In this document: piece by piece, positions 1 to 64,000 of the stretch | How the letters are laid out: every line of letters starts with the position of its first letter | Numbering within the stretch: position 1 is the first letter of the stretch | Sequence record: OQ031492 | DNA: 64,000 bases | Reading direction: 5' to 3' (one strand) | Origin: Escherichia phage MRostami-2023b | Made by a program: the position numbers and the translations under genes | Notes under the pieces: model-generated | What the model saw: only the letters and a program-made list of their open reading frames with translations | The model's database searches: none | What the model was told of the DNA's origin: nothing

Positions 1-1
1 A

Positions 2-538
2 TCTAACAGATGGTCAGAAGTGTACGCATCTACAGGAACCATTAATACTTCAGATGGAACATTAAAAACTAAACCTACAGAGATTGAAGATATTTTACTG
101 AAAGCATGGGAAGATATTCATGTAATCTCTTACCAATGGCTTAGTGCTGTCGCGGAGAAAGGAGATTCTGCGCGTATTCATTTTGGTGTTATAGCTCAAG
201 ACGTAAGAGATATTCTGATTAATTATGGTTTAATGGATGAAAATAGCACTGATTGTAAGTATGCTTTTCTGTGTTATGATGAATACCCTGCTATGTACGA
301 TAGTGTTGTTACGGGACAAAAAGAAATCCCTTTATTTGATGATGAAGGGAATGTTGTAATTGATGAAGAAGGTAATCCAGTAACAATCGTAGAAGATGTT
401 GTAGAAACTATCGAAATAATTCCAGCAGGATCGCGATGGGGTATCCGCGCTGACCAAATGTTTTTTATTGAGATGGCTTATCAACGTAAAAAGTTAAAAG
501 CTCTTGAAGAAAGGCTTGCAACCCTAGAAAGTAAATAA
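2..538 (+). CDS. Tail fibre/spike C-terminal fragment with intramolecular chaperone-like domain (5' end outside window)
   Basis: Frame open to window edge; C-terminal region resembles auto-cleaving chaperone domains of phage fibres/endosialidase-type spikes (IHFGVIAQDV..., coiled-coil tail). Confidence 0.5.
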   Translation, partial: SNRWSEVYASTGTINTSDGTLKTKPTEIEDILLKAWEDIHVISYQWLSAVAEKGDSARIHFGVIAQDVRDILINYGLMDENSTDCKYAFLCYDEYPAMYDSVVTGQKEIPLFDDEGNVVIDEEGNPVTIVEDVVETIEIIPAGSRWGIRADQMFFIEMAYQRKKLKALEERLATLESK

Positions 539-586
539 TACCGCTTAGGCGGTATTTCAATCTTTATATCTCACTTAGAGGTACTC

Positions 587-850
587 ATGGCTAAAGAGAA
601 AAACGGTTTTAAAAAATTTATTCGCGGAATGTTCTGCACTTACCCCGGCAACGGGGTAAGCTCTACGAAAGTCTGGAACGCTGTAGGCATGTCTGTTATG
701 ACAGGTATGTTTATCTTTTTAGGAATAGAAAAAGAAATTCCTGAATGGATGGGTTGGGCTTTTGTTTTCATGATAACCCCTTCTCGCCTCATGAAAAATC
801 TTGTTGATTTACGTTGGGGCAGATCACAATCTACCAAAGAGGATGACTAA
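587..850 (+). CDS. Small membrane protein
   Basis: 87 aa ORF, hydrophobic segments, RBS agagg upstream, stop overlaps next start. Confidence 0.4.
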   Translation: MAKEKNGFKKFIRGMFCTYPGNGVSSTKVWNAVGMSVMTGMFIFLGIEKEIPEWMGWAFVFMITPSRLMKNLVDLRWGRSQSTKEDD

Positions 851-2337
851 TGGACGAATATGGTTTGACAGATGCGGGATTTGTAATCCCAACTTTTGAC
901 GATGTTTTAAACAACTACATGACAGCAGTAAAAAACACATTTGGTGCAGATGCAGCCACTTCGGAAGATACTGTGATCGGACAACTGTTTAGAATAATTG
1001 CATACACAGATTACACATTGTGGGAAGGTATGCAAGGGGTCTATAATACTCAAACACTGGATGGTGCAGAAGGTATTTATCTTGACGAAATCTTTTCTAA
1101 ACGCGGTTTCTATCGAGCAGGGGCAGCAGCAAGTACAGGCTATGCGTATGTTAAGAGTAATAACAAAGCAGCTTGGACTTATGAGCTAGGCACAGATATT
1201 TACTTCAACTCTGATAGTGATATGAACTACTATGTTAGCACACCAACTATGTTGAATGCTAAGATTGCGGCTTATCAAATCTCTCGTGCTAATGCAACTG
1301 CTACAGGTGTTCCAAATATTACTTTTTATGCACAAAGTGCGGTAGACGGAGGGCTAAACAGTAAAACACTTGCACCTGGTTCTTCTACATTTATAACCGA
1401 TCTTGAAACTTTTATCAAGGCGAATTTAACAGAAGCTGATCGTAGTCTTGTATTTTCTGATTCAGGTAACTTATCAATTGGTTTTACTTCTTTAACCAGT
1501 GATACTCCAGTGGGACTAGTAACTCCTATCAAATTTTATGCCAGTGTTCCAGTTGGAACCAAATGGAGTGAAATTCCAGTAGTTGCAGCAGAGAAAGGAT
1601 ACAATCCTGTTGGTGTGGAGTCTATTACAGGGATATCTTCTACCTTTACAGGTTATCTTGACAGTGGTAACTTTTATTCATTTTCTCCTGGTCGGGATGT
1701 TGAGACAGACGCAGAATTCCGCTCTCGTTTCAATGACAACGTTGATGAAGCTAATGCGGGGACACGAGCAGCTATTGTGAAAGCACTACTGCTTACAGAT
1801 GGTGTTACCAAAGTGAAAATCTACGATAACCCCACATTACACGATCAAGAACATGCTCCAGCTATGACTTTCCAGACCATAGTTTATGGTGGCAGTGCAG
1901 AAGAAATTGCAAATGTTATCTATAAAACCAAACCAATCAACACTTTGACACACGGAACAACTAACATAACAGTTACAACAGAAGATGGAGGACAAGAAAT
2001 TATTCGCTTCTCTCCTGGTGCTTCTGCTATGTATTCTGTAAAACTTGTTTATCAAACTGTCAACGGAACAACTTTAAGTGGAACAGAAAAACAAAACATT
2101 GTAGAAGCTTTACAAAACCTGCAAGCTTACTTTGAATTAGGTTCTTCAGTAACGAACGATCAAATCAAAGGTGTTATTTATGCAGCACTTGCTTTTGGAC
2201 GCTTGACTTCTCTTCGTGTTTATGTTAAACTTAATACTGAGGATGACAGTAAATATACAGAGAATAATATAGTTCCTGCTTATAATGTTGTCCCTTCTTT
2301 TGACCTTGATAACATTTCTTACGAGTATGGAGTGTAA
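850..2337 (+). CDS. Baseplate J-like structural protein
   Basis: 495 aa; order J-like/I-like/fibre/assembly-chaperone mirrors P2-type baseplate-fibre cassette; start overlaps upstream stop. Confidence 0.45.
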   Translation: MDEYGLTDAGFVIPTFDDVLNNYMTAVKNTFGADAATSEDTVIGQLFRIIAYTDYTLWEGMQGVYNTQTLDGAEGIYLDEIFSKRGFYRAGAAASTGYAYVKSNNKAAWTYELGTDIYFNSDSDMNYYVSTPTMLNAKIAAYQISRANATATGVPNITFYAQSAVDGGLNSKTLAPGSSTFITDLETFIKANLTEADRSLVFSDSGNLSIGFTSLTSDTPVGLVTPIKFYASVPVGTKWSEIPVVAAEKGYNPVGVESITGISSTFTGYLDSGNFYSFSPGRDVETDAEFRSRFNDNVDEANAGTRAAIVKALLLTDGVTKVKIYDNPTLHDQEHAPAMTFQTIVYGGSAEEIANVIYKTKPINTLTHGTTNITVTTEDGGQEIIRFSPGASAMYSVKLVYQTVNGTTLSGTEKQNIVEALQNLQAYFELGSSVTNDQIKGVIYAALAFGRLTSLRVYVKLNTEDDSKYTENNIVPAYNVVPSFDLDNISYEYGV

Positions 2338-2339
2338 AA

Positions 2340-2969
2340 ATGGCAGTGAGTGTTGACCATGTAACAACTTGGGCCAGTATCAATGAAGATGTTAAAAACC
2401 TTCTGATTGAAGATTTTAAATCTTCTCCTAACATTGTCAAGCTCCTCTACATCGTATCCAGTGAAAAGCAAAAGATAGATCAGGCAATGATCTATCTTGC
2501 TAAACACCGCTTGATCTCTACAGCCACAGGCAAATACCTAGATATTCTAGGGGAAGAAATGGGGATCGAACGGAATGGCTCTGATGATGAAGAGTATAGA
2601 ACAATATTAAAAATCAGGGCTTACCGCGTAGCCTCATCGGGGACTCGTGGTGACATAATTGATATCTTCGCCCGTTTCACAGGAACAGAGCGTGAAACGC
2701 TTAATACTTACGTAGGTTTGAATAAAACCTTTGATGTGTTTTTCTACAACCTGTGTCTTCAATCTGATCAAGCTTTAGAGCAGTTGCTAAGTGTTTTCCC
2801 TATTATTAGTAGCTACCGTCTTGGAGCAAAAGCAGGATCAGCTTTTGGTTTTAGTTCTTATTATGCTACCAAACCGCCTCATGGTATTGGTGGTTTAGGT
2901 TCCCTGTACATGGAATCTACTGGGGATGAAACAGGACGCATGTGTACGCTTCTCAAGCAAATAGATTAA
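2340..2969 (+). CDS. Baseplate/tail protein (P2 gpI-like position)
   Basis: 209 aa, positional analogy, tightly coupled to flanking structural genes. Confidence 0.4.
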   Translation: MAVSVDHVTTWASINEDVKNLLIEDFKSSPNIVKLLYIVSSEKQKIDQAMIYLAKHRLISTATGKYLDILGEEMGIERNGSDDEEYRTILKIRAYRVASSGTRGDIIDIFARFTGTERETLNTYVGLNKTFDVFFYNLCLQSDQALEQLLSVFPIISSYRLGAKAGSAFGFSSYYATKPPHGIGGLGSLYMESTGDETGRMCTLLKQID

Positions 2970-2978
2970 GGAGTTTAA

Positions 2979-4040
2979 ATGGCGAAGCCAATATATTATC
3001 CTGACTGGGCTACACAAACTGTAACGCTCCCAGGAACTTTAAACACAAACAAAATTAGACCTAAAGAAACCATCCGCACAATTGGTATGGATTATGGTCA
3101 AATCATGACTTGCGAAGAAATGAACTGGATTCTTAATAATATCGGTTTATGGATTCGCTATTTGGTGGATGACTTTCTTCCAACTTTACCTAATACCTAC
3201 TTGCCTTTAGTGGGAACTAAGATTACAATGGCAGGTGATGCTACTGGTGAGGCTACTTGGAACGGTAACAAAGAAGTTACTTTATCTATCCAGGTTCAAG
3301 ATAACAGTCATAATCACTTGTCGGCAAACATTACAGATGCCACTAGTTCAACAGTAACACCAAACGTGTTGGTAAAACGTGATGCGGGTGGTGCTATTTA
3401 TGGTGGCGATGTTTATGTTAACGGTACTTCCACAACAGATCCTGCAACACTGTTCTTCAAAAACTTTGCAGGACAAACAAATGGTGAGATTTCTGCCGAG
3501 TATCAAAGCGGAGGTCAGCTTTACATCTATCGTAGAAATCCTAGCACAGGTAGTGTATCGGCAGGTATTCGTTTATATGACGCAGGTTATGTTCTAATAG
3601 ATAATCCAAGATCAAACAGTGGACAAGATACTTCTAACGGAAATGCTTTAGTTCGTTTAGATTATCTGAACTCTCGTTTGACTTCCCTTCAGAACACATT
3701 GCAGACGAATATTAACACTGTTCAAAACAACTTGAATAATGTTAACAACAACCTCTCTTCTCGTATAAACAATGTAGAAAGTAATCATCAAAGTCAGATT
3801 ACAAATAACTACAACTATGCTAACGGAACCTTTGTAAGAGATATTCGTTATACTAGCCAAGGTGTGTATTATCCACCAGGGAACGAGGTTTCTTGGACTT
3901 ATATCTGTTCTTCTGGTTATGTTCTTTCTGGTATTATCGTACAGGAAACAGGACGTAGCTCTGCGGATAACATCGGTGGGGTTTACTTCAAACGCCTCCA
4001 GCGCAACGTTAACGGAAACTGGTACGACATTGGAGGCTAA
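2979..4040 (+). CDS. Tail fibre protein with coiled-coil segment
   Basis: 353 aa; N/Q-rich heptad-like stretch LNSRLTSLQNTLQTNINTVQNNLNNVNNNL typical of fibre shafts. Confidence 0.5.
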   Translation: MAKPIYYPDWATQTVTLPGTLNTNKIRPKETIRTIGMDYGQIMTCEEMNWILNNIGLWIRYLVDDFLPTLPNTYLPLVGTKITMAGDATGEATWNGNKEVTLSIQVQDNSHNHLSANITDATSSTVTPNVLVKRDAGGAIYGGDVYVNGTSTTDPATLFFKNFAGQTNGEISAEYQSGGQLYIYRRNPSTGSVSAGIRLYDAGYVLIDNPRSNSGQDTSNGNALVRLDYLNSRLTSLQNTLQTNINTVQNNLNNVNNNLSSRINNVESNHQSQITNNYNYANGTFVRDIRYTSQGVYYPPGNEVSWTYICSSGYVLSGIIVQETGRSSADNIGGVYFKRLQRNVNGNWYDIGG

Positions 4041-4586
4041 ATGATATTTACAAACTTTAAAAAATATATTCCTGAAGACCCTGAACTAAAAGAATTGGTA
4101 GAAGCAGAGAACATTCTTTTTCTTCGTTGCGATCAAGGTTACGATTGGTATGATTTACGTAGCACAGAATTCAATAACGATAAAATGAAAGTCGTTTTTG
4201 ATGATCAAAATCGTATTGTGTTTTGGAATACTGATCCTACACTACTTTGCCCTGAAGATCTTTCTATAGCACAAGTAGACTTTAATATAGATACTTTTGA
4301 GGATATTAGGAACAAGGTTCTGGATTTAGAAACCTTAACTCTTAAGGATAAAGAGTATTCCCGTGAAGAGTTGATGACACAAGCTAGTGCAAAAATTCGC
4401 TCTTTACAAGAAACAGCGGTAGCACTTATAACACCTTTACAGTATGCTAAAGATTTAGAAATGGCTACTGAAGACGAATTAGCTTATCTTAAAAATCTTC
4501 AAGTTTATGTAGTTAAACTAAATCGTGTTCCGCTTCAAAAAGACTATCCTTACGCTATAGATTGGCCTACATTACCGACAGAATAA
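4041..4586 (+). CDS. Tail fibre assembly chaperone-like protein
   Basis: 181 aa immediately downstream of fibre gene (stop/start abutting); size and position typical. Confidence 0.4.
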   Translation: MIFTNFKKYIPEDPELKELVEAENILFLRCDQGYDWYDLRSTEFNNDKMKVVFDDQNRIVFWNTDPTLLCPEDLSIAQVDFNIDTFEDIRNKVLDLETLTLKDKEYSREELMTQASAKIRSLQETAVALITPLQYAKDLEMATEDELAYLKNLQVYVVKLNRVPLQKDYPYAIDWPTLPTE

Positions 4587-4595
4587 GGGATCACT

Positions 4596-4931
4596 ATGGA
4601 ATTTCAAGAAGCATGGGGACTTGCAAAGGATGCAATAATCCCTTTAATCGGAGTCATCTGGTTCTTTTTCAAACAAAAAATGGATAAATTCGGCTCTGAT
4701 CTTGAGGAAATGGAGGAGAAAAGTCGAGAGCTAGAGAAGAAGTTGGTCTTTGTTGAATCAACTTATGCAACTAAAGCCGAACTTACCCAGATGCTAAATC
4801 AAATTAACTCTACATTAATGGCAAATAATAACACCCTTGAGCAAAAAATTGAAAAGATTATGGACCTCAAGAATGCGACTATCCAAATGATGCTAGATGA
4901 CATAGTTAAACGTACACAGAATAAGGGGTAA
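4596..4931 (+). CDS. Hypothetical protein with N-terminal TM segment and coiled coil
   Basis: 111 aa ORF, hydrophobic N-terminus. Confidence 0.4.
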   Translation: MEFQEAWGLAKDAIIPLIGVIWFFFKQKMDKFGSDLEEMEEKSRELEKKLVFVESTYATKAELTQMLNQINSTLMANNNTLEQKIEKIMDLKNATIQMMLDDIVKRTQNKG

Positions 4932-4934
4932 TTA

Positions 4935-7900
4935 ATGGCAACATTCCCAACATATCCAGCAACGTCTCTCGAACAGGGCGTAGACCTGGTTATTTTCTCA
5001 TCTAACCAACTCCATGATGTTATTAATGGAAGTGCTACAGAGAGTATTGAAACAGAATCAGGGTTGATACCAACCCTGAGAAAAGCCCTTGTTGACAACT
5101 TTTTCTTTAAAAGCCCATTGGATTGGGCGCAAGGCACAAACGAAACAGTTTTTAACCAACTTCGTTATTTCCAGAATGGAGTATTGAGCGGTTATTACTA
5201 TGCCCCTAACGCTACATTGGTTAACCCAATCCCTATGCAAGGGACTCCAGTAGGAGATAACAACTGGGTATTGTGGGGACTGAAGACAGAACAATTGGCA
5301 ACAGAAGTCACCCCTTGGGTATATTCTGGTGCAACTGGTTATGAAACAGTAATTAGTCCTCCTTACATCTTTGATAGTGCTATTGTTACGATCAATGGTG
5401 TTATTCAGGTTCTGGGGGAAGCTTTCCGTATAGAAGATAGTAAGATCATCTTATCTGAACCTTTGGGACACGATCCTGCAACAGGACTGCCAAACAAACT
5501 TTTTGCTTATATTGGCAAAATCGTAGCTTCAGCAGATACAGATCCTAATCTAGAGAACCGTCTTGTTAGTTTAGAAACAAAAACGGAAGAACTAACAGAA
5601 AGCATGGATAAAGTCCCTCTGCAAACTATTGCTCGTAAGTATGGTTTGTTAGATGATGAGGTGGCTTACGCAACAGCAGGTCAATCGTTAACAGGGATTA
5701 AAGCTCTGTATGATCCGGTAGCACAGTCTTCCTACACATTACCTCCTAACATCACAGGAACTTTAACATCCTTATCTGTTTCTGGAGTAATGACTTATTC
5801 TGGAGGATCTGTAGACCTTTCTGCACTGGCTGTTGAGCGTGGACAGTTTGTTCATTTGCCTACAAGCTTTGGTAATAACGTAACTCTGACAGCTAAAAAT
5901 CAGACGATTGGACGTGGTGCTGGTCGTTATCGTTGGGCTGGAAGTTTACCAAAAAGTATTTTGGCCTCTGATACATTGGAGACAAGCGGAGGATTAGGTC
6001 CAAATGCATGGGTTCTGACTAATACAGAAGGACTGTTAACTCCTCGTGGTGGAACATACAACGATCTATTCGATGTTGTCTACTTGTCAGAATTTGCTAA
6101 CAATACAACTACCTATACCACACCAGAAGCAGCTTTCCAGGCGGCACTGTTAGCAGCAAAAGCTTCGAAAAGCAAGATTCTCGATGCTTACGGTTGCGAC
6201 ATGACTTTCACGACAAGCTCTTTTGATATTCAAGATATCACTTTGCGTGGTGGTGTGTTCCGTGGTCAACGCGACTATCGTGTGCAGAATGCTACAGTAG
6301 AAGGCACAACTTTCCGTAACTCTCGTGTTATGTATTGGGGTGGTGCTGTGCGCATGTTCGATTGTTTGTGGGACGGTGCTCCTCGCGCAGGTCAAGTTGG
6401 TAGCTTGGTATTCCAAGGCAACCCAATATCAGGTACTTTTGAAATTGATAATTGTACTTTTAAAAACGGGTTATATGGCATTCTTCAACAAGGAACAGGG
6501 GAACCAGTAACACGCGGTGTCTTCCGTAACCTTACCTTCATGGACATGCAAGGTGATGCAATAGAACTGAACGTCATCAATAAACATTATGACGATGGTT
6601 GTGTGATTGAGAATATTTACCTGTCTAATATCGATGGGACTAACGCTCCTATTCCTCTGTCCAACTGGGGTATCGGTATCGGTGTAGCTGGTAAAGGACC
6701 ATATGGTTACGGAATCCCTGATGATCAATATTGTAAGAACATTACAATTCGTAACGTTTTTGCAAAACGTTGTCGTCAGATTGTCCACGTAGAAGTTGGT
6801 CGTAATATCTCTATCGAAAACATTCATGGCGATCCAGATCAAACCGTATCTGTTGGGACAGGTTTGGCAACTGGCGCAGTTGTAATGTATGGAAGTAAAG
6901 ACTTTACGATTGATGGTGTTTATGGAGAGCCTAAAACAGACGGTAGCACACTTGCAAGTAATATCCGTATGATTTACTTGGAGTGGGGAACTAACGCAGT
7001 TCTGGATGAAGAGGGTAATCCGGTAGTTCCGGCACAGGGCAGACCTTCAAACCCATGCTTTAACTATTCTGTTCGTAACATTCACACCAAAACTGGGCGT
7101 GTTTTTGCGGGAGTTTCCGCTGGGCCAGGTTATGAAAACAGAGTTAGCTTTGAAAATATTCGTTGCGCTGCCTTGCAGTTGTTCGGTATAGCTTCTTGGC
7201 TTTCAATGTCTAACATCACCTGTAATATCTTCGATTGTGTTGGTCAACCTGAATCTGGTCCAGGGACATTTTATGATGGATTCTTCCGTAGAGAAAAATC
7301 TGTTCTTGAAATGGTTAACGTAAACTGTTACCCAGATGGCAAGACGATGGTTACTGGTCGTCCACAGTGGAGCCGTTGCCGTTACTCGGATATTCATCGT
7401 GTCAACTGTAATGTTGAAGCTAATATGTATACCAATATCGCAGGTGGTATTGGAGCTATTGTAGGGACAACGGGCAAAGTTTATTACTTAGAGCCTAATC
7501 CTAGTCGAAACATTGATGGAATGCATTTCCCAACAGGGAAAGAGTTTGACAAAGGGGATATGATAGTCAAGGCGGATAATACGTTCTTCCTTGTAACAAC
7601 AAGTGGGGCATATATTCCAGATATCCCAGCTTTCGGTATTCGAGCTACACAGGCAGGAGATACCTTCCTGACACAGAACTTGACTCCTAACGGGACAGCA
7701 ACAAATGCTTCTTGGTTGTATCATTACCCTCTGTCAGCAGGGACACGTATCCGTATTCCTGGCGCTGGTGTAGGTGGAGCAGATTTGGACACAGTTATTA
7801 CTCGTGCACCTTATCAAGATAATGATACGTGGACTAACCCAGTTAAAATAGACATTGCAGATCCAATTGTAACGCCTACAAGTGCTGGAGTTAGAATTAA

Positions 7901-7988
7901 AACCATACCTAATGATTCCAGTAATGTTTCTGTAGGTAATACTGCGGTTATTCGCCCAACGCCAGTAGTAGATGTGCCAACAACCTAA
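4935..7988 (+). CDS. Tailspike/large receptor-binding protein with right-handed beta-helix (pectate-lyase-like) region
   Basis: 1017 aa; repeated N-I-x-I-x-N motifs (NITIRNVFAKRC...ISIENIHGD) characteristic of parallel beta-helix depolymerase spikes. Confidence 0.55.
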   Translation: MATFPTYPATSLEQGVDLVIFSSNQLHDVINGSATESIETESGLIPTLRKALVDNFFFKSPLDWAQGTNETVFNQLRYFQNGVLSGYYYAPNATLVNPIPMQGTPVGDNNWVLWGLKTEQLATEVTPWVYSGATGYETVISPPYIFDSAIVTINGVIQVLGEAFRIEDSKIILSEPLGHDPATGLPNKLFAYIGKIVASADTDPNLENRLVSLETKTEELTESMDKVPLQTIARKYGLLDDEVAYATAGQSLTGIKALYDPVAQSSYTLPPNITGTLTSLSVSGVMTYSGGSVDLSALAVERGQFVHLPTSFGNNVTLTAKNQTIGRGAGRYRWAGSLPKSILASDTLETSGGLGPNAWVLTNTEGLLTPRGGTYNDLFDVVYLSEFANNTTTYTTPEAAFQAALLAAKASKSKILDAYGCDMTFTTSSFDIQDITLRGGVFRGQRDYRVQNATVEGTTFRNSRVMYWGGAVRMFDCLWDGAPRAGQVGSLVFQGNPISGTFEIDNCTFKNGLYGILQQGTGEPVTRGVFRNLTFMDMQGDAIELNVINKHYDDGCVIENIYLSNIDGTNAPIPLSNWGIGIGVAGKGPYGYGIPDDQYCKNITIRNVFAKRCRQIVHVEVGRNISIENIHGDPDQTVSVGTGLATGAVVMYGSKDFTIDGVYGEPKTDGSTLASNIRMIYLEWGTNAVLDEEGNPVVPAQGRPSNPCFNYSVRNIHTKTGRVFAGVSAGPGYENRVSFENIRCAALQLFGIASWLSMSNITCNIFDCVGQPESGPGTFYDGFFRREKSVLEMVNVNCYPDGKTMVTGRPQWSRCRYSDIHRVNCNVEANMYTNIAGGIGAIVGTTGKVYYLEPNPSRNIDGMHFPTGKEFDKGDMIVKADNTFFLVTTSGAYIPDIPAFGIRATQAGDTFLTQNLTPNGTATNASWLYHYPLSAGTRIRIPGAGVGGADLDTVITRAPYQDNDTWTNPVKIDIADPIVTPTSAGVRIKTIPNDSSNVSVGNTAVIRPTPVVDVPTT

Positions 7989-7994
7989 TGGAAT

Positions 7995-8019
7995 AGAGGG
8001 GGGAATCCCCCTCTTCTTC
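7995..8019 (+). terminator. Hairpin terminator-like element
   Basis: gaggggg-gaat-ccccctc stem-loop followed by T-rich tract right after spike stop. Confidence 0.45.
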
Positions 8020-8050
8020 CAATAGAATGGTCTAATGATAGGAGAGATAA

Positions 8051-10075
8051 ATGAATTTAACAAGACCTAATAGTGCGATAGCCGATCTGGTAGAAGCTAC
8101 TTATCGAAAACGTCGCAGCTTTGAGGCAGGTTTTACATTACGTAATTCCCGTGAAGTTTTGCTGTTAGCAGCAGAAGGGAATTATTACCAATGGAAAGGA
8201 ACTTTTCCTAAAGTAGTTCCAGCAAACTCTACGCCAGCCACCACAGGTGGTATTTCTTCCCTTGCATGGCAAAATGTTGGGACCGCTGATGATATAGCAA
8301 TTATCAATGCCAAGTTTACGGCAATGCAGCAACAGATTGATGATCTGTCGGAAACAATACCTGAAGCTGGTAAATCGGCTTATCAGATCGCACTTGATAA
8401 TGGTTTTGTTGGAACAGAAGCACAATGGCTTGCTTCTTTGAAAGGGGATACTGGTGCTCAACTTAATATTAAAGGATCATTAGCAAACACTAGTGAACTA
8501 CCATCCACAGGTAACGTTGCAGGGGATGGTTATATCGTAGGTGATGTAATCTACGCTTGGGATGGTTCTGTTTGGAAACTTATTTCTTCTCTTGGGCCAG
8601 AAGGTAAATCAGCTTACGAGGTATGGTTGGCAGATGGTAATACAGGATCTGTTTATGATTTTCTTACCTCTATAAAAGGTGATAAAGGTGATGTTGGTCC
8701 TACAGGGCCACAGGGAGCACCTGGTGTTAACGCCAATGGTTTTGATTATCGTGGGGATTTGCCTTCTACAAGTAACTTACCACAACCAAACTCTGAAAAC
8801 GTAAGTCAAGCTTATTCTATCAATGGTAATCTTTATGTCTCTAATGGGACAGCTTGGGTCAACATGGGTAATATTGTTGGTCCTCAAGGTCCACAAGGTG
8901 AGGCAGGTAAAGACGGTCTTGATGGAACAGATGGAGATGAAGGGAAATCTGCATATCAAAGTTGGCTGGATGCTGGTAATGAAGGGACAGAAGTAGATTT
9001 TATTGCCTCACTTAAAGGTCCAAAAGGAGACAAAGGTGATCAAGGAGAGCGAGGTCCACAAGGTGAACTAGGTCCACAAGGACCAGTGGGTGCAACAGGA
9101 TCAGGCTTAGATATTATCGGGGTTCTGAACAGTGAAGCTGAACTTCCTCCTACCGGAGAAGTAGGTGATGCATATAAAATTAATAATGATTTATATGTTT
9201 GGGTTCAAGATGCTACGGAATGGATGAATGTTGGCAGTCTTGGAGGAACATCAATTACAGCTAAAGGTCATGTTCCGAACAGTGAAGCTCTCCCTGTTTA
9301 TAATAACTATGGCGATGCCTACTTAACTGAAGACACTAGTAATCTTTACATCTATACCTACGATCAAGACACCAATTCCGCATCTTTTGTTGACATGGGA
9401 AGTATTAAAGGCGACAAAGGTGAAAAAGGGGATAAAGGAGATAAGGGTGATCCTGGAACAAACGGAACCAACGGTACTGATGGGACCAACGGTAAGGACG
9501 GCGCACAGTGGTTTGTAGCAACAACTAATCCAGTTGCAGGAGACGGTGTTATCAATGATTACGCCTTCAATACTACCACTGGAGCAGTGTTTAAGAAAAC
9601 AGATTCTTCTACGTGGACGCTTATAGGCACTCTTCCTAGTATACCAGAAGCCCCTCAAGACGGCTTGACGTATGGTCGGTCTGATGGAAACTGGATCGAA
9701 ATATCAGGATCAGATCCTACGGAAGCTATAACACCAACTAGAGTTACAGCAGGTTTCATGGAACTTGAAACAACTACTGCCAACTCTGGAGCATCTTGGA
9801 CTCCTTCTGGAACTTCCAATATGTATGTTGTTACAGTGACTGATGCTCTGACAGTTGGAGCATGGCCTGGTGTCACTGGCTCTACTAAACCTAAAGCGTT
9901 TTCAGCAATGATTTATTTGATTCAAGATACAACGGGACACACGGTTACACTAGATGCGTCTTATGGAGCACTAAATGATACAGAAATAGCAACTACTGCT
10001 AACGCAGTAACAATTTTGCAATTAACGTATCCTGGTGTGGGTAATGTCGTGGACATGGTTGTTGTAACACGATAA
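8051..10075 (+). CDS. Tail fibre with collagen-like Gly-X-Y repeats
   Basis: 674 aa; several G-X-Y runs (GPQGPQGEAGKDGLDGTDGDEGK; GPKGDKGDQGERGPQGELGPQGPVG; KGDKGEKGDKGDKGDPGTNGTNGTDGTNGKDG). Confidence 0.6.
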   Translation: MNLTRPNSAIADLVEATYRKRRSFEAGFTLRNSREVLLLAAEGNYYQWKGTFPKVVPANSTPATTGGISSLAWQNVGTADDIAIINAKFTAMQQQIDDLSETIPEAGKSAYQIALDNGFVGTEAQWLASLKGDTGAQLNIKGSLANTSELPSTGNVAGDGYIVGDVIYAWDGSVWKLISSLGPEGKSAYEVWLADGNTGSVYDFLTSIKGDKGDVGPTGPQGAPGVNANGFDYRGDLPSTSNLPQPNSENVSQAYSINGNLYVSNGTAWVNMGNIVGPQGPQGEAGKDGLDGTDGDEGKSAYQSWLDAGNEGTEVDFIASLKGPKGDKGDQGERGPQGELGPQGPVGATGSGLDIIGVLNSEAELPPTGEVGDAYKINNDLYVWVQDATEWMNVGSLGGTSITAKGHVPNSEALPVYNNYGDAYLTEDTSNLYIYTYDQDTNSASFVDMGSIKGDKGEKGDKGDKGDPGTNGTNGTDGTNGKDGAQWFVATTNPVAGDGVINDYAFNTTTGAVFKKTDSSTWTLIGTLPSIPEAPQDGLTYGRSDGNWIEISGSDPTEAITPTRVTAGFMELETTTANSGASWTPSGTSNMYVVTVTDALTVGAWPGVTGSTKPKAFSAMIYLIQDTTGHTVTLDASYGALNDTEIATTANAVTILQLTYPGVGNVVDMVVVTR

Positions 10076-10078
10076 CAG

Positions 10079-10103
10079 AAGCCCCGAAAGGGGCTTTCTT
10101 TTT
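10079..10103 (+). terminator. Rho-independent terminator
   Basis: aagcccc-gaaa-ggggctt hairpin followed by tttctttttat. Confidence 0.75.
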
Positions 10104-10116
10104 ATGGAGGGTTTAA

Positions 10117-12789
10117 ATGTTTCCAATTCCAATATTTACTATTATGACCAGCACTGGTGTCGTTCCTCTGCCAGCAGGTATTGTTAAAAAAGTAATCACT
10201 TTAGATTACCCAGATAACGCTGGTAATTCTAACAGCAGTTTAGCAATTTTGCTTAATGATGGTAGATTGTTTACTCAAGGCGCAAACCTCTTTGGTGAGA
10301 TTGCAGATGGAACTCGTAGTGCACGATTCAATAATTTCTACTTAGCTTCTACTGTAGTAGCGGATGTGTTTACCGCAGATCGTTGTTTTGTTATTAAAAC
10401 TAACAGCGGGGGATGGCAATATTCAGGATTGACAGCAGGGTTGGTAGGATCTATAGCAGCAGGTGGTACGGATGCATGTGTAACTACTTGGACCAGCTTT
10501 CCATCTGTAATAACAGGGACTATCTCTTTAGCCAATCTTAAAGAGGTTAAGGGAGGATATAACAACACTCTCTGGTTAATGAATAGTGGTGTTCTTTATG
10601 GATCAGGTCAAAACACAGTAGGCAGTTTAGGTGCAAGTACTACTAACGAAGTTTCTACTCCTCGTCAGATAACAAGTTCAGCAGTTGCTTTTGATGCAGG
10701 TTACAACCAATGCTCTTATGTCAACAATGTGGGAACCTTGCGTGTTTGTGGAGCTAGTAAAGGTTTAGCAGGTAATAATAACACAACAACCGCTTTTGTC
10801 AATGCCACGATATCCACTACTGAAACAGTGTATGTCAAAGATTACATCAATACAGTTTCCCAGACAATAGTTGTAGGAGATACCTCCGGTGGCGCGGGTA
10901 CAGTAAACTACTTATATGTTAGATCTAATACAGAAACAACCTACACTAAACTGGACACCTTTGCAGCAGGTTTCTCAACATGGAAATTTCCACCAAGCCG
11001 CCACTCTTTTTTCGTTGGGATCAATAATTCCTTGTGGGCTATTGGTAAGAACTACACTGCAAACTTAGGTTTGGGATATGATTCTGCGAGCGGAGATCCA
11101 CTCCAAGTGGGAAAACCAGTTAAACCTGAAGGAGTGGGTTCCTGGGATATAAACAAGCTCACAAGCGTTCATACGTTGAATATGGATATTACTAACCAAT
11201 TAGGTTATCAAGGAACCTTTTTCGTTTATAACGGGGATATGTATTATTCCGGTATTTGGAAAGATGGGAAAGCCTCGTATCTGTTCAATAGTGGTCTAAA
11301 CTATAATAAATTCACACCAATAGCAAGCTCCGTGATTACGGGGGATGTTCTGGCAACTGGCTTAACTACAGATTCTTTAGGAATTTGTATTGTAGGTGGA
11401 ACTAAACAGTTGACACATTCTGTTAGCCCAGAAGGAGGTAAACTTTTCAATATTAAATACACTTCTTCTGCCCCTGCAAACATGACAATATCATCTACTG
11501 GTTTAATGACTTTCCATGCAGAAGGTGGTTTTGATGCAGGTATGACAGCCTTAAACGCTGAAGGAACAACTTTATCAGATACCTCTGGAGGATATGCTTC
11601 AACATTGAGTGTTTACACCCCTAGCTTATCTGCGATGGATGTAGGAACAACACAAACAATGGTAGCAGAAATAACGCCAACAGGAGCAGCAAGCTTACCT
11701 GGTATGGTTGTTGAGTATACAACTACAGATCCTAATGTTGCTACAGTAGATCCTACAACTGGTGTAATAACTGGTGTTGGTGATGGTGGTTGTAGAATTG
11801 GTTGCACAGCTACATATCAAGGTGTTGTTACCGCTTCTGATAGTTCTTATTTAACGGTGAACGCTGTTGCGGGAAAGGAGTTAGCTCCATCTCCGAGTAG
11901 TAGTTTAACGGTTCTAAACGGATATTTCAACCACTCGGCAGATGGGGCAATTACGTTCCCAATTTTATCGGGTACTGTCACACCAGCTAACTTTGTAGTT
12001 AAGGTGGATGACGTTGTAATACCTTCAAATAAAGTAATATTTAGAAATAAAGCTTTCTCTACAGTGGATAGTTATCCAGCAGGAGAATATAGACTGGCTA
12101 TTGAATTTGCAAGTGCTTCAGTAGTGAATAGTGTTGATGTGTCTATGGAAGCAAATCCAGATCTTTTAGAATTATGGGGCGGCAACAGAATTGGTTATTC
12201 TACAAGCCCAGCCTCACAATTCTTAAAAGGTTGTGCTAACTTAAGACGAATAACTTCTGATTGTTTTAGTAACACATCTTACACCGGAACATCTATAAGT
12301 GGTATCTTCTCTGGCTGTACAAGTTTGACAGCTATCCCTGAAGGATTATTCAGTGATGCTTTATTTCCTTCAATGACAACAATGTCAAGCACGTTTGAAG
12401 GTTGTACATCTTTAACATCTATTCCTTCAGATTTATTTAAAAATCTATCAAAAGTTACAAGATATTCTTACACCTTTAAAGATTGCACCTCTCTTGCAGA
12501 AGTTCCAGCAGGAATGTTTGATAATATTCCAACGAAAGTGACCTCTTTAACAGCTACATTCCAAGGTTGTTTAGCACTTACAGATTTTAATAAAATCTTT
12601 AATGACAACCCAGGGTTAACTGTTTGTGGTAAACGTGGAGCATTATCTTCTTTCTTTAGTGGATGCACAAATCTTACAGGAACAGGAACAACATTAACAA
12701 ATACATTAGGCGGAGTAGCTAATAGTTACCTATTCAGGTATTGCACAAAACTTTCTGATTATAACAATATTCCTTCGGGTTATAAATAA
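10117..12789 (+). CDS. Tail fibre/adhesin with Ig-like region and C-terminal BspA-type leucine-rich repeats
   Basis: 890 aa; C-terminal repeats GCTSLTAIPEGLF / GCTSLTSIPSDLF / DCTSLAEVPAGMF / GCLALTDF / GCTNLTG. Confidence 0.5.
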   Translation: MFPIPIFTIMTSTGVVPLPAGIVKKVITLDYPDNAGNSNSSLAILLNDGRLFTQGANLFGEIADGTRSARFNNFYLASTVVADVFTADRCFVIKTNSGGWQYSGLTAGLVGSIAAGGTDACVTTWTSFPSVITGTISLANLKEVKGGYNNTLWLMNSGVLYGSGQNTVGSLGASTTNEVSTPRQITSSAVAFDAGYNQCSYVNNVGTLRVCGASKGLAGNNNTTTAFVNATISTTETVYVKDYINTVSQTIVVGDTSGGAGTVNYLYVRSNTETTYTKLDTFAAGFSTWKFPPSRHSFFVGINNSLWAIGKNYTANLGLGYDSASGDPLQVGKPVKPEGVGSWDINKLTSVHTLNMDITNQLGYQGTFFVYNGDMYYSGIWKDGKASYLFNSGLNYNKFTPIASSVITGDVLATGLTTDSLGICIVGGTKQLTHSVSPEGGKLFNIKYTSSAPANMTISSTGLMTFHAEGGFDAGMTALNAEGTTLSDTSGGYASTLSVYTPSLSAMDVGTTQTMVAEITPTGAASLPGMVVEYTTTDPNVATVDPTTGVITGVGDGGCRIGCTATYQGVVTASDSSYLTVNAVAGKELAPSPSSSLTVLNGYFNHSADGAITFPILSGTVTPANFVVKVDDVVIPSNKVIFRNKAFSTVDSYPAGEYRLAIEFASASVVNSVDVSMEANPDLLELWGGNRIGYSTSPASQFLKGCANLRRITSDCFSNTSYTGTSISGIFSGCTSLTAIPEGLFSDALFPSMTTMSSTFEGCTSLTSIPSDLFKNLSKVTRYSYTFKDCTSLAEVPAGMFDNIPTKVTSLTATFQGCLALTDFNKIFNDNPGLTVCGKRGALSSFFSGCTNLTGTGTTLTNTLGGVANSYLFRYCTKLSDYNNIPSGYK

Positions 12790-12791
12790 GA

Positions 12792-12819
12792 AAAGGAGCC
12801 ATTTGGCTCCTTTCTTTTA
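12792..12819. terminator. Bidirectional rho-independent terminator between convergent gene blocks
   Basis: aaaggagcc-attt-ggctccttt hairpin flanked by A-run and T-run; genes converge here. Confidence 0.75.
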
Positions 12820-12845
12820 TAAAAACTCTTTATAGATCAATAAGA

Positions 12846-13733
12846 TCAGAATGGAATATCATCATCGAAGTCCATTGGAGGTTCTTCTTGATTACTTGGA
12901 GTTGGTTCTGGTTGTGGTTCAGGTTTTTTAACTTCTTTCTTCTCTTCTTTCTTAGGTTGTTCTGCGGAACCACGAATGGCAGCAGCAACTTTATCAGACA
13001 AAGCTAGAACTTTACGAGCAGAGTCAATCAAATCTTCTACAGATACAGTCTTAATGGTATGGTCTTTACAAGCATTGAGGATAGCGTGACCAACAGATGC
13101 CCCAAGATCATAATCATTAATGTCAACGCCACGAGATTCAGCAATTTCCGATTTCAGCGTGACAGTTGCAGATTGAACAACCCCAGCGATATCGAAAGCA
13201 TCACCTTTAACACCATTACGAATCAGTTCCAGTGCACCATTTACTGCGTGACCAGTTTCCAGACCTACAGTATCACGTTTTTTATAGGACTGCTTAGGAG
13301 CAGCATCGTTGGAACCTTTATTGCCAGAAGATTTGTTAGACTTCTGAACACCATCGGTAGACAATACTGTAATACGAGATTTTTTAGTATTGTAGTAAGT
13401 TTTACCGCCTTTATTATCAACGCGATCAATATCAATACTTACTTCTACACCTTTTTCAATAGTGATCCAATTATCACCTTCTTTGACTTGCAGGTTTTCA
13501 TAACCTTCTTTCAGTTCAATGTCACCAAGAGAAATCCAAACACCTTTCTCATCTGGTTTAGCACCTTTCTCTTTCAGAACAAGAGAAGCTCGGTGAGTTG
13601 AAACAATCGTTTTTCCTTCCCAATGAAAAGTTTTAGGTTCAGCGAATTTATCCAGTTTAACGTAGTCTACGATACCAGTTGCATAAGTTACGGTTTTGCC
13701 TTTACGATCAGTTTCAGTATTAATTACGGACAT
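12846..13733 (-). CDS. ssb: Single-stranded DNA-binding protein with E. coli SSB-type acidic C-terminal tail
   Basis: 295 aa; C-terminus ...PPMDFDDDIPF identical in type to bacterial SSB-Ct; Pro/Glu/Lys-rich linker before tail. Confidence 0.6.
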   Translation of the reverse strand: MSVINTETDRKGKTVTYATGIVDYVKLDKFAEPKTFHWEGKTIVSTHRASLVLKEKGAKPDEKGVWISLGDIELKEGYENLQVKEGDNWITIEKGVEVSIDIDRVDNKGGKTYYNTKKSRITVLSTDGVQKSNKSSGNKGSNDAAPKQSYKKRDTVGLETGHAVNGALELIRNGVKGDAFDIAGVVQSATVTLKSEIAESRGVDINDYDLGASVGHAILNACKDHTIKTVSVEDLIDSARKVLALSDKVAAAIRGSAEQPKKEEKKEVKKPEPQPEPTPSNQEEPPMDFDDDIPF

Positions 13734-13749
13734 TATTATCTCCTCTACA

Positions 13750-14142
13750 TTACATTAATTTTGCACAGAAAGAGCGGAGTCTTTCCATATCATCTTGCTC
13801 TAACAGGTATTTACCTTTACCTATTCCAACTCCAATTTCACCATTAGGGAAATGAACTATTTGCACTGGAAAACCTCCGAGTTTAATTGTGGCAGCTTTG
13901 CCTTCTTCGTCTATAACGTTTCGGATTGTATCTTGCAGTGAAATGAATTCTTTGTTTGTAACAGTGGTTTCAATTATTTCAGATGTTTCAACACGAGCAG
14001 TTAGCTTCTTGTTTCCACCTTGAATAACCAAAATTTGAAAATAAAAAGAGTTGTCAAGACCTACAACATTTTTCTCAACTAGTGTCAAACTGGTATAGTT
14101 TCCATAAACAGTTTCAACAGCTATCTTAGAACGTTCAGTCAT
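13750..14142 (-). CDS. Hypothetical protein
   Basis: 130 aa ORF in replication operon. Confidence 0.4.
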   Translation of the reverse strand: MTERSKIAVETVYGNYTSLTLVEKNVVGLDNSFYFQILVIQGGNKKLTARVETSEIIETTVTNKEFISLQDTIRNVIDEEGKAATIKLGGFPVQIVHFPNGEIGVGIGKGKYLLEQDDMERLRSFCAKLM

Positions 14143-14187
14143 TGAATGCTATCCTATCATAAAATGTTTAATATTGTCAAGCTTTAA

Positions 14188-14781
14188 TTACCAAGGAATA
14201 TCCTCTTCTTCCAATCTGGTATCTACTTGAGGTGGACGTGGAACCTTAACCTCTTTCACAAAACGAAGATATGGGAAACGTGTAGCAATTTTAATAACGT
14301 GTTTGGCATCTTCTCTAACGTCTTTGTGCAAGAAGCAGATCCCTGTTTCCAAGGTTGTTTCAAAATCTTTAGAATAATAACAATCCTTCCCATCAAATGC
14401 AGCCTGGCAGATGGACAGATCGAACTCATTTAGAAAGGTTGTCATTACGCTTGGTTCCATAATCATAAGGTTGCAAAGCTGACCATCACGTTCAAACTCA
14501 AAAACGTGTTTAAGACCAGTAACACCTTCATAATTGTCAGAAGCCTCTTTGTTTCCTAGTTTACGAATATTGGTTCCCATTAAAGCAGATGCAATTAATC
14601 CTTGTATTTGTTCTTCAGTCCGATGTGCAGGAAGGGATGTATAGAAATCAAGATCACGTCCAGCAATATCAAGAATACGCCAATCACGAACAGCACCGCC
14701 AGCCAAGACAGAATTAGGATCAGCGATCTTTAATACGGTAAGAATTTCTTTGGCAATATTGATTTGTTTTGATTTAGTCAT
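14188..14781 (-). CDS. Pol-beta-superfamily nucleotidyltransferase (CCA-adding-enzyme head-domain-like) with SSB-tail-like C-terminus
   Basis: VLAGGAVRDWRILDIAGRDLDFY matches GGxVRD...DxD nucleotidyltransferase motif of class II tRNA nucleotidyltransferases; ends ...EEEDIPW. Confidence 0.5.
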   Translation of the reverse strand: MTKSKQINIAKEILTVLKIADPNSVLAGGAVRDWRILDIAGRDLDFYTSLPAHRTEEQIQGLIASALMGTNIRKLGNKEASDNYEGVTGLKHVFEFERDGQLCNLMIMEPSVMTTFLNEFDLSICQAAFDGKDCYYSKDFETTLETGICFLHKDVREDAKHVIKIATRFPYLRFVKEVKVPRPPQVDTRLEEEDIPW

Positions 14782-14992
14782 TGATACGCTCCACAGTTAC
14801 TTTTACAACATCATCCATATTAATCTCATCCCCCAAGACCTCAATAACACCTTCCTCATAAAGTCGAGCACATTCTTCCCACACTTCAGCTTCCGTCATT
14901 CCACCTGCAATCTTATTTGCAAGACCTTTAATAACATCTTCATTTTGTTCATCAACAAGAATTGAAACATTAAAGCTCACTAATTTACGCAT
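14774..14992 (-). CDS. Hypothetical protein
   Basis: 72 aa ORF, start overlaps downstream gene. Confidence 0.35.
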   Translation of the reverse strand: MRKLVSFNVSILVDEQNEDVIKGLANKIAGGMTEAEVWEECARLYEEGVIEVLGDEINMDDVVKVTVERIND

Positions 14993-15169
14993 TGTTTTCT
15001 CCTTATACTTCTAAACGGAAAGTTTCTTTAGATACAAAATCGTATCCACCTTTTTCAAGCCAGTCATTGTAAACCTCATCGGCTTGAGACTCTATCATAA
15101 AATACCGAGTGGTAACTTCGTCTCCGACAATACGCACAATTTTATAGCAAATCATGATACCATTTCCCA

Positions 15170-15362
15170 TTAATCTTCCTCCAGATCAATTTCATTATAA
15201 CAATGTATACAGAAACCATCATTGTGCATATGTTGTTCATAAGACATATCTTTACCACAAGACCAACAACGGATATCCCCATCGTCCCATTCACGTTCTT
15301 CTTCGCCTTCAAATTCATCTGGTAGGTAAGGCATACCAAAATAATCTAAATCGTAACTCATA
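15170..15362 (-). CDS. Small zinc-ribbon protein
   Basis: Start re-set to ATG after RBS aggaga (MSYDLDYFG...); CWSCG...CIHC Cys pairs; 9 N just upstream. Confidence 0.4.
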
Positions 15363-15410
15363 TCTTCTCCTANNNNNNNNNAGAAACTCCTTAAAAAGCA
15401 ATAGGTTAGA

Positions 15411-18400
15411 CTAATGGCAACTGGCCCAGGAATTTCCCACGTCATATCCAGCAGTAAGCTGAACATTAAGATTGTAAAATTCTCCAGCCTTAGTAACAGC
15501 TAAAGCAGCAAGTTCACCTGCCCGACTATAAGCTGTAAACCATCCACCTTTGGGAGATTCATGAATGTTAGCCCAAATTTGCCCTGTCTCTTTTTCCTTA
15601 TTATGCTTCCATTCTTCGACTTTAGCAAGGCATTCTTTATCAATTTTCTTTTGTTCTTCAGGATCGTCTACTTTCTTCCAACCTAATGATTCAGGTGAAA
15701 ACCATTTGAATTCTACAAGGTTACGAGAAACTTCAAGCTGGGCTTCATCGTGGTATGCAATCATTTGTTGCACGAAGTCTTTATTCTTCCAGTCATCTTT
15801 AAAGAAGTCAACACTTAGCCCTTCTTCTTCGATCATGTCATCATAAATAACCATTGCACGTTTAGCACAGATAACCCCACCGCTTTGGAACAGAGAGTTA
15901 AGAATCGCGTGAGCAGAACGAGTAGGAACCTTACGACCGTCAATACCCAAAACATATTGTTTACCAGTCTTAACCCAAAAATCGTTTAAACGTTCTTTAA
16001 GACGCGCCAATGGGAATGCAGCTTCCCAGAAAGCATCAAACACCAATTGACCTGTAAACTTATCGCTACCAATTGTTTTAGCAACCTTGTCGGCTTGTGC
16101 ACCATAGGTAATACCATACTTAACAGATTTAGCAGGACTACGTTCAAATTTACGTCCAATAGTTTCAGTGATACGTTTTGCCATCATTGTGTGAACATCG
16201 TTAGGTTTCTCTAACAACAGAGCGTTACAATATTCGTGTGGCTCCGGCTCGTACCGCCAACAGTTNNNNNNNNNNNNNNNNNNNNNNNNNNNNNNNNNNN
16301 NNNNNNNNNNNNNNNNNNNNNNNNNNNNNNNNNNNNNNNNNNNNNNNNNNNNNNNNNNNNNNNNNNNNNNNNNNNNNNNNNNNNNNNNNNNNNNNNNNNN
16401 NNNNNNNNNNNNNNNNNNNNNNNNNNNNNNNNNNNNNNNNNNNNNNNNNNNNNNNNNNNNNNNNNNNNNNNNNNNNNNNNNNNNNNNNNNNNNNNNNNNN
16501 NNNNNNNNNNNNNNNNNNNNNNNNNNNNNNNNNNNNNNNNNNNNNNNNNNNNNNNNNNNNNNNNNNNNNNNNNNNNNNNNNNNNNNNNNNNNNNNNNNNN
16601 NNNNNNNNNNNNNNNNNNNNNNNNNNNNNNNNNNNNNNNNNNNNNNNNNNNNNNNNNNNNNNNNNNNNNNNNNNNNNNNNNNNNNNNNNNNNNNNNNNNN
16701 NNNNNNNNNNNNNNNNNNNNNNNNNNNNNNNNNNNNNNNNNNNNNNNNNNNNNNNNNNNNNNNNNNNNNNNNNNNNNNNNNNNNNNNNNNNNNNNNNNNN
16801 NNNNNNNNNNNNNNNNNNNNNNNNNNNNNNNNNNNNNNNNNNNNNNNNNNNNNNNNNNNNNNNNNNNNNNNNNNNNNNNNNNNNNNNNNNNNNNNNNNNN
16901 NNNNNNNNNNNNNNNNNNNNNNNNNNNNNNNNNNNNNNNNNNNNNNNNNNNNNNNNNNNNNNNNNNNNNNNNNNNNNNNNNNNNNNATCGCCAAACAGTA
17001 GTGTGATTCAATTTTTGCTTCCAAAGAGTCGAAGTCGTAGCCGATCTGGAAGTATTTAGGAACTTCTACACCAAACAAGTTACGCATCTCCCATCCAAAC
17101 AAAGATGTGACACGAGGAATATTAGCTACAGATCTATGCTTCATACGAGAGGTTGCAGCATCACATGTAGCGGCTGGGGTAGGAATACGCCCATCCGCCC
17201 TTACTGCGGCTAAGAAACCTTTGTCATATTCTTGATCTTCCTCATCTTCTTCCCAATCAGCACCACCGCCTAAAATAGAGTTTCTACGATGCTTATACGT
17301 TAAGTATTCTACAATCTGTGTAGCATAAGGGAATTTCTCACCTAAAGCTTGCAGGTTAGGACAGATTTCTTTTTCCTGACCTTTGGTAAAACATGGGTTA
17401 GTCAATACTTTAAGACCGCGACCCTTACCTTTTGCTATACGCTCTTGAATCTTCCTTTCCAAGGTTTCCGGTGTGCACTCCAGATGATCACAACGGTCCT
17501 GACAAAAATTAGAAGATAGAGTTTGCTCAACGTAAGCTCGAATACCTTTCTGAAGTTCTTCCTCGCTCTTTTTAATCTTGGTGCCAGATTTAAGAGTCAA
17601 GTCTTTATCTTTATATTCAGACGGTACCCAACCTAATCCTACAAGCCAGTTTTTAATATGGGTTGTATCGTTCAATGTTGCAGGGATGTTAGGATCACAC
17701 AGAGGCTCATCTGCTGCAACTGGCAGTTTCCACTCTTTCCCCAACATAACTAACCACCAATCGCCATCCCTCTCTTCCAAATGACCATCATGTTTCTTAG
17801 CAAAATTGATCATATGGTTAGTTGGCTCTAAGTTCTTTTTAATTTGCAACTTAGGTGGAATAAAAGCTTTAAGATAACCTTTTGTTGCTGGTTTAGGTGG
17901 CAAAATAGGCTCAACGAGTAAACGAAGACGCTCCATTTCTGCATCCAAAAAAGCAAGGTTCTCTTCTGCTTGTTTCATGTTAAAAGCAAACCCACGGTGT
18001 TCCTGGCGTGTAATAATGTCTGCTACACGTTGTTCAAGTTCAAATGGACCTTCCCATTTATCATAATCACCCCATTCTTCCATAAGGTAATTATATACGC
18101 TCGTATTGGCTTTGTTGTCATAGATACAGTAATAAAGCATATCCGCAGCAAAAGTCTTAAATCGATCTTCTTCTGGAATCTCTTTACGGAAATCTATTTT
18201 TACATCACCACCTGCTTTTCGAGAAAGTGCTGCCAAGCTATGTCCTGATTTGCCCTCAATCTTTCGATCTGGGTTTAACACTTTACTCAAAATCAAGGAG
18301 TCAATAAGTTTTACCTTATTTTTGCCCCACGTATTATATTTAACACTGTAATCTAATCCATAAAACAGTTTTGTAGCCAACCAGTCGTAGTTGATACCGT

Positions 18401-18743
18401 TGTGAGCCACAGCCATTTCAACCAGATATTCAGGCTTGTCTTTAAAATAACCTTCATGATTAATAAAATCTGGGAAATCTTTTAGTTGAAAATGTGTGTA
18501 ATCTTGCGCCACATACTCTTTAAGAACATATGTGTATTTACCATCTGACTCTTCATAAGGACGCCCATCAAAGATGTATTTAGGGCCATCGTGGAAAGCT
18601 ATTATTTCTCCTGTTTCATGGTTCTCTAAGACAATACAGTGCATTTGAAATGTGTCTTTGAGACGATAAGGACTAGCTAAATAATCAATAGTGTCATTAT
18701 TCAACAATCCGTTTGCTTCAATATCCCATGTAAACTTACTCAC
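15411..18743 (-). CDS. DNA polymerase, family A (PolI/T7-like) with N-terminal 3'-5' exonuclease; interior masked by 721 N
   Basis: Exo I motif WDIEANGL; motif B RSPAKSVKYGITYGAQ; motif C HDEAQLEV; 1110 codons including N run 16266-16986. Confidence 0.85.
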   Translation of the reverse strand: MSKFTWDIEANGLLNNDTIDYLASPYRLKDTFQMHCIVLENHETGEIIAFHDGPKYIFDGRPYEESDGKYTYVLKEYVAQDYTHFQLKDFPDFINHEGYFKDKPEYLVEMAVAHNGINYDWLATKLFYGLDYSVKYNTWGKNKVKLIDSLILSKVLNPDRKIEGKSGHSLAALSRKAGGDVKIDFRKEIPEEDRFKTFAADMLYYCIYDNKANTSVYNYLMEEWGDYDKWEGPFELEQRVADIITRQEHRGFAFNMKQAEENLAFLDAEMERLRLLVEPILPPKPATKGYLKAFIPPKLQIKKNLEPTNHMINFAKKHDGHLEERDGDWWLVMLGKEWKLPVAADEPLCDPNIPATLNDTTHIKNWLVGLGWVPSEYKDKDLTLKSGTKIKKSEEELQKGIRAYVEQTLSSNFCQDRCDHLECTPETLERKIQERIAKGKGRGLKVLTNPCFTKGQEKEICPNLQALGEKFPYATQIVEYLTYKHRRNSILGGGADWEEDEEDQEYDKGFLAAVRADGRIPTPAATCDAATSRMKHRSVANIPRVTSLFGWEMRNLFGVEVPKYFQIGYDFDSLEAKIESHYCLAXXXXXXXXXXXXXXXXXXXXXXXXXXXXXXXXXXXXXXXXXXXXXXXXXXXXXXXXXXXXXXXXXXXXXXXXXXXXXXXXXXXXXXXXXXXXXXXXXXXXXXXXXXXXXXXXXXXXXXXXXXXXXXXXXXXXXXXXXXXXXXXXXXXXXXXXXXXXXXXXXXXXXXXXXXXXXXXXXXXXXXXXXXXXXXXXXXXXXXXXXXXXXXXXXXXXXXXXXXXXXXXXXXXXXXXXXXXXXXXXXNCWRYEPEPHEYCNALLLEKPNDVHTMMAKRITETIGRKFERSPAKSVKYGITYGAQADKVAKTIGSDKFTGQLVFDAFWEAAFPLARLKERLNDFWVKTGKQYVLGIDGRKVPTRSAHAILNSLFQSGGVICAKRAMVIYDDMIEEEGLSVDFFKDDWKNKDFVQQMIAYHDEAQLEVSRNLVEFKWFSPESLGWKKVDDPEEQKKIDKECLAKVEEWKHNKEKETGQIWANIHESPKGGWFTAYSRAGELAALAVTKAGEFYNLNVQLTAGYDVGNSWASCH
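16266..16986. other. Masked sequence (721 N) inside DNA polymerase gene
   Basis: N run. Confidence 0.9.
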
Positions 18744-19537
18744 TATTCCTCCTTTCTAATGTTCTCCAGAACCCACTGAAGTTCTTTTAAACTTAAGCTT
18801 CTTACTCCCGCAGTTTTACTAGCTTCAGCTTTAAGTAACGGGTAAGCCTCAATGATACGTGTTTTAAGATCAGAAGTCAAGGCTTTTAAAAAGTAGGTAG
18901 ATGCTTCAGATAAAGAATCTTCTTCTGATAACACTTTACCTGCACTTGCTCCCGCTCTCCTAACGGCTATGTCGTAGTCTTTACTGTTGCCTAATACGAA
19001 TAGTCGATTTTCTCCTAAAACAACGGGAGAACGCTTCTCGTTGCGTTTAATCCATATCTGGAATACACAAGGAACATCCCAAGGTTCTCCATGAAGAATA
19101 AAAGATCCTTTTGGACATTCTTCTTCGTAAAGAAGATGCATGTGGGGATTTAGTTTGTGTGCAAAAAAGATTTTTTGAAATGTGCGAGGCAAGATAAAAC
19201 AAATACCACCTTCGTTATCCAACATTTCAGCACAATGGTTAAAGAACTTAATGGCAAGACTGGCATTTTTTCCAAACGGAGGATTACCGACAAAAGCAGT
19301 TACACTACCAACAGACTCAACAGATTGAGCTAAAAAATCTGCCTCAATACAATCTTCAAACTTAGGGTCAATATCAAAAGAAGTTATGTTTTTAAAACAA
19401 GAAGAGAAAGCTCCTTCTCCCGCAGATGGTTCTACGTAGTTAGCTTCCTCTCCAAAAATTTCTTTGATCTTATCACATAAGAACCCCGCATAAGCGGGGT
19501 TAGTGTAATATTGATCAAGTGTATTCAACTTGCTCAA
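18743..19537 (-). CDS. N6-adenine DNA methyltransferase-like protein
   Basis: SAM motif EPSAGEGAF followed by catalytic NPPFG motif; stop overlaps polymerase start. Confidence 0.55.
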   Translation of the reverse strand: MSKLNTLDQYYTNPAYAGFLCDKIKEIFGEEANYVEPSAGEGAFSSCFKNITSFDIDPKFEDCIEADFLAQSVESVGSVTAFVGNPPFGKNASLAIKFFNHCAEMLDNEGGICFILPRTFQKIFFAHKLNPHMHLLYEEECPKGSFILHGEPWDVPCVFQIWIKRNEKRSPVVLGENRLFVLGNSKDYDIAVRRAGASAGKVLSEEDSLSEASTYFLKALTSDLKTRIIEAYPLLKAEASKTAGVRSLSLKELQWVLENIRKEE

Positions 19538-19546
19538 TAGTCCTCC

Positions 19547-19978
19547 TTAGTTGTTAGCGAACTCAATAGTGAGGTCAACTTTACCATCGTCAGAAATAAC
19601 CATGTTTTTGGTATTTTTAAAGATGATATCTACTTTACCTTCACTTACACGACAGAATGCGACACCATCTGCAACTTTATCGATATAATATTTGTAAGAA
19701 AGAATACCCACTTTACTACGACCAGCACCTTTTGTGAAAGAAGGGCTTACATCGAAACGGAAACCTTTAGAAGAAACAACACGGTAAGAACGTCCAGTTG
19801 GAAGATGTTCAATAACAGAGACATTGTTCTCAACAACTTTTACAGCAAACTCTTCAGGATGATCCTCAACAATCATATGTGGGATGGCAAATGCCAACGC
19901 TTGTTTGTGTTTAATAACACCAGCACCCAGAGCACCAGCAGCTTTAACTTTTGCATTCAGATCGATTGTCATACGCAT
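19547..19978 (-). CDS. Hypothetical protein
   Basis: 143 aa ORF with RBS agaggaga. Confidence 0.4.
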   Translation of the reverse strand: MRMTIDLNAKVKAAGALGAGVIKHKQALAFAIPHMIVEDHPEEFAVKVVENNVSVIEHLPTGRSYRVVSSKGFRFDVSPSFTKGAGRSKVGILSYKYYIDKVADGVAFCRVSEGKVDIIFKNTKNMVISDDGKVDLTIEFANN

Positions 19979-20011
19979 TTTTACTTCTCCTCTTGTTTGG
20001 TTGATGAGACA

Positions 20012-20040
20012 AGTATAAGTCCCTTCCGTAAAGTTGTCAA
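20012..20040 (-). promoter_or_regulatory. Sigma70-like promoter (TTGACA-17-TATACT) on minus strand
   Basis: Reverse complement reads TTGACAactttacggaagggactTATACT upstream of gene at 19978. Confidence 0.45.
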
Positions 20041-20047
20041 CAGGTAT

Positions 20048-20072
20048 TTTTAATAAAAGGGCCGAAGCCCTT
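20048..20072 (-). terminator. Hairpin terminator after primase-helicase
   Basis: aagggc-cgaa-gccctt stem-loop followed on minus strand by U-rich tract. Confidence 0.5.
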
Positions 20073-21849
20073 AATAGTTGCTATCCGTAGGCAAATTAGC
20101 AGGATTGTTGAAATACTGCTCTTTGTCATGCAGGGTTGCAGTTCTAATGTCATAGTAAAACTGCCCTGCCGGACCAGTTTCCGAGAACTCACGGTTTTTT
20201 AGGATAAAACAATGAGTCGTATTGCGTTCTACAGGGTCTTCAGCGGCTTTATCTCGTTCCAAAGCCAAGGTAATACCAGCACCTTTAGCCAAGAAACTAC
20301 TACCCATTGCATCGTCCTCTGTTAAGTGTTCATTGCCACCATTAGCCGATTTCTTAACGTGTGAGATGACGATAATAGTTATAGCATACTCTTTCATGAT
20401 GCGCTTCAACCATGTTGCTAACTCTTCCTGGGCTTGAACATCCATACCAGAAAGCAAATCAGAATAAGGGTCGATAACAAGAATTGTTACTCCAAAATAG
20501 ATGATCATCTCCAAAACTTTTTCTTTGATAGACTCCACATCTGCTCCACGATCATCACACACATAAAAACGTGGTGATCCATCTTCTCTTTCGTAAAAAT
20601 CTAGGATTTTTTCTTTATTCTCTTCCAAGATTTGAAATTTCTCTTCCGGTGTTTTCCTGTGTAGAGGAATATGCAGGAACGAGGACAACAGGTTACGAGA
20701 ATATTTCTTATAAGTTGCTTCCAAGGATAAAATGCCTAGGGTATGTTCTGGGTGCGCAACAATAATATGTTTGGTGATCTCGTTCACCATCAAAGTTTTA
20801 CCGATACTGGTCTTTGCCAGGATGACGGTAATCTCTTCCTCTACTAAACCACCACCCAGCATATTTGCAGCAACACGCATAAAAGGAGGCAAGGTAATCA
20901 TCTTGGATTCCAAGCATTCTAATGCGGCTTCATACAAGACATTAGAAGCATAAACACCTGCTGGGGTGTATAGACGAGCACTCCAAAAAGCTTTTACGAA
21001 GTCTTTTGCACGACCTTCTTCCAGATATTGATTGGCATCCTTAAGATCCATCTGCATACGGTAGACTTTGTTACGAGGCAGCACCTTAACAATATTTTCA
21101 AATGCCTCATTACCAGCTTTGTCATTATCCATGCAAACAATAATCTTCTTAAATTTTTCAAAGAAGGGATATTGTGCCTGAACTTGTTTATACATACTGG
21201 TTTCACCAGTTGTGCCACTAACTACTGCTGGAAGTTCATATTTGTTGTCCAAGTTTTCAGACAGCATTTGATAAGCTGCCAGAGCATCGTGTTCACCACC
21301 TGTAATTACCACAGTATGAGAACGGTCTGCAAAACGAATTTGTCCAAAAAGATCTACATCTTTACCTACTTGACCAATAGGTTTACTGAAATCTTTAGGA
21401 TGAATACGACGCTTAAAACCAACCAATTCTTTACCGATAGTAGTTGGATATAAACAACTTTCTACTACCATCTGATCCCCTTCCTGACGGTATTCATAAC
21501 GAACACCATAGAAAGATGAAACTTTTTCTTTAATACCTCGATAACCACGTGGGTTGGTTGATGTTTCTTGAACAATTTTACGATGAATCTGTTTATTAAA
21601 TTCCGAACCCACAATCTCCTCCTCTTCTTCTAAAACTTCACCATTTTCTCGTAACCATTCTACGCTAGGAATAGTGTATTCACACGCAAAGCACTTAGCA
21701 CCTTTATGCTCTCCATTAGAATCTAATCCATAAACCATCAGGTTATTACGAGAGCGATCCTTGCCATTTTTCATGCAGCGCGGACAACCTGTATGCCCTT
21801 CCTTGCTAAGATCAACATCAAATCCATATTTAGTTATAATGTGCGACAC
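20071..21849 (-). CDS. Bifunctional primase-helicase (T7 gp4-like)
   Basis: N-terminal Cys4 zinc ribbon (CPRC...CFAC), TOPRIM-like CMDNDKAG, Walker A AKTSIGKT in C-terminal helicase domain. Confidence 0.8.
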   Translation of the reverse strand: MSHIITKYGFDVDLSKEGHTGCPRCMKNGKDRSRNNLMVYGLDSNGEHKGAKCFACEYTIPSVEWLRENGEVLEEEEEIVGSEFNKQIHRKIVQETSTNPRGYRGIKEKVSSFYGVRYEYRQEGDQMVVESCLYPTTIGKELVGFKRRIHPKDFSKPIGQVGKDVDLFGQIRFADRSHTVVITGGEHDALAAYQMLSENLDNKYELPAVVSGTTGETSMYKQVQAQYPFFEKFKKIIVCMDNDKAGNEAFENIVKVLPRNKVYRMQMDLKDANQYLEEGRAKDFVKAFWSARLYTPAGVYASNVLYEAALECLESKMITLPPFMRVAANMLGGGLVEEEITVILAKTSIGKTLMVNEITKHIIVAHPEHTLGILSLEATYKKYSRNLLSSFLHIPLHRKTPEEKFQILEENKEKILDFYEREDGSPRFYVCDDRGADVESIKEKVLEMIIYFGVTILVIDPYSDLLSGMDVQAQEELATWLKRIMKEYAITIIVISHVKKSANGGNEHLTEDDAMGSSFLAKGAGITLALERDKAAEDPVERNTTHCFILKNREFSETGPAGQFYYDIRTATLHDKEQYFNNPANLPTDSNY

Positions 21850-21861
21850 TTTGTTCTCCTG

Positions 21862-22140
21862 TTAAAATGGTTCGTTAGTCTCCATCATATATTCTGCTTC
21901 TAGTTCTTCCATATGCTTTCTAAATTGGAAAGCAATTTCTGCTACAGTTACATTTAAATCTTTTTCAAAAACTTCTGTAGAGCCTTCATAAAAACGAATA
22001 CCGTCAATTAAAAGCCCTCCGTGGTAATCCCAATCACTTTCACGAGAAAGCGGGTTAGGCTCTTCATAATAGTAATCCACCTCCACGACTAAAGCTTTCC
22101 CGTTACGAGTGGTGTATTCAAAATCAAAAGTGTTAATCAT
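21862..22140 (-). CDS. Hypothetical protein
   Basis: 92 aa ORF. Confidence 0.35.
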   Translation of the reverse strand: MINTFDFEYTTRNGKALVVEVDYYYEEPNPLSRESDWDYHGGLLIDGIRFYEGSTEVFEKDLNVTVAEIAFQFRKHMEELEAEYMMETNEPF

Positions 22141-23085
22141 TATAGCTCCTCAAATAAAAGTCTACGACGCTCATTCAACACATCAATGTGATAATGAGTC
22201 CTGACATACTTAGCTAATGCTAATCCTTTCTCCATGCAAACATCGGGAGCACTTAATAAGTATTCCGTAATATCTTTCCACTCGGAAGGTGTTTCAGCAA
22301 AGAATAACAAATCTTTAAACTCTTGTGTATGATAATTCTCACGAGGAGAACAGATCAAAGGTAAACCCTTAGCACCTGCCTCAAGAATTTTTAAGATTGC
22401 TTTTTGCATTATTAAACACGTTATCAATCAATGGCGCAAGACTGATTTGATGACCATCGTAAGATTCCATGTAGTTGGCATATGGTCTTACACCTTCATA
22501 AACACAAGTTGGTGCTACATTTTCTCTGATCACAGACCATTCACGACTACTTAAAACTTCAGAATCCCTACGAAAACCACATATTGTAAGATCTTTACCA
22601 AAATCGGGCAAGATAGCCAAATCTTGTTTATGTGTTTCACTTCCAGCCCAGACTAATGGAGTTTTGGAGTAGCGATCACGGGTCAACACAAATTGACCTT
22701 CATCGTAAGGAAGACCATTAGGGATTATGTGCACATTATCATTGTATTGTGAAAGTTCAACTTGCAAAGCAGGTGTCGTAGTTGTAACAAGATCGCTGTG
22801 CTCTAAAAACCATTTTAAATGTTCACGAATACCTGATTCAAAAATACCTTCTAACATGTGTCCTTTTGGAATAACTAAAGAGTCATCCAAATCCATAACC
22901 ATTTTAAAGCCTAGGTTTTTAAGGGCTAAAAAGCCCTCTTTACCTTTTGTTGGCACTCCGTTAAAAACGAAAACGTTGTGTTTAGGTTGTGAAGAGAACT
23001 GCCTTGAGTAAGGCAGCACTACCCTATGGAAATCGCAGACACTATAATTGATTCCGTTACGATTGTCAAGAATTATTTGTCCCAT
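22140..23085 (-). pseudogene. Glycosyltransferase paralogue interrupted by a frameshift (two overlapping ORFs 22381-23085 and 22140-22427)
   Basis: Both pieces align colinearly to the intact neighbour 23093-23920 (…DNVFNNAKSNLK | ILEAGAKGLPLICS…); frame changes within 22381-22427. Confidence 0.5.
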
Positions 23086-23092
23086 ACTTCAC

Positions 23093-23920
23093 CTACAAAC
23101 TTTCAATAACCTGGCGTCGCAACTCGTTTGCATCTGCCAGATTATAATGTGTTCGAACATGTTCAGCCAAGAACAAGCCACGATCTTCCCGATAGTTTGG
23201 ATTGCGAAGAAGCTTAACAATTTCGTAATGCCATTCTGCTTTATTCTCTGCGTAAGCAACAGCGCGAGCATCTACAGGGTTAAAATAAGGTAATACCTTA
23301 GAACAAACAATTGGAATACCTTTTGCTCCAGCTTCCAGGATTTTGAGATTACTTTTACAATTATTAAAATCATTATCTACCAAAGGAGCTATAGCAATAG
23401 CATGACTTTCGTAAACACTCATGTAATTATCTAAATCTTTTACAGCGGCTTTATATTTAGCATTTGGTAAATTTCTGCGAATCTTAATCCACTCTTGTCC
23501 CGTGATGCTTTGTGATGCTTCATATCCCGCAATAGTAAGAAGTTCATCATCGAAAGTATTAGAGACTAGTCGTAAGTCTGGTTCGTGACTAGCACCGCCA
23601 GCCCATACAACAGGGGTACCTGATGAACGATCATTTGACAAAGTGAATTGTCCGCTATCAAAAGGAAGTGCATTTCGGATCACAACAACATTCCTATTTA
23701 AGTGACGGATCTTATATGCCAAATATTCCGTAGTCACAATAACCACATCAGCAAGCTTAACCATAGCTACAATAGCATGAGTGTTTGACTCGTATAGACT
23801 TGCTAAATAATGTTCTGGATTAAGTTGGTAGAAATCATCTAAATCTACAACAATCTTAACACCTTGACGTTTCAAAGATAAAACGTATTCTGCACCTTTA
23901 GAATGGATACGGTTAAACAC
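23093..23920 (-). CDS. Glycosyltransferase (GT-B/GT4-like C-terminal motif)
   Basis: 275 aa; KILEAGAKGIPIVCS resembles the E-A-x-A-x-G-x-P-V-V donor-binding motif of GT1/GT4 enzymes; paralogue of adjacent gene. Confidence 0.45.
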   Translation of the reverse strand: MFNRIHSKGAEYVLSLKRQGVKIVVDLDDFYQLNPEHYLASLYESNTHAIVAMVKLADVVIVTTEYLAYKIRHLNRNVVVIRNALPFDSGQFTLSNDRSSGTPVVWAGGASHEPDLRLVSNTFDDELLTIAGYEASQSITGQEWIKIRRNLPNAKYKAAVKDLDNYMSVYESHAIAIAPLVDNDFNNCKSNLKILEAGAKGIPIVCSKVLPYFNPVDARAVAYAENKAEWHYEIVKLLRNPNYREDRGLFLAEHVRTHYNLADANELRRQVIESL

Positions 23921-24028
23921 AACAACATCTTTCTTAGGTTGAATATTATTGTTGTTAAATGGTATAACAATACGATGATAGTCACAACCGCTGTGAGGTT
24001 TTGCATCAATTTTAGTTTAGACCATTTT

Positions 24029-24712
24029 TTATTTGACATGTGCTAGTGCCTCCTCATAGGAAATTCGGATTTTCCCATTTTTAATATCTTCTAAAGATGC
24101 TTTATATTCTTCCCAGTTAATCCCAATAGCAGCCTCTTTCTCTTCTTTTGTCAGGTTAGCAAAAGGCATAGGATTGTTTCCAAAAACATCGTCTGGGTGG
24201 ATATAAGCCATGATACGAAGTGGACAAGGTGTTGCCTGAATACCATGATTCAAACCAGCAGCTTGCAAACGGTGTCCCCATTCAGCATCTTCAAAACCAT
24301 AACCGTGAGTGTAAGGACGGAAATAACCCATCTTCTCAACAACGGCACGAGAATACATTGCAAATTGACACATTGCAAGTTCCCAGAGAATAACTTCTCC
24401 TTTGCTTCCAACAACTTTATCTTTGAAGTACTCCGGCATACCAAAGAAATCCCATCCTCCAGAGACAGCTTGATCTACAAAATATGTTTCCCATCCCTCC
24501 ATGACTGGGTAGCAATCGTCGTCAAAAATAAACCAATAATCATAACCTTCTTCATAAAACTGGTGCATAAGTTCATTTCTGGCATAAGCTACACCTTTAC
24601 GATCTGGATCGTTGAATACTCGAAAATCTGCACGTGGATCTGTTACAAGGTAGTCTTTAAGTGGACGGACACCTACAGTGATAACACCCACTCCGATTTT
24701 AATATTTTCCAT
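24029..24712 (-). CDS. Glycosyltransferase (GT-A fold, DxD motif)
   Basis: 227 aa; hydrophobic strand followed by FIFDDDCYP. Confidence 0.45.
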   Translation of the reverse strand: MENIKIGVGVITVGVRPLKDYLVTDPRADFRVFNDPDRKGVAYARNELMHQFYEEGYDYWFIFDDDCYPVMEGWETYFVDQAVSGGWDFFGMPEYFKDKVVGSKGEVILWELAMCQFAMYSRAVVEKMGYFRPYTHGYGFEDAEWGHRLQAAGLNHGIQATPCPLRIMAYIHPDDVFGNNPMPFANLTKEEKEAAIGINWEEYKASLEDIKNGKIRISYEEALAHVK

Positions 24713-24720
24713 TTTCTCTC

Positions 24721-25284
24721 CTAAATAGTTTTACTGTGATCATGACAGTGTAATAAATGATGTATAGACCGTTGAGGATTTGTTTGACCTAATCTGTAAA
24801 TGTGAAACAGATACATTCCCCGCATCAATCCTAACCTCTTTCCTTTTTCATGTAAAGTGCGAGAGAAAATTAAGTCGAATTGGATAGATTTTTCTTCGAA
24901 AGGAATTTCATTCCACAATGATTTTCTAAAAAGCAAAAAGAAACCTGCCAGAGGTGTTCCGAAAGGAACTTCTTCAACACTTACTTTATGATATTCTCTT
25001 GCAATCTTAGCATATTCTATATGGTTTAGAATATCTGGATCATCGTTAATTTGGTTAGAGAAAAGCTGATAACCACTGCCTAACCTGTTACAAGTTGCAC
25101 CTATTACATCAAAAGGCGGGTTTGACATAACAAGCTCTTCAAGCATAGATGGTTGATCAGGTAGGAGGAACATTGTATCGGTATCTCTTAAACACACCCA
25201 ACTATCATCTGGAAGAACGGCAATGGCTTCATTGATAGCCTTGCCGATATTTCCTGTCAGATAGGGAGTAATATAATAAATCAT
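24721..25284 (-). CDS. Putative glycosyltransferase-like protein
   Basis: 187 aa; CLRDTDTMF DxD-like motif; weak. Confidence 0.3.
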   Translation of the reverse strand: MIYYITPYLTGNIGKAINEAIAVLPDDSWVCLRDTDTMFLLPDQPSMLEELVMSNPPFDVIGATCNRLGSGYQLFSNQINDDPDILNHIEYAKIAREYHKVSVEEVPFGTPLAGFFLLFRKSLWNEIPFEEKSIQFDLIFSRTLHEKGKRLGLMRGMYLFHIYRLGQTNPQRSIHHLLHCHDHSKTI

Positions 25285-25300
25285 TCTCCCCTCCGTTATA

Positions 25301-25492
25301 TTAACTGTCAGCTACAATCCCACGTTTAATCATTTCTTGTTGGATTTGGATCACACGATCTCGTGCTTCCATATATTCTTTAAAAGATTCTTGGAGATGG
25401 TCACGGGCTACGTCCCGTAGTTTAATCAGTTTGTCGTTTGTCACTTCTTGAAGTTCAATCTCGCCAGTTTCATTGGTCCCAAGCGTTTTCAT
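25301..25492 (-). CDS. Hypothetical small protein
   Basis: 63 aa ORF. Confidence 0.3.
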   Translation of the reverse strand: MKTLGTNETGEIELQEVTNDKLIKLRDVARDHLQESFKEYMEARDRVIQIQQEMIKRGIVADS

Positions 25493-25700
25493 TTACAACC
25501 TCCTTAATAGCTACTGCACAGTTCTTACAAATACATTGACCTTTGTTCTTAGAAATTTCAATGTAAGGTTCATTTTCGTTTTCTCCGCGTCGTGAGTCGT
25601 ATATTACTGTATTGAAGCAGACAACGCAAATGTTTTTAATAACGACATATTTTTGCACTTTCTGTTTAGTGCGAAAATTGACTTCAATGACTTCTCCCAT
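25470..25700 (-). CDS. Small Cys-rich (zinc-binding?) protein
   Basis: Start placed at internal ATG with RBS aggggag; CVVCFN...CICKNC. Confidence 0.35.
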   Translation of the reverse strand: MGEVIEVNFRTKQKVQKYVVIKNICVVCFNTVIYDSRRGENENEPYIEISKNKGQCICKNCAVAIKEVVNENAWDQ

Positions 25701-25984
25701 CAATGAATCTCCCCTAAAATGTTGTTTTGAGACATTACTGCGGAGCATTCTACAGCATCATGAGTCCTTGCAAAACGCTCCCACAACACAGCATCTACTT
25801 TAAGAACCATACAAGGATAAATACTGTCGTTGATCATGTCAATGCTATATTTATCTACATCCTTTTCATCTTCCATAAACAAAGTAGCGTATGCTTCTAA
25901 ATGCTTACGGGTGTAGTATACATCCTCTTCAGTAAGACCGACAACCAGGTAACTTGCTACAACAACAGTATTATCTTCTTGCAT
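25700..25984 (-). CDS. Hypothetical protein
   Basis: Start placed at ATG preceded by GGGGAG RBS; ATGA overlap with downstream gene. Confidence 0.35.
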   Translation of the reverse strand: MQEDNTVVVASYLVVGLTEEDVYYTRKHLEAYATLFMEDEKDVDKYSIDMINDSIYPCMVLKVDAVLWERFARTHDAVECSAVMSQNNILGEIH

Positions 25985-25985
25985 T

Positions 25986-26507
25986 TTAACTCCCCTTTGG
26001 TAGATAGAAACCATGCACTTTATCTCGATAAACAAGACGCATATCACGTTCCCAGTGTGTTCTTATATTCCGTTTCTTGAAGTATAGAGCACCTTTAGTA
26101 ACATCTAAAACAGACCGCAATTCAGGAAAATGTTTCTCTAAATAAAGTAAACGCTCCGCTATTGCTTTTGCTTCCTGCCACTTATCTTTCTCTGTTACGT
26201 TAAAAGTTTTCGCATATGAGAATTGCCCTTTCTGGAACAAGACTCCTCTGACTGTGTTAGGGAAGTAGGTATCATTTCTTCTGTTGATTACCACATTCCC
26301 AACGGCATTCATTCCTTTTTTACCCAGACCGCGACCTTCTGCGTAAATTGCACAAGCTAATAGAATTTTATCATTATATTGCTTTGTACATTTGTGAACT
26401 ACTTTAGCGGTTTTTACGTTTGCAGCTTCGGCTTTCGCCACAACAGGTGTAAATGTAAAAGCAGTTAAGGATAGTAACGCAACTGTTACAAAGTTTTTTA
26501 TCAGCAA
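25986..26507 (-). CDS. Secreted cell-wall hydrolase (SleB/Hydrolase_2-like), candidate endolysin
   Basis: N-terminal signal peptide (…PVVAKAEA); CAIYAEGRG…NAVGNVVINR…FPNTVRGVLFQKGQFS matches SleB-type motif. Confidence 0.65.
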   Translation of the reverse strand: MLIKNFVTVALLSLTAFTFTPVVAKAEAANVKTAKVVHKCTKQYNDKILLACAIYAEGRGLGKKGMNAVGNVVINRRNDTYFPNTVRGVLFQKGQFSYAKTFNVTEKDKWQEAKAIAERLLYLEKHFPELRSVLDVTKGALYFKKRNIRTHWERDMRLVYRDKVHGFYLPKGS

Positions 26508-26567
26508 ATTTTGCCTCCTTTTTAAGTTAACGAATTTCTAGTATAACACGATAGAGGCTTTATTGCA

Positions 26568-26587
26568 AGAGGGGGATTTCTCCCCCT
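26568..26587. other. G-run hairpin between TerD-like gene and hydrolase gene
   Basis: gaggggga-tttc-tccccctc perfect 8-bp stem; no clear U-tract. Confidence 0.3.
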
Positions 26588-26606
26588 CAAAATCATTTGT
26601 TAATTA

Positions 26607-27209
26607 TTACGGACATTCATACCATTCTTTTTTACCACCAAAGGCCATCACCACATCACAAATATCCAGACCAGCTTTACCTACACCATATGCTTTCAGC
26701 TTCCATTCCCCATCTTCACGAACCAAGGAAGCCACGTGGCAGATTGTGTTGCCAGCTACTTCAGGAGCCAGGAAGTCAAAATCCAGAATTTCCACATTGC
26801 GCTCGGAGTCGAAGATTTTAAGCATACCTTCAGAAGCATGACCAAAACGTTTCAGACCTGTATCATCATCAATGGTCAGAACAAAGGCAATCTCTTGTGC
26901 ATCAGGAGAGATTTTAGCCAGAGTAATATCAATCTGCTCCATGCTGCCAGTTCCATCACGAACATCGTCACCAGCGAAGGTAGAACGTTCAGGATCAAAC
27001 TTGTTAGCATAGCAAACCAGATGACGTGCAGACAGCATTTCAGGATTGCCAGCGGCATTGTGACGACAAACCAGTGCACTTACATCCAGATCTAGTTTAG
27101 AATCAGATTTCCAAGAGAATTCCAGGCGCAGTTCTTTCAGAGCCGGAGCAACTTTCTTCAGGGAAATTTTTTCGCTAGAGCCTTTTTTCAGGGAAATTTT
27201 ATCAGTCAT
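26607..27209 (-). CDS. TerD-domain protein
   Basis: 200 aa; N-terminus KISLKKGSSEKISLKK and GDDVRDGTGS Ca-binding-like motif typical of TerD/TerE family. Confidence 0.65.
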   Translation of the reverse strand: MTDKISLKKGSSEKISLKKVAPALKELRLEFSWKSDSKLDLDVSALVCRHNAAGNPEMLSARHLVCYANKFDPERSTFAGDDVRDGTGSMEQIDITLAKISPDAQEIAFVLTIDDDTGLKRFGHASEGMLKIFDSERNVEILDFDFLAPEVAGNTICHVASLVREDGEWKLKAYGVGKAGLDICDVVMAFGGKKEWYECP

Positions 27210-27224
27210 TTTTTGTCTCCTCTA

Positions 27225-27494
27225 TTATTTAAGTGTAATACCAGTTACAGTCAATTCTACTTCCAAAAGCTTAGATGTGTTTTGGATTGATACTAATTGT
27301 GCATGATGGTTTAGTTCTACAGCAGAATAATCATTTTCCCCATCATCTACTTTTAAATAAACAATGATTTCACTAAGGTCTAAACCATTTTCGTCAAATG
27401 CATTTTCATAGACGAAAGTATCTCCTACATCCAAATCTTTAATGGTAAGGCATCGTTTATTTACTTTTTGCTCATCAATTTCGAAGTTTAACAC
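27225..27494 (-). CDS. Hypothetical protein, paralogue of 28516-28794
   Basis: LDVGDTFVYENAFDENGLD…VELTVTGITLK parallels the other copy. Confidence 0.4.
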   Translation of the reverse strand: MLNFEIDEQKVNKRCLTIKDLDVGDTFVYENAFDENGLDLSEIIVYLKVDDGENDYSAVELNHHAQLVSIQNTSKLLEVELTVTGITLK

Positions 27495-27723
27495 TTCTTC
27501 CTCCTAATGTTATCTCCGGTTTGTATATACGAAGAATTATAGCATTTTCATTTTCTTTGTCAACCAATTCTTCATAATCAGGCCATACATGAATCTCTAC
27601 TCTACTTACAATATCTTCCATTCGCACAGTCCCAATGAAATACTCTTTGAGACTGCGCATAATGAAAGCTTCTCTCTCGCGCCAATAATTTTCTATGACT
27701 TGAGAGGCAAGCTCGTCGATCAT
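27475..27723 (-). CDS. Hypothetical protein
   Basis: 82 aa, translationally coupled. Confidence 0.35.
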   Translation of the reverse strand: MIDELASQVIENYWREREAFIMRSLKEYFIGTVRMEDIVSRVEIHVWPDYEELVDKENENAIILRIYKPEITLGGRSVKLRN

Positions 27724-28514
27724 TTTTTAGCACCTACTTTAACAACCCACTCTCCGAACTCTTCAGATAAGAGTTTGTCATAAAGCTCTGAATCTGTCAA
27801 GTCTAAATCTTTAATGCCAATAAAACCAACATTATCATAAGCATTTGCCAGTTCTTTCAGGAAGCCAAACTTCTCATTACCAACGCCAACCATGAACCAA
27901 TAAATAGGTTTATTCTTATTCTCTTCGATAAGACGACGAACAGCACTAGGATCACCATTCTCACCATCAGTCTGGAAGAATACAACACCAGGGGTAACGT
28001 CAGCACCTGGTTCAGATACAGCTACAACTTTTTCACGCTCTACAGACACTGTTTCAGTTTTACCAAGCAGACGATTAAAGAAGCCTTTCTTTGGAGCCTC
28101 CTCTTGTACCACTTGTTTAGTGGTAATATATTTAGTAACAGTGCCAAAATACTCATCGTAGATATCTGCCATTACAGGGGCGTAATTTGTTCCACCTCCG
28201 ATACGAACATTACGCATACATTTACCAACATAATCGTCGTAAACATTTGCTGTTGCTGGAGTAAGCTCTTGGGAACTCGTATTGAAGGCCCACATATCAA
28301 TTTGTTGATTATCGTCGAACAGCATACCAAAAGGAAGCAGTTTACCTACAAAATCACTCACTACCCCACTAGAATATAGACCATGCATACTACCAGAAAT
28401 ATCTAGAGCACATGCTACACGAAGAACAATCTTACCTTCATTCAGGTTCTTATTCTTTTTCAGAGAGAAAGCAAGGTTTTCTTGACGTTTTTTCAGGCTG
28501 ATTTTCTCGGACAT
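27720..28514 (-). CDS. von Willebrand factor A (vWA) domain protein with TerD-like N-terminal motif
   Basis: MIDAS motif DISGSM; N-terminus MSEKISLKK. Confidence 0.6.
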   Translation of the reverse strand: MSEKISLKKRQENLAFSLKKNKNLNEGKIVLRVACALDISGSMHGLYSSGVVSDFVGKLLPFGMLFDDNQQIDMWAFNTSSQELTPATANVYDDYVGKCMRNVRIGGGTNYAPVMADIYDEYFGTVTKYITTKQVVQEEAPKKGFFNRLLGKTETVSVEREKVVAVSEPGADVTPGVVFFQTDGENGDPSAVRRLIEENKNKPIYWFMVGVGNEKFGFLKELANAYDNVGFIGIKDLDLTDSELYDKLLSEEFGEWVVKVGAKK

Positions 28515-28515
28515 A

Positions 28516-28794
28516 TTATTTCTCCTTCTTAAGTGTAATATTGGTAACTTCTAAATCTACTTCCACCATATTTGTATCTGGTGGGATGCAATGAGTATAG
28601 CCTCGTTGTGCTAGTGATCCATTAATACAAATCGCACTGTTTGTGGAATTTTTAATGAACACCAAGTTACGGTAGGTATCCAACCCTGCGTCTTCATAGG
28701 CATCATAATACATGAATGTGGCCCCTACGTCAAGATCTTCGAAAGCAATAGGTAAATCCTGACTTTTTTCTTCTTGAATATTGAATCTAAACAC
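28516..28794 (-). CDS. Hypothetical protein, paralogue of 27225-27494 (GTG start)
   Basis: Start re-set to GTG after gaggagg RBS giving M-FRFNIQEE… matching MLNFEIDEQ… of paralogue. Confidence 0.4.
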   Translation of the reverse strand: MFRFNIQEEKSQDLPIAFEDLDVGATFMYYDAYEDAGLDTYRNLVFIKNSTNSAICINGSLAQRGYTHCIPPDTNMVEVDLEVTNITLKKEK

Positions 28795-29350
28795 ACATAC
28801 CTCCTCTACCAATTTTGAAGCCCAAATCGTAAGCTTCCTTAGTGATCTTTTGTAACTCACTTATAGGAAGTGTTACAAGAGGATCATCTTCTTCAATTTC
28901 CATCTTGTCATCTTCTGTTTCAATGAGAGTATTATGCACTTTGTGATAAGGGTTGTCAACACGTTTAAACTTATTCTTTTCTGTGCTGAAAAAACAATCT
29001 GGATCTTCTTCACCATCACCCCAACCTTGGTTAGGATCTCCGTCAGATTGTTCTGTAGGGATTTCACCTGTAAAGTACTCTTCCAGCACCATAGCGATAC
29101 CGTCCCTTGGATTTGAGGAATGCATCAAATCACAAACCTTACTCCAATCCATAGCCCATTCAAATCGTTCACGAACACCATTTTCATCCTCCTTTCCAGA
29201 GAAAACACAACCATAACTATCATAGTTGCCATACATCTCTTCAATAACAACACCATCCTTCAAAAGAAAGAGGTAGCAAGGCGATCCGTCGAAAGAAGTA
29301 GAAAGGGCAGCTTTGCCCGATTCTTTGCACAAAAAACTAAAACAACCCAT
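28787..29350 (-). CDS. Hypothetical acidic protein
   Basis: 187 aa ORF. Confidence 0.4.
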   Translation of the reverse strand: MGCFSFLCKESGKAALSTSFDGSPCYLFLLKDGVVIEEMYGNYDSYGCVFSGKEDENGVRERFEWAMDWSKVCDLMHSSNPRDGIAMVLEEYFTGEIPTEQSDGDPNQGWGDGEEDPDCFFSTEKNKFKRVDNPYHKVHNTLIETEDDKMEIEEDDPLVTLPISELQKITKEAYDLGFKIGRGGMCV

Positions 29351-29544
29351 TACAAACCCTCCTTCAGATTATCAAGAGCTACAGTGGTTTCACAAAATTC
29401 TCCATAAGCTTTATGATGTTCCAGAAAAGCTTCGGGTCCACCCCAGTCATTATCTTGTGTATTCCAGCCATCAATAAAAGCATCTTCAATGATTGTGATC
29501 AGTTCTTGTCGAGTCAACTGGANNNNNNNNNNNNNNNNNNNGTA

Positions 29545-29718
29545 TTATACATCTTCTTCCTCCTCTAAGATATGGAACCCGTAATTACAATAATCCTGAA
29601 AGGTTTCGTGTGCAAGATCTTCTATATCTTCTTGAGACATATCATCTTCAATTTCGATATCTACAACCTCATTGCATCCACACCAAGCAGTTTCAATATT
29701 CACTCGTAATATTTTCAT
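29545..29718 (-). CDS. Hypothetical small acidic protein
   Basis: 57 aa, RBS ggaggagg, ATG; not in ORF table (<60 aa). Confidence 0.35.
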   Translation of the reverse strand: MKILRVNIETAWCGCNEVVDIEIEDDMSQEDIEDLAHETFQDYCNYGFHILEEEEDV

Positions 29719-29915
29719 TACTCCTCCTCCTCATTGAAGTCAATATCTGCAAGGAGTTCGAATTTACGGAAGTTACGACAACCTTCATAAATATAACAAT
29801 CACGACAAACTGCTAGAACACTTGGGGGATATATGCCTCCCATCGGTGCGAATCGTTTTTCGTCATCATAACGGACACCAATGTCTTCATCAATTATATA
29901 GATACGGATTCTCAT
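29718..29915 (-). CDS. Hypothetical small protein
   Basis: 65 aa, overlaps neighbours by 1-4 nt. Confidence 0.35.
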   Translation of the reverse strand: MRIRIYIIDEDIGVRYDDEKRFAPMGGIYPPSVLAVCRDCYIYEGCRNFRKFELLADIDFNEEEE

Positions 29916-31024
29916 TTACCAAGCCCTCGTTTCACAGCAGCTACCATCCCGTCTTCCAGAGATTGAACTTCATTAATATAATCAACACGAGCAGCACGGG
30001 CTTCCGTATTGATGCGGTTAGTTTCTTCCAACATCTTAACCAAGTTTTCCTGATCGTGACGCAGAGTTTCAATATCCAACACTTGACGGTTAGCCAGTGC
30101 TGCTGCTTCGATCTGATTCTGTGTGGCAAGATCGCTACCCAGTTTAATTGCCAGGTTAAATTCATCAAGAACGTTATTCTGCGTCTCTGCTGCTTTCATT
30201 TGACGTAAGCTCTCGATATACATTGAGAAGTTAGCAGAGTAAGCAGGAATAACATTATTTACTATGTTACGCGCAGATCGCATTAAGCTTGCAGAAACTT
30301 TTTGCATACCTTGTACACGCGGTCCCATTTGGACACACAGTAGGCGCAATGCTTTTAAATCTGCAATACGAATCTCCAGAAGATCCAAAGTATCTCGGAT
30401 CACTTGTCGCTGTTCTACTGCATCTTCTGGAAGAGCAGCCAAAGCTTGTTCTTCTTTTTCATAGGTTGCTGTTAGAAGCTGCATATCTCGGTTCAAACTT
30501 GCAGCATATTGTCCAATAGCTTGATGTAGCTTTTCAAGATATACCAAGGAATCTTCTTCTTTGCGAATATCCATTTGAAGGTTCTTTACCAACTCTTCAA
30601 TACGGTTATTAACATTATCAAACTCCCCAAACAGATCTTCTTTCATACCCATAACTTTTTTAATGAGTTTAGTAATACCCTTGCTTTGTTTAATAGAGTT
30701 TGGATCAAGTTGTTTTGCCTGTTTAATCAAAGCTGTGAGTCGTTCACTCATCTGATCGCCTTGATTACTACGTTGATGTTTTAATACCTCGGCATTCAAG
30801 GAACGCAAGGTTGTTCCTGCCTCTGCCCCAATCTCTTCAATCTCTTGTCGGGTCATAGAAGGCAAAACTGGAACTTCTTGCGGTGCCGCTGGTGCATAAA
30901 CAGGACTGGCATCTAACACGCTTGGAGCGAATACAGATTTACTTGCATCGGTTGTTGCAGCAAATACGCTCATTTCAGGCTTCTTCTGACCACCAGTAGC
31001 TGCTTTTAAAAATGGACTTGTCAT
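29912..31024 (-). CDS. TelA-like (toxic anion resistance / KlaA family) protein
   Basis: 370 aa, alpha-helical composition; size and Ter-gene context; by-eye only. Confidence 0.4.
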   Translation of the reverse strand: MTSPFLKAATGGQKKPEMSVFAATTDASKSVFAPSVLDASPVYAPAAPQEVPVLPSMTRQEIEEIGAEAGTTLRSLNAEVLKHQRSNQGDQMSERLTALIKQAKQLDPNSIKQSKGITKLIKKVMGMKEDLFGEFDNVNNRIEELVKNLQMDIRKEEDSLVYLEKLHQAIGQYAASLNRDMQLLTATYEKEEQALAALPEDAVEQRQVIRDTLDLLEIRIADLKALRLLCVQMGPRVQGMQKVSASLMRSARNIVNNVIPAYSANFSMYIESLRQMKAAETQNNVLDEFNLAIKLGSDLATQNQIEAAALANRQVLDIETLRHDQENLVKMLEETNRINTEARAARVDYINEVQSLEDGMVAAVKRGLGK

Positions 31025-31611
31025 TCTTCATTCTCCTCTTCTGCATCTCTTATATATGGTGAAACACCGTACTCTTTAGCTACTTTAACCCAATCGTCCC
31101 ATTTATACAACCATAATTTTCCTTCGGTCCCTTCTTTATCTGATTTCAACCACATATTAGGTTGCTTACCTGGGTGCATGCGATTAGGTTTACGATTATA
31201 ACCTCTAACACATCTTGTCGCAAACCTATCTACCAGAACAAGAACATATTTATATTCGTGGTTCAACGGCTCTTTGGAAGTGGCTTTAGGATTAGCCCCT
31301 AATTCTGCTGCCAGTTTTTGCCAATGAGCACCGTGCCTACTAAACTTACCCATACAACCATCAATAGCATGAGCAATTTCGTGCTTCATTGTATCCACGA
31401 TCATATCTCTTGTGGAGTTCTTATGCAAGTGCCAATTTACAACAACAATTTTATCTCGGTAGTTGCACCAACCGAAAGAGTTATTCACTTTGTTTCTAAC
31501 ACAAGCTTTATATCCTGCTTCACGTAACATGTTGTAGTAAACAGGAAAATCTTCTTTTATTTCCTGCATCACTTCCCACCACAAGAGTTGCAAGTCTCTC
31601 TCGGTATACAT
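31021..31611 (-). CDS. SprT-like zinc metalloprotease domain protein
   Basis: HEIAHAI (HExxH) followed by SRHGAHWQKLAAELG as in SprT-like domains. Confidence 0.55.
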   Translation of the reverse strand: MYTERDLQLLWWEVMQEIKEDFPVYYNMLREAGYKACVRNKVNNSFGWCNYRDKIVVVNWHLHKNSTRDMIVDTMKHEIAHAIDGCMGKFSRHGAHWQKLAAELGANPKATSKEPLNHEYKYVLVLVDRFATRCVRGYNRKPNRMHPGKQPNMWLKSDKEGTEGKLWLYKWDDWVKVAKEYGVSPYIRDAEEENEE

Positions 31612-31614
31612 AAC

Positions 31615-32208
31615 TTACACCTTAAAAGTGAAATGCGTGGTCGTGGCTTCAAAATCAGGGCCAGATAAACGTGCACTGAAATCTGAAATATTTGTAATTA
31701 AAAAGCTTTTATGCATACCTAACACAGCCACGCTTTCAATATCTTCTACTAACATTTCAATCATGTTAGAAACATGGCTGAACGTAGAGTTTTGTTTTTT
31801 GATGGTGTAGAAAGAAAGATTCCCACCTGCTGTATAAGATACCTCTTCAAAATCTTTAATCGTATATTGTGTACCATCAGTAAAGAAAATGGTAGCTTTA
31901 TTAGTAGCACGTTTCTTGTTTTTTGGTCCTTTTTTACGTTTACTGCGAGTAGGCAAACCGTTTGGGAACACCGTAGCTACAAATTCTTCAGGGGAAACCT
32001 CCTTACCGAAATCATAATCGTAAGAAACAGCGTCTATACACTCGTCGTCTTCATTTTTAAAATAATGAAAATAGGGCCAATTTGAGAGATTATCGAGCAT
32101 CTTATGCGCATCCACAACAGAGAACGTATCCCTCAAAGCACGTGTGATTTGCAAAGCATTAGGCAAACTTTTAACACCTGTAATGGAAGTACGAATAGAA
32201 ATTGTCAT
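31615..32208 (-). CDS. Hypothetical protein
   Basis: 197 aa ORF. Confidence 0.4.
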   Translation of the reverse strand: MTISIRTSITGVKSLPNALQITRALRDTFSVVDAHKMLDNLSNWPYFHYFKNEDDECIDAVSYDYDFGKEVSPEEFVATVFPNGLPTRSKRKKGPKNKKRATNKATIFFTDGTQYTIKDFEEVSYTAGGNLSFYTIKKQNSTFSHVSNMIEMLVEDIESVAVLGMHKSFLITNISDFSARLSGPDFEATTTHFTFKV

Positions 32209-32222
32209 TGTTTTTCTCCTTA

Positions 32223-32660
32223 TTAACGTCGCTTGCTACGAGATGAACTCTTTTTACTTAAAGGGCTATTGTAAGATTTACGAGTTGTATAGCTACTATT
32301 TGTTTTAAAAGTTTGTCTCGGCTTTTCATAAGTTTTTATCTCTTGTTTAGGCTTACCATAAAAATTAGTTTTCGGTTTAGGTGTATTATAATGCTTATTA
32401 ATAATCGTTCTGTTATCGTTATAATCCCCACTGCTACGATTACTACCACCACTCATCATATGCCCTAACAACATACCTGTAGCAAACTCACCAACACCGC
32501 TACTACTAGAACCGCCACCATTGTTGATAATAGTTGTATCTCCGTCAGATCCTTGTTGAGCGTATTGTTGAGGAGGTTGTTGGTATTGTGCAGGATTTGT
32601 TTCATCCTCGCAAGCTGTTAAAAAGATACAACCAATTAAAATCAGGGCTAGTTTTTTCAT
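32223..32660 (-). CDS. Lipoprotein
   Basis: Start at MKKLALILIGCIFLTAC (lipobox LTAC) after RBS aggaaa; Gly/Ser-rich. Confidence 0.5.
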   Translation of the reverse strand: MKKLALILIGCIFLTACEDETNPAQYQQPPQQYAQQGSDGDTTIINNGGGSSSSGVGEFATGMLLGHMMSGGSNRSSGDYNDNRTIINKHYNTPKPKTNFYGKPKQEIKTYEKPRQTFKTNSSYTTRKSYNSPLSKKSSSRSKRR

Positions 32661-32847
32661 ATTTGCTTTCCTCATTTTGACTATTAATACATCTGTGTTT
32701 GAAATCTCCAGAGAAGCAATAAAGTTGCTCTCCATCTCGGTATAAACTCACTTTACTGCCGTTGATTACGCTTGTCAATACAAAAATTACAACAAACAAC
32801 CCTATTGCAAAACAAATATTTTCAAACACAACCAACAAGTATTTCAT
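32602..32847 (-). CDS. Putative small membrane protein (overlaps lipoprotein start)
   Basis: 81 aa, hydrophobic segment, RBS gaggt. Confidence 0.3.
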   Translation of the reverse strand: MKYLLVVFENICFAIGLFVVIFVLTSVINGSKVSLYRDGEQLYCFSGDFKHRCINSQNEESKYEKTSPDFNWLYLFNSLRG

Positions 32848-33194
32848 TTTAAAAATACCTCATCATCAGTCTCATTATCCCAGAAGAACAAATCCCAACC
32901 ATTCGGATCATTCCATTTGGCTGCTGGAGAAGTCCATATTTGTTCGATATCAATATTCAAAACTTCACCGTTTCGTTTTGAAACAGCTTTAGTTAATTCC
33001 CAACGAGATACAGGCTCTACTTCCCCTGAACCACTCCCACAACAAGCTACCACGTTAGGAGGCAAATTAATTGGATCTTTGGTCACGATCATAACGCTTA
33101 CCCCAGGGTAAACTTTTGAAAGATAATCTAAAACGTAATCCACATCACCAGATAAATCCCAAACAAGTTCTTGAATTTCATCAAAATTATTCAT
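32844..33194 (-). CDS. Hypothetical acidic protein
   Basis: 116 aa ORF. Confidence 0.4.
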   Translation of the reverse strand: MNNFDEIQELVWDLSGDVDYVLDYLSKVYPGVSVMIVTKDPINLPPNVVACCGSGSGEVEPVSRWELTKAVSKRNGEVLNIDIEQIWTSPAAKWNDPNGWDLFFWDNETDDEVFLK

Positions 33195-33212
33195 AAGTCT
33201 CTCCTATAAAAT

Positions 33213-33230
33213 AGCCTCCCGAAGGAGGCT
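33213..33230 (-). terminator. Hairpin (terminator-like) after TerC
   Basis: agcctcc-cgaa-ggaggct; U-rich on minus strand. Confidence 0.45.
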
Positions 33231-33236
33231 CATCTA

Positions 33237-34211
33237 TTAAACAGCAGCTTCTTCTTTTTCAGGGAAGATAAAGCTTGCAATAACACCAAGAGCTAATGTG
33301 CCTAGAACAATCATCAGGCTTACGTTAGGGGAAATATCATGCGGGAGGAATGACCACTTGGCATGAAGTGTTTCACCGAACGGGTGATACATAAGTTTAG
33401 CACCAACAAACACCAGAACCACAGCAACAGCTTTCTCTAAGTGAACCAGATATTTCACAGCTACACTTAACACAAAGAAAAGTGCACGTAAACCAAGAAC
33501 AGCCATCAGCATTGCAGAATAAACTAGCAGAGGTTCTTGTGTCACACCGATCACAGCCGGAACTGAATCAAAAGAGAAGACAATATCTGTAAGCTCAATA
33601 ACAAACACACAAAGAATAGCAGGAGTTGCATATTTAATACCATTCTTAATGGTGATGAACTTTTCACCATCCAGTGCATTGTGCACAGGCAGAACTTTAC
33701 CTACTAAACGAACAGCCCAATGCTTAGAGTAATCAATATCCTCTTCTTCGTCACCACCTTTGATGATAGCCACGGCAGACCAAGCTACAATCAAACCGAA
33801 CAACACTTGGACCGACCAATGAAGGTTAAACAAAGCGGTCCCTGCTGCAACAAAAATACCTCGGAAGACAATGGCTCCTGCAATCCCCCAAAGTAAAATC
33901 TTATGTTGGAGATGTGTGCTCTTAATTCCAAAGCTTGCAAAAATTGCCATGAACACCATCAGGTTATCTACAGAAAGACTCTTTTCCAACACATAGCCAC
34001 TTAGGAAAAGCGCGGCAAACTCTTTACCATGTTCTACCCAAATGAATGCGTAATATCCTAAAGCTAAAGCAATCCAAAAAACAGACCAAAGCAAAGCAGA
34101 TTTAATTCCAATTTCTTTATTCTCTTTGTGACCAAAGAAATCAATACCAATAGACAATGCTAAAATACCAACTAAAACAACTACATCAATAATTGGGAAA
34201 CCAAGTTGCAT
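33237..34211 (-). CDS. TerC-family integral membrane protein
   Basis: 324 aa multi-TM protein with EKSLSVDN signature typical of TerC/Alx family. Confidence 0.7.
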   Translation of the reverse strand: MQLGFPIIDVVVLVGILALSIGIDFFGHKENKEIGIKSALLWSVFWIALALGYYAFIWVEHGKEFAALFLSGYVLEKSLSVDNLMVFMAIFASFGIKSTHLQHKILLWGIAGAIVFRGIFVAAGTALFNLHWSVQVLFGLIVAWSAVAIIKGGDEEEDIDYSKHWAVRLVGKVLPVHNALDGEKFITIKNGIKYATPAILCVFVIELTDIVFSFDSVPAVIGVTQEPLLVYSAMLMAVLGLRALFFVLSVAVKYLVHLEKAVAVVLVFVGAKLMYHPFGETLHAKWSFLPHDISPNVSLMIVLGTLALGVIASFIFPEKEEAAV

Positions 34212-34228
34212 TCTTTTCTCCTCTCTTT

Positions 34229-34288
34229 GCGGGGAACTATTCCCCGCTTCATGTGATATATCTTACTCTTTTTAAGAACTATGTCAAC
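34229..34288 (-). promoter_or_regulatory. Promoter plus leader hairpin of the same class as the 55.8-62.4 kb array, upstream of TerC
   Basis: Minus strand reads TTGACA-N17-TAAGAT-atatcac-…GCGGGGAAtagTTCCCCGC then RBS and ATG. Confidence 0.5.
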
Positions 34289-34290
34289 AC

Positions 34291-34512
34291 TTATTTTGTT
34301 GAATGAGAGGAAAAGATTCCTCGTAATACAGCCAGAATAAACGAAACACAAACCACGGTCCAGAAGGTTACTGGGACAGTGATATCTGCATGACCCATAA
34401 CTTCAGCAACATAGTTGTAAGCCAGCAACAGTAACCAAGCTGGAATCAAACTAAGCATAAAAGCAATAACAAAAAAGCTTACCACTGCAACAATACCTGC
34501 AAAAACACCCAT
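34291..34512 (-). CDS. Small membrane protein
   Basis: 73 aa, two hydrophobic helices. Confidence 0.4.
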   Translation of the reverse strand: MGVFAGIVAVVSFFVIAFMLSLIPAWLLLLAYNYVAEVMGHADITVPVTFWTVVCVSFILAVLRGIFSSHSTK

Positions 34513-34524
34513 ACTAATCTCCTC

Positions 34525-34998
34525 TTAAAGTTTATAAATAGTCACATCGTGACCTGTTTTTACTAAAGTTTCTTCAATCATCACTTGGATGATAGCCCAA
34601 TTACCTCCAGCATATCCAGCGCCAATCATAGGTAAGCCGATCTTACATTTTTGGTCACGGAGAAGCAAATCGTTAGCCATAGCTATTAGTGCATCGTAAA
34701 GTGCATCATAGTCCAACTGACGACCTTTAGCATTGTATCCGTAACGGTATTGCCCGTATAGATTATATACCAAAGGGTCTGATTGTTCGTCTGGCACCCC
34801 TAAACTAAAACAACCTAGTTTACTTTGATCACCAGCCATTGTGTCTAAGTCTGCTGCATATGCGTAAGGAAATGCTTGTTTGATTTGTGGGGCAATACCT
34901 GCCCCCATATTACACATACAGTTGCAACAATGAGCAATAACAGTTACTTCACCTGCTTTAGCGGCATCAATAAGATTACCTGTTTTCATTTTAAGCAT
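34525..34998 (-). CDS. Macro-domain (ADP-ribose binding/processing) protein
   Basis: Start set at MLKMKTG after RBS; VIAHCCNCMCNMGAGIA…LPMIGAGYAGGNW pattern. Confidence 0.55.
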   Translation of the reverse strand: MLKMKTGNLIDAAKAGEVTVIAHCCNCMCNMGAGIAPQIKQAFPYAYAADLDTMAGDQSKLGCFSLGVPDEQSDPLVYNLYGQYRYGYNAKGRQLDYDALYDALIAMANDLLLRDQKCKIGLPMIGAGYAGGNWAIIQVMIEETLVKTGHDVTIYKL

Positions 34999-35011
34999 TT
35001 TTAGCTCCTTA

Positions 35012-35839
35012 TTACAGAATGTGTTGTTTTGTGTAACGATCCAAGAATTCAAAGTTTTCAGCATACTTTGAAATTCGGTTGTAACCTTCTCCCAAGCATC
35101 CAAAGAAAAGTTGCTCTACATAGTAATGTGGCAATTGGCTAAGAATGATTTTGAAGTCTTCATGATTTTGGCCCATAAGATACTTAATAGGACGAACAAG
35201 ACACTGTGCATCACGTTCTTCATTAATCATTTTAACAAACGCTTCTGGTGTATTAATGTAGTTAAAATTCAGTTTAGCTTCGGTATCTGCTTGATTACCT
35301 TCGTATTTTGCAAAATACAAGAAGTAAACATCATTTTTAACTTGATTTTCATCAAGGATCTCAATCAGTTTGTCTTCATGCGTTCCAGTGATATTTACAT
35401 CATCAATGAATACAAGCTTCTTATCACCCCAGAATTCTTTGTTGCAGTAGAATGTATCCCCATCAATAAGTTTCTTACGACTAGCTTTATCCAAGAAGCC
35501 ATAATCGTTAATATAGCTAACTTTACGATGAATAATATCCAGTTCTGCTGAACGACCTTGATCATATTGTGCTTGCAACATATTAAAGTAATTAATAAAA
35601 TGATCTGTCATCATTGTTGCAGCATTATGCACATGGTTGTAAGGAGAAGGAATGATAACAAATTGTTCCCCAATATGTTTCATTGCCACTTGAGCAAAAA
35701 ACTGAAGTGCCAATTCTTTACCCATACGACGCGCGGCTTGGTTACTACCAAATTTCAATTTTGAATAATCTTGGATATCAAAAGTAGCAGTTTCCAGGTC
35801 ATCAAATTTATTTGCAAAAATTTGAGTTTGATTACGCAT
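35012..35839 (-). CDS. Type I phosphoribosyltransferase-like protein
   Basis: PRPP-binding motif KLVFIDDVNITGTHE. Confidence 0.5.
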   Translation of the reverse strand: MRNQTQIFANKFDDLETATFDIQDYSKLKFGSNQAARRMGKELALQFFAQVAMKHIGEQFVIIPSPYNHVHNAATMMTDHFINYFNMLQAQYDQGRSAELDIIHRKVSYINDYGFLDKASRKKLIDGDTFYCNKEFWGDKKLVFIDDVNITGTHEDKLIEILDENQVKNDVYFLYFAKYEGNQADTEAKLNFNYINTPEAFVKMINEERDAQCLVRPIKYLMGQNHEDFKIILSQLPHYYVEQLFFGCLGEGYNRISKYAENFEFLDRYTKQHIL

Positions 35840-36488
35840 TTACAATTTCTCCTCTTTTAAGTTTCTCTAGTAAGTCGTTAGGGTTCTTAATATGACAGAA
35901 GTTAAATCCTAAGTCAACACATTTTCCATCATATTCTTCACTATCGCCTACGTGCAACACTTCGTGCCCTAACAGAGGGATCGGAGAATACGTGAGCGTG
36001 CGAGCAAAGAATCGCGGATCTGGTTTACAAAGTAAAGCTTCATCCGAGAAATGGGTGAACTCAAAACAATTCCAACTATCAAACTTACAAGCACGACGCA
36101 GGATATCCCCTGATATGAAGTTGGTATTGCTCTTAATACTCAAATCATAACGCCCCGAAAGATACAGCAAGTACATCGGTAGATCCACAGCTACATGAGG
36201 TGGAAACTTAAGGAACCATTGTTCACACTCGAAACGNNNNNNNNNNNNNNNNNNNNNNNNNNNNNNNNNNNNNNNNNNNNNNNNNNNNNNNNNNNNNNNN
36301 NNNNNNNNNNNNNNNNNNNNNNNNNNNNNNNNNNNNNNNNNNNNNNNNNNNNNNNNNNNNNNNNNNNNNNNNNNNNNNNNNNNNNNNNNNNNNNNNNNNN
36401 NNNNNNNNNNNNNNNNNNNNNNNNNNNNNNNNNNNTTTGCAGTGATCAGTGTGTTCCATACATCAAAAGAGATATGTTTAATAGTCAT
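35832..36488 (-). CDS. HAD-superfamily hydrolase-like protein (interior masked by N)
   Basis: N-terminal ISFDVWNTLI (motif I-like), later KPDP and GDS; 199 N inside. Confidence 0.4.
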   Translation of the reverse strand: MTIKHISFDVWNTLITAXXXXXXXXXXXXXXXXXXXXXXXXXXXXXXXXXXXXXXXXXXXXXXXXXXXXXXXXXXXXXXXXXXXRFECEQWFLKFPPHVAVDLPMYLLYLSGRYDLSIKSNTNFISGDILRRACKFDSWNCFEFTHFSDEALLCKPDPRFFARTLTYSPIPLLGHEVLHVGDSEEYDGKCVDLGFNFCHIKNPNDLLEKLKRGEIVNA

Positions 36489-36489
36489 A

Positions 36490-37095
36490 TTAAGCCCACC
36501 ATGCGTCTAAGTTAAGATTACTGTCCACTACCACTTGTTCTATGTGGTAGCCTTTTATCTGTATCCCACTGTTCAAGAGCATATCATACGCTTCATTGAA
36601 ACGCAACTTATCTTCTGCGGAATATAAGCGAGCATTATAAAATCGGTAATCAACTTCTTCAGCATTAGAAGAAATACGGAAGAAGTTTGTTTCTACTTCG
36701 GGATCACTTGCTGAAGTCTTAATGTGAACTTCTCCGTAATTTTCTTTACTTAGATCCATGAAAAGAACACAGGCAACATGTTTAAACATTCGTTCCAGTT
36801 TGTAACGAACAACATTGAAACCTGCATTCTCAAGTTTTTCTACACACTGCAACATTAAAGTAGTGTCGAGATCGCTTTGATATTTTGTTAACATACGATC
36901 ACGTTGAGACTTTGTATCCCGATGTAAATCAATTGTTGTGCATTTGGCACCAATAATCTTAGCTGCTTTCATCAACTCTCCAGAACTAACGTTAGATAAA
37001 GTAAGATGAAAATGGGCTTTCCACACTTTTTTAGCAGGGACACCAAAAGATTTATCCCCACTATTCGGCATGTTGACTACTACACTATGTTGCAT
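36490..37095 (-). CDS. Hypothetical protein (weak H-x-T-x motif)
   Basis: 201 aa; HFHLTL motif; weak. Confidence 0.35.
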   Translation of the reverse strand: MQHSVVVNMPNSGDKSFGVPAKKVWKAHFHLTLSNVSSGELMKAAKIIGAKCTTIDLHRDTKSQRDRMLTKYQSDLDTTLMLQCVEKLENAGFNVVRYKLERMFKHVACVLFMDLSKENYGEVHIKTSASDPEVETNFFRISSNAEEVDYRFYNARLYSAEDKLRFNEAYDMLLNSGIQIKGYHIEQVVVDSNLNLDAWWA

Positions 37096-37110
37096 TACTT
37101 ATCTCCTCAC

Positions 37111-37335
37111 TTAAAATGGAAGTCTTTGAAGTTCATCTCCTCCGATATCAAGTAATTTAGCAACATCTCGATCAGAAAGCAACTCTTTTCTTTGTAAAAT
37201 ATCCACAAGGGTTGCAAGAATGTCCTTAACGTCCCGATCACTGTTCTTCAAAAGTTCTCCTGCCGTCCCTACTCTATCTCCTACAGCAAAATATGTAACC
37301 ATGAAACCTCCTAAGTTAATCTGATTGCCAACCAC
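37111..37335 (-). CDS. Hypothetical small protein
   Basis: 74 aa ORF overlapping nrdG start. Confidence 0.3.
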   Translation of the reverse strand: MVGNQINLGGFMVTYFAVGDRVGTAGELLKNSDRDVKDILATLVDILQRKELLSDRDVAKLLDIGGDELQRLPF

Positions 37336-37786
37336 TTGCCGTTTTGGTCCATAATCTTTGATTATCTGACCCTCTGAAAGGTTTTGTAGTTGGATTGTTT
37401 ATTTCATACTTTCCGTCTACAATAATGTCAACAAGATTTTTAATATACAAAGGCACTTCCTCAAAAGTATATCCTGTATACACCATTATATCTTTGCTTG
37501 ACCCATAAACGTCTCTAACCTTTTCTATAAGGTTTTTAACATTGTAAATATTCTGCGGATCTAATGGCTCTCCTCCTAAAATTGTTAAACCTTTTACAAA
37601 CGGTCTTGACAAATCTTTTAAAACTTGCTCTACATTTTCGTGAGTAAACGGTTTCCCATAAGAATAAGACCAGGCTTTTTGGTTAAAACAGCCACGACAA
37701 CCGTGGCTACAACCACTAACCCAGAGGGAGCACCTAACTCCCTCACCATTAATAAGATCTACAGGTTCGTATCCTGCAAAATTCAA
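37316..37786 (-). CDS. nrdG: Anaerobic ribonucleotide reductase activating protein (radical SAM)
   Basis: CSHGCRGCFN (CxxxCxxC) motif; overlaps nrdD stop. Confidence 0.8.
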   Translation of the reverse strand: MNFAGYEPVDLINGEGVRCSLWVSGCSHGCRGCFNQKAWSYSYGKPFTHENVEQVLKDLSRPFVKGLTILGGEPLDPQNIYNVKNLIEKVRDVYGSSKDIMVYTGYTFEEVPLYIKNLVDIIVDGKYEINNPTTKPFRGSDNQRLWTKTASGWQSD

Positions 37787-39597
37787 AAATGTTTCTCCCT
37801 TTGCAAAACTTCCTGCATTTTACCTTTGTTATAAGGCCGTGAATTAGGGGCAGAAAGATACCCTGATACACGTCTAACTACAGAAATAGTTTCTTCTTCA
37901 TGGTTGCCACAATCAGGACACTCAAACCCTTTAGCCGTTGCCTTAAATTCCCCATGAAAACCACACTTAAAGCATTGATCCACGGGCTGATTAATACCAA
38001 AATAGTGAATATGTTCATAAGCGTAGTCTACTAAAGTCTCCAAAGCTTCTAAGTTATTCTTTAAGTTTGGTGTTTCGACATAACTTATGTTACCACCATT
38101 ACTAATCTGTGCAAAACCTGCTTCATAATCCCATTTTTCAAAAGGGTTTGTTACCAACCACACAGGTTGATGAAAAGAGTTAGTAAGATAGTCTCTTTCT
38201 ACCAAACCTGGGTATTTTTCATTTAAAGCTGTTGCAAACTTATAGCACAAAGATTCTGCTGGAGTTCCATAGAGACTAAACGCCAAATTAGATCGTTCTT
38301 TAAACACAGCACACACATCTTTCATATGTTGCAGAATGTTTTTACCAAGTTCCTTTTTATCTTTTTCTTCTGGATAAAGGATTTCCAAAGCTTCGGCAAG
38401 ACCTACATAACCAATACTAATAGAAGCATAACCACCTTCAAACAAAACACCAATTTCATCGTTGGCATTTAAACGCGCTAAAGCCCCTTCCATGAAAAGA
38501 ATAGGGTTTTCAGATGCTTTGGTATGTCTGATACGGTTTACACGTAGCATGTGAGCATCGTAGGCTATCTCCATATGTTTATTAAGAAGATCGGTGAAAG
38601 ATTCTCCTTTACTTCTCGCTTCCGCAGCGATCAGAGGTAAGTTGATAGAAACTACTCCAAGGTTGAATCGTCCATCGTATTTTTCTCCTTGTTCTGTGAC
38701 ATAGTACGACAAAAAGGAACGACAACCCATACTCGTAACAGTGCCATCTGCTGATCCCGTAACTTCTTTGTTCAAAGGAACAGAAATAAAATCTGGATAA
38801 ATACGATCAGCACAACATGCCAAAGCTTGTTGCTTAAGGTCATAGTTAGGATCACTAGGTTTCATGTTAACACCTTCTTGTAAAAAGAAAATAACTTTAG
38901 GGAATACAGGCGTTACATGATCTTTGCCTAGACCATTACTATGCACTTTAAGATAGTTAGCTGTGATCATTCTGCCAAAAACAGAGGTATCCAGACCCAT
39001 ACTGATTGTAATAAAAGGAGATTGTCCATTAACACTCATTAAAGTATTAACCTGATACAAGAGAGTTTGCATAGCATCATATACATCTTGTTCGGTCATT
39101 TTTAGGGCTTCTTTCCTTGCATAACAACCGTAGCGACGTTTGGTTATCTCCATGTTTTTAAGGAAACTAGCTTCAACATAAGGACTAAGACCTTTATCAA
39201 TGTGCGCACACGTCTGACCTCCATACTGACTGGAGGCAACAGCTTGGATGATTTGAGTTAGCACTGTGGTAGCTACTCCAATAGATTTTGGTTTTTCTAT
39301 CTGTGCGGCACCGATTTTAAAACCATTTTCTAACATATCTTGATAATTAACAAGACAACAGTTTGTAAGAGGAGAGAGCAGATAATCCAAGTCGTGAATA
39401 TGTCCAAAACCTTCTGTATGCCACTCTGACAAGTTTTTTGGCAGTATCTGTGTCATTGCCATATGTTTGCTTAAAATCCCCGCCAAGAGATCCCTATGCG
39501 TGTTAACGAGGTGGGAAGGTTTGTTTGCATTCTCTCTAGTGTATGTTTCTGAAGTACGATCTAAAAAAGAAAAAACATCTTGGTACAAATCTTTCAT
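37783..39597 (-). CDS. nrdD: Anaerobic ribonucleoside-triphosphate reductase
   Basis: 604 aa; C-terminal Zn ribbon CFKCG…CPDCG and glycyl-radical motif RRVSGYL. Confidence 0.9.
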   Translation of the reverse strand: MKDLYQDVFSFLDRTSETYTRENANKPSHLVNTHRDLLAGILSKHMAMTQILPKNLSEWHTEGFGHIHDLDYLLSPLTNCCLVNYQDMLENGFKIGAAQIEKPKSIGVATTVLTQIIQAVASSQYGGQTCAHIDKGLSPYVEASFLKNMEITKRRYGCYARKEALKMTEQDVYDAMQTLLYQVNTLMSVNGQSPFITISMGLDTSVFGRMITANYLKVHSNGLGKDHVTPVFPKVIFFLQEGVNMKPSDPNYDLKQQALACCADRIYPDFISVPLNKEVTGSADGTVTSMGCRSFLSYYVTEQGEKYDGRFNLGVVSINLPLIAAEARSKGESFTDLLNKHMEIAYDAHMLRVNRIRHTKASENPILFMEGALARLNANDEIGVLFEGGYASISIGYVGLAEALEILYPEEKDKKELGKNILQHMKDVCAVFKERSNLAFSLYGTPAESLCYKFATALNEKYPGLVERDYLTNSFHQPVWLVTNPFEKWDYEAGFAQISNGGNISYVETPNLKNNLEALETLVDYAYEHIHYFGINQPVDQCFKCGFHGEFKATAKGFECPDCGNHEEETISVVRRVSGYLSAPNSRPYNKGKMQEVLQREKHF

Positions 39598-39667
39598 TAT
39601 TAATCCTTATTTTGTGAGTAGAACTATTATTCTACCTCTTCCAACCGAAAAAAGCTTTGAGGAAAAT

Positions 39668-39693
39668 CAAAAAAAGGCGCAAAGTGCGCCTTT
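39668..39693 (-). terminator. Rho-independent terminator
   Basis: ggcgca-aag-tgcgcc hairpin flanked by A8 (U-run on minus transcript). Confidence 0.75.
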
Positions 39694-39698
39694 AAGTT

Positions 39699-41087
39699 TT
39701 ATCGTTTGGAGAGGAATTGTCTTCCCATGATCTTACCGTTCTTTACAGCGGTCCCATCGTGTCCATTATAATCCCAAGTTCCATCAATGTTACGCAAGAA
39801 GCTATCACGAACAGTGTAGGCTTTACCGTTCTCTACTTTACTTTCTTCAACAATGATTGCCATAACAAGCTTATTTTCAATTTCGGTAGTAACCGATTCT
39901 TTAATACCCTCTGTAACTTCACGATCATATTGGATATAAACTCGCTCCTCGGTTACTTGCACATCAACCACATTTTTAAATGTGTATGTCTGTTGTGTAG
40001 TGTAGAGGACACGAACGACACTCTTCTTACCTACCGGAGGCTTCTTACGAGGCTTACGGTAACGTGGTTTAGGGTTGTTAGTTGGAAGCCAACCAACAAT
40101 ATCCCGATCATATCCAACATGACCCCAAGTGAAATGCGTAGCCGATCCACTATCCGTAGTTCCGTCACGAAAGAGAACTTCTACGTGACCACCACAAGGG
40201 CGGTGTCCACCATTATTATAGTTGTATTTTGCCGTGCGCGGGAGAATGAAGTATTCTTTAATCGCCCACTCTTCCAGATTGTCGATATTCCAAGTGAATA
40301 CTGTTCCCTTAGCAACATCTGTTTGACCATTGTTGAAGCGAACCTGCACGAAATCTTCTGAAGGCATAACACCTGTGTTCGGCAGATATTCAAATGCAGT
40401 ATCTTCCGCTACAAACTGTTCTTCCTCTTGCTCCTCAATACTTGGCACAGGCGCAGCTTCATCGTATTTCGCAGCAAACATATTTTTAAATTCTTGAGCC
40501 GTGACTTCTACAAGGCCGCGATCACCAGTAGCAGCAGAGTGTGGGCGTGGTAAATCCCCAACTTCAATATGCATTGCATCTAAGCCTGCTTGACGATCAA
40601 AGAAGATAACCTTGCGGAATTGTTTATCTTTATATTGTGGCAGTTCATACATACTTGGGTCGATTGTCTTCAAACGTTCAGCATCTTCTGGCTTCCAGAA
40701 GCTTTTACCTGTTGCAAATCTAAAGTCTACCAGTAGTTTAATAACATCTCCTAATGATAACCTATCTGCATCTACGAAAACGTCTTCGATTCCCAATAAC
40801 CCTGATTTCTTAAGAATCAGATCTAACATGTAACCTCCTGTGGTTTGTTCTGCGTCTGGATAACGATCAACACTGGTGCTGGTTACACCGTTTATTTCAC
40901 CAGTGGAGGCATTGTAGGAAATATATGGGAAGGTCATATCGTTCATTGCAAAATCACCTGAACAGGTTGGATCATCTTCTCCCTCCCAGCCATACACCTT
41001 CACAATACCTTCACACAATTTGTCATACACACCAGCGCGACGTGCTGCTTCAGCAACTTCCTGTTTACGGGCAAATTTATTAATCAT
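39699..41087 (-). CDS. Large hypothetical protein
   Basis: Start set at MINKFARK after AGGAGG RBS; ~462 aa. Confidence 0.45.
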   Translation of the reverse strand: MINKFARKQEVAEAARRAGVYDKLCEGIVKVYGWEGEDDPTCSGDFAMNDMTFPYISYNASTGEINGVTSTSVDRYPDAEQTTGGYMLDLILKKSGLLGIEDVFVDADRLSLGDVIKLLVDFRFATGKSFWKPEDAERLKTIDPSMYELPQYKDKQFRKVIFFDRQAGLDAMHIEVGDLPRPHSAATGDRGLVEVTAQEFKNMFAAKYDEAAPVPSIEEQEEEQFVAEDTAFEYLPNTGVMPSEDFVQVRFNNGQTDVAKGTVFTWNIDNLEEWAIKEYFILPRTAKYNYNNGGHRPCGGHVEVLFRDGTTDSGSATHFTWGHVGYDRDIVGWLPTNNPKPRYRKPRKKPPVGKKSVVRVLYTTQQTYTFKNVVDVQVTEERVYIQYDREVTEGIKESVTTEIENKLVMAIIVEESKVENGKAYTVRDSFLRNIDGTWDYNGHDGTAVKNGKIMGRQFLSKR

Positions 41088-41637
41088 GATTCCTCCTGTT
41101 AATTGCCATAGATGCACGAGGTTCGGCTATGGCTGTTGCATAAATATATGGATGACCTTGTGGGGACAATCTTGTTCCGAATGACCCTAATTCTAAACCA
41201 TTCATGTCTTCCACGTCAAGCCCTATTTCTGTTTCTACAATTCTTGTTTGGACTTTGTAGTAGGTCCAGAAGAAGTATCGCATTTCTTCGGCATACTCTT
41301 TCACTTCACCAAAGCTGGGATAGAACTCAATCAACTCCAGCTTCAAGAAGATGTTGAAGTGAGAATCATCCAACACTTCCTCTGTGCGGTAACATGGTGT
41401 CAGGGCCATGTAGGGATGACCAGCGATAAACTCGTAGCCATCCTTTTCCATTTGCAAGAATGATTGCTCGGCACTGGCAACATAAAACTTCCCATTAGGA
41501 TGCCCCAAAGGAGCATCTTCTTTGCCAGGTGGCAGTGTGAATGCCAAAATATCTGCATCCACTAAATAAGGAACATCTAACATTTCAGCAAAGCGTCCAT
41601 AACTCTGGATGGCTTCGGCAATCACACCTGTGTTCAT
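41080..41637 (-). CDS. Hypothetical protein
   Basis: 185 aa ORF. Confidence 0.4.
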   Translation of the reverse strand: MNTGVIAEAIQSYGRFAEMLDVPYLVDADILAFTLPPGKEDAPLGHPNGKFYVASAEQSFLQMEKDGYEFIAGHPYMALTPCYRTEEVLDDSHFNIFLKLELIEFYPSFGEVKEYAEEMRYFFWTYYKVQTRIVETEIGLDVEDMNGLELGSFGTRLSPQGHPYIYATAIAEPRASMAINRRNHD

Positions 41638-41885
41638 GACCTTCCTCCTGTGCGAAACGCACGTTTAGTAATGTTGGACATAATGATTAAATCTTGTAAA
41701 GTCATATCTGGGAACTGTTGTTCTAAAACTCCCTCAACAGCACCTATAATATCCGATAATTCAACAAGTTGCATTATTTTGCAATCCTGTTCAACAGCAT
41801 CAAAAAGTTCTTCTACTTCCTCTTTAATCTTTTCTATGCTGCCATAAGGTTGTTTCTTAATGTCTGTTATGTGATACCCCGCCAT
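41634..41885 (-). CDS. MazG-like nucleotide pyrophosphohydrolase (all-alpha NTP-PPase)
   Basis: 83 aa; EKIKEEVEELFDAVE…ELSDIIGAVEGVLEQ resembles EExxE / ELxDxL MazG motifs. Confidence 0.4.
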   Translation of the reverse strand: MAGYHITDIKKQPYGSIEKIKEEVEELFDAVEQDCKIMQLVELSDIIGAVEGVLEQQFPDMTLQDLIIMSNITKRAFRTGGRS

Positions 41886-43478
41886 TTAACGATCCTCTCT
41901 GATTTGATTAATCTTACGAGCAAGGGCAGCTATAAGCTTATCTTCTTCGGATACAGGAGCCGTGCTCTTACCTAAACGATGCATGTCTAGAATCTCTTGA
42001 ACAGTCCGGTTCCATTGTAGACATTTAATACAACGTGTATGTGCAACATACAGAAGATTTCGTTCTGATTCTTCAAGACCTACCCATTCACCCTTCTTAT
42101 CATAATTAGAAGGGAAGTCATTTGCAACAATAACCTGATCCCATTCCAAACCTTTTGATTTGTGGGCTGTAGTTAAAGTAACTTTAGCCGTTGGAGAGTT
42201 ACGGTGCATACGTAAAGTGTATGCAATATTATTAGCTTTACCAGAAACAACAATGTTTAAAAGTCGTTTTGCATCAGGATCTGATTCTGCACACTCTACA
42301 AATTCTTCCCAAGAAGTGTAAGGGAGAACTGTCTCATGCTTAACTTTGTCCAAATCACCTCTACGTAAAGCATTAACACTATCAACCATAGAAATGAAAT
42401 CTTTGGTATCTACGTTAATAATAATCTCTTCTCCGTTAGCGATTCGGTCCATAGCTTCGAGCAACAGAGTCAAATTCTTACGGAAAATAATGGTGTAAGG
42501 TTTACTATAATCTACCACATCAGAATGAAAACTTCCAGTGACAGTATCATAACCTTTGCCTACCAGCGGATGCTTCAGAGGTGAACGATCAGAAAGGATC
42601 GCATTAGCAATGTCCGCAACTTTAGGACCAAAACGAAAACAAGCTGTCAGAGGCAACTCAACCCCATATGTAGCTGTTTGCTTCATCATGTTCTGGCTTC
42701 CACGGAACTGATAAATACTCTGAAATTCATCACCCACAACAACAATACGTTTAGCCGATTTAGCATTACGAAGGATAGACAGGAATGCAGGGTTAACATC
42801 CTGGAATTCATCTCCAAAAATAATATCGTATCCTAAATCTTCTTTGCTCAATTCAAAGAGTTTCACATAGGTGTCATGAGTCATAATGGTTTCTGATTTA
42901 GGATCAATACGCTCACGCCAAAGTTGCTTCGCATATTTAACAACTTCGTTAATAAGTTTTTGTTCGTTGATGTTTTTACGTTTTAGGTCTGACATGTGCA
43001 CTTTAGGAAAATGTTTATGTCCGATATGTTCATCGTCAGAAAACTCATATTTAGCTAAAGTTTGTTTTACCATTAACCCGATCATTGCACGAGTCAGTAG
43101 CACTTTACCATTCTTATCGATCAAGTTCTGAATCTTGAATTTCTTGGCAATCTCACTACCAGTTCCAGCTACGTTAACATATTGACCTTCTGGACGAGAT
43201 AATTTGTGTCGAAGGTTTTGTGGAAGACGCTGGTAACAGATAGAATGTAGCGTTCGGCACATAACATTAGGCGGCATTTTACGTCGAGCTTCCTCTGCCA
43301 TACTTTTGTTAAATGCCAAGTATAGAATACTATCATTTGTGCCATTAGCCAACATATACAGTGTTGACGTTTTACCTGATCCAGATTTAGCTTGAATTGT
43401 AACGAAACGATTTTCTTTATACCCGCTTTCAATAGCGTATTGTTCCTCGGTAGGTGTAAAACTCAATTGTGTAGACAC
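41886..43478 (-). CDS. UvrD/Rep-type SF1 DNA helicase
   Basis: Walker A AKSGSGKT; motif III VVVGDEFQSIYQFRG; motif VI TAHKSKGLEWDQV. Confidence 0.75.
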   Translation of the reverse strand: MSTQLSFTPTEEQYAIESGYKENRFVTIQAKSGSGKTSTLYMLANGTNDSILYLAFNKSMAEEARRKMPPNVMCRTLHSICYQRLPQNLRHKLSRPEGQYVNVAGTGSEIAKKFKIQNLIDKNGKVLLTRAMIGLMVKQTLAKYEFSDDEHIGHKHFPKVHMSDLKRKNINEQKLINEVVKYAKQLWRERIDPKSETIMTHDTYVKLFELSKEDLGYDIIFGDEFQDVNPAFLSILRNAKSAKRIVVVGDEFQSIYQFRGSQNMMKQTATYGVELPLTACFRFGPKVADIANAILSDRSPLKHPLVGKGYDTVTGSFHSDVVDYSKPYTIIFRKNLTLLLEAMDRIANGEEIIINVDTKDFISMVDSVNALRRGDLDKVKHETVLPYTSWEEFVECAESDPDAKRLLNIVVSGKANNIAYTLRMHRNSPTAKVTLTTAHKSKGLEWDQVIVANDFPSNYDKKGEWVGLEESERNLLYVAHTRCIKCLQWNRTVQEILDMHRLGKSTAPVSEEDKLIAALARKINQIREDR

Positions 43479-43492
43479 GTATTTCTCCTCTC

Positions 43493-44008
43493 TTAATAAA
43501 AACTCTTGACAATCCTCATCATTTCCTTAGCTCTGCTGGCATAAGGTTCTTTTAGATTAGGTGGCAAATGTGCATTAATGTACCCCATTTGTTTTTCCCA
43601 TGTCCACTTATCTTTAAATCTTGGCATGGTGTCTCCTGCTAAACTGTTTTCTTTTCGTGTTTGAATAATCCAATTGCATGGAAAATGCACACCACCCTTA
43701 CGGAAGGGAATATAATGTCCCAATGTGAATGCCTTATTGTTCTTTAAACGTCCAGCTAAATTAAGATTAACAATAAGACTACGAAACACGTAGTATTGAT
43801 AAAGATTGTCAACAGTATATACAGAGTAGTATGCTCTAAGTGCATTATCTCTACTAAGATTACCAACATCCAAACTGCACCAGTTTAAATTACTTGGATC
43901 GTAGTTGTGATTATCAATCCATTCTTCTCTTTCCTCAAATTCTGCATTAACAGCAGACTGCCCTGCTGTAGATACAAAAAGAGAATTTGCATCAAAGAAC
44001 ATACTCAC
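43493..44008 (-). CDS. Hypothetical protein (possible degenerate HNH-like segment)
   Basis: 171 aa; GHYIPFRKGGVHFPCNW; weak. Confidence 0.35.
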   Translation of the reverse strand: MSMFFDANSLFVSTAGQSAVNAEFEEREEWIDNHNYDPSNLNWCSLDVGNLSRDNALRAYYSVYTVDNLYQYYVFRSLIVNLNLAGRLKNNKAFTLGHYIPFRKGGVHFPCNWIIQTRKENSLAGDTMPRFKDKWTWEKQMGYINAHLPPNLKEPYASRAKEMMRIVKSFY

Positions 44009-44015
44009 TCCCCCT

Positions 44016-44426
44016 TTAGTTTACATCGTTTAGAGCATTACCAATCTTTAAGATAATAACATCATTAAGAGCTTCTTCTCCATTAAGGCCAGAGAAAGCA
44101 GGAGTAACGAAAGTTACCATATAATAATGGTCTTCTTGTAGAATTGCGATAACGCCGTCTAGTTTAACATCTCCTGTGAAACGAAAAACTTTCAACTTTT
44201 GTTCTAAAGGAAGATCTCCTTCAACATTTAAAACCATATCTCCGACACCAAACTTTTCTGCCCCGATGTAGATGTAAGCTTGGTCCTCTTTTTTATGATA
44301 ATACAGTGTTGCTTGTTTGTCTTGTAGTGTTGTGATACCAAACACATCTACATCAATAATATTTTTCAAAAATTCTCCTCCCAAATCCAATAATTGTCTA
44401 CATAAGTAGGATGCTTTTTGTCCCAC
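44016..44426 (-). CDS. Hypothetical protein
   Basis: 136 aa ORF (start uncertain). Confidence 0.3.
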   Translation of the reverse strand: MGQKASYLCRQLLDLGGEFLKNIIDVDVFGITTLQDKQATLYYHKKEDQAYIYIGAEKFGVGDMVLNVEGDLPLEQKLKVFRFTGDVKLDGVIAILQEDHYYMVTFVTPAFSGLNGEEALNDVIILKIGNALNDVN

Positions 44427-44734
44427 TCTTTTCTAGCCCAAGCTACGGCTGCTACCAATACATCTCCATGACAAGGTTGAGGTGAGCAGAAGCAAACTAA
44501 ATCTTTCCCTTCTAACTCTAATAAATCTTCAAGAGTGATCTTACCACAACGAATTTGCTCCCACAACCACTCTTTATACCTTTTTATGGTTGATCCTCGT
44601 GGTTCATCATCTTTTAACTTAAAAGGATTTGCAAACTTAGAGGCTTTTAGTCCCATATGTGGCATTGCTCTACCAATATAAACAGCACCCTCTGGGATTG
44701 TTTTGCCTAAATGGTAAAAGTTTAATACCTTCAT
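44366..44734 (-). CDS. Hypothetical protein (Cys/His-containing, DUF4326-like)
   Basis: 122 aa; CFCSPQPCHGDVL motif. Confidence 0.35.
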   Translation of the reverse strand: MKVLNFYHLGKTIPEGAVYIGRAMPHMGLKASKFANPFKLKDDEPRGSTIKRYKEWLWEQIRCGKITLEDLLELEGKDLVCFCSPQPCHGDVLVAAVAWARKEWDKKHPTYVDNYWIWEENF

Positions 44735-44735
44735 A

Positions 44736-45098
44736 TTAACCTAAACACATACGTGCGATCAGACCCTGGATGAGTTTATCTGCTTCTTCGCGATCATAGT
44801 CGGTATCTTCTATACCACCATCTTCGTCACGATAAACTTTACCTTCCAGGTACCCAGCATCGATCAAACCAATAATCAAATCGAACTGCCAGCAAGAGTT
44901 ACCGAAAGGGCGTTTTCCACTGAAGCTATCTTCTTCTTCCCAAAGCGTAGAGAGCAGTCGTCTGAAATATTCACGCACAGTAACAGTGCCAAGATCATCG
45001 TCTTCAAAAACAACATCTAAAGCATCTGGTTCAGCTTTCTCTACAACAGGCACATAACGTTGACCATTAATAACAACATCTACGATTGTTTCTCTCAT
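44736..45098 (-). CDS. Hypothetical acidic protein
   Basis: 120 aa ORF. Confidence 0.4.
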   Translation of the reverse strand: MRETIVDVVINGQRYVPVVEKAEPDALDVVFEDDDLGTVTVREYFRRLLSTLWEEEDSFSGKRPFGNSCWQFDLIIGLIDAGYLEGKVYRDEDGGIEDTDYDREEADKLIQGLIARMCLG

Positions 45099-45454
45099 TT
45101 TTCCTCCTTTTTGTATTCAATGAACATATCTGCATAGTAAGCTTTACGTTCTTCAAATTTAGCAGGGTTTACCACAATGAAAANNNNNNNNNNNNNNNNN
45201 NNNNNNNNNNNNNNNNNNNNNNNNNNNNNNNNNNNNNNNNNNNNNNNNNNNNNNNNNNNNNNNNNNNNNNNNNNNNNNNNNNNNNNNNNNNNNNNNNNNN
45301 NNNNNNNNNNNNNNNNNNNNNNNNNNNNNNNNNNNNNNNNNNNNNNNNNNNNNNNNNNNNNNNNNNNNNNNNNNNNNNNNNNNNNNNNNNNNNNNNNNNN
45401 NNNNNNNNNNNNNNNNNNNNNNNNNNNNNNNNNNNNNNNNNNNNCTTTGCTCAT
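45095..45454 (-). CDS. Hypothetical protein, mostly masked by N
   Basis: Only termini readable. Confidence 0.25.
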   Translation of the reverse strand: MSKXXXXXXXXXXXXXXXXXXXXXXXXXXXXXXXXXXXXXXXXXXXXXXXXXXXXXXXXXXXXXXXXXXXXXXXXXXXXXXXXXXXXXXXXFIVVNPAKFEERKAYYADMFIEYKKEEK

Positions 45455-45762
45455 TACATCTCCTCGTCGGACTTCAAGGCTTTAGAGAATACTACGTTAA
45501 ACGTTTCACCGCAACCATTATTAACATAATACATGATGTAATTGTCATCTTCGTCTACAGGCGCACGATACTCCAGTTCATAACTGTATAAATTAGAATT
45601 ACTTGTGCAACCTTGTGGATACCAAAAGTAGAGTTCATCCCCAGATTCTACCCATTTAAGACCAGTCCGATCTTCAAATACTAATGTAGATGGATTTTCT
45701 GAATCTTTTACAGCTTCTTCGTAATACTGGTGCACCGTAACTGCTAATGATAATGTACTCAT
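45454..45762 (-). CDS. Hypothetical protein
   Basis: ATG start one codon inside the listed GTG start. Confidence 0.4.
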   Translation of the reverse strand: MSTLSLAVTVHQYYEEAVKDSENPSTLVFEDRTGLKWVESGDELYFWYPQGCTSNSNLYSYELEYRAPVDEDDNYIMYYVNNGCGETFNVVFSKALKSDEEM

Positions 45763-45935
45763 CACGCCTCCAAATAGTGTTTACAAATGACAAAACGCCA
45801 TGTTTGTTTATAATAGTCTCTTTTTTCAAGAGCCTCTTTGTAAGAGGGTATACGTTGCGACAGAAGCATCCATTCACAATCTGCACCCATTCTTCCATAA
45901 AGCGCGTAACGGATGTTACTTTGTTTATCTCCCAT
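45762..45935 (-). CDS. Hypothetical small protein (not in ORF table)
   Basis: 57 aa MGDKQSNIRYALYGRMGADCEWMLLSQ… with AAGGAGG RBS. Confidence 0.35.
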   Translation of the reverse strand: MGDKQSNIRYALYGRMGADCEWMLLSQRIPSYKEALEKRDYYKQTWRFVICKHYLEA

Positions 45936-45978
45936 AAACGCCTCCTTAATCTTGTTTACAAGTATACCCTCTAATTAG

Positions 45979-46176
45979 TTACACTTTTTCCCAAGTACCA
46001 AAAGCACAGGAAGGGTAGATTCCAACTTGAGGGTTTCCGTTATCATCTTTGAAAGTAAAACTGTTGTTGTCTTTATCAAGAACTGTAGAATAAATCTTAC
46101 CAACAGTAACGCAGTTGGAAGCTTGACCCAGTTCAGTGAGAGTAAGACATTTCATTTTCTGTTTCTTTGTAGCCAT
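45979..46176 (-). CDS. Hypothetical small protein
   Basis: 65 aa ORF. Confidence 0.3.
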   Translation of the reverse strand: MATKKQKMKCLTLTELGQASNCVTVGKIYSTVLDKDNNSFTFKDDNGNPQVGIYPSCAFGTWEKV

Positions 46177-46258
46177 TTATAAAATCTCCTTAGTAAGTGA
46201 ATCTTTATTCTACACAAAGAGCTTTGCACATGTCAAGTAACTCTTTGTCAGATTAGTC

Positions 46259-46528
46259 TTAATGATTGGTGATGTTGATGACAATCTTAGTTTCAACCTT
46301 AGCCCAACAGTAATCTGCTTCATTAAAACGACTAGTCACAATGTATTCTCCTGCACGAGAACCTGTTAAGCACACTGCACCTGTATCTGTAGCTAAGTAG
46401 TAGTCCCGTTCTTGTTCACTTACTTCTGAATCGTAGTAGTAGAAAACAGACATAGGTTCAATTTCAGATAAACGGTATAACTTTGGAACAGGGGATTTCT
46501 CGATAAACTCAACAGAAGTTTTACTCAT
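46259..46528 (-). CDS. Hypothetical protein
   Basis: 89 aa ORF. Confidence 0.35.
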   Translation of the reverse strand: MSKTSVEFIEKSPVPKLYRLSEIEPMSVFYYYDSEVSEQERDYYLATDTGAVCLTGSRAGEYIVTSRFNEADYCWAKVETKIVINITNH

Positions 46529-46761
46529 TTGTTTTCTCCTAGATCTAAACTAATTAAGAAGTCACGAAGGATGATCATTTGTTCTGTAGACAATGATAAT
46601 ACACCTTCTCCATAAATATCACCAGACCATTCAGCAGTTAGATCTAGTGTACCAGTACCAGGAAACCAATCAACAGTGATCTGATTACCATTAGAGTCAG
46701 GTAGTATTTCACTGACTAACATAACACACTCTCCTATTATTGTTCTTGATCTTACGATCAT
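46525..46761 (-). CDS. Hypothetical protein
   Basis: 78 aa ORF, ATGA overlap with downstream gene. Confidence 0.35.
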   Translation of the reverse strand: MIVRSRTIIGECVMLVSEILPDSNGNQITVDWFPGTGTLDLTAEWSGDIYGEGVLSLSTEQMIILRDFLISLDLGENK

Positions 46762-46898
46762 CTACCGATAAGAACAAGTACTTAAATCTCTGTTCTTCGA
46801 ACATCTAACGATAGAGATTAATCTATTACATAATCTATACTCGCTATCGCTCGACCCTTCGGGGTTAGGGTAGCATATTTTTTGAAAAAAGTCAACAC

Positions 46899-47249
46899 TT
46901 ATTTTTTGGTAAGTAGATAAATCAATTGTTCACCTGCTTCTGGTGCATATAGTGTTTTAGTATCGAAGTCAAAGAAGTGAGTGACTCCTGTTACTTTGGA
47001 TGCATGAATAGATAATCGTGCAAGCTTAAGCAGATTATCCATTTCCGCAATCTTTGCACGAAATACTGCACGTGTAGCGTCAAAAGCTGCATGTGGCATG
47101 TATTTACGATTTAGACTACTACGTTTAAATTTACGATAATCTGCAATGATCCTGTTACGTTCTTTGTTCAAGTGCTTTACCAGTGCAGTATATACATGTG
47201 GTTCTTTGTTAGCCATTGTTAATCTCCTCTTCATATGTTGGTAGTGCAT
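46899..47249 (-). CDS. Hypothetical basic protein
   Basis: 116 aa ORF. Confidence 0.35.
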   Translation of the reverse strand: MHYQHMKRRLTMANKEPHVYTALVKHLNKERNRIIADYRKFKRSSLNRKYMPHAAFDATRAVFRAKIAEMDNLLKLARLSIHASKVTGVTHFFDFDTKTLYAPEAGEQLIYLLTKK

Positions 47250-47421
47250 GGTATGCTATCACAGGTGCCAAGTCAAAATAAAAATGACCATTGATAACAG
47301 CTATCGTGCCATTGCGTGTTTTGTTAACTTCACAGAATCCCTTCTTGCCGTTTGCCATGATTACAAGCCACTCTCCGATAGGAACATCCTCGGTACCAGA
47401 TACTTTAATCCATCCACTCAC
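47209..47421 (-). CDS. Hypothetical protein
   Basis: 70 aa ORF. Confidence 0.3.
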   Translation of the reverse strand: MSGWIKVSGTEDVPIGEWLVIMANGKKGFCEVNKTRNGTIAVINGHFYFDLAPVIAYHALPTYEEEINNG

Positions 47422-47678
47422 TTTACTTCCCCTTTGTAATCGGACACTATACCAGGTCTTACTTTTGCCTTAAGATGTTTCAACTCTGCCATAGGAGTTG
47501 CTACTTGTATAAGGTTAATAATTTCAACCTCGTAGATAGTATACTCATAACCCGCATACTTCCCGATGGAATGCAGGTATTTGATAGCATGTTCAGGTGA
47601 ATCTGCTTCAACATACCCCAAATCTTTTGTAGTGCGGCCTTCACAGTCGCCTTCTGTAGTTACGTGATAAAGTGTCAT
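47418..47678 (-). CDS. Hypothetical protein
   Basis: 86 aa ORF. Confidence 0.35.
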   Translation of the reverse strand: MTLYHVTTEGDCEGRTTKDLGYVEADSPEHAIKYLHSIGKYAGYEYTIYEVEIINLIQVATPMAELKHLKAKVRPGIVSDYKGEVK

Positions 47679-47998
47679 AAAACCTCCTCCTTGTTGGCTG
47701 CTTCAATCATAGCGTTAAGAGTCTCCATACCACTTTCAACTGCTTGAGCAATCTCTTGGAACACAGTTTTCTTAAAGATGTATAAAGATCCTGCCTGTAA
47801 GCGTTGCACACAGCATAAGATGGTTTGGTGATCCATAACAAAATCACCATAAGCACAATCAATTTTCCCTGTGATTNNNNNNNNNNNNNNNNNNNNNNNN
47901 NNNNNNNNNNNNNNNNNNNNNNNNNNNNNNNNNNNNNNNNNNNNNNNNNNNNNNNNNNNNNNNNNNNNAATTGACACGCTAAACAGACTGTTTGACAT
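47675..47998 (-). CDS. Hypothetical protein (92 N inside)
   Basis: 107 codons incl. masked part. Confidence 0.3.
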   Translation of the reverse strand: MSNSLFSVSIXXXXXXXXXXXXXXXXXXXXXXXXXXXXXXXITGKIDCAYGDFVMDHQTILCCVQRLQAGSLYIFKKTVFQEIAQAVESGMETLNAMIEAANKEEVL

Positions 47999-48144
47999 TA
48001 AACCTCCTCATAGTAAGGTAAAGCCTTGATCAGTTGTTCTGAAGTGCCATTTTGCACCCACGTAACACCCTTGTCAAGAGAAACATACCCTTTCTTATTG
48101 ATAAATTTACGGAGACAACCAGTGAACTTGTTTTTGTAGATCAT
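47998..48144 (-). CDS. Hypothetical small protein (not in ORF table)
   Basis: 48 aa MIYKNKFTGCLRKFINKKGYVSLDKGVTWVQNG…; TAATG and ATGA overlaps. Confidence 0.3.
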   Translation of the reverse strand: MIYKNKFTGCLRKFINKKGYVSLDKGVTWVQNGTSEQLIKALPYYEEV

Positions 48145-48575
48145 TTCTTCTTTCCTTTCTTTAATTTGTTGTGACCTTTACCCTTATAAAGCTTGTGATT
48201 ACGAGCAGACGGGTTATTTTGGTTCTCCAGTCGGCTAACAGGTGTATTCCAAAGGTTTCCTGCTACAAAAGATGCTGCCACAAGTTCTTCCAGGTATACA
48301 AAATCCAAAGCAGGTATCTTTGTTTCCCTCCTCTCGTGTTCTACATTAGACAACACACCTTCTTCCTTACTGTCTTCTTTTTCAATTACAGACCAACCCT
48401 CTTCCTGCCAAGCTTCCCCTCTGAACCAAGTTTCCATGTTATAACCTTGTTCGTCGAGAATAACACCATCTCGCATTTCAAACCATTCGCCACCACAAAA
48501 ATGGCGGTGCTCAACACGTCTACCTTCCTTCATTGCTTCTTTAGCTTCGGGCCAAGTCAGTTTGATGTTTTGCAT
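48141..48575 (-). CDS. DUF2829-like protein with Lys-rich C-terminal tail
   Basis: N-terminal LTWPEAKEAMKEGRRVEHRHFCGGEWF resembles FxEAlxalKxGKRVxRxxW motif of DUF2829 phage proteins. Confidence 0.4.
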   Translation of the reverse strand: MQNIKLTWPEAKEAMKEGRRVEHRHFCGGEWFEMRDGVILDEQGYNMETWFRGEAWQEEGWSVIEKEDSKEEGVLSNVEHERRETKIPALDFVYLEELVAASFVAGNLWNTPVSRLENQNNPSARNHKLYKGKGHNKLKKGKKK

Positions 48576-48689
48576 TTGTTTTCTCCTTTTGTTTGGTAGG
48601 AGTTGATCTTAACAAGATTAAAAAGTATGTCAATACTTGATCTGAAATTATTTTCAGGTATCATGTATGAACATTAACAAGAGAGGTAG

Positions 48690-48983
48690 ATGATGAACAT
48701 TACTTTAGCAACTAAGAATATTTCTGAAACAATTAACGGTTTTGGTGTGATTGTAGCCTTGCACGGTAACAATGAGAAATGGTTGGCTTCTTTTGAAGAG
48801 GATCGTCAACACAACATTATTTTAGATGCTCCTATAAAAGTTATGCATATCGTTGGTGAAAGCAAAGTGCTTACTTCCTCCCGTTCAAAAGAACAAATTA
48901 CAAATGAATTAGTAAAACTGCTTGACAATGTTCTTAACATGTTTGATAATGCACCCATCGACACAAAACGTGTCTTAATGTGA
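48690..48983 (+). CDS. Hypothetical protein
   Basis: 97 aa, first gene of plus-strand block. Confidence 0.4.
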   Translation: MMNITLATKNISETINGFGVIVALHGNNEKWLASFEEDRQHNIILDAPIKVMHIVGESKVLTSSRSKEQITNELVKLLDNVLNMFDNAPIDTKRVLM

Positions 48984-48995
48984 AAGGAGAACCAA

Positions 48996-49283
48996 ATGTA
49001 TTATTCACAAGACGAAGTAGCAAACATTAAACTGGCAGTTGGCGATCTTATTGTGTCACCTAACTACTATTGGGATAACACAGATTTGGTTGAAGTAGTA
49101 ACCTATGTTGGAGTTGAAGGTATTGTGCTCTACACACTAGGTGGAGGTGTTGTTGGGGAAATGGAACGTTATACGACAACGAAGAAACTGGTAAGCTCTT
49201 ATCACATGTTTTTACACCAAGGTTCGGAAGAGTATACAGCTTTCTTGTTGAAATTAGATGCAGATCGGGAGAAGGCACGATGA
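48996..49283 (+). CDS. Hypothetical protein
   Basis: 95 aa, RBS aaaggaga. Confidence 0.4.
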   Translation: MYYSQDEVANIKLAVGDLIVSPNYYWDNTDLVEVVTYVGVEGIVLYTLGGGVVGEMERYTTTKKLVSSYHMFLHQGSEEYTAFLLKLDADREKAR

Positions 49284-49636
49284 AAATTGTACACGATGAA
49301 ATTCAAATAGAAGAAAGTGACCTGATGGATTTGGATGCAGCTTTGGGGAAGGTAATCTATGCAGGAATTAAAGCCTTCCGTGAGAAGGCAAACAATAGCA
49401 CGTTTGTCATGATCCCCACTAAACTGATGCGTGTTTTGTATCCAAATAGAAGTGCGCCGTATACAGATGAAGAAGAGGAGACAGGTAGAAGAGAGTGGTT
49501 AAATATTTTAGAAAAGATGGAGAATGCTTTTATTGATAGTGGTAATCCAGAAATCGTGTATGCTGAAGATCAAAGGAAGGCACGATTAGAAGGCCGTCTT
49601 TTATTCGCTAGTTATTTTGATAATCTTTGGAGCTAA
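49280..49636 (+). CDS. Hypothetical protein
   Basis: 118 aa, ATGA overlap. Confidence 0.4.
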   Translation: MKIVHDEIQIEESDLMDLDAALGKVIYAGIKAFREKANNSTFVMIPTKLMRVLYPNRSAPYTDEEEETGRREWLNILEKMENAFIDSGNPEIVYAEDQRKARLEGRLLFASYFDNLWS

Positions 49637-49638
49637 AT

Positions 49639-49815
49639 ATGTCTGAATTCTTCACAATGGCTTTCTTAGGGATCTATTTGATTATTAGTGCTGTTGGCTT
49701 AATCATGTCTCTAATAGAGGAAATGGGAATTAAGTGGAACTGTGCATTCGGTATAGCTCTTATGCTCACTCCGGTTTGGATCTACATCTGCAAATCGGTT
49801 GAACTAATTGGTTAA
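49639..49815 (+). CDS. Small membrane protein
   Basis: Start at MSEFFT; two hydrophobic helices. Confidence 0.35.
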   Translation: MSEFFTMAFLGIYLIISAVGLIMSLIEEMGIKWNCAFGIALMLTPVWIYICKSVELIG

Positions 49816-49825
49816 TGGAGGTAAT

Positions 49826-50164
49826 ATGTTTAGTAAAGAAATGAGAGAGGTGATCGCTACTCTGGTAGTTGATCATGGTGTTGAAGTTGAGCGTCACGTT
49901 TGGAAAGATGAGCCTCCTTTCTTTGATTTGGCATCACGGGCTAAAAGTCACATGTATCTCCTTGAAGATGATAAGGATTTTATTCTGCGTATGCGTTATG
50001 ATCGAGAGTTTAGAATTCCTCTTGACACAGATCCTGATGATGTAGTATTGTGGTTGGCAGAGCATTTCGCATTTAACGCTCTACATGGAAGAAGTTTTGG
50101 TAATGAACGTTGGGATACCATTTGTCGTAAACATAATATTGAACCAGAATACGGGAGTATGTAA
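49826..50164 (+). CDS. Hypothetical protein
   Basis: Start at ATG after ggaggt RBS. Confidence 0.4.
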   Translation: MFSKEMREVIATLVVDHGVEVERHVWKDEPPFFDLASRAKSHMYLLEDDKDFILRMRYDREFRIPLDTDPDDVVLWLAEHFAFNALHGRSFGNERWDTICRKHNIEPEYGSM

Positions 50165-50415
50165 TGTTAAGCGTTAAGCCTAAGATGATCAGTGAAGACC
50201 AGAAAGATTTCATTTACAAGTGTGGACGAATCTGGAGAGAGTATACCAAGGGTAACGAGGTCGTGGTGGTTACTGAACACCAGATTGAAATCTCTGATCT
50301 TTTCGGTGATTATTTGCAAGTGATCAAATTAGGCATTGACAGAGGTTTGGTGCAGGTGTTAACATTATCCCAAGTTGAAGCAGAACACTTAGACAAAATC
50401 ATTGTCGAGTTCTAA
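50164..50415 (+). CDS. Hypothetical protein
   Basis: 83 aa. Confidence 0.4.
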   Translation: MLSVKPKMISEDQKDFIYKCGRIWREYTKGNEVVVVTEHQIEISDLFGDYLQVIKLGIDRGLVQVLTLSQVEAEHLDKIIVEF

Positions 50416-50428
50416 GAGGAGAAAGAAT

Positions 50429-50593
50429 ATGATCTCTTTAGAATCAATAGCTTTTAAGAAAGGGTATACCGCAGGGTTCAAGTTTGGTATGTTTAATAAA
50501 GTAAATCCATATTGTCCAAAGACACACAAAAAGGAATTCGAAGAATGGGAAGATGGATTTTCTAAAGGCTACCAGGCAAAGGGTTGGTTGTAA
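50429..50593 (+). CDS. Hypothetical small protein
   Basis: Start at MISLESIAF after agaggaga RBS. Confidence 0.35.
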   Translation: MISLESIAFKKGYTAGFKFGMFNKVNPYCPKTHKKEFEEWEDGFSKGYQAKGWL

Positions 50594-50602
50594 GGAGAGA
50601 AT

Positions 50603-50767
50603 ATGATTTTAAACTTCATCATCAATTTGTGTTTGACATTGGGACTACTTTGTGCAATAGTATCCCCTCTGGTTGGTGAATATTGTTCAGAACTGGCGAT
50701 GTTTATAGTTCTTGGTGCGGCTATTGCTAATATGTTTGTCGCTGCGATTTGTATGTTGTGGGAATAG
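50603..50767 (+). CDS. Small hydrophobic membrane peptide (not in ORF table)
   Basis: 54 aa MILNFIINLCLTLGLLCAIVSPLVGEY… with aaggagag RBS. Confidence 0.35.
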   Translation: MILNFIINLCLTLGLLCAIVSPLVGEYCSELAMFIVLGAAIANMFVAAICMLWE

Positions 50768-50778
50768 GAGGGAAGTTT

Positions 50779-51135
50779 ATGAAAAAATTAATCTTAGCCA
50801 CATTGCTGGCTACCGTAAGCTTCACCACTTACGCTCAAAAATTTGTAGCAGTTAAAACGGATATTGGTAAAGATGTTGTGATCACAGGCAACAAATTTTA
50901 CTATACACCTGGAAATGGTGTTCTGGAAGAGTGCCAAGATGTTGAGGCATATACAGGAAAAGAAGATAACACGGAACGTCCTTTTTATTCGATTATAGCT
51001 ACTTGCAAAAATGAAATAGTAGCTATTAAACAATACAAAGATGCACCTGGAGGAGAGTACTTATTAATCAAGAATATTAAGAGTGAAAAAACTGCAAAGT
51101 TTACAGTAATTATTTTAAAAGGAGAAACGTTCTAA
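50779..51135 (+). CDS. Secreted/periplasmic protein with signal peptide
   Basis: MKKLILATLLATVSFTTYAQK… after ggaggg RBS. Confidence 0.45.
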   Translation: MKKLILATLLATVSFTTYAQKFVAVKTDIGKDVVITGNKFYYTPGNGVLEECQDVEAYTGKEDNTERPFYSIIATCKNEIVAIKQYKDAPGGEYLLIKNIKSEKTAKFTVIILKGETF

Positions 51136-52274
51136 TGAAATACACTATTTTTGGAGATGTGGCTGTTGTAAATAAGGAATATGGTGTTGAAGCTAATAAA
51201 CTTCCTGCTGGAGTTTGGGTTGTCAACTGCGATCCGCACGGTAACTACTCTTTAGTGCGTGGCGAAAGTTTCTCTCTTCCGAACACTCTTTATGGGGAAA
51301 CTAAAGACCGCGCCGCACATGTTATTAAAACATTTGCTCGTCGTAGTAAAGAAGGTAAAAATACTGGGGTGTTACTGACAGGGACAAAGGGCAGTGGTAA
51401 GACGATGTTAGCTAAACTGATTAGCATGTCCCTAATGTCCACAGAAGGTTTAGGTATTCCAACCATTTTGGTGACACAGCCTTACACAGATGCTGGATTC
51501 TTAGAATTTATGAGTAAAATTACAGATCGTGCTGTTGTTTTATTTGACGAGTTTGATAAAGTGTACGCTAAGAAAGAAGATCAGGAAGCACTGTTGACCT
51601 TGTTGGATGGAACAGGAAGTGGGAATAAACTTTACATCCTCACTAAAAATAGTGGTTATATCTCGGAATATTTTGTAAACCGTCCTAGTCGTATCTACTA
51701 CAGTTTCAATTACGATAAACTGTCTAGTGAAACTATGTTAGATTATTTGGATAAGAACTTGGTAAATAAAAAGCACGTAGATAACTTCCAACGTTTATGG
51801 GATGTTAGCACAGAGTTGTCTTTCGATGTTATTCAAGGCATTGTAGAAGAATTGAATTTCTATCCAAAAATGACTTTTAAAGAATGTCTTGAAATGATGG
51901 GTATTTCTTTAGGCAACGATGCTAAATGGAATGTGGCTTCTATCGTAGCTAATGGCAAAACGCTGAAGGTGAATTGGATCAATAACTGGCACGACTTCAC
52001 CCCTACTAAGTTTTTGTCGGGTGCTTGTTCCCTGAACATCTATCTGCAAAGCTTGAAAGATGATGAAGTGGAAGCAATGGAAACCAACAGTTATGTTATC
52101 CTGGATGAAGATGGCGATGCACATATTGATCTATGTGCAACTGCTGATGGTCTAACTTGTGATCTGATTGAAGGTGGTAAGATTCTGGTGATGAGCACTA
52201 CACCAGGAAACACTCTGCGAGTGGTGCTGGAGCCTGTAACACAACGTTCCACCACATTAGGTAGCGTGTTCTAA
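51135..52274 (+). CDS. AAA-type P-loop ATPase
   Basis: Walker A GTKGSGKTMLAK, Walker B-like VVLFDEFDK. Confidence 0.55.
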   Translation: MKYTIFGDVAVVNKEYGVEANKLPAGVWVVNCDPHGNYSLVRGESFSLPNTLYGETKDRAAHVIKTFARRSKEGKNTGVLLTGTKGSGKTMLAKLISMSLMSTEGLGIPTILVTQPYTDAGFLEFMSKITDRAVVLFDEFDKVYAKKEDQEALLTLLDGTGSGNKLYILTKNSGYISEYFVNRPSRIYYSFNYDKLSSETMLDYLDKNLVNKKHVDNFQRLWDVSTELSFDVIQGIVEELNFYPKMTFKECLEMMGISLGNDAKWNVASIVANGKTLKVNWINNWHDFTPTKFLSGACSLNIYLQSLKDDEVEAMETNSYVILDEDGDAHIDLCATADGLTCDLIEGGKILVMSTTPGNTLRVVLEPVTQRSTTLGSVF

Positions 52275-52282
52275 TAAAGATG

Positions 52283-53191
52283 NNNNNNNNNNNNNNNNNN
52301 NNNNNNNNNNNNNNNNNNNNNNNNNNNNNNNNNNNNNNNNNNNNNNNNNNNNNNNNNNNNNNNNNNNNNNNNNNNNNNNNNNNNNNNNNNNNNNNNNNNN
52401 NNNNNNNNNNNNNNNNNNNNNNNNNNNNNNNNNNNNNNNNNNNNNNNNNNNNNNNNNNNNNNNNNNNNNNNNNNNNNNNNNNNNNNNNNNNNNNNNNNNN
52501 NNNNNNNNNNNNNNNNNNNNNNNNNNNNNNNNNNNNNNNNNNNNNNNNNNNNNNNNNNNNNNNNNNNNNNNNNNNNNNNNNNNNNNNNNNNNNNNNNNNN
52601 NNNNNNNNNNNNNNNNNNNNNNNNNNNNNNNNNNNNNNNNNNNNNNNNNNNNNNNNNNNNNNNNNNNNNNNNNNNNNNNNNNNNNNNNNNNNNNNNNNNN
52701 NNNNNNNNNNNNNNNNNNNNNNNNNNNNNNNNNNNNNNNNNNNNNNNNNNNNNNNNNNNNNNNNNNNNNNNNNNNNNNNNNNNNNNNNNNNNNNNNNNNN
52801 NNNNNNNNNNNNNNNNNNNNNNNNNNNNNNNNNNNNNNNNNNNNNNNNNNNNNNNNNNNNNNNNNNNNNNNNNNNNNNNNNNNNNNNNNNNNNNNNNNNN
52901 NNNNNNNNNNNNNNNNNNNNNNNNNNNNNNNNNNNNNNNNNNNNNNNNNNNNNNNNNNNNNNNNNNNNNNNNNNNNNNNNNNNNNNNNNNNNNNNNNNNN
53001 NNNNNNNNNNNNNNNNNNNNNNNNNNNNNNNNNNNNNNNNNNNNNNNNNNNNNNNNNNNNNNNNNNNNNNNNNNNNNNNNNNNNNNNNNNNNNNNNNNNN
53101 NNNNNNNNNNNNNNNNNNNNNNNNNNNNNNNNNNNNNNNNNNNNNNNNNNNNNNNNNNNNNNNNNNNNNNNNNNNNNNNNNNNNNNNNNNN
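52283..53191. other. Masked sequence (909 N)
   Basis: N run; content unknowable. Confidence 0.9.
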
Positions 53192-53524
53192 AATCAACAG
53201 CAATGTTACATTAACTATGTCTATGATGAACAAGGTGTTCTCTGTGCCTTGAAATTTGGCATTACTAAAGATAGCGATAGGCGTATTAAAGAACAAAATA
53301 GCCATAATGTGTTAACTATGAAACAACACCAAGTGTGGCACTTCCCTACTGTTAAGCAGTGCAAAGATGCAGAGAGTCGTTGTAAGCGTATTCTTGATAC
53401 GGAAGCAGTGAGCAAATATGCTATGCCAGATGGCTACACAGAAACAGTAGAGTTATCTTGCATGGCATCAATACAAAACATTTATAAACTTTATGGTGGA
53501 ACATTACAGGAGGAAACATGTTAG
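53192..53524 (+). CDS. C-terminal part of a protein with T5orf172/GIY-YIG-like segment (5' part masked)
   Basis: YINYVYDEQGVLCALKFGITKDSDRRIKEQN; frame continuity across N unverifiable. Confidence 0.3.
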   Translation, partial: NQQQCYINYVYDEQGVLCALKFGITKDSDRRIKEQNSHNVLTMKQHQVWHFPTVKQCKDAESRCKRILDTEAVSKYAMPDGYTETVELSCMASIQNIYKLYGGTLQEETC

Positions 53525-53883
53525 TTGATGTTCAAATTATGCGCAATGAAAGGATGGACTTCTTTGAAGCAGTAGAGAAACATCTGATCCGATGGGACTA
53601 TGAATTTGTTCCTGCTGGATGTGGACCAGTAGAGCATTTAGCGGAAGACGACGATGTATACATGATCATTCGTCAAGTGTACCAGACAGACCAGTGCGAA
53701 GAAACTCCCGAACTGATTTTGTTTGAGTGTAAAGATCTTGCAAAATATTTTGACTATGGCGGAAAAGAGGGTCATAATCTCTCCAGATACAATAAACGTC
53801 TACTTATCTTAGACTACATGCGGAACAACAAACACAAACTCATCGACGCAGACGCAGTTTATGGCTACTGGTGGATGGATTAA
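53518..53883 (+). CDS. Hypothetical protein
   Basis: 121 aa, RBS aggagg. Confidence 0.4.
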   Translation: MLVDVQIMRNERMDFFEAVEKHLIRWDYEFVPAGCGPVEHLAEDDDVYMIIRQVYQTDQCEETPELILFECKDLAKYFDYGGKEGHNLSRYNKRLLILDYMRNNKHKLIDADAVYGYWWMD

Positions 53884-53896
53884 CAAAGGAGAAACT

Positions 53897-54085
53897 ATGG
53901 CACGTTTAGCAGATCATGAAATCTTTAAACCTATTCTGAACCACTATGATGAACTTAAAGCAGTGTTGGATTGTTATAGAGAGGATGAAGAACTCTTGGA
54001 GACAAACCTTAAAGTAGTTCTGATGAAAGCCTATCAGCAAGGGCAACGTGAAATTTTGGAGAGTATGAAAAATGCGAATAACTGA
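53897..54085 (+). CDS. Hypothetical small protein
   Basis: Start at MARLADHE after aaggaga RBS. Confidence 0.35.
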   Translation: MARLADHEIFKPILNHYDELKAVLDCYREDEELLETNLKVVLMKAYQQGQREILESMKNANN

Positions 54086-54614
54086 TGATTATGTATTCTT
54101 CTTTTCACATAAAGATGTTTTTAGTAATTGGTATATTGCACCCTTTACAGAAACCGAACCAGGTTACAATCAGACATTTAATTGTGTCGAACAATACATG
54201 ATGTGGCGTAAAGCTTTGCTTTTTAATGATCACAACACTGCACAGGCTATTCTGACTCATAGTTTGATACGGAAAGATGAGAAGATCCAAGCTTATTACA
54301 AACGTATGGGTAGGGCAGTGTCGGATTTTGATAACAATGTATGGGAAGAGAACCGTGAGCGTATTGTTATGCGAGGTTTATGCTTGAAATATGTACAGAA
54401 TCCAGATTTGTATGCAGACTTACACCTTTACCAATACAAAACGTTTGTTGAAGCAAGCCCCTACGATAAGGTTTACGGAATTGGAATGGGGATGTATGAA
54501 CCAGGGGTGCTAAACCCTGCCACCTGGAAAGGGCAGAATCTTTTAGGTAAATATCATAATAAACTGATCGAAATACTTTTCCCAGACAGAATACCGCAAA
54601 GACGATATTTGTGA
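54072..54614 (+). CDS. NADAR-domain protein (YbiA-like)
   Basis: FFFSHKDVFSNWY…EQYMMWRKALLF…DKVYGIGMG…GQNLLGKYHNKL matches NADAR/DUF1768 landmarks. Confidence 0.65.
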   Translation: MRITDDYVFFFSHKDVFSNWYIAPFTETEPGYNQTFNCVEQYMMWRKALLFNDHNTAQAILTHSLIRKDEKIQAYYKRMGRAVSDFDNNVWEENRERIVMRGLCLKYVQNPDLYADLHLYQYKTFVEASPYDKVYGIGMGMYEPGVLNPATWKGQNLLGKYHNKLIEILFPDRIPQRRYL

Positions 54615-54857
54615 TATTTTAACTTTTTTCATTTTTAGAACAAAGGTGTCACTTTGTAGCACAGAAATAAGGCTCCTACAGCACCGTAGAGAGCCTGTTA
54701 TTTTGTCCTATACAAACCCTTATCTTTTTCAGTTTGCATCACTAGGATTCGATCTAAGTGGGTTCCTGAAGGTCTACTAATAAGATTAAAGGTTATCTCA
54801 AATTCCCATTACCTATTATCTCAAAAATCCCTCAAATTATTTAAACTTTTTAAGAAT

Positions 54858-54895
54858 TTACAAAAGTGAAAGTTGAAAACCAAAATTTAAAGTTT
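54858..54895. repeat. A-rich direct repeat copy 1 in non-coding control region
   Basis: tacaaaagtgaaagttgaaaaccaaaatttaaagttta; near-copies at 54998-55035 and partial at 54937-54966. Confidence 0.5.
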
Positions 54896-54997
54896 AGGAA
54901 AATTATCTTAAAATGTTAGATACAAAACAAAACTCAAAAGTCAAGGAAAATTTTAAAAATTTTGCGCGCCCACAGTATTTAAAGTTTTTTTGCTTTT

Positions 54998-55035
54998 ACA
55001 AAAATGAAAGTACAAAAGCAAAATTTAAAGTTTAC
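54998..55035. repeat. A-rich direct repeat copy 2
   Basis: tacaaaaatgaaagtacaaaagcaaaatttaaagttta. Confidence 0.5.
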
Positions 55036-55039
55036 AAAA

Positions 55040-55175
55040 ATTTTTATGCAGGTGAGAATGAGAAGAGTTCTCATATGGAAATGCAAATGATAATGATTCG
55101 CATTTAAGTTTATAAATGAGATTGATTCTTATTTAATAAGGTAAATGATAACCATTCTCATTTAGAGAATGACGC
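55040..55175. promoter_or_regulatory. Cluster of palindromic operator-like sites
   Basis: gagaatgagaagagttctcat; aaatgc-aaatgataatgatt-cgcattt (Fur-box-like GATAATGAT core); cattctcatttagagaatg. Confidence 0.4.
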
Positions 55176-55420
55176 GCAGGGGCGGTGTTTGTCTCGCGCT
55201 CCCGTGTCCCCTCGCCATGTAATAAGAATAACAGATCCAGCCAGGAAAGCAAGCGATTATTTTATCTTTACATTTCTTTACAAATATATAGCGCCCAGCC
55301 TACCGGCGATCAACCTTCCAACCAGCGCCCTGGTATGTTAGCCCCGCCTTTACGCCGTGGGGTGGCGCTTCCTCTTCTGTATGTAAAACAGTATAAGCCC
55401 TATCCCTGGGCTTGTCAAGA

Positions 55421-55687
55421 TTATTTTTTGTTTTCTTGCCAGGTCAGGACACCTAGCCAAAAATGAATATCACCTTTTCCCCAATGTGGTATATTGCTTT
55501 CNNNNNNNNNACTGCAAGCCCATAGATAACCATTTGCGAACGTATCAAAATGATCTATATCCTCGACCTTATAATCTGATAGGTTGAGAACGGTTTCAAC
55601 CTTTAAGCCCGTTGCGCTTGCTACCTGGTGCACCGTGCCGCCTTGCCAGCCCAATGAGTGCATAAGGTGTAATGTAGTATTTGTCAT
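55421..55687 (-). CDS. Hypothetical protein divergent from the early-gene array (8 N inside)
   Basis: 88 aa ORF; possible TTGCTA-17-TATCAT promoter upstream. Confidence 0.3.
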   Translation of the reverse strand: MTNTTLHLMHSLGWQGGTVHQVASATGLKVETVLNLSDYKVEDIDHFDTFANGYLWACSXXXESNIPHWGKGDIHFWLGVLTWQENKK

Positions 55688-55796
55688 GGTATCGCCCTTT
55701 CTTTGATGTGCGCCCTGGTTGGCGCGGTAGAAAGATGATAGCCCTTTCTTTTATATATAGCAAGCAAAAAGAAAATAAAAAAGATTGAAAAAGTGA

Positions 55797-55854
55797 TTGA
55801 CGTTCGCCAGGTGGCGGCATAATATTTACCACGTAGGGCGGCAATGGTGCCGCT
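55797..55854 (+). promoter_or_regulatory. Sigma70-type promoter (TTGACG-17-TAATAT) plus conserved leader hairpin
   Basis: -10 followed by ttaccacGTAGGGCGGCAatggTGCCGC. Confidence 0.6.
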
Positions 55855-55874
55855 CATTATTTGGAGTTAAAATC

Positions 55875-56072
55875 ATGGCAACATTGCACATTGTGGCGAA
55901 AGCTGGACAAATAAACGTGGTAGTAAACGGTTTTACTGAGTTCAGTCATCCCCAGGATGATCATGAAACGGTTTTATCTTTCATTGATTCACTGTTAGAA
56001 ATGGGAGTAATTACAGAAGACCAGCACGCTACAAAATGCAAACGCGTTAATCAAATTGCAGGGATAGAATAA
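55875..56072 (+). CDS. Small early-type protein
   Basis: 65 aa from ATG after ggagtt RBS. Confidence 0.4.
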   Translation: MATLHIVAKAGQINVVVNGFTEFSHPQDDHETVLSFIDSLLEMGVITEDQHATKCKRVNQIAGIE

Positions 56073-56078
56073 AAAGTA

Positions 56079-56137
56079 TTGACAACAAACAACAACCTGA
56101 TAAGATGTATCACATAGGGCGGGAAGTGGTTTCCCGC
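56079..56137 (+). promoter_or_regulatory. Promoter (TTGACA-16-TAAGAT) plus leader hairpin
   Basis: gtatcacATAGGGCGGGAAgtggtTTCCCGC. Confidence 0.55.
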
Positions 56138-56162
56138 TCGTAACAGAAGAGAGATTATCATC

Positions 56163-56435
56163 ATGGCATCATATAGCGCAACAATGATCGTAGCTGGCAC
56201 CACTGGTAAACCTATGTGCGGTGGCGGATCTTTCGCAAATATCAACATTGACGGGCGTTTATCCCTGGACGCAGCGATCACCGTGGCGCGGGAAACATTT
56301 AAGAAAGAATGTAAATTCAATAAACAAGATTATCTCGGTTTTGCTATTGAAAAAACCGCGCGCTTTGTTGATTATAAAAGCCCGAAAATGGTTGACACTA
56401 CATTAAAAGCGCAAGATGTAGCGTTTTTGCTTTAA
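56163..56435 (+). CDS. Small early-type protein
   Basis: 90 aa, RBS agaagagag. Confidence 0.4.
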   Translation: MASYSATMIVAGTTGKPMCGGGSFANINIDGRLSLDAAITVARETFKKECKFNKQDYLGFAIEKTARFVDYKSPKMVDTTLKAQDVAFLL

Positions 56436-56438
56436 GGC

Positions 56439-56494
56439 TTGACATTAACGACTAATTTGTTAATATGTTACATAAAGCGGGAATAGTTCCCGCT
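56439..56494 (+). promoter_or_regulatory. Promoter (TTGACA-16-TAATAT) plus leader hairpin
   Basis: AGCGGGAAtagTTCCCGCT after -10. Confidence 0.55.
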
Positions 56495-56511
56495 ATTTGT
56501 AAGGTGGTAGA

Positions 56512-56769
56512 ATGTTTTACATCAAATTAAAAGGTCACGTGATCGCGTTCAAAGATAACGCTTTTTACAGATTAGCAAAATATGCGTTAATACATCCCCA
56601 CTATGTTTATATAAGGGGGCGTGATGAAATAAATATCTTTGATCAAACAACATGCGAGAACATCGAGATCCGCAAGGTTGGCGTACGTGATTATCGTACA
56701 TCTTTCTACCCTTGCAAGGATTCAGCAAGTCTTTTCAAAGTATGCCAATTGTTGAAAAAAGGTGGTTAA
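56512..56769 (+). CDS. Small early-type protein
   Basis: 85 aa, RBS aaggtgg. Confidence 0.4.
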   Translation: MFYIKLKGHVIAFKDNAFYRLAKYALIHPHYVYIRGRDEINIFDQTTCENIEIRKVGVRDYRTSFYPCKDSASLFKVCQLLKKGG

Positions 56770-56770
56770 T

Positions 56771-57328
56771 ATGGGCCGCGAATATGTGATCCAGTCTTGG
56801 GTAAAACATGAAGCAGATGATCCGCGCATCATTCCCGATCATCTTATCGATGAATCCACGGGATATAGCGGTGAGCAAATAGGTAACAGATTAGCACGTA
56901 GTAACGGCAACGTAAAAGCACGTTATGTGCGCCCTGGCTGGCTGGCAAATGGTAACGCTGATTTATCCAGTGCGGAAGATGCGAGCGACGGCGCGAAAGA
57001 TAATCCTTTGTACAAAGTTGATCCGGCTTTTCGTGTCCTGGATGAATACCCCAGCAAGATAGCGGCGCTCGATCAGGCCCTGGAAAGTAAGCGCATCACC
57101 TGGACCGCTTACAACATGGCAAAAAACGTACTTGATGGTAAATTGATTCAAGCTGAAAGAAAATTAGCCAAAATTGCAGCTATAGCCCAGGAGGAAGACG
57201 AGGAGACAACGGAAGAGGAAGAGTACGAAGAGATCCCGCCGTTGTTGTGTGTTGATGCTTTTCCTGATTATCAGCCGACAGAGGAAGAAAAAAGGATCGC
57301 ACTAGAAAACTTTGAAAATAGTCTTTGA
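56771..57328 (+). CDS. Acidic hypothetical protein
   Basis: 185 aa from MGREYVIQ; Glu-rich C-terminal tract. Confidence 0.4.
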   Translation: MGREYVIQSWVKHEADDPRIIPDHLIDESTGYSGEQIGNRLARSNGNVKARYVRPGWLANGNADLSSAEDASDGAKDNPLYKVDPAFRVLDEYPSKIAALDQALESKRITWTAYNMAKNVLDGKLIQAERKLAKIAAIAQEEDEETTEEEEYEEIPPLLCVDAFPDYQPTEEEKRIALENFENSL

Positions 57329-57382
57329 CATATCGCCGCCACTGGCATAATATTTACCACGTAGGGCGGCAATGGTGCCGCT
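57325..57382 (+). promoter_or_regulatory. Promoter (TTGACA-17-TAATAT) plus leader hairpin
   Basis: Near-identical to 55797-55854 element. Confidence 0.55.
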
Positions 57383-57410
57383 CATAGTAAAATTATGCAA
57401 GAGGTTTGCA

Positions 57411-57506
57411 ATGATTAATAAAGAAAATAGCTTGACGGTTGGAACGATTAACGCTATCATTTTCGCCGTTCCATTTTGGGTTGTAGTAGCGGCTATTATT
57501 TTCTAA
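57411..57506 (+). CDS. Tiny hydrophobic peptide (31 aa)
   Basis: MINKENSLTVGTINAIIFAVPFWVVVAAIIF; own promoter-hairpin. Confidence 0.3.
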   Translation: MINKENSLTVGTINAIIFAVPFWVVVAAIIF

Positions 57507-57515
57507 AAAATATTC

Positions 57516-57576
57516 TTGACAACGTTTTTTAATCTGATAAGATGTATCACATAGGGCGGCGGAATACTTCCCCGCC
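57516..57576 (+). promoter_or_regulatory. Promoter (TTGACA-16-TAAGAT) plus leader hairpin
   Basis: gtatcacATAGGGCGGCGGAAtacTTCCCCGCC. Confidence 0.55.
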
Positions 57577-57597
57577 AAAACAAAAAAGGGTAACACA

Positions 57598-57960
57598 ATG
57601 AGCAAGCAAATCAGTACTATCATGTTTAATCTGGTATCTTTCCGCGATGATATGAAAAATTTACCACGTGAAACGGTTGATATTCATGTTTCAGCTTATC
57701 GCGCCCTTATTGACATGTTACCGCTAAAACGTGATCAACATGCCGCTAATATGATGCTTAATGCTATGCTTAAAAAGATGATTCAAACTGATCTCACCCT
57801 GGCATATGAGTATCAAGGGCGCTTATATGCAACTTACAACAAAACGGTACCTGGTTTGGGAAGTACCGAAGAGTTGCACGGCTTAAACCTGGATCAAAAC
57901 ACTTGGGATAGTATGCGCCGCGTTATGGTATGGGCCGAAAGCGGTAAAATTTACGAATAA
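57598..57960 (+). CDS. Small early-type protein
   Basis: 120 aa. Confidence 0.4.
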   Translation: MSKQISTIMFNLVSFRDDMKNLPRETVDIHVSAYRALIDMLPLKRDQHAANMMLNAMLKKMIQTDLTLAYEYQGRLYATYNKTVPGLGSTEELHGLNLDQNTWDSMRRVMVWAESGKIYE

Positions 57961-57966
57961 AAACGG

Positions 57967-58023
57967 TTGACACTGTTTAAACTTCTGGTATAGTTTATCA
58001 CGTAGGGCGGCAATGGTGCCGCC
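57967..58023 (+). promoter_or_regulatory. Promoter (TTGACA-16-TATAGT) plus leader hairpin
   Basis: ttatcacGTAGGGCGGCAatggTGCCGCC. Confidence 0.55.
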
Positions 58024-58043
58024 AACAATAAAAGGTTAACACC

Positions 58044-58409
58044 ATGGCTATTAATATCAATGTTTCCGCTTATGCTACCCTGGCTAACACGGCTAAAATC
58101 GAATTATCCAGCATTGAGGCGGTGCATATTAGCGCCCGTCGCTGGTTTCAAAAGTCTTATGGTAATACTTATTTCTCTTTGATGGTTGACGTTGAGATCG
58201 GCGGTAAATTGATCGAAGTGGTTAACGTTCCGTTTCAATATGGCTATGGTGATCATTTTGATACCGTCGCCCTGGAAGAATTTAGCAAGGTTATCAACCT
58301 TGAGGGCAAGGAATTTTCACGCGGCGCGTATCTTTCCCGTTTTTGCCGTGACAATGGGATCACTGTATACAGTCATGCAAGCGATGTTAAACGTAAAAAA
58401 GATCTATAA
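58044..58409 (+). CDS. Small early-type protein
   Basis: 121 aa. Confidence 0.4.
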   Translation: MAININVSAYATLANTAKIELSSIEAVHISARRWFQKSYGNTYFSLMVDVEIGGKLIEVVNVPFQYGYGDHFDTVALEEFSKVINLEGKEFSRGAYLSRFCRDNGITVYSHASDVKRKKDL

Positions 58410-58415
58410 AAAGCA

Positions 58416-58475
58416 TTGACAGCACGAATAAAAAGCGTAAAATGTTTTATATCGAGAGCGGGAACACTTCCCGCC
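58416..58475 (+). promoter_or_regulatory. Promoter (TTGACA-16-TAAAAT) plus leader hairpin
   Basis: GCGGGAAcacTTCCCGC after -10. Confidence 0.5.
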
Positions 58476-58498
58476 TCACTGAAAAAGAGAGAAAAATC

Positions 58499-58738
58499 AT
58501 GGCTAAATCTAAAATGTACAACGGTCACAAAAACAAAACTCATTGGAATGTAAGCCTTTGGATTAATAACGATGAATCGTTATACCGGTTGGCCCAAGAT
58601 TTTATTAACGCTAATGCTAATCGTAATGATGCGGCGCGGGATATGATGCTTTTTCTGGAACAAACTGGACAAGATAAAACGCCAGACGGTTTCAAATATA
58701 GCACTACTGCGATCCGTGCCGCGATGGTTGGAATGTAA
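58499..58738 (+). CDS. Small early-type protein
   Basis: 79 aa from MAKSKMY. Confidence 0.4.
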   Translation: MAKSKMYNGHKNKTHWNVSLWINNDESLYRLAQDFINANANRNDAARDMMLFLEQTGQDKTPDGFKYSTTAIRAAMVGM

Positions 58739-58746
58739 TAAAAACA

Positions 58747-58805
58747 GTTGACAACGTTTAAAATTAGTGTAAGATGTATCACATAGGGCGGGAAGTGGTT
58801 TCCCG
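58747..58805 (+). promoter_or_regulatory. Promoter (TTGACA-16-TAAGAT) plus leader hairpin
   Basis: Near-identical to 56079-56137 element. Confidence 0.55.
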
Positions 58806-58828
58806 CCAAAACAGAGAGATTAAAGATT

Positions 58829-59056
58829 ATGGCTATCAATATTGTTCGCGTATCCGGCACCGTTGGCACTTCACAGGTTATTGCAGTCGTCACNNNNNNN
58901 NNNNNNNNNNNNNNNNNNNNNNCCTTGAATAAGTGGGCTATTGCTAATTTTGGGGAATATGCAAGCGTCGAGTACATCGAATCCTACCAGGTGCCAACCA
59001 TCAGCCTAACCGATCTCAACGTTGATCGCCTGTTATGCCTGGATGAATTAATCTGA
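58829..59056 (+). CDS. Small early-type protein (39 N inside)
   Basis: 75 codons incl. masked part. Confidence 0.3.
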   Translation: MAINIVRVSGTVGTSQVIAVVXXXXXXXXXXXLNKWAIANFGEYASVEYIESYQVPTISLTDLNVDRLLCLDELI

Positions 59057-59065
59057 AAAAGATTG

Positions 59066-59122
59066 TTGACACGGGAAAGAAAAAGAGTAAACTATATTAC
59101 GTAGGGCGGCAATGGTGCCGCT
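59066..59122 (+). promoter_or_regulatory. Promoter (TTGACA-16-TAAACT) plus leader hairpin
   Basis: atattacGTAGGGCGGCAatggTGCCGC. Confidence 0.5.
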
Positions 59123-59143
59123 CACAACAGAAGAGAGATTATC

Positions 59144-59339
59144 ATGNNNNNNNNNNNNNNNNNNNNNNNNNNNNNNNNNNNNNNNNNNNNNNNNNNNNNN
59201 NNNNNNNNNNNNNNNNNNNNNNNNNNNNNNNNNNNNNNNNNNNNNNNNNNNNNNNNNNNNNNNNNNNNNNNNNNNNNNNNNNNNNNNNNNNNNNNNNNNN
59301 NNNNNNNNNNNNNNNNNNNNNNNNNTTATAAAATAAAGC
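59144..59339 (+). CDS. Small ORF, start only; remainder masked
   Basis: ATG after agaagagagattatc RBS; 179 N follow. Confidence 0.2.
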
Positions 59340-59401
59340 TTGACAATAATTTGTTATCTAGTAAAGTGTACGACATAGGGCGGGGCAATAAGGCAACGCC
59401 C
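59340..59401 (+). promoter_or_regulatory. Promoter (TTGACA-16-TAAAGT) plus leader hairpin variant
   Basis: gtacgacATAGGGCGGGG…CGCCC. Confidence 0.45.
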
Positions 59402-59419
59402 ACTAATGAGGGTAAAATC

Positions 59420-59524
59420 ATGTTAGAGAAAATTTTCACGGTTGCAGTGGTTGGCCTGGCGTTATCGGTTGGAGTGGTTGCAACTATGGCTAACATGATC
59501 CTATCTTCCCACGGTATCGGCTAA
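59420..59524 (+). CDS. Tiny hydrophobic peptide (34 aa)
   Basis: MLEKIFTVAVVGLALSVGVVATMANMILSSHGIG. Confidence 0.3.
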   Translation: MLEKIFTVAVVGLALSVGVVATMANMILSSHGIG

Positions 59525-59534
59525 GGTGAAACAA

Positions 59535-59750
59535 ATGATCACGAATAAGACAGGTAAAACGGAATTTTTACGCGGCTTGCAAGTTGGTAAACCTGAGATC
59601 TGGCATTGTACTAAATCCGCACACAATGAAATGAAAGACTTTACCGCTAGTTTACAACGTGTTAAAATATCTATTACGCAGAAAAAAGCCTTGATAGTTG
59701 CAGAAAACGAGATCCCGCAAACCATTATTATTGTCGAGCGTACAGCATGA
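59535..59750 (+). CDS. Small early-type protein
   Basis: Start at ATG after aaggtg. Confidence 0.35.
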   Translation: MITNKTGKTEFLRGLQVGKPEIWHCTKSAHNEMKDFTASLQRVKISITQKKALIVAENEIPQTIIIVERTA

Positions 59751-60133
59751 AAACAGAAATCATTAACGAAATCATCAACGGCTATAAAGAAGCCTTTATT
59801 TTTGCTGAATCAGCAAGGGATCATGAAGGTAATTTTATTGATAACTTAGACGATTATGATTTTTCTCCTAGCGCGGACAAACGGATCGCCCAGGATGTAA
59901 CAGCCTTTATTAATGCTAATCTTGCCGCTATCTCTGAGGCAATGAGCGACGGCGCAACAGCCAACCAGATCGGCAATGATTTACATTTTACCCGTAACGG
60001 TCACGGCGTAGGCTTTTGGGATCGCCTTGAAATCTACACCACTAACACGGCGAACCGCCTAACCAATGCAGCTAAGTTTATGCCGAACGTGTCGGCTTAC
60101 ATTGGTGAAGATAATTTGATTTATATTGAATAA
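59747..60133 (+). CDS. Small early-type protein
   Basis: 128 aa, ATGA overlap. Confidence 0.4.
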   Translation: MKTEIINEIINGYKEAFIFAESARDHEGNFIDNLDDYDFSPSADKRIAQDVTAFINANLAAISEAMSDGATANQIGNDLHFTRNGHGVGFWDRLEIYTTNTANRLTNAAKFMPNVSAYIGEDNLIYIE

Positions 60134-60139
60134 AAAGTA

Positions 60140-60252
60140 TTGACACAGATCGCCAGTGTGATAATATTTACCACGTAGGGCGGCAATGGTGCCGCTGACA
60201 CAGATCGCCAGTGTGCTTATATTTAATGCGTAGGGCGGCAATGGTGCCGCCG
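60140..60252 (+). repeat. Tandem duplication of promoter plus leader hairpin unit (two ~56-bp copies)
   Basis: ttgacacagatcgccagtgtg…gtagggcggcaatggtgccgc followed by ctgacacagatcgccagtgtg…gtagggcggcaatggtgccgcc. Confidence 0.6.
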
Positions 60253-60269
60253 ATAATGAGGAAAGTAAA

Positions 60270-60569
60270 ATGGAAACTATCGCTATTGTTACCGTAGAAA
60301 AACTGGTTGTTGGTGATGTATTCGCGTTAATGGTGCCTAACAGCAGCAAGCTGGGCGCTTATGAAGTAATGGATCATAAAAATGAATCATTTGGCGACGG
60401 TTGCACAATGGCGGTAAAATCTTTAAAGGATGGAATCATCCGCCAGGCTAACTGGCACAAAGGGAATCAAGTCGGATTAATATCAGCTAATTTCTTGCCA
60501 GAAGAGCAAACGTTAGACCAACTATCAGGCGGTAAGACGTTAGCCGAACTACTGGAAACAGCGATCTAA
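60270..60569 (+). CDS. Small early-type protein
   Basis: 99 aa. Confidence 0.4.
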   Translation: METIAIVTVEKLVVGDVFALMVPNSSKLGAYEVMDHKNESFGDGCTMAVKSLKDGIIRQANWHKGNQVGLISANFLPEEQTLDQLSGGKTLAELLETAI

Positions 60570-60577
60570 TCAACAAA

Positions 60578-60593
60578 GGGGCGGCAACGCCCC
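60578..60593 (+). other. GNRA-loop hairpin in intergenic leader
   Basis: GGGGCG-gcaa-CGCCCC; no U-tract. Confidence 0.4.
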
Positions 60594-60613
60594 ACGTCAG
60601 AAAGGAAAAGATT

Positions 60614-60850
60614 ATGAGTATTGCAACAGTATTAAACGCCGTTAAAACCGCTGAATCATCCGGCTTACATGTTGAGCTTATAGATCAACCAGGTGGCGAT
60701 CTCCTTGTCCAGGTTTACCCGCCGAAAGTAGGGGATGATCATTATTGGTGCTATTCTGATACGTTCGAACAAGTAGACACGAAAGCGATCACGGCTTTTA
60801 TTTTAAAAGCTATTGAAGAAAATAACTTTCATTATAACATCAATCAATAA
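60614..60850 (+). CDS. Small early-type protein
   Basis: 78 aa. Confidence 0.4.
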   Translation: MSIATVLNAVKTAESSGLHVELIDQPGGDLLVQVYPPKVGDDHYWCYSDTFEQVDTKAITAFILKAIEENNFHYNINQ

Positions 60851-60859
60851 ACCATAAGC

Positions 60860-60875
60860 GGGGCGGTAACGCCCC
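60860..60875 (+). other. GNRA-loop hairpin in intergenic leader
   Basis: GGGGCG-gtaa-CGCCCC. Confidence 0.4.
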
Positions 60876-60905
60876 ATTAAACGCAATAGGAAGAGGCTAG
60901 AAAGC

Positions 60906-61190
60906 ATGAAAAAGATGATCGCAGTAGTTGCCCTGGTTGTTGGTATTAACGCGCCTGTACTGGCTAATGAGTTGCCAGAATCCATCACGTTAACCGATAT
61001 TAACGCAGTGAATCGGATCGGTGTTAATTATCGCCTATGCCTTGCCGCTAAAACTTTCCAGGACGGCACAACAGAGTACTACGGATTCGAGGGTATCCGC
61101 TGCGGTGAGCTTTCACGCGACCTTAAGGAAGATCCAGACCTTGAGGCCATACCGATGACCGTAAACGGTAAAGCCCACGTAAACCGCTAA
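60906..61190 (+). CDS. Small secreted protein with signal peptide
   Basis: MKKMIAVVALVVGINAPVLA…. Confidence 0.4.
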   Translation: MKKMIAVVALVVGINAPVLANELPESITLTDINAVNRIGVNYRLCLAAKTFQDGTTEYYGFEGIRCGELSRDLKEDPDLEAIPMTVNGKAHVNR

Positions 61191-61192
61191 CC

Positions 61193-61327
61193 ATGAGAAA
61201 GGTAATCATCACAATGGGGATCGTAGTAGCAACGCTGGCGCTTATCCCTTTCATGGTTGAACATGTGCTGATCAATGTTGTCCTGGTAGTCAGTGACCTA
61301 TTGGAAACGGTTGGCAACTGGTTTTAA
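61193..61327 (+). CDS. Small hydrophobic membrane peptide (not in ORF table)
   Basis: 44 aa MRKVIITMGIVVATLALIPFMVEHVLINVV…. Confidence 0.3.
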   Translation: MRKVIITMGIVVATLALIPFMVEHVLINVVLVVSDLLETVGNWF

Positions 61328-61335
61328 GATAATAA

Positions 61336-61362
61336 ATAGGGCTTGCAATAGTCCTATTTTTT
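61336..61362 (+). terminator. Rho-independent terminator
   Basis: atagggc…gtcctat stem followed by tttttt. Confidence 0.5.
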
Positions 61363-61501
61363 GTTATACTTATTGAACGGGCGGCACCTGGGAGCAGGGG
61401 AAGATAATCACCAGAAGACCCCGCTATATATTGATAACTAACGCCTATCAAACAACAAAACATCAAAGGAACAAACTATCAAATCTTTACAATTCTACCT
61501 A

Positions 61502-61551
61502 TTGACACCGGATCACGCTTACATTATTATTTATCACGTAGGGCGAGAATG
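61502..61551 (+). promoter_or_regulatory. Promoter (TTGACA-17-TATTAT) plus start of leader, truncated by N run
   Basis: ttatcacGTAGGGCGAG then masked. Confidence 0.45.
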
Positions 61552-61825
61552 NNNNNNNNNNNNNNNNNNNNNNNNNNNNNNNNNNNNNNNNNNNNNNNNN
61601 NNNNNNNNNNNNNNNNNNNNNNNNNNNNNNNNNNNNNNNNNNNNNNNNNNNNNNNNNNNNNNNNNNNNNNNNNNNNNNNNNNNNNNNNNNNNNNNNNNNN
61701 NNNNNNNNNNNNNNNNNNNNNNNNNNNNNNNNNNNNNNNNNNNNNNNNNNNNNNNNNNNNNNNNNNNNNNNNNNNNNNNNNNNNNNNNNNNNNNNNNNNN
61801 NNNNNNNNNNNNNNNNNNNNNNNNN
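61552..61825. other. Masked sequence (274 N) bounded by near-identical promoter-leader copies
   Basis: Both flanks read attattatttatcacgtagggcgag. Confidence 0.8.
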
Positions 61826-61874
61826 TCATGTTAAATTATTATTTATCACGTAGGGCGAGCAATACAGCAAGCCC
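61826..61874 (+). promoter_or_regulatory. Second copy of -10 plus leader element (-35 masked)
   Basis: tattat-ttatcac-gtagggcgagcaatacagcaagccc. Confidence 0.4.
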
Positions 61875-61891
61875 ACAAAGAGGAAAAGAAG

Positions 61892-62260
61892 ATGAGCAAA
61901 TCAGCAATTAAAGCAGTTGAAAAAGCGCAAGAAGTGATCGCAACGTCCACCACTGGCGCAAAGGTTAATCTCGTTGGTTATCTGACAGATGAAACTATCC
62001 GTAAAAATTGGCGTAATGCTGATTTACTGGCTTGCTTATTGATTAATAGTGTCGCTAATGCTTTCCAGTGTGAAACAGCCGAGAGCCTGGAGGAAAACTT
62101 GTTTGATAATATGGATCAAGCCATTGAAACCTATATACAATCAAACCTGGATAGCTGGAACAGTAAAACATGGCCCGACAATTTACGCGATACAACTGAT
62201 CAACTGATCCGCCTTGCTGTGATGGTTGAACGCGATAACGTTTACAACAGCACAAAGTAA
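61892..62260 (+). CDS. Small early-type protein
   Basis: 122 aa. Confidence 0.4.
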   Translation: MSKSAIKAVEKAQEVIATSTTGAKVNLVGYLTDETIRKNWRNADLLACLLINSVANAFQCETAESLEENLFDNMDQAIETYIQSNLDSWNSKTWPDNLRDTTDQLIRLAVMVERDNVYNSTK

Positions 62261-62269
62261 GATTATACA

Positions 62270-62290
62270 AGGGCGCACCAAGCGCCCTTT
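62270..62290 (+). terminator. Hairpin terminator (weak U-tract), same stem as 62828-62861
   Basis: agggcgc-accaa-gcgccct. Confidence 0.4.
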
Positions 62291-62325
62291 AACGTAAAGA
62301 AATGTAAATAATGCGCTATCCCCTA

Positions 62326-62354
62326 TTGACAGGGGATCGGCGTTATATTATATT
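62326..62354 (+). promoter_or_regulatory. Sigma70-type promoter (TTGACA-17-TATATT) with -35 embedded in palindrome
   Basis: atcccctaTTGACAggggat inverted repeat around -35. Confidence 0.45.
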
Positions 62355-62399
62355 TAACTCACTGGCAGCAAACAACGAAACGAAACAAAGGACAATACC

Positions 62400-62819
62400 A
62401 TGAACATTAAATCAAATAATCCAGCTTACTCCTTCGATAACGCTTTTTGTCACGGTAGCGCCGCCAAAGGCTTCGAAATCGATGGTAAATTGGTTATCGT
62501 GAACGTTGACGGGGAAGAGGTTGCAGTATATCCGGTAAACGATGTTAAAAGCCGTTTACAATGCCGCATGGATGTTACCGCGTATCAGCTTGATCCGATC
62601 CGTGTAGTTGCCCTGGTCCTGGAAGAAGAGATCAAAGCAATGCATCATAGTAACAAGTTTATTGGTGACGCGCAGGACAATATGAAAGTATGCCGCAGTA
62701 AAGTTAATGAAGCCTTGAAAGAATGCGGTTTTAAGGATCTGATGATTAAACGTGATGAAAAATTCCGCTTTCGTAATGACCTGGCGAACCGGATCTACTC
62801 AATATATGAAGCGTTATAA
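62400..62819 (+). CDS. Small early-type protein
   Basis: 139 aa. Confidence 0.4.
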   Translation: MNIKSNNPAYSFDNAFCHGSAAKGFEIDGKLVIVNVDGEEVAVYPVNDVKSRLQCRMDVTAYQLDPIRVVALVLEEEIKAMHHSNKFIGDAQDNMKVCRSKVNEALKECGFKDLMIKRDEKFRFRNDLANRIYSIYEAL

Positions 62820-62827
62820 TTGACAAC

Positions 62828-62861
62828 AAAAAAAGGGGCGCACCAAGCGCCCTTTCTTTTT
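62828..62861 (+). terminator. Rho-independent terminator
   Basis: aaaggggcgc-accaa-gcgccctttcttttt. Confidence 0.75.
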
Positions 62862-62879
62862 GCCCGAATAATGTTGATA

Positions 62880-63440
62880 GCTTTCGCCTATGAAAAACCG
62901 ACACAGAACAAAACTGAATAGATCGCGGTATCGAGCTAATCAACCATTAAACGAATAACCATACCTCCCAGGGTAACAGGTTGTTAGAGAGCCATTTAGA
63001 GCGGTTAAAATCGATCAACAACCAACAACAAACCATCAAAAACACCCTTTTACCTCCTTTCTAGTGCAATGATAACCATTATCATCTATCCATGTTTATC
63101 TATGCAATATAAGTGCATAACTATAATGTTGATAATAGTTCGCAACAACTAACTAACCAACAACCTAAAACAATAAGCAAACTAATCATAATCAAAGGAA
63201 TAATAGCAAGATGATTGATAACGACAAACAATCAAACCATGATGAATACTAAGCAAGATAACGATAACACGACAAAACAACCAACTAACGAACAATAACA
63301 AACGAAACCATTAAAATAATAACTATTGCCATAATAGTGACTGAATGAAATCATTACAAAACGAATCATTCCCAGGATCATCATTAGCACGCTATGCCGG
63401 ACACATAGCGAGCTAATAATAAGCCAACTACACCCCAACA
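62880..63440. other. ORF-free A/C-skewed low-complexity tract
   Basis: Plus strand almost devoid of G runs; repeated aacaa/ccaacaa/ataacga units; no credible ORF. Confidence 0.5.
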
Positions 63441-64000
63441 ATCATAACCATCGGTGACGGTTATTTCTTGTTATTGCGTAGCTTGCAATAATTGCAAGCG
63501 TAATTACGCTTACACTTATTGCGCTGGCTTATTATTAGCATTATATGTAATTACCAAGATCATAACATTAGCGCAATAACAATAATCATTGTGATAATTA
63601 CATAAGGAAATAATTAGCATGGCAATAATTATGGGGGCAATGGGAGGATGATTATCATCATTCCGATACATTGCACACTATGCACATAATAGAATAAAAG
63701 TCAATAATTTTGGGGGCGAAATGTTACCGCCACAGGCGGGAATGTTGAGCATCTTCTCTTAAACGTAAATAAAATCAGAAAATTCTTGATTTATTCTAGT
63801 TTTTATGTTAATAAACGTTTAAATAATAATCATTCTCATATAAATAATAGTCTGCTTGTCATGAGTGGGATTAGTTGACAGTGTTCCGTCATATGATGAA
63901 GTTGCCAAACCATTGATAAATAAGTGTTTGTGTGATTTATAATCAAGTGGCCCACCTTGTCGCTATGTTGGCATGAGCCTTGCATAAGTCATTGAATACG

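Follow-up and report, generated by a model that had tools for sequence, protein, structure and literature searches.

Collagen-like and leucine-rich repeats in two adjacent tail genes of a Phapecoctavirus, one with an exchangeable C-terminal cassette

What do two adjacent genes contribute to a phage tail-fibre cluster when one encodes collagen-like Gly-X-Y runs and the other C-terminal leucine-rich repeats (LRRs), and is their combination out of the ordinary? The question is raised by a stretch of 64,000 nucleotides from Escherichia phage MRostami-2023b (sequence record OQ031492; hereafter the window), for which an initial annotation, based on the sequence alone, described both products as fibres, considered the LRR type more typical of bacterial surface adhesins, and deduced a broad or unusual host range from the number of distinct receptor-binding architectures. 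Both open reading frames, here called ORF A and ORF B, lie on the plus strand at exactly the coordinates of that annotation (Table 1), with good Shine-Dalgarno sequences upstream of their start codons (GGAG for the ATG at 8051 and GGAGG for the ATG at 10117), and the region 8051–12789 contains no masked N bases. Elsewhere in the window, a segment of low GC content within the DNA polymerase gene was considered as an insertion; this reading was rejected, since the segment consists of masked N.

A known tail-fibre gene cluster

The region is 99.5% identical at the nucleotide level to phages dw-ec and ETEC-TG, at least 80% of it is covered in 67 database records, and ESCO5, REC and Mt1B1_P17 are 97–99% identical across 25 kb. 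The gene order in Mt1B1_P17 matches, and the corresponding RefSeq products are ‘tail fiber protein’ for ORF A and ‘tail protein’ for ORF B. Nucleotide identity and gene order relative to reference genomes place the region at the 3′ end of the tail-fibre genes of a Phapecoctavirus, i.e., a phAPEC8-like E. coli myophage of the subfamily Stephanstirmvirinae. The clusters of this group (phAPEC8, ESCO5, Mt1B1_P17, AV125) are 93–99.5% identical to the region, differ from it in nothing material, and share with it the order short fibre, chaperone, lipoprotein, colanidase spike, collagen-like fibre and 890-aa tail protein. The locus is accordingly of an ordinary coliphage kind that has already been sequenced, and in which both genes already carry tail fibre or tail protein annotations. 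Within this cluster, the data are probably best explained by ORF A being a lateral fibre and ORF B a modular host-recognition protein with an exchangeable tip.

Table 1 Features of the locus, with positions in the window
Feature	Position	Strand	Remark
Short fibre and its chaperone	2979–4586		Upstream in the locus
Colanidase-like β-helix tailspike, 1017 aa	4935..7988	+	Upstream neighbour of ORF A
ORF A, collagen-like, most likely lateral tail fibre, 674 aa, ‘TfpM2’-type	8051..10075	+	RefSeq relatives: ‘tail fiber protein’
Tail_spike_N (TSP1/Gp66-type, TD1-like) N-terminal docking domain, ORF A aa 12–77	8084..8281	+	
Collagen-like run 1, aa 210–227	8678..8731	+	6 Gly-X-Y triplets
Collagen-like run 2, aa 277–300	8879..8950	+	8 Gly-X-Y triplets
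Collagen-like run 3, aa 323–352	9017..9106	+	10 Gly-X-Y triplets
Collagen-like run 4, aa 454–486	9410..9508	+	11 Gly-X-Y triplets; best Pfam Collagen match
Foldon-like trimerisation motif IPEAPQDGLTYGRSDGNWIEIS, ORF A aa 529–553	9635..9709	+	Follows last collagen run and Y5 node
ORF A tip domain, aa 559–674	9725..10072	+	Kept in fibres with otherwise unrelated shafts
Terminator-like hairpin, ORF A/ORF B gap	10078..10097	+	8-bp stem with 5 GC pairs, then T-run
ORF B, modular tail protein, 890 aa, ‘TfpM1’	10117..12789	+	RefSeq relatives: ‘tail protein’
RCC1-like seven-bladed β-propeller, ORF B aa ~7–400	10135..11316	+	
Two Big_2 Ig-like domains, ORF B aa ~415–583	11359..11865	+	
Exchangeable DNA cassette	11868..12810	+	Codons 585–890, stop codon, spacer to terminator
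Cassette part 1, small β-sandwich, ORF B aa ~598–677	11908..12147	+	AlphaFold2 models
Cassette part 2, LRR solenoid of DUF285/PARCEL-BspA type, aa 702–890	12220..12786	+	Six repeats and cap
Bidirectional terminator-like hairpin	12792..12813	.	9–10-bp stem, T-runs on both strands

The tailspike upstream of ORF A is matched by phrog_6117 (‘colanic acid degradation’) at 1e-282 and weakly by Beta_helix; additional modules are present at its N-terminus, a Tail_spike_N domain lies inside the protein (Pfam, aa 302–361, 2.4e-9), and the precomputed annotation of an identical protein lists Phage_phiTE_241_N, Tail_spike_N and WcaM. Together with the short fibre and its chaperone, ORF A and ORF B, this spike bears out the proposal that the locus holds several different receptor-binding architectures. 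The idea that many receptor binders lead to a broad host range is not new, however, and has been published for the subfamily: several co-expressed fibres and spikes are on record for the group, phi92, with its ‘multivalent adsorption apparatus’, has been described as a ‘nanosized Swiss army knife’, a broad host range has been published for the phapecoctaviruses AV125 and AV126, and Phapecoctaviruses are among the coliphages of broadest host range in cocktails for therapy and biocontrol (PMC10844046). Known phages match the window at 99.5% identity, so the host range should be nothing unusual for the group.

ORF A and its collagen-like runs

ORF A is matched over its whole length by phrog_15437 (‘tail fiber protein’, E 0). 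It is 93–99% identical to its counterparts in Phapecoctavirus and 59% identical to those in phi92-like phages, where the homologues are annotated ‘lateral tail fiber protein with type I collagen domain’; most likely, it forms a trimeric lateral tail fibre. The several Gly-X-Y runs that had been proposed are four in number. They add up to 35 triplets, compared with 0.7 on average and never more than 9 when the protein was shuffled 2000 times, and Pfam Collagen (PF01391) recognizes them with an E value of 4e-12 and 46.2 bits (cut-off 27.2). The runs hold 10 prolines, and 30 of their 70 X and Y positions are charged; such a charged-rich and proline-poor composition is typical of prokaryotic collagen-like proteins. 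ORF A shares this composition with Scl1/Scl2, Lcl and BclA, as well as uninterrupted Gly-X-Y runs and, here putative, a trimerisation element adjoining the triple helix, but its runs are short (6–11 triplets) and split by globular nodes. In contrast to cell-wall-anchored adhesins, ORF A is a phage fibre; NCBIfam adhesin models reach 61 bits with a cut-off of 400.

The element downstream of the collagen-like runs is identical to the foldon of T4 fibritin at 13 of 22 residues, with a local score of 76 compared with 25.7 ± 3.8 (maximum 50) in 1000 shuffles. In the PDB, phmmer retrieves the fibritin chimera 1v1h at 0.003, and foldon-tagged spikes at 0.007. A search of ORF A with Pfam Fibritin_C (PF07921) gave no match; the homologous fibre of phage L007 scores 20.4 bits (5.6e-4) with a cut-off of 21. 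The T4 foldon is also used in engineered (GPP)n-foldon constructs, and the adjacency of the motif to the Gly-X-Y runs, together with the trimeric state of homologous fibres, suggests that ORF A trimerises and that the runs form triple helices.

The N-terminal domain of ORF A belongs to Tail_spike_N (PF18668; 1.8e-19, 70 bits, cut-off 25), and its sequence matches in the PDB are the N-terminal domains of CBA120 TSP1, TSP3 and TSP4 and of other tailspikes. In the branched tailspike complexes of CBA120 and G7C, domains of this type (Tail_spike_N/TD1) dock on gp10-like XD domains; the present locus has the domain at the start of ORF A and in an internal segment of the neighbouring spike. In those complexes, however, the tailspikes are β-helix depolymerases, whereas ORF A has a collagen-like shaft and a small tip. 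In CBA120, TD1 domains dock onto XD3 domains (PMC11414711), and in phi92 one fibre branches off the base of another (PMC13450770). By analogy with the CBA120 tailspikes, the first ~80 residues of ORF A would anchor it to a second fibre or to a spike within a branched adsorption complex, and the tailspike encoded immediately upstream is a possible docking partner. The initial annotation mentioned neither this docking domain nor the T4-foldon-like motif.

In the proposed shaft, three ‘GKSAY’ nodes and five small β nodes would alternate with the four short triple-helix segments, the foldon-like motif would register the three chains, and a tip domain of ~115 residues would close the fibre. The tip is matched by the long tail fibre of phage phiTE (PDB 9cuy_g, residues 679–790) at 1.1e-7, and the C-terminal ends of rV5 gp28, GAP31_231 and the KE22 fibre share 49–60% identity with it.

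The modular build of ORF B and its cassette

Over its whole length, ORF B is matched by phrog_11922 (‘tail protein’, E 0), a family in the PHROG category ‘tail’. The designation of ORF B as a fibre does not hold: its AlphaFold2 full-length model (pLDDT 85.9) consists of an RCC1-like propeller, two Big_2 domains, a β-sandwich and an LRR solenoid, and no recognisable baseplate or fibre attachment domain or trimerisation element was found in the protein. The N-terminal seven-bladed propeller can be assigned to the RCC1-like class, with only 13–17% sequence identity to RCC1, UVR8, RPGR, the HERC2 RLD and BLIP-II. There is no reason for expecting nucleotide-exchange activity, and the propeller is probably a platform for binding or docking. 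Big_2 (PF02368) matches two stretches (6.9e-10 and 2.2e-12; 39–47 bits, cut-off 22.8), and this region shares 57–65% identity with the N-terminal part of the third fibre in phi92-like phages, which, unlike the present locus, lack a propeller-bearing protein. Because the Seunavirus homologues of ORF B are composed of propeller and Big_2 domains alone, without a C-terminal cassette, the scaffold has a function of its own.

The C-terminal repeats, initially described as BspA-type LRRs, are upheld as LRRs of the BspA/TpLRR class. Six repeats start at aa 702, 731, 760, 787, 815 and 847, followed by a terminal cap at aa 873; their period is 26–32 residues, compared with 25 in the canonical TpLRR type (PMC2996958). 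Structure prediction, which had been proposed as a check, gave a right-handed solenoid with a parallel β-sheet on its concave face (AlphaFold2; pLDDT 90.5, pTM 0.88). Profile searches, likewise proposed, clearly supported Collagen and Big_2, the latter in two copies, but the LRRs only weakly: LRR_5 (PF13306) did not match the isolated C-terminus even at E ≤ 10, and DUF285 (PF03382) and TIGR02167/PARCEL scored 13.3–16.6 bits (cut-off 25) and 17.4 bits (cut-off 30), respectively. Since direct Pfam and NCBIfam support is weak, LRR family membership is based on homologues and fold. A search with the C-terminal 306 residues found 203 homologues; DUF285, LRR_5 and LRR_8 occur among homologues, and PF03382 is present in the precomputed annotation of more divergent ORF B orthologues with the same architecture.

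Compared with other DUF285/PARCEL/BspA (TpLRR-type) proteins, ORF B has six repeats only, and these sit on a phage tail protein rather than on a bacterial lipoprotein or secreted adhesin. Contrary to the proposed adhesin character, this LRR class is not foreign to phages. A protein of the P2-like Klebsiella prophage Reipivirus ST16-OXA48phi5.4 combines Tail_P2_I, Big_2 and LRR_5/DUF285; as in ORF B, Big_2 is followed by a C-terminal LRR region of the same class (32–33% identity over ORF B aa 705–886), but its N-terminus is a gpI baseplate domain instead of an RCC1-like propeller, and it has many more repeats. Jumbo phages and tail proteins of cyanophages match as well.

Comparison with ESCO37 delimits the cassette that contains the repeats: the two sequences share 97.7% nucleotide identity up to nt 11867, nothing aligns over 11868–12810, and identity resumes at 98.9% from nt 12811; at the protein level, aa 1–584 are 98% identical and the remainder is unrelated. 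The right-hand edge coincides with the bidirectional hairpin between ORF B and the convergent gene for single-stranded-DNA-binding protein (SSB). Of the two alleles, the one with the LRR is present in 35 phage records and the one of phAPEC8 type in about 39, such that roughly half of the related phages, including the type phage phAPEC8, bear an unrelated cassette on ORF B; this alternative cassette matches no Pfam family. At any level of divergence, the scaffold is found with either of these two cassettes, with a different C-terminus, or with nothing attached. ORF B thereby combines a conserved N-terminus with a recombining, variable C-terminus, the classical signature of receptor-binding proteins. 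The initial annotation pointed out neither the sharp boundaries of the LRR region nor its nature as a swappable cassette.

Most likely, ORF B acts as a second host-recognition protein that uses the conserved scaffold as its base, and its specificity module would be the C-terminal cassette of β-sandwich and LRR solenoid. Recombination would replace the stretch from a fixed point behind ‘SSYLTVNAV’ (aa 584) to the terminator downstream, and this exchange would leave sibling phages with a common scaffold that ends in one of two unrelated tips, the LRR tip or that of phAPEC8 type. Monomeric LRR tips are unusual among myophage fibres, which counts against the model, as do the lack of a recognisable attachment domain or trimerisation element in ORF B, the Seunavirus homologues without cassette and the sub-threshold LRR profile scores. 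A putative deletion variant, the 396-aa fusion protein P0001 (junction 8272|11821), retains exactly the docking domain and the LRR cassette, in frame; the junction has scattered microhomology only and no long shared word, and from the sequence a real in-frame deletion is more likely than an assembly collapse.

Arrangement of the two proteins and host factors

Our searches of the literature found no virion proteomics or microscopy that locates ORF A or ORF B on a Phapecoctavirus particle: a ‘proteomics’ paper on an O177 phage is in silico only, and neither gp27 nor gp28 is named in the supplements on rV5. Instead of acting as two separate proteins, ORF A and ORF B might constitute one composite fibre, in which the ORF B propeller is seated on the conserved tip of ORF A, and a collagen-like stalk presents ORF B as the distal receptor binder. 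We regard this as a tenable, if less probable, arrangement. The tip (aa 567–674) is the sole part of ORF A that is shared with the otherwise unrelated fibres rV5 gp28, GAP31_231 and that of KE22, and in all three phages the next gene starts with an ORF B-like N-terminus (39–45% identity). Furthermore, the related phage L007 has a different fibre tip and also lacks the propeller (its 216-aa ORF matches no Pfam family and is not similar to ORF B), and ORF B is devoid of an attachment domain of its own. Adjacency may, however, be inherited synteny among related myophages, and the phi92-like phage EmilieFrey keeps the ORF A-type tip although its third protein starts directly at Big_2, without a propeller.

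A more specific proposal, which we consider doubtful, is that the LRR cassette is a protein- or glycan-recognising tip that sets a secondary host requirement (yhaH for the LRR allele, a flagellar one for the phAPEC8-type), with ORF B riding on the tip of the collagen-like fibre via its propeller. Phages ΦWec188 and ΦWec190 need yhaH; ΦWec179, 181 and 186, whose tail-fibre proteins were reported to be identical within the group, need flhD; and all five depend on the waaT-dependent LPS core (PMC12548472). ΦWec188 and ΦWec190 bear the LRR allele (91% identity), and ΦWec179 bears the phAPEC8-type allele (98%). TfpL, a second fibre gene, also differs between the two groups, so that the correlation between cassette and host factor is confounded. 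YhaH is an inner-membrane protein and therefore unlikely to be the direct ligand. If true, the proposal would make this the first coliphage receptor binder of LRR type with a defined function, and would provide a ready swap point for host-range engineering.

Irrespective of ligand, the practical value lies in an exact domain map and a natural recombination junction at aa 584/585 (nt 11868–12810), with two unrelated tips on one scaffold and a testable tie to the published yhaH and flhD resistance data. The general picture of such phages is unchanged; what is refined is the annotation of genes labelled only ‘tail protein’ or ‘hypothetical protein’.

It is improbable that ORF B, rather than being a primary receptor binder, is a non-virion protein or an accessory adhesin or decoration, with Ig-like and LRR domains providing a weak hold on surfaces, mucus or cell-surface glycans. 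The gene closes the tail-fibre operon, shares its strand and has a terminator on either side, and its full-length PHROG belongs to the ‘tail’ category. Host-range determinants typically show such shuffling of cassettes at a fixed junction, here with tips that also occur in siphophage minor tail proteins and in a P2 gpI fusion, and the deletion variant retains precisely the docking domain and the LRR cassette in frame. Finally, the notion that both repeats merely reflect composition, with low complexity rich in glycine in ORF A and a CxxL pattern that arose by chance, without LRR fold, in ORF B, could appeal to the missing LRR_5 match and the sub-threshold DUF285 and PARCEL scores, but is so improbable as to be negligible, and for either repeat chance is refuted, by the triplet count in ORF A relative to its shuffles and by the homologues and fold of ORF B.

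The last two genes of the tail-fibre cluster

The region 8051–12789 is 99.5% identical over its full length to Escherichia phages dw-ec and ETEC-TG, and 93–99% identical to about 60 other records, nearly all Phapecoctavirus (subfamily Stephanstirmvirinae); the first 25 kb of the window stand in the same relationship to this genus. The RefSeq genome of Mt1B1_P17 carries on one strand, in order, genes for baseplate wedge, baseplate protein, tail fibre, fibre assembly protein, lipoprotein, 'colanic acid degradation' spike, 'tail fiber protein' and 'tail protein', after which convergent replication genes follow. This gene order, together with the Phapecoctavirus identity, identifies the collagen-like fibre gene (ORF A) and the modular tail protein gene (ORF B) as the last pair in a well-known tail-fibre cluster. 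The phage, its genes and the general interpretation are already present in the literature and databases: the varied fibres and spikes have been viewed as a 'Swiss army knife' conferring broad host range (PMC13450770, PMC10844046), and the annotation of the BASEL phi92-like phages names the collagen domain explicitly. The present additions are at annotation level, i.e., an RCC1-like propeller, a leucine-rich repeat (LRR) fold of the DUF285/BspA class, a foldon-like motif, exact boundaries of an exchangeable cassette, and a roughly 1:1 split between its alleles. The initial annotation, a collagen-like fibre beside an LRR fibre implying a broad or unusual host range, is confirmed as an observation and partly supported as an interpretation.

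Features of the fibre locus and masked runs in the window
Feature	Position	Strand	Remarks
Terminator-like hairpin	7998–8010		3' of the colanidase spike gene
ORF A	8051–10075	+	674 aa; GGAG eight bases 5' of ATG
Terminator-like hairpin	10078–10097		3' of ORF A
ORF B	10117–12789	+	890 aa; GGAGG six bases 5' of ATG
Bidirectional terminator hairpin	12792–12813		3' of ORF B; the cassette's right-hand recombination boundary falls here
N run starts	15373, 16266, 29523, 36237, 45184, 47877, 52283, 55502, 58894, 59147, 61552		

ORF A contains uninterrupted Gly-X-Y runs of 6, 8, 10 and 11 triplets, 35 in total, compared with 0.7 on average and at most 9 in the shuffled protein, and Pfam Collagen matches at 46.2 bits (cut-off 27.2), which bears out the several runs first reported for this fibre. 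Of the 70 X and Y positions, 10 are proline and 30 are charged, a composition usual for prokaryotic collagen-like proteins; the NCBIfam models Scl1, Scl2 and Lcl match in the collagen runs only, far below their cut-offs. Interspersed among the four runs of the modular shaft are three nodes of the 'GKSAYxxxL' type and five small ones of the 'LPxxGxxGDxYxVxxxLYxW' type. Residues 12–77, passed over initially as were the shaft nodes, the foldon-like motif and the tip match, are a Tail_spike_N domain (70 bits), the N-terminal module also of CBA120 TSP1/TSP3 and G7C gp66. After the last collagen run and node, IPEAPQDGLTYGRSDGNWIEIS is identical to the T4 fibritin foldon at 13 of 22 positions (alignment score 76 versus 25.7 ± 3.8 for shuffles), its PDB matches being a fibritin chimera and foldon-tagged vaccine spikes; the related fibre of a metagenomic phage (L007) matches Pfam Fibritin_C at 5.6e-4. 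The C-terminal ~115 residues match the end of the phage phiTE long tail fibre, a part unresolved in the phiTE structure.

The L007 locus (1392–6076 on the 128-kb Logan contig SRR17660019_125) is a more distant relative with a different gene arrangement: a collagen-like fibre of 830 aa with another tip and the Fibritin_C-like motif, a 216-aa ORF without relatives, and a 494-aa protein with two Big_2 domains, a beta-sandwich and LRRs, whose cassette is 55% identical and which lacks the propeller. The 869-aa tail fibre PHROG 4549 matches through its positions 153–261 the colanidase spike N-terminus (spike residues 9–114; window 4935–5280) and through its C-terminus the ORF A tip (residues 558–674; window 9725–10072), so that some phages hold in one fibre two ends that are split here between adjacent genes. 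All three large fibre/spike genes are followed by a terminator-like hairpin, only the final one noted as bidirectional.

Domains of ORF B and exchange of its C-terminal cassette

ORF B comprises a propeller, two Big_2 domains, a beta-sandwich and the LRR, in this order. Its N-terminal 400 residues, another feature absent from the initial annotation, are an RCC1-like seven-bladed propeller (phrog_4219, 6.5e-33; Pfam RCC1 barely over cut-off). As a string of globular domains without a trimerisation element, the protein is no fibre in the usual sense, as it had been called. The C-terminal repeats start at residues 702, 731, 760, 787, 815 and 847 and are closed by a cap at 873; they have a period of 26–32 residues and the consensus F-x-G-C-T-S-L-T-x-I-P-x-x-L-F. 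Profile searches uphold Big_2, clear in two copies, but LRR_5 gave no match in ORF B, DUF285 reached only 13–17 bits against its threshold of 25, and TIGR02167, the model of the PARCEL repeat, only 17.4 bits against 30. The proposed repeats are supported by 203 homologues retrieved with the last 306 residues, and by a confident AlphaFold2 model built on 62 of these (pLDDT 90.5, pTM 0.88), in which a small beta-sandwich is followed by a solenoid. The LRR holds up as a genuine member of the TpLRR/BspA-DUF285 class, though a divergent one by curated profile thresholds.

The ESCO37 protein is 98% identical to ORF B over residues 1–584 and unrelated beyond; in nucleotide sequence, the two phages are 97.7% identical up to nt 11867, have no similarity across 11868–12810 and are 98.9% identical from 12811, a position inside the bidirectional hairpin. 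The LRR cassette occurs at ≥90% identity in 35 phage records and the alternative cassette, that of the type phage phAPEC8, in about 39. The latter also terminates the third fibre of phi92-like phages and has distant relatives among siphophage minor tail proteins and cyanophage baseplate proteins. Among 41 database homologues, the propeller–Big_2 scaffold carries the LRR cassette (49–99% identical), very divergent DUF285-positive LRRs, the alternative cassette (30–99%) or another C-terminus, and in Seunavirus no C-terminal cassette at all; scaffold identity does not predict the C-terminus type. Judged from sequence, such exchange on a conserved scaffold is typical of a host-specificity domain carried by a structural part that stays constant.

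Such LRR tips are no foreign element among phages. One protein of a P2-like Klebsiella prophage combines Tail_P2_I, Big_2, LRR_5 and DUF285, each scoring above cut-off, and shares 32% identity with ORF B residues 705–886; other phage matches to the LRR are in jumbo phages, a Synechococcus phage tail protein and a Butyrivibrio phage, and DUF285/PARCEL or LRR domains were previously noted in phages pir03 and Goslar. The P2-like prophage is ST16-OXA48phi5.4 (Klebsiella phage, Reipivirus; L003:3523–6549); its fusion protein joins the baseplate protein gpI to Big_2 and a long array of BspA-type LRRs, in which LRR_5, DUF285 and LRR_8 all score above cut-off, and the same gene is present in over a dozen prophage-derived records from Klebsiella.

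A phage 98.3% identical (L006:6001–7191, Logan contig SRR10359460_34) has an in-frame 3.5-kb deletion with its junction at window 8272/11821, joining ORF A residues 1–73 (docking domain) to ORF B from about residue 568, i.e., the end of Big_2, the beta-sandwich and the LRR; the 396-aa product, P0001, falls in an 11-sequence cluster. The junction has scattered microhomology only, which makes an assembly collapse on a shared word unlikely.

Proposed working of the two proteins and host factors

Beyond the folds, repeats, junctions and allele distribution observed here, ORF A would trimerise, its shaft zipped by the foldon-like motif and collagen runs, with the tip probably facing the cell surface. 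Its TD1-like head may dock on another member of the fibre cluster, the obvious candidate being the adjacent colanidase spike, which has a long N-terminal extension. In Ackermannviridae, a TD1-type domain of one spike docks on the XD3 domain of another (PMC11414711), and in phi92 one fibre was seen to branch from the base of another (PMC13450770). ORF B is a predicted virion protein whose cassette may bind a host surface component; no proteomic data on it were found in the literature, and its receptor-binding role is putative.

As a sub-hypothesis, ORF B might be seated on the ORF A tip. This tip is the only segment that ORF A has in common with the otherwise unrelated fibres rV5 gp28, GAP31_231 and that of KE22, in whose genomes the gene after the fibre begins with an ORF B-like N-terminus, and in L007 tip and propeller are replaced together. 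However, phi92-like phages are an exception to this pairing, and inherited synteny is a sufficient alternative explanation for it. The gene pair itself, a fibre with an ORF A-type tip (9725–10072) always followed by an ORF B-type propeller start (10117–10700), spans Phapecoctavirus, Vequintavirus and Seunavirus (L005, rV5 gp28/gp27; L008, GAP31_231/232; L009, KE22), the remainder of both proteins differing (rV5 gp27 has ~1878 aa).

By host factor, the ΦWec phages, which were described in 2025, form two groups: ΦWec188 and ΦWec190 are non-infectious on a yhaH mutant, and ΦWec179, 181 and 186, whose tail-fibre proteins are reported identical, on an flhD mutant (PMC12548472). All five require the waaT-dependent LPS core, infection being restored on complementation (PMC12548472, PMC12695924). 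The ORF B homologue was named 'TfpM1 (890 or 891 aa)' and its C-terminal variation remarked, in a paper where the terms LRR, RCC1 and collagen do not occur; TfpL, another fibre gene, also differs between the groups (PMC12695924). In ΦWec188 and ΦWec190 the cassette is of the LRR type (91% identity), and in ΦWec179 it is the alternative one (98%). The correlation of cassette allele with yhaH or flhD dependence is a lead only, because of the difference in TfpL and because YhaH is an inner-membrane protein.

Masked sequence and a polymerase insert

The window contains 11 masked N runs of 9–909 nt, none within 8051–12789, which account for the GC dips at 16–18 kb and 52–54 kb in the composition profile and for artificial long ORFs translated as X. 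A 'low-GC insertion' in the DNA polymerase gene (15411–18743, minus strand) was rejected, being a masked run of 721 N (16266–16986). At this position L006 has real sequence (10603–11460, minus strand), with an in-frame insert of ~243 aa that gave no match in a Pfam search, is missing from the 865-aa polymerase of Mt1B1_P17 and has intein-like ends (…SHY/CVPMDAQALTRKGWV … CITITGN/CWRY…).

Follow-up and report, generated by a model that had tools for sequence, protein, structure and literature searches.

To our knowledge, actinobacteriophages are the only phages in which virion glycosylation has been demonstrated to date; their virion glycans shield the particles from antibodies and are reportedly attached to capsid and tail-tube subunits at the C terminus. 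Within one cluster of mycobacteriophages, the virions of Che8 and Rita have been reported to be glycosylated, on capsid subunits (PMC11256854). Here we describe a glycosyltransferase locus in a stretch of 64,000 nucleotides (the window) from Escherichia phage MRostami-2023b (OQ031492), one enzyme of which, GT-A227, is homologous to a glycosyltransferase of that cluster. GT-A227 matched Cheoctovirus glycosyltransferases in 356 Mycobacterium phage records (tblastn, E ~1e-8) and aligned with Polka14 gp105 over 194 columns (hhalign, E 3e-19, probability 99.2%, 27% identity). It is alone in this respect; the other enzymes of the locus, GT187 and GT-B, have no counterpart in the Che8-type system. 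We put at about one in two the probability that the locus is a virion O-glycosylation cassette, one that decorates the phage's own particle proteins rather than its DNA.

Results

The window belongs to a Phapecoctavirus, a phAPEC8-like E. coli myophage, and shares about 99.4% identity with tuntematon and ASO2A. As originally predicted, it contains a cluster of four glycosyltransferase genes (22140-25284), which are co-oriented on the minus strand and encode two GT-B paralogues and two GT-A enzymes; matches to PHROG families and the RefSeq annotation of tuntematon and phAPEC8, which reads "glycosyltransferase (x4)," agree on this point. The features of interest are as follows.

24721..25284, minus strand: GT187, small glycosyltransferase of 187 aa with a predicted GT-A fold, cassette gene 1 (phrog_14179)
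24029..24712, minus strand: GT-A227, GT-A (GT2-like) glycosyltransferase of 227 aa, intact (phrog_2456)
23093..24039, minus strand: GT-B paralogue 2 (orthologue 315 aa), broken near its 5' end (phrog_7162, alignment)
22140..23085, minus strand: GT-B paralogue 1 (orthologue 314 aa), split into ORFs of 234 aa and 95 aa, the split falling in the C-terminal domain
24010..24013: frameshift site 2, T4 on the plus strand (A4 in the coding strand), 5 in relatives
22388..22392: frameshift site 1, T5 on the plus strand (A5 in the coding strand), 4 in relatives
21862..22140, minus strand: conserved 92-aa ORF, 3' of the GT-B gene in myovirus relatives (phrog_4240)
4935..7988, plus strand: tailspike of 1017 aa, candidate acceptor, with C-terminal PTT

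The cluster had been placed between a primase-helicase gene and an endolysin gene, which holds except that it directly adjoins neither: three small ORFs (25301-26047) intervene on one side and the 92-aa ORF on the other. The latter (phrog_4240, E 6e-33) has an orthologue in the same position in related loci (63% identity in L016, 100% in L006 and L018), is missing from prophage versions of the cassette, and is possibly part of the glycosylation module.

The 227-aa and 187-aa ORFs belong to phrog_2456 (E 1e-78) and phrog_14179 (E 8e-113), respectively, and structure prediction for these two proteins returned a single Rossmann-like alpha/beta/alpha nucleotide-sugar-binding fold; the 187-aa ORF, listed originally as a further glycosyltransferase-like ORF, is thus predicted to be a GT-A-fold enzyme as well. 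The DxD motif claimed for the larger enzyme is present as D64-D65-D66, invariant across 17 sequences, and D34-x-D36 is nearly invariant across 32. Against curated Pfam models, the best scores of the GT-A enzymes (19.5, 13.6, and 13.3 bits) were all under cut-off; the 187-aa ORF had no Pfam glycosyltransferase match, neither enzyme matched NCBIfam, and sequence searches detected no PDB relative, identity to solved structures being 18% or less.

Both GT-B copies fall in phrog_7162 (E 1e-36 to 1e-131) and are about 41% identical to each other, as expected of the tandem GT-B/GT4-like paralogues first proposed. In the intact orthologue of paralogue 1, Glyco_transf_4 matches the N-terminal half and Glyco_trans_1 the C-terminal half, a split of Pfam matches that supports a putative two-Rossmann-domain GT-B fold. 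That orthologue also scored 25.1 bits with PF13524 against a gathering cut-off of 25, the only Pfam gathering score reached, and paralogue 2, with hits to Glyco_trans_1_4 and Glyco_trans_1_2, stayed under cut-off (22.8 and 20.4 bits). Classification by HMM and structure, suggested earlier as a check, found support in PHROG families and GT-A folds, and support from Pfam was weak. Paralogue 2 has 207 homologues, many with precomputed PF13524/PF13692 assignments, and chromosomal GT-B homologues in Burkholderia and Trinickia adjoin invasin/intimin-type adhesins, a protein-directed context.

The order GT187, GT-A227, GT-B recurs in temperate Proteobacteria phages, within or beside capsid and tail genes. 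An Enterobacter huaxiensis prophage (L010) carries a lysis gene, a GT187 homologue, an NAD epimerase/dehydratase, GT-A, GT-B, terminase, and capsid genes; a Pseudomonas alliivorans prophage (L015) has the major capsid gene on one side of the cassette and the genes for connector and tail tube on the other; and in L008, L011-13, and L017 a GT-A and GT-B pair adjoins terminase and portal genes. Altogether, the cassette is tied to the structural module in five temperate-phage contexts. The epimerase of the Enterobacter prophage recurs inside the cassette of a related myovirus (L024), phi92-like relatives have a cassette 75% identical, and in phapecoctaviruses the GT-B gene is duplicated, with the 92-aa ORF after it. 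The best explanation of these arrangements would seem to be a mobile phage glycosylation cassette in the order GT187 (GT-A), GT-A227 (GT-A), GT-B. Because other phages have the same cassette among their head and tail genes, its nearness to the polymerase and to an adenine-methyltransferase-like gene, taken at the outset as a clue to function, carries no weight. It does count against a role in the virion that, in the window and its myovirus relatives, the cassette occupies the replication region and not the structural genes.

The virion proteins of cassette-bearing temperate phages frequently terminate in Thr-Thr, often Pro-Thr-Thr. Drawn from few, partly related loci with a crude ORF caller, the figures are 7 of 11 major capsid proteins and 5 of 5 major tail proteins, whereas the 6 homologous capsids of phages devoid of the GT-B family all end otherwise. 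The head proteins in question end in ...ANPTT, ...AAPTT, ...THPTT, ...ANTTT, or ...SSSTT and the tail proteins in ...LEPTT, ...GGPTT, ...SEPTT, ...GEATT, or ...WTTT; the frequency of the TT dipeptide at internal positions is 0.34%. Across 86 GT-B loci, the TT-ending ORFs of at least 100 aa that were checked by PHROG or precomputed Pfam (a set that excludes two opposite-strand ORFs of 100 aa picked up by the crude caller) were virion proteins, save for a 102-aa ORF in L070 with no PHROG match. One prophage family with the GT-A and GT-B pair is a counter-example, its capsid ending in ...YFDGL. Virion glycosylation, which the original prediction had listed as an option, thus gains independent support from structural-module synteny, from the TT tags, and from the homology of GT-A227 to the Che8-type enzyme.

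The function that had been put first was hypermodification of phage DNA, in which the enzymes would glycosylate (e.g., rhamnosylate) hydroxymethylated bases and so evade restriction, in the manner of T-even or TET-like systems. Olsen et al. speculated on rhamnosylated hydroxymethyl nucleotides, and the cassette has the primase-helicase, the adenine-methyltransferase-like gene, and the DNA polymerase as neighbors. GT-A227 has an R...DDD...ED motif like that of DNA-modifying GT-A enzymes (10.1101/2023.12.21.572611), as well as weak local matches to phrog_842, the beta-glucosyl-HMC-alpha-glucosyltransferase family (E 8e-6), and to Pfam TAGT (PF20691, E 1e-3), but the TAGT match is far under cut-off (19.5 versus 27.5 bits) and covers only 37 residues around the generic DxD region. 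Similarly, the prophage cassette abuts terminase, as do some DNA-modifying glycosyltransferases (10.1101/2023.12.21.572611), yet no base-modifying enzyme lies within 8 kb on either side in the prophage contexts. No source of hydroxymethyl bases is annotated in SKA64 (1-50 kb and 128-152 kb) or in the part of tuntematon that corresponds to the window, and a Pfam scan of ten candidate genes yielded only a ThyX-type thymidylate synthase, NT5C, and a phosphoesterase, with no ThyA-like hydroxymethylase, TET/5mYOX, or C5-methyltransferase among them. The DNA of relatives is also restriction-sensitive: phi92-like phages are "exceptionally susceptible" to restriction-modification systems (PMC8594841), and Phapecoctavirus DNA was cut by HincII in a study in which T-even DNA was uncut (PMC10269720). 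Since the TT tags of capsid and tail proteins would also go unexplained under DNA modification, we regard this reading as quite unlikely.

Those same tags also bear on the idea that the enzymes remodel the host envelope, modifying LPS, ECA, or colanic-acid intermediates and thereby blocking superinfection or the adsorption of progeny to debris. The authors of the ZCKP1 report proposed surface modification, and ECA, LPS, and capsule are receptors of these phages, which carry glycan-degrading fibers; structural neighbors of the cassette enzymes include the wall-teichoic-acid and polysaccharide glycosyltransferases TarP, TarS, RmlT, and K4CP, and JGI annotators have named some GT-B homologues cell-wall biosynthesis glycosyltransferases. 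We nevertheless think envelope remodeling unlikely. The temperate-phage cassette sits in the late structural operon, not by the integrase or immunity genes, which are the usual site of seroconversion genes active in lysogens; no flippase, GtrA-like partner, or polymerase gene is found nearby; and the C-terminal tags on capsid and tail proteins would again have no explanation.

If virion proteins are indeed the acceptors, one candidate in the window phage would be the tailspike (4935-7988), which ends in ...RPTPVVDVPTT and is the only one of the 86 window ORFs of at least 80 aa to end in [ST]T. It contains Pfam Tail_spike_N and is called colanic-acid-degrading in relatives; its C-terminal end is identical in tuntematon gp130, and its last ~26 residues are a Phapecoctavirus-specific extension. 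The colanidase of phi92, a cassette-positive phage, ends in ...TVNNA. The tag pattern appears weak in the window's own phage group, in which the major head protein ends in ...KLTTA, so that TT is not terminal, the tail tube in ...SALTIQ, and the sheath in ...NRTAN; relatives whose capsids end differently are not clearly cassette-negative. In the literature searched, we found no Stephanstirmvirinae phage for which glycosylated virions are reported.

One GT-B paralogue had been described as intact and the other as split by a frameshift. The split copy (22140-23085) is as described, but the supposedly intact copy (23093-23920) is frameshifted too, so the earlier description was incomplete; neither paralogue is encoded in the window by an uninterrupted frame covering both GT-B domains. 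Paralogue 1 has a 1-nt insertion at 22388-22392, directly upstream of the conserved K-I-L-E-A-G-A-K-G motif. In paralogue 2, alignment to tuntematon and phAPEC8 reveals a 1-nt deletion at 24010-24013 that shifts the frame after codon 10. Its true start is the ATG at 24039, which overlaps the GT-A227 stop; the longest in-frame ORF remaining (23093-23920) begins at a GTG and would be wrongly annotated by automated pipelines as a protein of 275 aa. A tblastn search with the intact orthologue covered only residues 10-315. The orthologues of both paralogues are intact in tuntematon, phAPEC8, and ASO2A (314 aa and 315 aa), as are both GT-B genes in the metagenomic relatives L006 and L018. The window allele of site 1 was present in none of 64 matching phage records and that of site 2 in none of 41, all of which align over 72 bases to a query of 71 and none of which is 100% identical. 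IMG/VR contained neither allele, and it did contain the wild-type allele of site 1.

Compared with tuntematon and ASO2A over ~45 kb, the window has only three private 1-nt homopolymer indels, two of them in the GT-B genes (1.9 kb) and the third in an intergenic A7 run (39669-39675); no other CDS is disrupted in the rest of the compared sequence. Given that two of the three lie in GT-B genes, real inactivation of both genes, by what would be true mutations, seems to us a likelier explanation than random sequencing error. If homopolymers had instead been misread or misassembled and the real phage had four intact genes, this would account for single-base indels in A/T runs, a classic error type, for the absence of either allele from any other record, and for the third indel outside any gene. 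We consider this the less likely account: the runs are short (4-5 bases), longer runs agree with relatives, all other coding sequences are unbroken, and the chance that at least two of three random errors over ~45 kb would land in the 1.9 kb of paralogues is ~0.005. Furthermore, the pathway is dispensable and variable in the genus, ESCO37 being without rmlA and rmlB. The similar context of both shifts, CTnAAAA(A)TT in A-runs, might also suggest slippery sites that regulate GT-B expression by programmed recoding or phase variation. This we judge extremely improbable, as relatives have the in-frame allele in 64 of 64 and 41 of 41 cases, slippage would be negligible in tracts this short, and an X XXY YYZ heptamer is absent; moreover, a single mechanism would not account for both sites, the shift required being +1 at site 1 and -1 at site 2.

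Discussion

In the virion glycosylation scheme that we favor, for which we infer acceptor, sugar, and order of enzyme action, the soluble cassette enzymes would act inside the infected cell with nucleotide sugars as donors, plausibly dTDP-L-rhamnose made by RmlABCD genes elsewhere in the genomes of close relatives (rfbBACD is present in SKA64 and has been noted for the genus [PMC7552041]). Each enzyme would add one sugar, and their combined product would be a short O-linked glycan on structural proteins of the virion, attached at or near a C-terminal Thr, as reported for Che8-type mycobacteriophages; the likely outcome would be a surface glycan coat on the particle. The isolate studied here, if both GT-B steps are indeed lost, would make a truncated glycan or none, and the inactivation of both steps would mean that lytic growth does not require this function. 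Such an isolate, provided the frameshifts are real, is a natural loss-of-function control.

More tentatively, virion O-glycosylation may be widespread in Proteobacteria phages and have been overlooked until now. A portable set of GT187, GT-A227, and GT-B, in some cases joined by an epimerase, would read a C-terminal (Pro)-Thr-Thr on major capsid, tail-tube, and some fiber proteins and generate a glycan coat, possibly containing rhamnose; the Stephanstirmvirinae coliphages would be among its carriers and this isolate a naturally occurring knockout of both GT-B genes. Therapeutic cocktails often include Phapecoctavirus and phi92-like phages, which are coliphages of broad host range, and a glycan coat, if present, would affect their immunogenicity, clearance, and perhaps adsorption. 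The standing guess in the literature is rhamnosylated DNA; the alternative offered here is testable, with named acceptor candidates, and viromes can be screened for a general signature, the cassette combined with capsid or tail proteins that end in (P)TT.

Among known systems, the enzymes of cell-surface glycan synthesis (GlfT2, TarP, RmlT, K4CP, and Pfam Glyco_trans_1_2/1_4) have folds and catalytic motifs in common with the cassette enzymes, although identity to solved structures is at most 18% and the context of the cassette is viral and structural, not a polysaccharide locus. The capsid or fibril enzymes of chlorovirus PBCV-1 and mimivirus (A64R, R655, R699) resemble ours at the level of fold only, and they belong to eukaryotic giant viruses with other acceptor chemistry. 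The T-even glucosyltransferases and TET/5mYOX-associated enzymes (TAGT, PF20691) are likewise phage GT-A and GT-B proteins encoded near DNA metabolism genes, with DDD and ED motifs, but the regions and candidate genes scanned here contain no hydroxymethyl-base pathway, the DNA of relatives is restriction-sensitive, and scores against these families fall under cut-off. Several differences also separate the cassette from the system of Che8 and the cluster F1 Cheoctovirus phages: the hosts are Gram-negative; the partners of GT-A227 are GT-B and a small GT-A, the second Cheoctovirus enzyme (gp107) being unrelated; the cassette phages would supply dTDP-rhamnose or carry an epimerase/dehydratase; and neither the capsid nor the tail tube of the window's genus has an obvious tag. 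In both systems, however, the phage itself encodes the glycosyltransferases, GT-A227 shows homology along almost its entire length to the N-terminal GT-A domain of the Cheoctovirus enzyme, and, as reportedly in Che8, it is the C termini of capsid and tail-tube proteins that stand out in the cassette-bearing Proteobacteria phages, here by their Thr-Thr ends.

Results

Four glycosyltransferase genes in a minus-strand block

The original prediction listed four glycosyltransferase-like genes, and both PHROG families and RefSeq annotation agree: each of the four ORFs has a strong match to a PHROG glycosyltransferase family, and tuntematon and phAPEC8 each have four glycosyltransferases annotated in RefSeq, so that the genes already carry this predicted function. 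They are part of a long minus-strand block, set out here with the genes around it.

Features in and around the glycosyltransferase block
15411-18743, minus strand: DNA polymerase
18743-19537, minus strand: methyltransferase-like gene
20071-21849, minus strand: primase-helicase, followed by the glycosyltransferase genes
22140-23085, minus strand: GT-B copy 1
23093-24039, minus strand: GT-B copy 2
24029-24712, minus strand: GT-A227 (227-aa ORF)
24721-25284, minus strand: GT187 (187-aa ORF)
25986-26507: SleB-type endolysin, upstream of the glycosyltransferase genes with three small ORFs
26607-27209: TerD-like gene, upstream of the endolysin and glycosyltransferase block
27720-28514: vWA-TerF-like gene, likewise upstream
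29912-31024: TelA-like gene, likewise upstream

By megablast, positions 21800-25500 matched 67 phage records, each with at least 80% query coverage and nearly all from Escherichia phages of the genus Phapecoctavirus (Stephanstirmvirinae); ASO2A and tuntematon were closest, at about 99.4% identity, and no record was identical. Records with odd host labels (Campylobacter phage B15, A141, A145; Acinetobacter phage ABPW7; Pseudomonas phage PsgM04F; "Dompiswa phage") match E. coli phapecoctaviruses or phi92-like phages at about 98% identity, and their labels are probably wrong or derived from contamination. The tellurite-resistance-like set (TerD/vWA-TerF/TelA, 26607-31024) keeps its synteny with the endolysin and glycosyltransferase block in two distant myoviruses (L016 and L025), and TerC is found further along the set in relatives.

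Eleven masked N-runs between 15373 and 61825 take up about 2.7 kb of the window (15373-15381, 16266-16986, 29523-29541, 36237-36435, 45184-45444, 47877-47968, 52283-53191, 55502-55510, 58894-58922, 59147-59325 and 61552-61825), and several coincide with insertion differences among relatives, which limits comparison of gene content at those places. The 721-base run at 16266-16986, inside the polymerase ORF, is an in-frame insertion missing from tuntematon and ASO2A, whose alignments close up over it; the polymerase there is 865 aa, versus 1110 aa in the window, and other relatives have 1104 aa (L016) or 863 aa (L024, another related myovirus). This suggests an intein or other mobile insertion in polA of some lineages.

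The GT-B copies match Pfam Glyco_transf_4, Glyco_trans_1_4 and Glyco_trans_1_2 weakly, and a gathering score is attained by a single protein, the intact tuntematon orthologue of copy 1 (25.1 vs 25). For GT-A227, the Pfam matches (TAGT, Glyco_transf_7C and Glycos_transf_2) are all sub-threshold; for GT187, Pfam yielded no glycosyltransferase match. An NCBIfam scan gave nothing relevant, and PDB chains searched by sequence with the four proteins and two GT-A family profiles gave no meaningful match. Invariant motifs fit GT-A, namely FIFDDD and YGxED in GT-A227 and D34-x-D36 in GT187, and we assign the cluster, at the level of prediction, to two GT-B and two GT-A enzymes. Comparison ruled out GT187 as a relative either of prophage GT-A227-type ORFs or of Cheoctovirus gp107.

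Both GT-B genes are frameshifted

The cluster had been described as containing one frameshifted and one intact paralogue; the cluster is real and the first shift stands, but the description was incomplete, since copy 2 has lost a base as well. In copy 1 the coding strand reads A5 (T5 at 22388-22392) against A4 in tuntematon and phAPEC8, and the gene is broken into ORFs of 234 and 95 aa directly ahead of a conserved KILEAGAKG motif. Copy 2 was called as a 275-aa, GTG-initiated ORF; its real start is the ATG at 24039, overlapping the GT-A227 stop, and its A5 run is short by one A (T4 at 24010-24013). As a result, reading from the true start gives 10 correct codons before the frame is lost to an out-of-frame ORF of 55 codons, and what is left in frame is short of about 40 N-terminal residues, which the paralogue and all homologues conserve. 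An unbroken version of each gene is present in tuntematon, phAPEC8, ASO2A, one IMG/VR contig and one MAG contig. Short-query megablast found the window allele in 0 of 64 matching phage records at the copy 1 site and 0 of 41 at the copy 2 site; exact-pattern scans of IMG/VR found neither frameshift allele, and the wild-type control pattern found one contig.

To survey indels, the whole window was aligned to tuntematon and about 45 kb to ASO2A. A 12.5-kb block at 99.2% identity has no genuine indels apart from these two; one more borders a masked N-run. When all indels were mapped on tuntematon CDSs, no further gene had a disruptive net frame change, and the sole other frame changes fall in the final 2-4 codons of two small ORFs, one of them also in ASO2A; this whole-window comparison disposes of a sequencing-quality artefact as a general trait of the sequence. 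Just one further homopolymer indel is private to the window (39669-39675, A7 vs A6 in tuntematon and ASO2A); it is intergenic, precedes the anaerobic ribonucleotide reductase gene and is close to a terminator annotated in ASO2A. The chance that two of three private indels would fall inside the 1.9 kb that the two paralogues occupy is about 0.005. Because of this clustering, and because no other CDS is disrupted, we think it fairly probable that the frameshifts are real loss-of-function mutations. Recoding by programmed frameshifting, or phase variation at the A-runs, is unlikely: all relatives read in frame, the tracts are short, and one site would need the reverse of the shift needed at the other.

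A portable cassette in prophages and myoviruses

In a set of 5.8 billion proteins, homologues numbered 17 for GT-A227, 32 for GT187 and 207 for GT-B, the last including proteins named from bacterial genomes; when the encoding loci were looked up, the bacterial copies of the cassette lay within prophages. The Enterobacter huaxiensis prophage (L010) has the order lysis gene, GT187, NAD-dependent sugar epimerase/dehydratase, GT-A227, GT-B, HNH, terminase, capsid, portal, its homologues standing at 44% (GT187), 38% (GT-A227) and 46% (GT-B) identity. In Pseudomonas alliivorans (L015), GT187, GT-A227 and GT-B homologues, again in that order, are flanked by the major capsid gene on one side and by the connector, tail-terminator and tail-tube genes on the other. 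A P. silvicola prophage, a Mu-like phage and a family found on 24 contigs have the GT-A227 and GT-B pair directly beside terminase/portal genes. Related large myoviruses share the window layout (SleB, small ORFs, GT187, GT-A, GT-B, a ~90-aa ORF, primase), with one GT-B in L016 and two in L025; L024 has the same epimerase as the E. huaxiensis prophage inserted in the cassette. From the recurrence of the three genes in prophages and myoviruses, we infer that GT187, GT-A227 and GT-B are a portable cassette. Only some lineages have the GT-B gene duplicated in tandem. The GT-B family has at least 571 IMG/VR matches and, among 50,697 records of isolated phages, is found in only 139, nearly all of them Stephanstirmvirinae.

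Chromosomal GT-B homologues in Burkholderia dolosa (L009) and Trinickia (L014) adjoin invasin/intimin-type adhesins, a neighbourhood that points towards protein acceptors. At each locus (L009 3025-8440; L014, from Trinickia symbiotica, 2742-9026) there is a conserved three-gene unit of inverse-autotransporter invasin/intimin adhesin, unannotated 555-571-aa protein and glycosyltransferase, the GT-B homologues being 341-411 aa long and 42-45% identical; the unit may be an adhesin glycosylation system.

C-terminal TT tags on structural proteins

The P. alliivorans capsid ends in ...TSSSTT and the tail tube in ...TSEPTT; the E. huaxiensis capsid ends in ...GANTTT. A survey of 86 GT-B loci with a crude ORF caller and local HMMs comprised 43 with GT-B only, 24 with GT-A227, 10 with all three genes and 5 with GT187. 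In this small and partly redundant sample, TT ended 12 of 640 ORFs of at least 100 aa in GT-A227 loci versus 3 of 610 in GT-B-only loci, and the internal TT dipeptide frequency was 0.34%. Nine of the ten flagged ORFs run against PHROG proved to be virion proteins: major head (...ANPTT, ...AAPTT, ...THPTT), major tail (...LEPTT, ...GGPTT, ...GEATT, ...WTTT), one head-closure protein and one virion structural protein; the tenth (102 aa, at locus L070) had no PHROG match. When every recognisable homologue was collected, a TT terminus occurred in 7 of 11 capsids and in 5 of 5 major tail proteins. None of six control capsids has one (...LTAS, ...FDAP, ...QAGG, ...ASGG, ...GGEG, ...DPTP); these are HK97-type proteins, homologous via the ...VYRPEsFV.G... 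segment, from isolated phages without the GT-B family. One prophage family with the GT-A227 and GT-B pair is a counter-example, its capsid ending in ...YFDGL. Since the tagged proteins come from several unrelated capsid and tail families, the tag looks convergent, and it looks like the pattern expected for an acceptor motif.

Within the phage group itself, the SKA64 major head protein ends in ...VVKLTTA (identical in phi92), decoration in ...VVFTS, tail tube in ...SALTIQ and sheath in ...NRTAN; capsids of other rV5-like genera end in ...ATLKGA, ...LTGTFA and ...GKFTA, and the capsid C terminus does not tell cassette-positive from other rV5-like myoviruses. Only 1 of 86 window ORFs of at least 80 aa has a [ST]T end, the 1017-aa tailspike at 4935-7988, which carries Tail_spike_N, is named "colanic acid-degrading protein" in relatives and ends in ...RPTPVVDVPTT, as in tuntematon. 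Its last ~26 residues (about 7905-7985) are a Phapecoctavirus-specific extension that is 100% conserved throughout the genus; the corresponding colanidases in phi92-like and T7-like phages lack it and have other C termini, the phi92 protein having no PTT tail. The tailspike is a candidate acceptor, and virion glycosylation applies only suggestively to the window's own phage.

Discussion

DNA glycosylation is the literature's guess for such genes and was the first option of the original prediction, and it fares poorly here. No hydroxymethylase, TET or C5-methyltransferase was found among the candidate genes scanned, and the similarity to TAGT and phrog_842 is confined to the generic DxD region. 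The phi92-like phages are "exceptionally susceptible" to RM systems "despite a putative dTDP glycosylation machinery" (PMC8594841), and Phapecoctavirus isolates have been typed by HincII digestion, the resistant phages being three Tevenvirinae only (PMC10269720). A preprint on DNA glycosyltransferases reports base-modification partners missing from most glycosyltransferase-bearing contigs (10.1101/2023.12.21.572611). The C5 cytosine methylase hinted at in an SKA64 note (phAPEC8_0075) lacks Pfam support.

Remodelling of the host surface is possible, but the cassette's place in the late operon of temperate phages suits it badly, and it leaves the TT tags unexplained. The best-supported mechanism, to which we give a probability of about 0.5, is that the portable cassette O-glycosylates virion proteins and that both GT-B steps would be disabled in this isolate.

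A possible sugar donor is dTDP-rhamnose, for which phapecoctaviruses and phi92-like phages encode the complete pathway (Olsen et al., PMC7552041). In SKA64, rfbB, rfbA, rfbC and rfbD lie at 26991-30269, beside thyX and nrdA and about 75 kb away from the cassette; the pathway genes are absent from the 64-kb window, the rest of the genome lying outside it. ESCO37 lacks rmlA and rmlB yet has an intact glycosyltransferase region, so the pathway is accessory.

Freeman and colleagues reportedly found, in 2023, that capsid and tail-tube subunits carry glycans at their C termini, and are said to have seen little evidence of glycosylation beyond actinobacteriophages; our literature search found no report of glycosylated Stephanstirmvirinae virions. 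In tblastn searches, GT-A227 matches right-end glycosyltransferase genes in 356 Mycobacterium phage records. Capsid-protein glycans of two cluster F1 phages, Che8 and Rita, are described as an antibody shield in a passage of PMC11256854 that cites Freeman et al. 2023. If virion O-glycosylation is the correct reading, a phenomenon known only from actinobacteriophages reaches therapy-relevant coliphages. The glycosyltransferase gp105 of Cheoctovirus Polka14 (gp105-gp107 occupy 3318-5583 of locus L026) has 478 aa; its match to GT-A227 is limited to the N-terminal ~235 residues, so that nothing in the coliphage cassette corresponds to its C-terminal half, which may carry acceptor recognition. Profile comparison aligned coliphage GT-A227 with the N-terminal domain of gp105 over 194 columns, at a probability of 99.2% and an E value of 3e-19.

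What the first reader, a model, noticed from the sequence alone, without database searches (positions are those of the whole stretch)
26607..36488. Ter-like stress/metabolite module carried inside a virulent phage replication region
Ten kb of tightly coupled minus-strand genes encode a TerD-domain protein, a vWA protein with a TerD-like N-terminus, a TelA-like protein, a SprT-like metalloprotease, a TerC membrane protein, a macro-domain protein, a type I phosphoribosyltransferase and a HAD-like hydrolase, interleaved with small paralogous ORFs. Bacterial Ter loci are known to pair TerD/TerC/TelA/vWA with phosphoribosyltransferase and HAD enzymes that are predicted to make a nucleoside-like metabolite. 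Finding that whole set in a phage next to nrdDG and the polymerase is not a standard phage module; it could serve host takeover, nucleotide or DNA modification, or counter-defence.
Basis: partly seen in the sequence, partly recalled or inferred. Interest (0 to 1): 0.85.

Follow-up and report, generated by a model that had tools for sequence, protein, structure and literature searches.

The report
Known phage-borne Ter stress-response module
The region is a real, compact copy of the bacterial "Ter" stress and phage-resistance gene set carried by a virulent E. coli phage, but the same block is present and partly annotated in more than 100 sequenced relatives and has been described in the literature, so what stays open is its function, not its existence.

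Summary
HMM, PDB and structure searches confirm TerD, a TerF-type vWA protein, TelA, SprT-like, TerC (Alx subfamily), a TARG1/DarG-like macro domain, a ComF-like type I phosphoribosyltransferase (PRTase_3) and a HAD-fold hydrolase. All lie on the minus strand between nrdDG and a SleB-like lysin.

The window is a Phapecoctavirus (phAPEC8-like). The block is 97-99.7% identical in over 60 deposited genomes and conserved in phi92-like phages. phi92 already carries annotations for the tellurium-resistance, stress, PRTase and hydrolase genes. Iyer, Anantharaman and Aravind (2021) described phage Ter systems with PRTase plus HAD and proposed superinfection exclusion.

The conserved core is HAD-PRTase_3, TerC, TelA, vWA and TerD. 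The same set recurs in distant phage contigs and in an actinobacterial Ter cluster. SprT-like, the macro domain, the 187-aa ORF and ORF 36490-37095 are unrelated or lineage-specific passengers. Only one pair of small ORFs is paralogous, and the "TerD-like N-terminus" of the vWA protein is not significant.

One point I did not see mentioned in the papers I could read: the HAD partner always has Trp in place of the second catalytic Asp.

Verdict: real and coherent, function untested, not novel.

The parts
35832..36488 (-). HAD-fold hydrolase, the obligate upstream partner of PRTase_3. It overlaps PRTase_3 by 8 nt. Motif I reads D-x-W-x-T. The gene is partly N-masked in the window (36237-36435).
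   Evidence: A HAD gene directly precedes PRTase_3 in 20 of 21 genome loci and in all phage contigs examined.
35012..35839 (-). Type I phosphoribosyltransferase of the PRTase_3 (ComF-like) family. The PRPP loop VFIDDVNITGTHE is invariant.
34525..34998 (-). Macro domain of the TARG1/DarG/SCO6735 type (157 aa from the ATG at 34998). It is a conserved neighbour within the subfamily but is not Ter-specific.
   Evidence: The phAPEC8 annotation note says it is shared with rV5, PVP-SE1 and FelixO1.
34291..34512 (-). 73-aa hydrophobic, probably membrane, protein. Conserved in phi92 at 60% identity.
34260..34287 (-). Sigma70-like promoter for terC (TTGACA-16-TAAGAT). The leader to the ATG is about 45 nt and contains a hairpin. 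No Mn riboswitch is present.
   Evidence: The phAPEC8 and ASO2A records annotate a host-type promoter at this position.
33237..34211 (-). TerC/Alx-subfamily integral membrane protein, a metal (Mn2+) export or metalation family.
   Evidence: Pfam 5e-40 and TIGR03718 at 319 bits against a cutoff of 246.
33213..33230 (-). Intrinsic terminator-like hairpin directly after terC.
32223..32660 (-). Predicted lipoprotein with signal peptide and lipobox LTAC. Conserved in phi92, where the homologue gp180 carries a signal peptide.
   Evidence: Sequence. EF1-1 gene model..
32602..32847 (-). 81-aa hydrophobic small protein. Conserved in phi92 at 49% identity.
29912..31024 (-). TelA-family protein.
   Evidence: Pfam 3e-33. 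PHROG 5890 'tellurite resistance' 1.5e-139.
28516..28860 (-). Small ORF (114 aa as listed) directly upstream of the vWA gene. It is a paralogue of 27225-27494 and is conserved in phi92.
27720..28514 (-). vWA protein of the TerF C-terminal type. MIDAS residues are intact. It carries a ~45-aa lineage-specific insert.
   Evidence: Pfam 1e-37. Alignment.
27225..27494 (-). Small 89-aa ORF upstream of TerD, a paralogue of 28516-28860. No separate copy was found in phi92, where the only match lies under the sp114 homologue. A 12/12 sigma70 consensus promoter sits at 27563-27536.
26607..27209 (-). TerD-domain protein. The Ca2+-binding loop is partly degenerate: GDDVRD--GTGSME against the canonical GDNRTGEGDGDDE.
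31021..31611 (-). SprT-like zincin (HEIAH). It is an insertion specific to Phapecoctavirus, absent from phi92, and not part of the conserved module.
28787..29350 (-). 187-aa protein. Its N-terminal ~135 aa is a widespread, highly conserved phage domain with no family assignment. It is not Ter-linked.

Best explanation
This is the phage version of the bacterial Ter system, fixed in the Stephanstirmvirinae (phAPEC8-like and phi92-like myoviruses).

Shown:
- It has two arms.
- The envelope arm contains a TerC/Alx-type metal-transporting membrane protein, a TerD beta-sandwich, TelA and a MIDAS-competent TerF-type vWA protein. It is interleaved with a lipoprotein and two small hydrophobic proteins.
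- The soluble arm is a translationally coupled HAD-PRTase_3 pair.

Inferred:
- The genes are read early from host-type sigma70 promoters.
- PRTase_3 couples PRPP to an unknown base or nucleophile, and the atypical HAD processes the product, giving a nucleoside-like small molecule.
- TerD, TelA and vWA assemble at the inner face of the membrane with TerC.
- Together they alter envelope and ion properties of the infected cell so that superinfecting phages, and pore-forming colicins, are excluded while the resident phage completes its cycle. This is the function proposed for phage Ter systems by Iyer et al. 2021.

I put about 0.95 on the module being a true Ter-system homologue. I put about 0.4 on the exclusion or conflict function specifically. 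The confidence below is for the combined statement.
For: - Domain identities.
- The same six families cluster in distant phage contigs: L002 (26 kb), L003 (a 350-kb jumbo contig) and L031 (198 kb).
- They also cluster in a Pedococcus chromosome and near TerD or TerC in Bacteroidales MAGs.
- The block is conserved between two genera: TerD 81%, TelA 79%, TerC 71%, vWA 66%, PRTase 65%, HAD 49%.
- No TerD hits fell in the identity range expected for Vequintavirinae, which suggests one acquisition that was then retained.
- Host-type promoters precede terC, sp89-TerD and sp114-vWA.
- A lipoprotein and small membrane proteins are conserved inside the block.
- Literature: the plasmid ter cluster gives phage inhibition and colicin resistance (Whelan 1995, as cited). 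The phage Ter exclusion hypothesis is in PMC7824862. The TerC family exports or delivers Mn2+ (PMC10197570 and PMC10550928).
Against: - There is no experimental datum for any phage Ter gene.
- None of TerD, vWA, TelA, TerC or PRTase_3 matches a PADLOC defence model.
- The HAD-PRTase_3 pair also occurs without Ter genes nearby, so the two arms are separable. Examples are Rhizobium phages, where it sits next to NMNAT/Nudix; rhizobial genomes, where it sits next to a ClpP-like gene; and T4-like contigs, where it sits next to DUF2828/DUF7788 and RNA-repair genes.
- The TerD Ca2+ loop is degenerate here.
- The set lacks TerB, TerA/Z/E, ATP-grasp and C-C lyase components of full bacterial systems.
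- Promoter calls are consensus matches only. The count was 44 against 38 expected by shuffling.
Confidence: 0.4

Rival explanations
1. Housekeeping of the infected cell. The TerC/Alx-type protein, with TerD, TelA and vWA, keeps Mn2+/Ca2+ balance, metalation of exported proteins or membrane integrity stable during takeover. This sustains phage yield, and exclusion of competitors is not the selected function.
For: - TerC falls within the Alx subfamily above the curated cutoff.
- Alx is a Mn2+ exporter, and TerC proteins metalate exoenzymes (PMC10197570 and PMC10550928).
- terC has its own promoter and terminator, as if regulated separately.
- The module sits among nucleotide-metabolism genes, including nrdDG.
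Against: - This does not explain the conserved coupling to HAD-PRTase_3 in unrelated phages and bacteria.
- K-12 already has alx (own knowledge).
- The Mn riboswitch typical of alx and ykoY is absent.
Confidence: 0.25
2. Counter-defence island. The ribose-phosphate enzymes (PRTase_3, HAD, DarG-like macro domain, ORF 36490-37095) neutralise host immunity, for example by reversing DNA ADP-ribosylation by DarT or by consuming or mimicking nucleotide immune signals. The Ter membrane proteins would then be a separate matter.
For: - The macro domain matches DarG models and TARG1-class structures.
- ORF 36490-37095 matches two PADLOC 'AbiEi' antitoxin models at 7e-13, nearly full length.
- HAD-PRTase_3 travels without Ter genes in several phages, once next to an NMNAT/Nudix gene.
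Against: - HAD-PRTase_3 is also chromosomal in rhizobia and sits inside bacterial Ter clusters, which does not suit a phage-only anti-defence role.
- ORF 36490-37095 is missing from phi92.
Confidence: 0.15
3. Nucleotide or DNA modification. PRTase and HAD, with the four nearby glycosyltransferases, make a modified nucleoside for the phage genome.
For: - The module is located in the replication and nucleotide-metabolism arm next to nrdDG.
- Four glycosyltransferase genes lie at about 21.5-25.3 kb.
Against: - The BASEL study found Vequintavirinae and phi92-like relatives 'exceptionally susceptible' to restriction-modification systems (PMC8594841). phi92-like phages carry this same block.
- A PRTase makes ribo- rather than deoxyribonucleotides, and a phosphatase step would take the product out of the dNTP pool (established biochemistry).
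Confidence: 0.05

Closest known systems
Phage-encoded Ter systems described by Iyer, Anantharaman, Krishnan, Burroughs and Aravind 2021 (Viruses 13:63; Acinetobacter phage ME3, Caulobacter jumbo phages, 'certain other related smaller tailed phages')
   Same: The component list is the same: PRTase plus HAD biosynthetic enzymes, TerD, TerC, TelA and TerF-type vWA. Caulobacter and Brevundimonas jumbo phages and Xanthomonas XaC1 carry homologues of both this PRTase_3 and this TerD.
   Different: Here the genome is about 150 kb, not jumbo. The system is compact and contiguous at about 10 kb, has a single TerD with a degenerate metal loop, and has no TerB. In several jumbo phages the PRTase and TerD genes lie 28-165 kb apart.
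The same block in phAPEC8 (2012), phi92 (2012), ZCKP1, ESCO13 and BASEL Justusliebigvirus phages
   Same: Phapecoctavirus genomes are 97-99.7% identical at the DNA level. phi92 is gene-for-gene conserved. phi92 annotations already read 'membrane bound tellurium resistance protein', 'stress / toxic anion resistance protein', 'stress protein', 'orotate phosphoribosyltransferase', 'hydrolase' and 'phosphatase'. The ZCKP1 paper notes four tellurite-resistance genes.
   Different: Nothing of substance. phi92 lacks SprT-like, ORF 36490-37095 and a few small ORFs.
Bacterial Ter clusters with a biosynthetic module (Anantharaman, Iyer and Aravind 2012; here exemplified by Pedococcus sp. KACC 23699)
   Same: TelA, TerD, TerC, vWA-TerF, HAD and PRTase_3 lie in one co-directional run. 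The HAD carries the same D-x-W-x-T motif.
   Different: The bacterial cluster has four TerD paralogues and two PRTase_3 genes, and its TerC is of the DUF475 type. The phage has one of each, and its TerC is of the Alx type. The 2012 paper could not be read here, so what I say about it rests on citing papers and on my own knowledge.
terZABCDEF operon of IncHI2 plasmid R478 and E. coli O157 (tellurite, colicin and phage resistance)
   Same: It shares the TerC, TerD and TerF-type vWA families. The reported phenotypes, phage inhibition and colicin resistance, are the basis of the functional inference.
   Different: No TerB, TerA, TerZ or TerE was found in the 20 ORFs scanned. TelA belongs to a different operon (telAB/klaAB) in that literature. 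As noted for phiPsa374, such partial sets are unlikely to give tellurite resistance as such.
B. subtilis yceCDEFGH envelope-stress operon (TerD paralogues, TerC/MeeF, TelA-like YceH)
   Same: It combines TerD, TerC and TelA without TerB. The TerC member has a shown role in Mn delivery (PMC10550928). The operon composition is from my own knowledge.
   Different: It has no vWA and no HAD-PRTase pair. It is chromosomal and stress-sigma regulated.

Membership tests
Ter stress-response system (Aravind-group definition) | TerD-domain protein | tested here: met
   PF02342 at 3e-28, and full-length alignment to PDB 2kxt at 1.5e-15.
Ter stress-response system (Aravind-group definition) | TerC-family membrane protein | tested here: met
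   PF03741 at 5e-40. TIGR03718 scores 319 bits, above the 246-bit cutoff.
Ter stress-response system (Aravind-group definition) | TelA and a TerF/TerY-type vWA protein with MIDAS | tested here: met
   PF05816 at 3e-33 and PF10138 at 1e-37. DxSGS, T and D are conserved.
Ter stress-response system (Aravind-group definition) | Linked PRTase plus HAD biosynthetic genes | tested here: met
   PRTase_3 at 8e-42, with the HAD gene overlapping it by 8 nt. The same linkage occurs in bacterial and phage Ter loci.
Ter stress-response system (Aravind-group definition) | Metal-binding TerD loop (GDNxTGEGxGDDE) | tested here: inconclusive
   The loop reads GDDVRD--GTGSME. It has a two-residue deletion and the DD pair is replaced by SM, while other acidic positions are kept.
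Ter stress-response system (Aravind-group definition) | Confers resistance to phages, colicins or tellurite | not testable with these tools
   Needs plating and MIC assays.
Classical terZABCDEF operon | TerB plus multiple TerD paralogues (TerZ/A/D/E) | tested here: not met
   Pfam scans of 20 ORFs in 26.6-37.1 kb found one TerD and no TerB.
Type I phosphoribosyltransferase (PRTase_3 / ComF-like) | PRPP-binding loop and PRTase fold | tested here: met
Type I phosphoribosyltransferase (PRTase_3 / ComF-like) | Catalytic activity and acceptor substrate | not testable with these tools
   No solved or characterised close relative exists. The best PDB sequence hit has E 0.21.
HAD phosphatase | Motif I DxDx(T/V) with the Asp+2 general acid/base | tested here: not met
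   Motif I is SFD-x-W-x-TL, with invariant Trp at Asp+2 in 15 phage and bacterial homologues.
HAD superfamily (fold level) | Nucleophile Asp and motifs II (S/T), III (K) and IV (GDxxxD) | tested here: met
   All are present and conserved. PDB 2om6 at 8e-5 and NCBIfam HAD-IA hits support the fold. The Pfam score is below cutoff, 21.3 against 26.4.
Macro domain, TARG1/DarG class | Sequence membership | tested here: met
   PDB 5e3b 3.5e-12, TARG1 3e-6, DarG macro domain 5m31 1e-5 and PADLOC DarG 4e-10. Pfam Macro scores 21.8 against a cutoff of 22.
Known anti-phage defence systems (PADLOC 2.0, including TerY-P) | Match of the Ter or PRTase proteins to a defence-system model | tested here: not met
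   TerD, vWA, TelA, TerC and PRTase_3 gave no hit at E <= 0.01.

The most novel reading that the evidence does not exclude
The invariant HAD(D-x-W-x-T)-PRTase_3 pair makes a previously uncharacterised ribosylated small molecule in infected cells. This molecule acts as a signal or effector for the TerD, vWA, TelA and TerC envelope complex. Because the pair also travels alone, it may act on other targets as well. If so, this genetically tractable virulent coliphage would give the first handle on the long-unsolved chemistry and mechanism of Ter systems.
Probability: 0.25. Interest if true: 0.7.

Novelty: already known. Interest (0 to 1): 0.3.

Why it matters
How Ter systems work has been unclear since the 1990s. 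No product of the predicted PRTase-HAD pathway has been identified, and no role is known for the TerD, TelA, vWA and TerC proteins in phage exclusion.

A compact, single-copy version sits in easily grown virulent E. coli phages. These include phAPEC8-like and phi92-like phages, and some are members of the BASEL collection. This makes a practical experimental entry point for knock-outs, heterologous expression and metabolomics.

That practical value is the main reason to care. The presence of the module in this window is not news.

Tried and rejected

2. I looked for a Mn (yybP-ykoY) riboswitch upstream of the Alx-type terC. Rfam found nothing in the whole window, and the leader is only about 45 nt.

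3. I tested the 'TerD-like N-terminus' of the vWA protein. BLASTP gives E 0.2-0.9 over about 20-29 residues.

4. I tested whether the 187-aa ORF, 76% conserved with phi92, is a hidden Ter component. Its N-terminal domain is widespread in phage replication regions without Ter genes.

5. I considered a role in DNA hypermodification. It is disfavoured by the reported extreme restriction sensitivity of these phages.

6. SprT-like as part of the module: it is absent from phi92.

7. The Anantharaman 2012 Ter paper could not be retrieved by DOI, PMC id or PubMed id.

8. The afdb50 fold library was unavailable.

9. Literature searches found no functional study of a phage Ter gene.

Full report
**What the window is**

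Region 26607-36488 is 99.7% identical to Escherichia phage PNJ1809-36 and 98.6% identical to phAPEC8. It is 97% or more identical to about 60 further records. The window therefore comes from a Phapecoctavirus (Stephanstirmvirinae), a virulent myovirus of about 150 kb.

In phAPEC8 the surrounding minus-strand arm runs as follows: DNA polymerase, Dam-like methylase, primase/helicase, four glycosyltransferase-like genes, SleB-like hydrolase, the block in question, nrdG, nrdD and a UvrD-type helicase. nrdDG is directly adjacent to the block. The polymerase lies about 8-10 kb beyond its other end.

**Checking the observation**

Pfam supports five of the domains firmly:
- TerD, 3e-28
- vWA-TerF-like, 1e-37
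- TelA, 3e-33
- TerC, 5e-40
- PRTase_3, 8e-42

SprT-like is clear at 4e-9 and has an HEIAH motif. The macro domain sits just under the Pfam cutoff. It is confirmed by PDB macrodomains (5e3b 3.5e-12, TARG1 3e-6, the DarG macro domain 5m31 1e-5) and by DarG models in PADLOC and NCBIfam.

The HAD gene is partly N-masked in the window (36237-36435). I read it from the near-identical phage EF1-1. Its Pfam hit is weak (4e-4), but it also hits PDB 2om6 at 8e-5 and NCBIfam HAD-IA models, and all four HAD motifs are present.

All genes lie on the minus strand, with gaps of -74 to +79 nt.

**Corrections to the description**

- Only one pair of small ORFs is paralogous: 27225-27494 and 28516-28860, E 3e-13. 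One sits upstream of TerD and the other upstream of vWA.
- The 'TerD-like N-terminus' of the vWA protein is a ~20-residue KISLKK motif with no statistical support.
- The block is not a single operon. terC is bracketed by a sigma70-like promoter (34287-34260) and a terminator-like hairpin (33230-33213). Both are also annotated in relatives.
- Consensus promoters precede sp89-TerD (12 of 12 matches) and sp114-vWA (11 of 12). These are pattern matches, not proof of function.

**What belongs to the module**

Comparison with phi92 (Justusliebigvirus) shows which genes are conserved: HAD, PRTase_3, macro, a 73-aa hydrophobic protein, TerC, an 81-aa hydrophobic protein, a lipoprotein, part of the 197-aa ORF, TelA, sp55, the 187-aa ORF, sp114, vWA and TerD. 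phi92 lacks SprT-like, ORF 36490-37095 and several small ORFs.

Distant phage contigs again place HAD-PRTase_3 beside TerD, TerC, vWA-TerF and usually TelA. These are a 26-kb contig, a 350-kb jumbo contig and a 198-kb contig, with the PRTase about 47-48% identical.

A scan of one genome per bacterial species found 21 loci. A HAD gene directly precedes PRTase_3 in 20 of the 21. In Pedococcus the run is TelA, TerD, TerD, TerC/DUF475, vWA-TerF, TerD-like, TerD, HAD, PRTase_3, PRTase_3. Bacteroidales MAGs have the pair near TerD or TerC.

The conserved core is therefore HAD-PRTase_3 plus TerC, TelA, vWA and TerD.

The two arms are separable. The HAD-PRTase_3 pair occurs without Ter genes nearby in these settings:
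- rhizobial genomes, next to a ClpP-like gene
- Rhizobium phages, next to an NMNAT/Nudix gene
- two T4-like contigs, next to DUF2828/DUF7788 and RNA-repair genes

The N-terminal domain of the 187-aa ORF is widespread in unrelated phage replication regions and is not Ter-linked. By the phAPEC8 annotation, the macro domain is shared with rV5, PVP-SE1 and FelixO1.

No TerD hits fell in the identity range expected for Vequintavirinae. This suggests the module was acquired by the Stephanstirmvirinae lineage.

**Details that bear on mechanism**

- The vWA protein keeps a full MIDAS site in phage and bacterial members.
- The TerD of this subfamily has a partly degenerate metal loop, whereas other phage TerDs keep the canonical one.
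- In every homologue of the HAD partner, motif I is D-x-W-x-T. The nucleophile Asp is kept, and the Asp+2 general acid/base of HAD phosphatases is replaced by an invariant Trp. Motifs II-IV are kept. From general HAD enzymology (own knowledge), loss of Asp+2 is seen in haloacid dehalogenases, phosphonatase and P-type ATPases. 'Simple nucleotide phosphatase' may therefore be too quick an assignment.
- No PADLOC defence model matches TerD, vWA, TelA, TerC or PRTase_3.
- No Rfam family, including the Mn riboswitch usual for alx and ykoY genes, is present.

**Most likely function**

Shown: this is a two-arm Ter system, an envelope arm and a small-molecule arm, retained under selection in two phage genera and recurrent in other phages.

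Inferred:
- The genes are expressed early from host-type promoters.
- PRTase_3 and the HAD synthesise a ribosylated small molecule.
- TerD, TelA, vWA and TerC form a membrane-associated complex.
- The use is protecting the infected cell against superinfecting phages and pore-forming colicins.

The last inference rests on the phage-inhibition and colicin-resistance phenotypes of plasmid ter clusters (as cited). It also rests on the proposal of Iyer et al. 2021 for phage Ter systems, and on the conserved lipoprotein and small membrane proteins inside the block.

Rivals:
- Metal and envelope homeostasis for phage productivity. TerC/Alx family members export or deliver Mn2+.
- A counter-defence role for the ribose-phosphate enzymes. 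The macro domain is DarG-like, and ORF 36490-37095 matches PADLOC AbiEi models.
- Nucleotide or DNA modification. This is disfavoured because phi92-like phages with the same block are reported as exceptionally sensitive to restriction systems.

**Novelty**

The block is in more than 100 deposited genomes. phi92 and phAPEC8, both from 2012, already label the TerC, TelA or stress, PRTase, hydrolase and phosphatase genes. Newer records label nearly all of them. Papers on ZCKP1, phiPsa374 and phiKp34 comment on Ter genes in virulent phages. Iyer et al. 2021 describe phage Ter systems with PRTase and HAD, explicitly including 'certain other related smaller tailed phages'.

The finding is real but already known. 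The mechanism remains untested, and I found no functional study.

The only points I did not see mentioned in the papers I could read are the invariant D-x-W-x-T motif of the HAD partner and the strict HAD-PRTase_3 adjacency with or without Ter genes. I could not read the 2012 Ter paper to check this.

Noticed in passing
window 36490-37095 (-): This 201-aa ORF is coupled to the HAD gene by a 1-nt gap. It is conserved in Phapecoctavirus-like contigs but absent from phi92. It has many invariant polar residues (H28, H30, T32, TTID 53-56, DRMLTKY 66-72, RFYN 151-154). It matches two PADLOC 'AbiEi' models at about 1e-12 over nearly full length, has no Pfam hit, and its AF2 model is a duplicated ferredoxin-like fold with no convincing PDB neighbour. 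It could be an enzyme or an antitoxin-like protein.
   Followed up: partly
window 35832-36488 (-) and homologues in L002-L025: The HAD hydrolase paired with PRTase_3 always has Trp at the Asp+2 position of motif I (SFD-x-W-x-TL). It is therefore not a canonical HAD phosphatase.
   Followed up: partly
window 34525-34998 (-): The macro domain belongs to the TARG1/DarG/SCO6735 class. A phage-encoded homologue of the DarG antitoxin domain could reverse DarT ADP-ribosylation of phage DNA. The ORF list gives a longer 192-aa TTG-start version that overlaps the PRTase gene. Relatives annotate the 157-aa form.
   Followed up: partly
window 28787-29350 (-): The N-terminal ~135 aa of this 187-aa protein is a very widespread phage domain. 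More than 300 clusters are typically 50-65% identical, including marine metagenomes. It has no Pfam family and is found in replication regions of unrelated phages.
   Followed up: partly
L030 6152-7555; L032 9967-11562: In two T4-like metagenomic contigs the HAD-PRTase_3 pair sits next to a DUF2828/DUF7788 protein and RNA-repair genes (Rnl1/Rnl2-type ligases, 2H-SAK, CCA-adding enzyme) rather than Ter genes. In Ensifer it is followed by a ClpP-like gene, and in Rhizobium phages by an NMNAT/Nudix gene.
   Followed up: no
window ~21500-25284 (-): Four consecutive glycosyltransferase-like genes lie between the primase/helicase and the SleB-like hydrolase. Two of them, 24029-24712 and 24721-25284, are visible in the ORF list. 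The BASEL paper mentions a putative dTDP glycosylation machinery in phi92-like phages that nevertheless gives no restriction protection.
   Followed up: no
window 25986-26507 (-): A SleB-like cell-wall hydrolase with an N-terminal signal-like hydrophobic segment lies directly downstream of TerD. Relatives annotate it as the endolysin.
   Followed up: no
window 15373-61825, 11 N-runs (e.g. 16266-16986, 36237-36435, 52283-53191): The window contains masked stretches of 9-909 N. One removes 66 codons of the HAD gene, and another (29523-29541) lies between two small ORFs. ORF lists across these stretches are unreliable.
   Followed up: yes
and one search hit tables: Records named Campylobacter phage B15/C3 and Acinetobacter phage vB_AbaM_ABPW7 are 98-99% identical to E. 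coli Phapecoctavirus or Justusliebigvirus genomes. The host labels are probably wrong, or the samples were contaminated.
   Followed up: no
L028 6218-8296 (phi92): In phi92 nrdD is annotated as split (joined CDS, spliced variant). In this window nrdD (37783-39597) is one uninterrupted 604-aa ORF.
   Followed up: no
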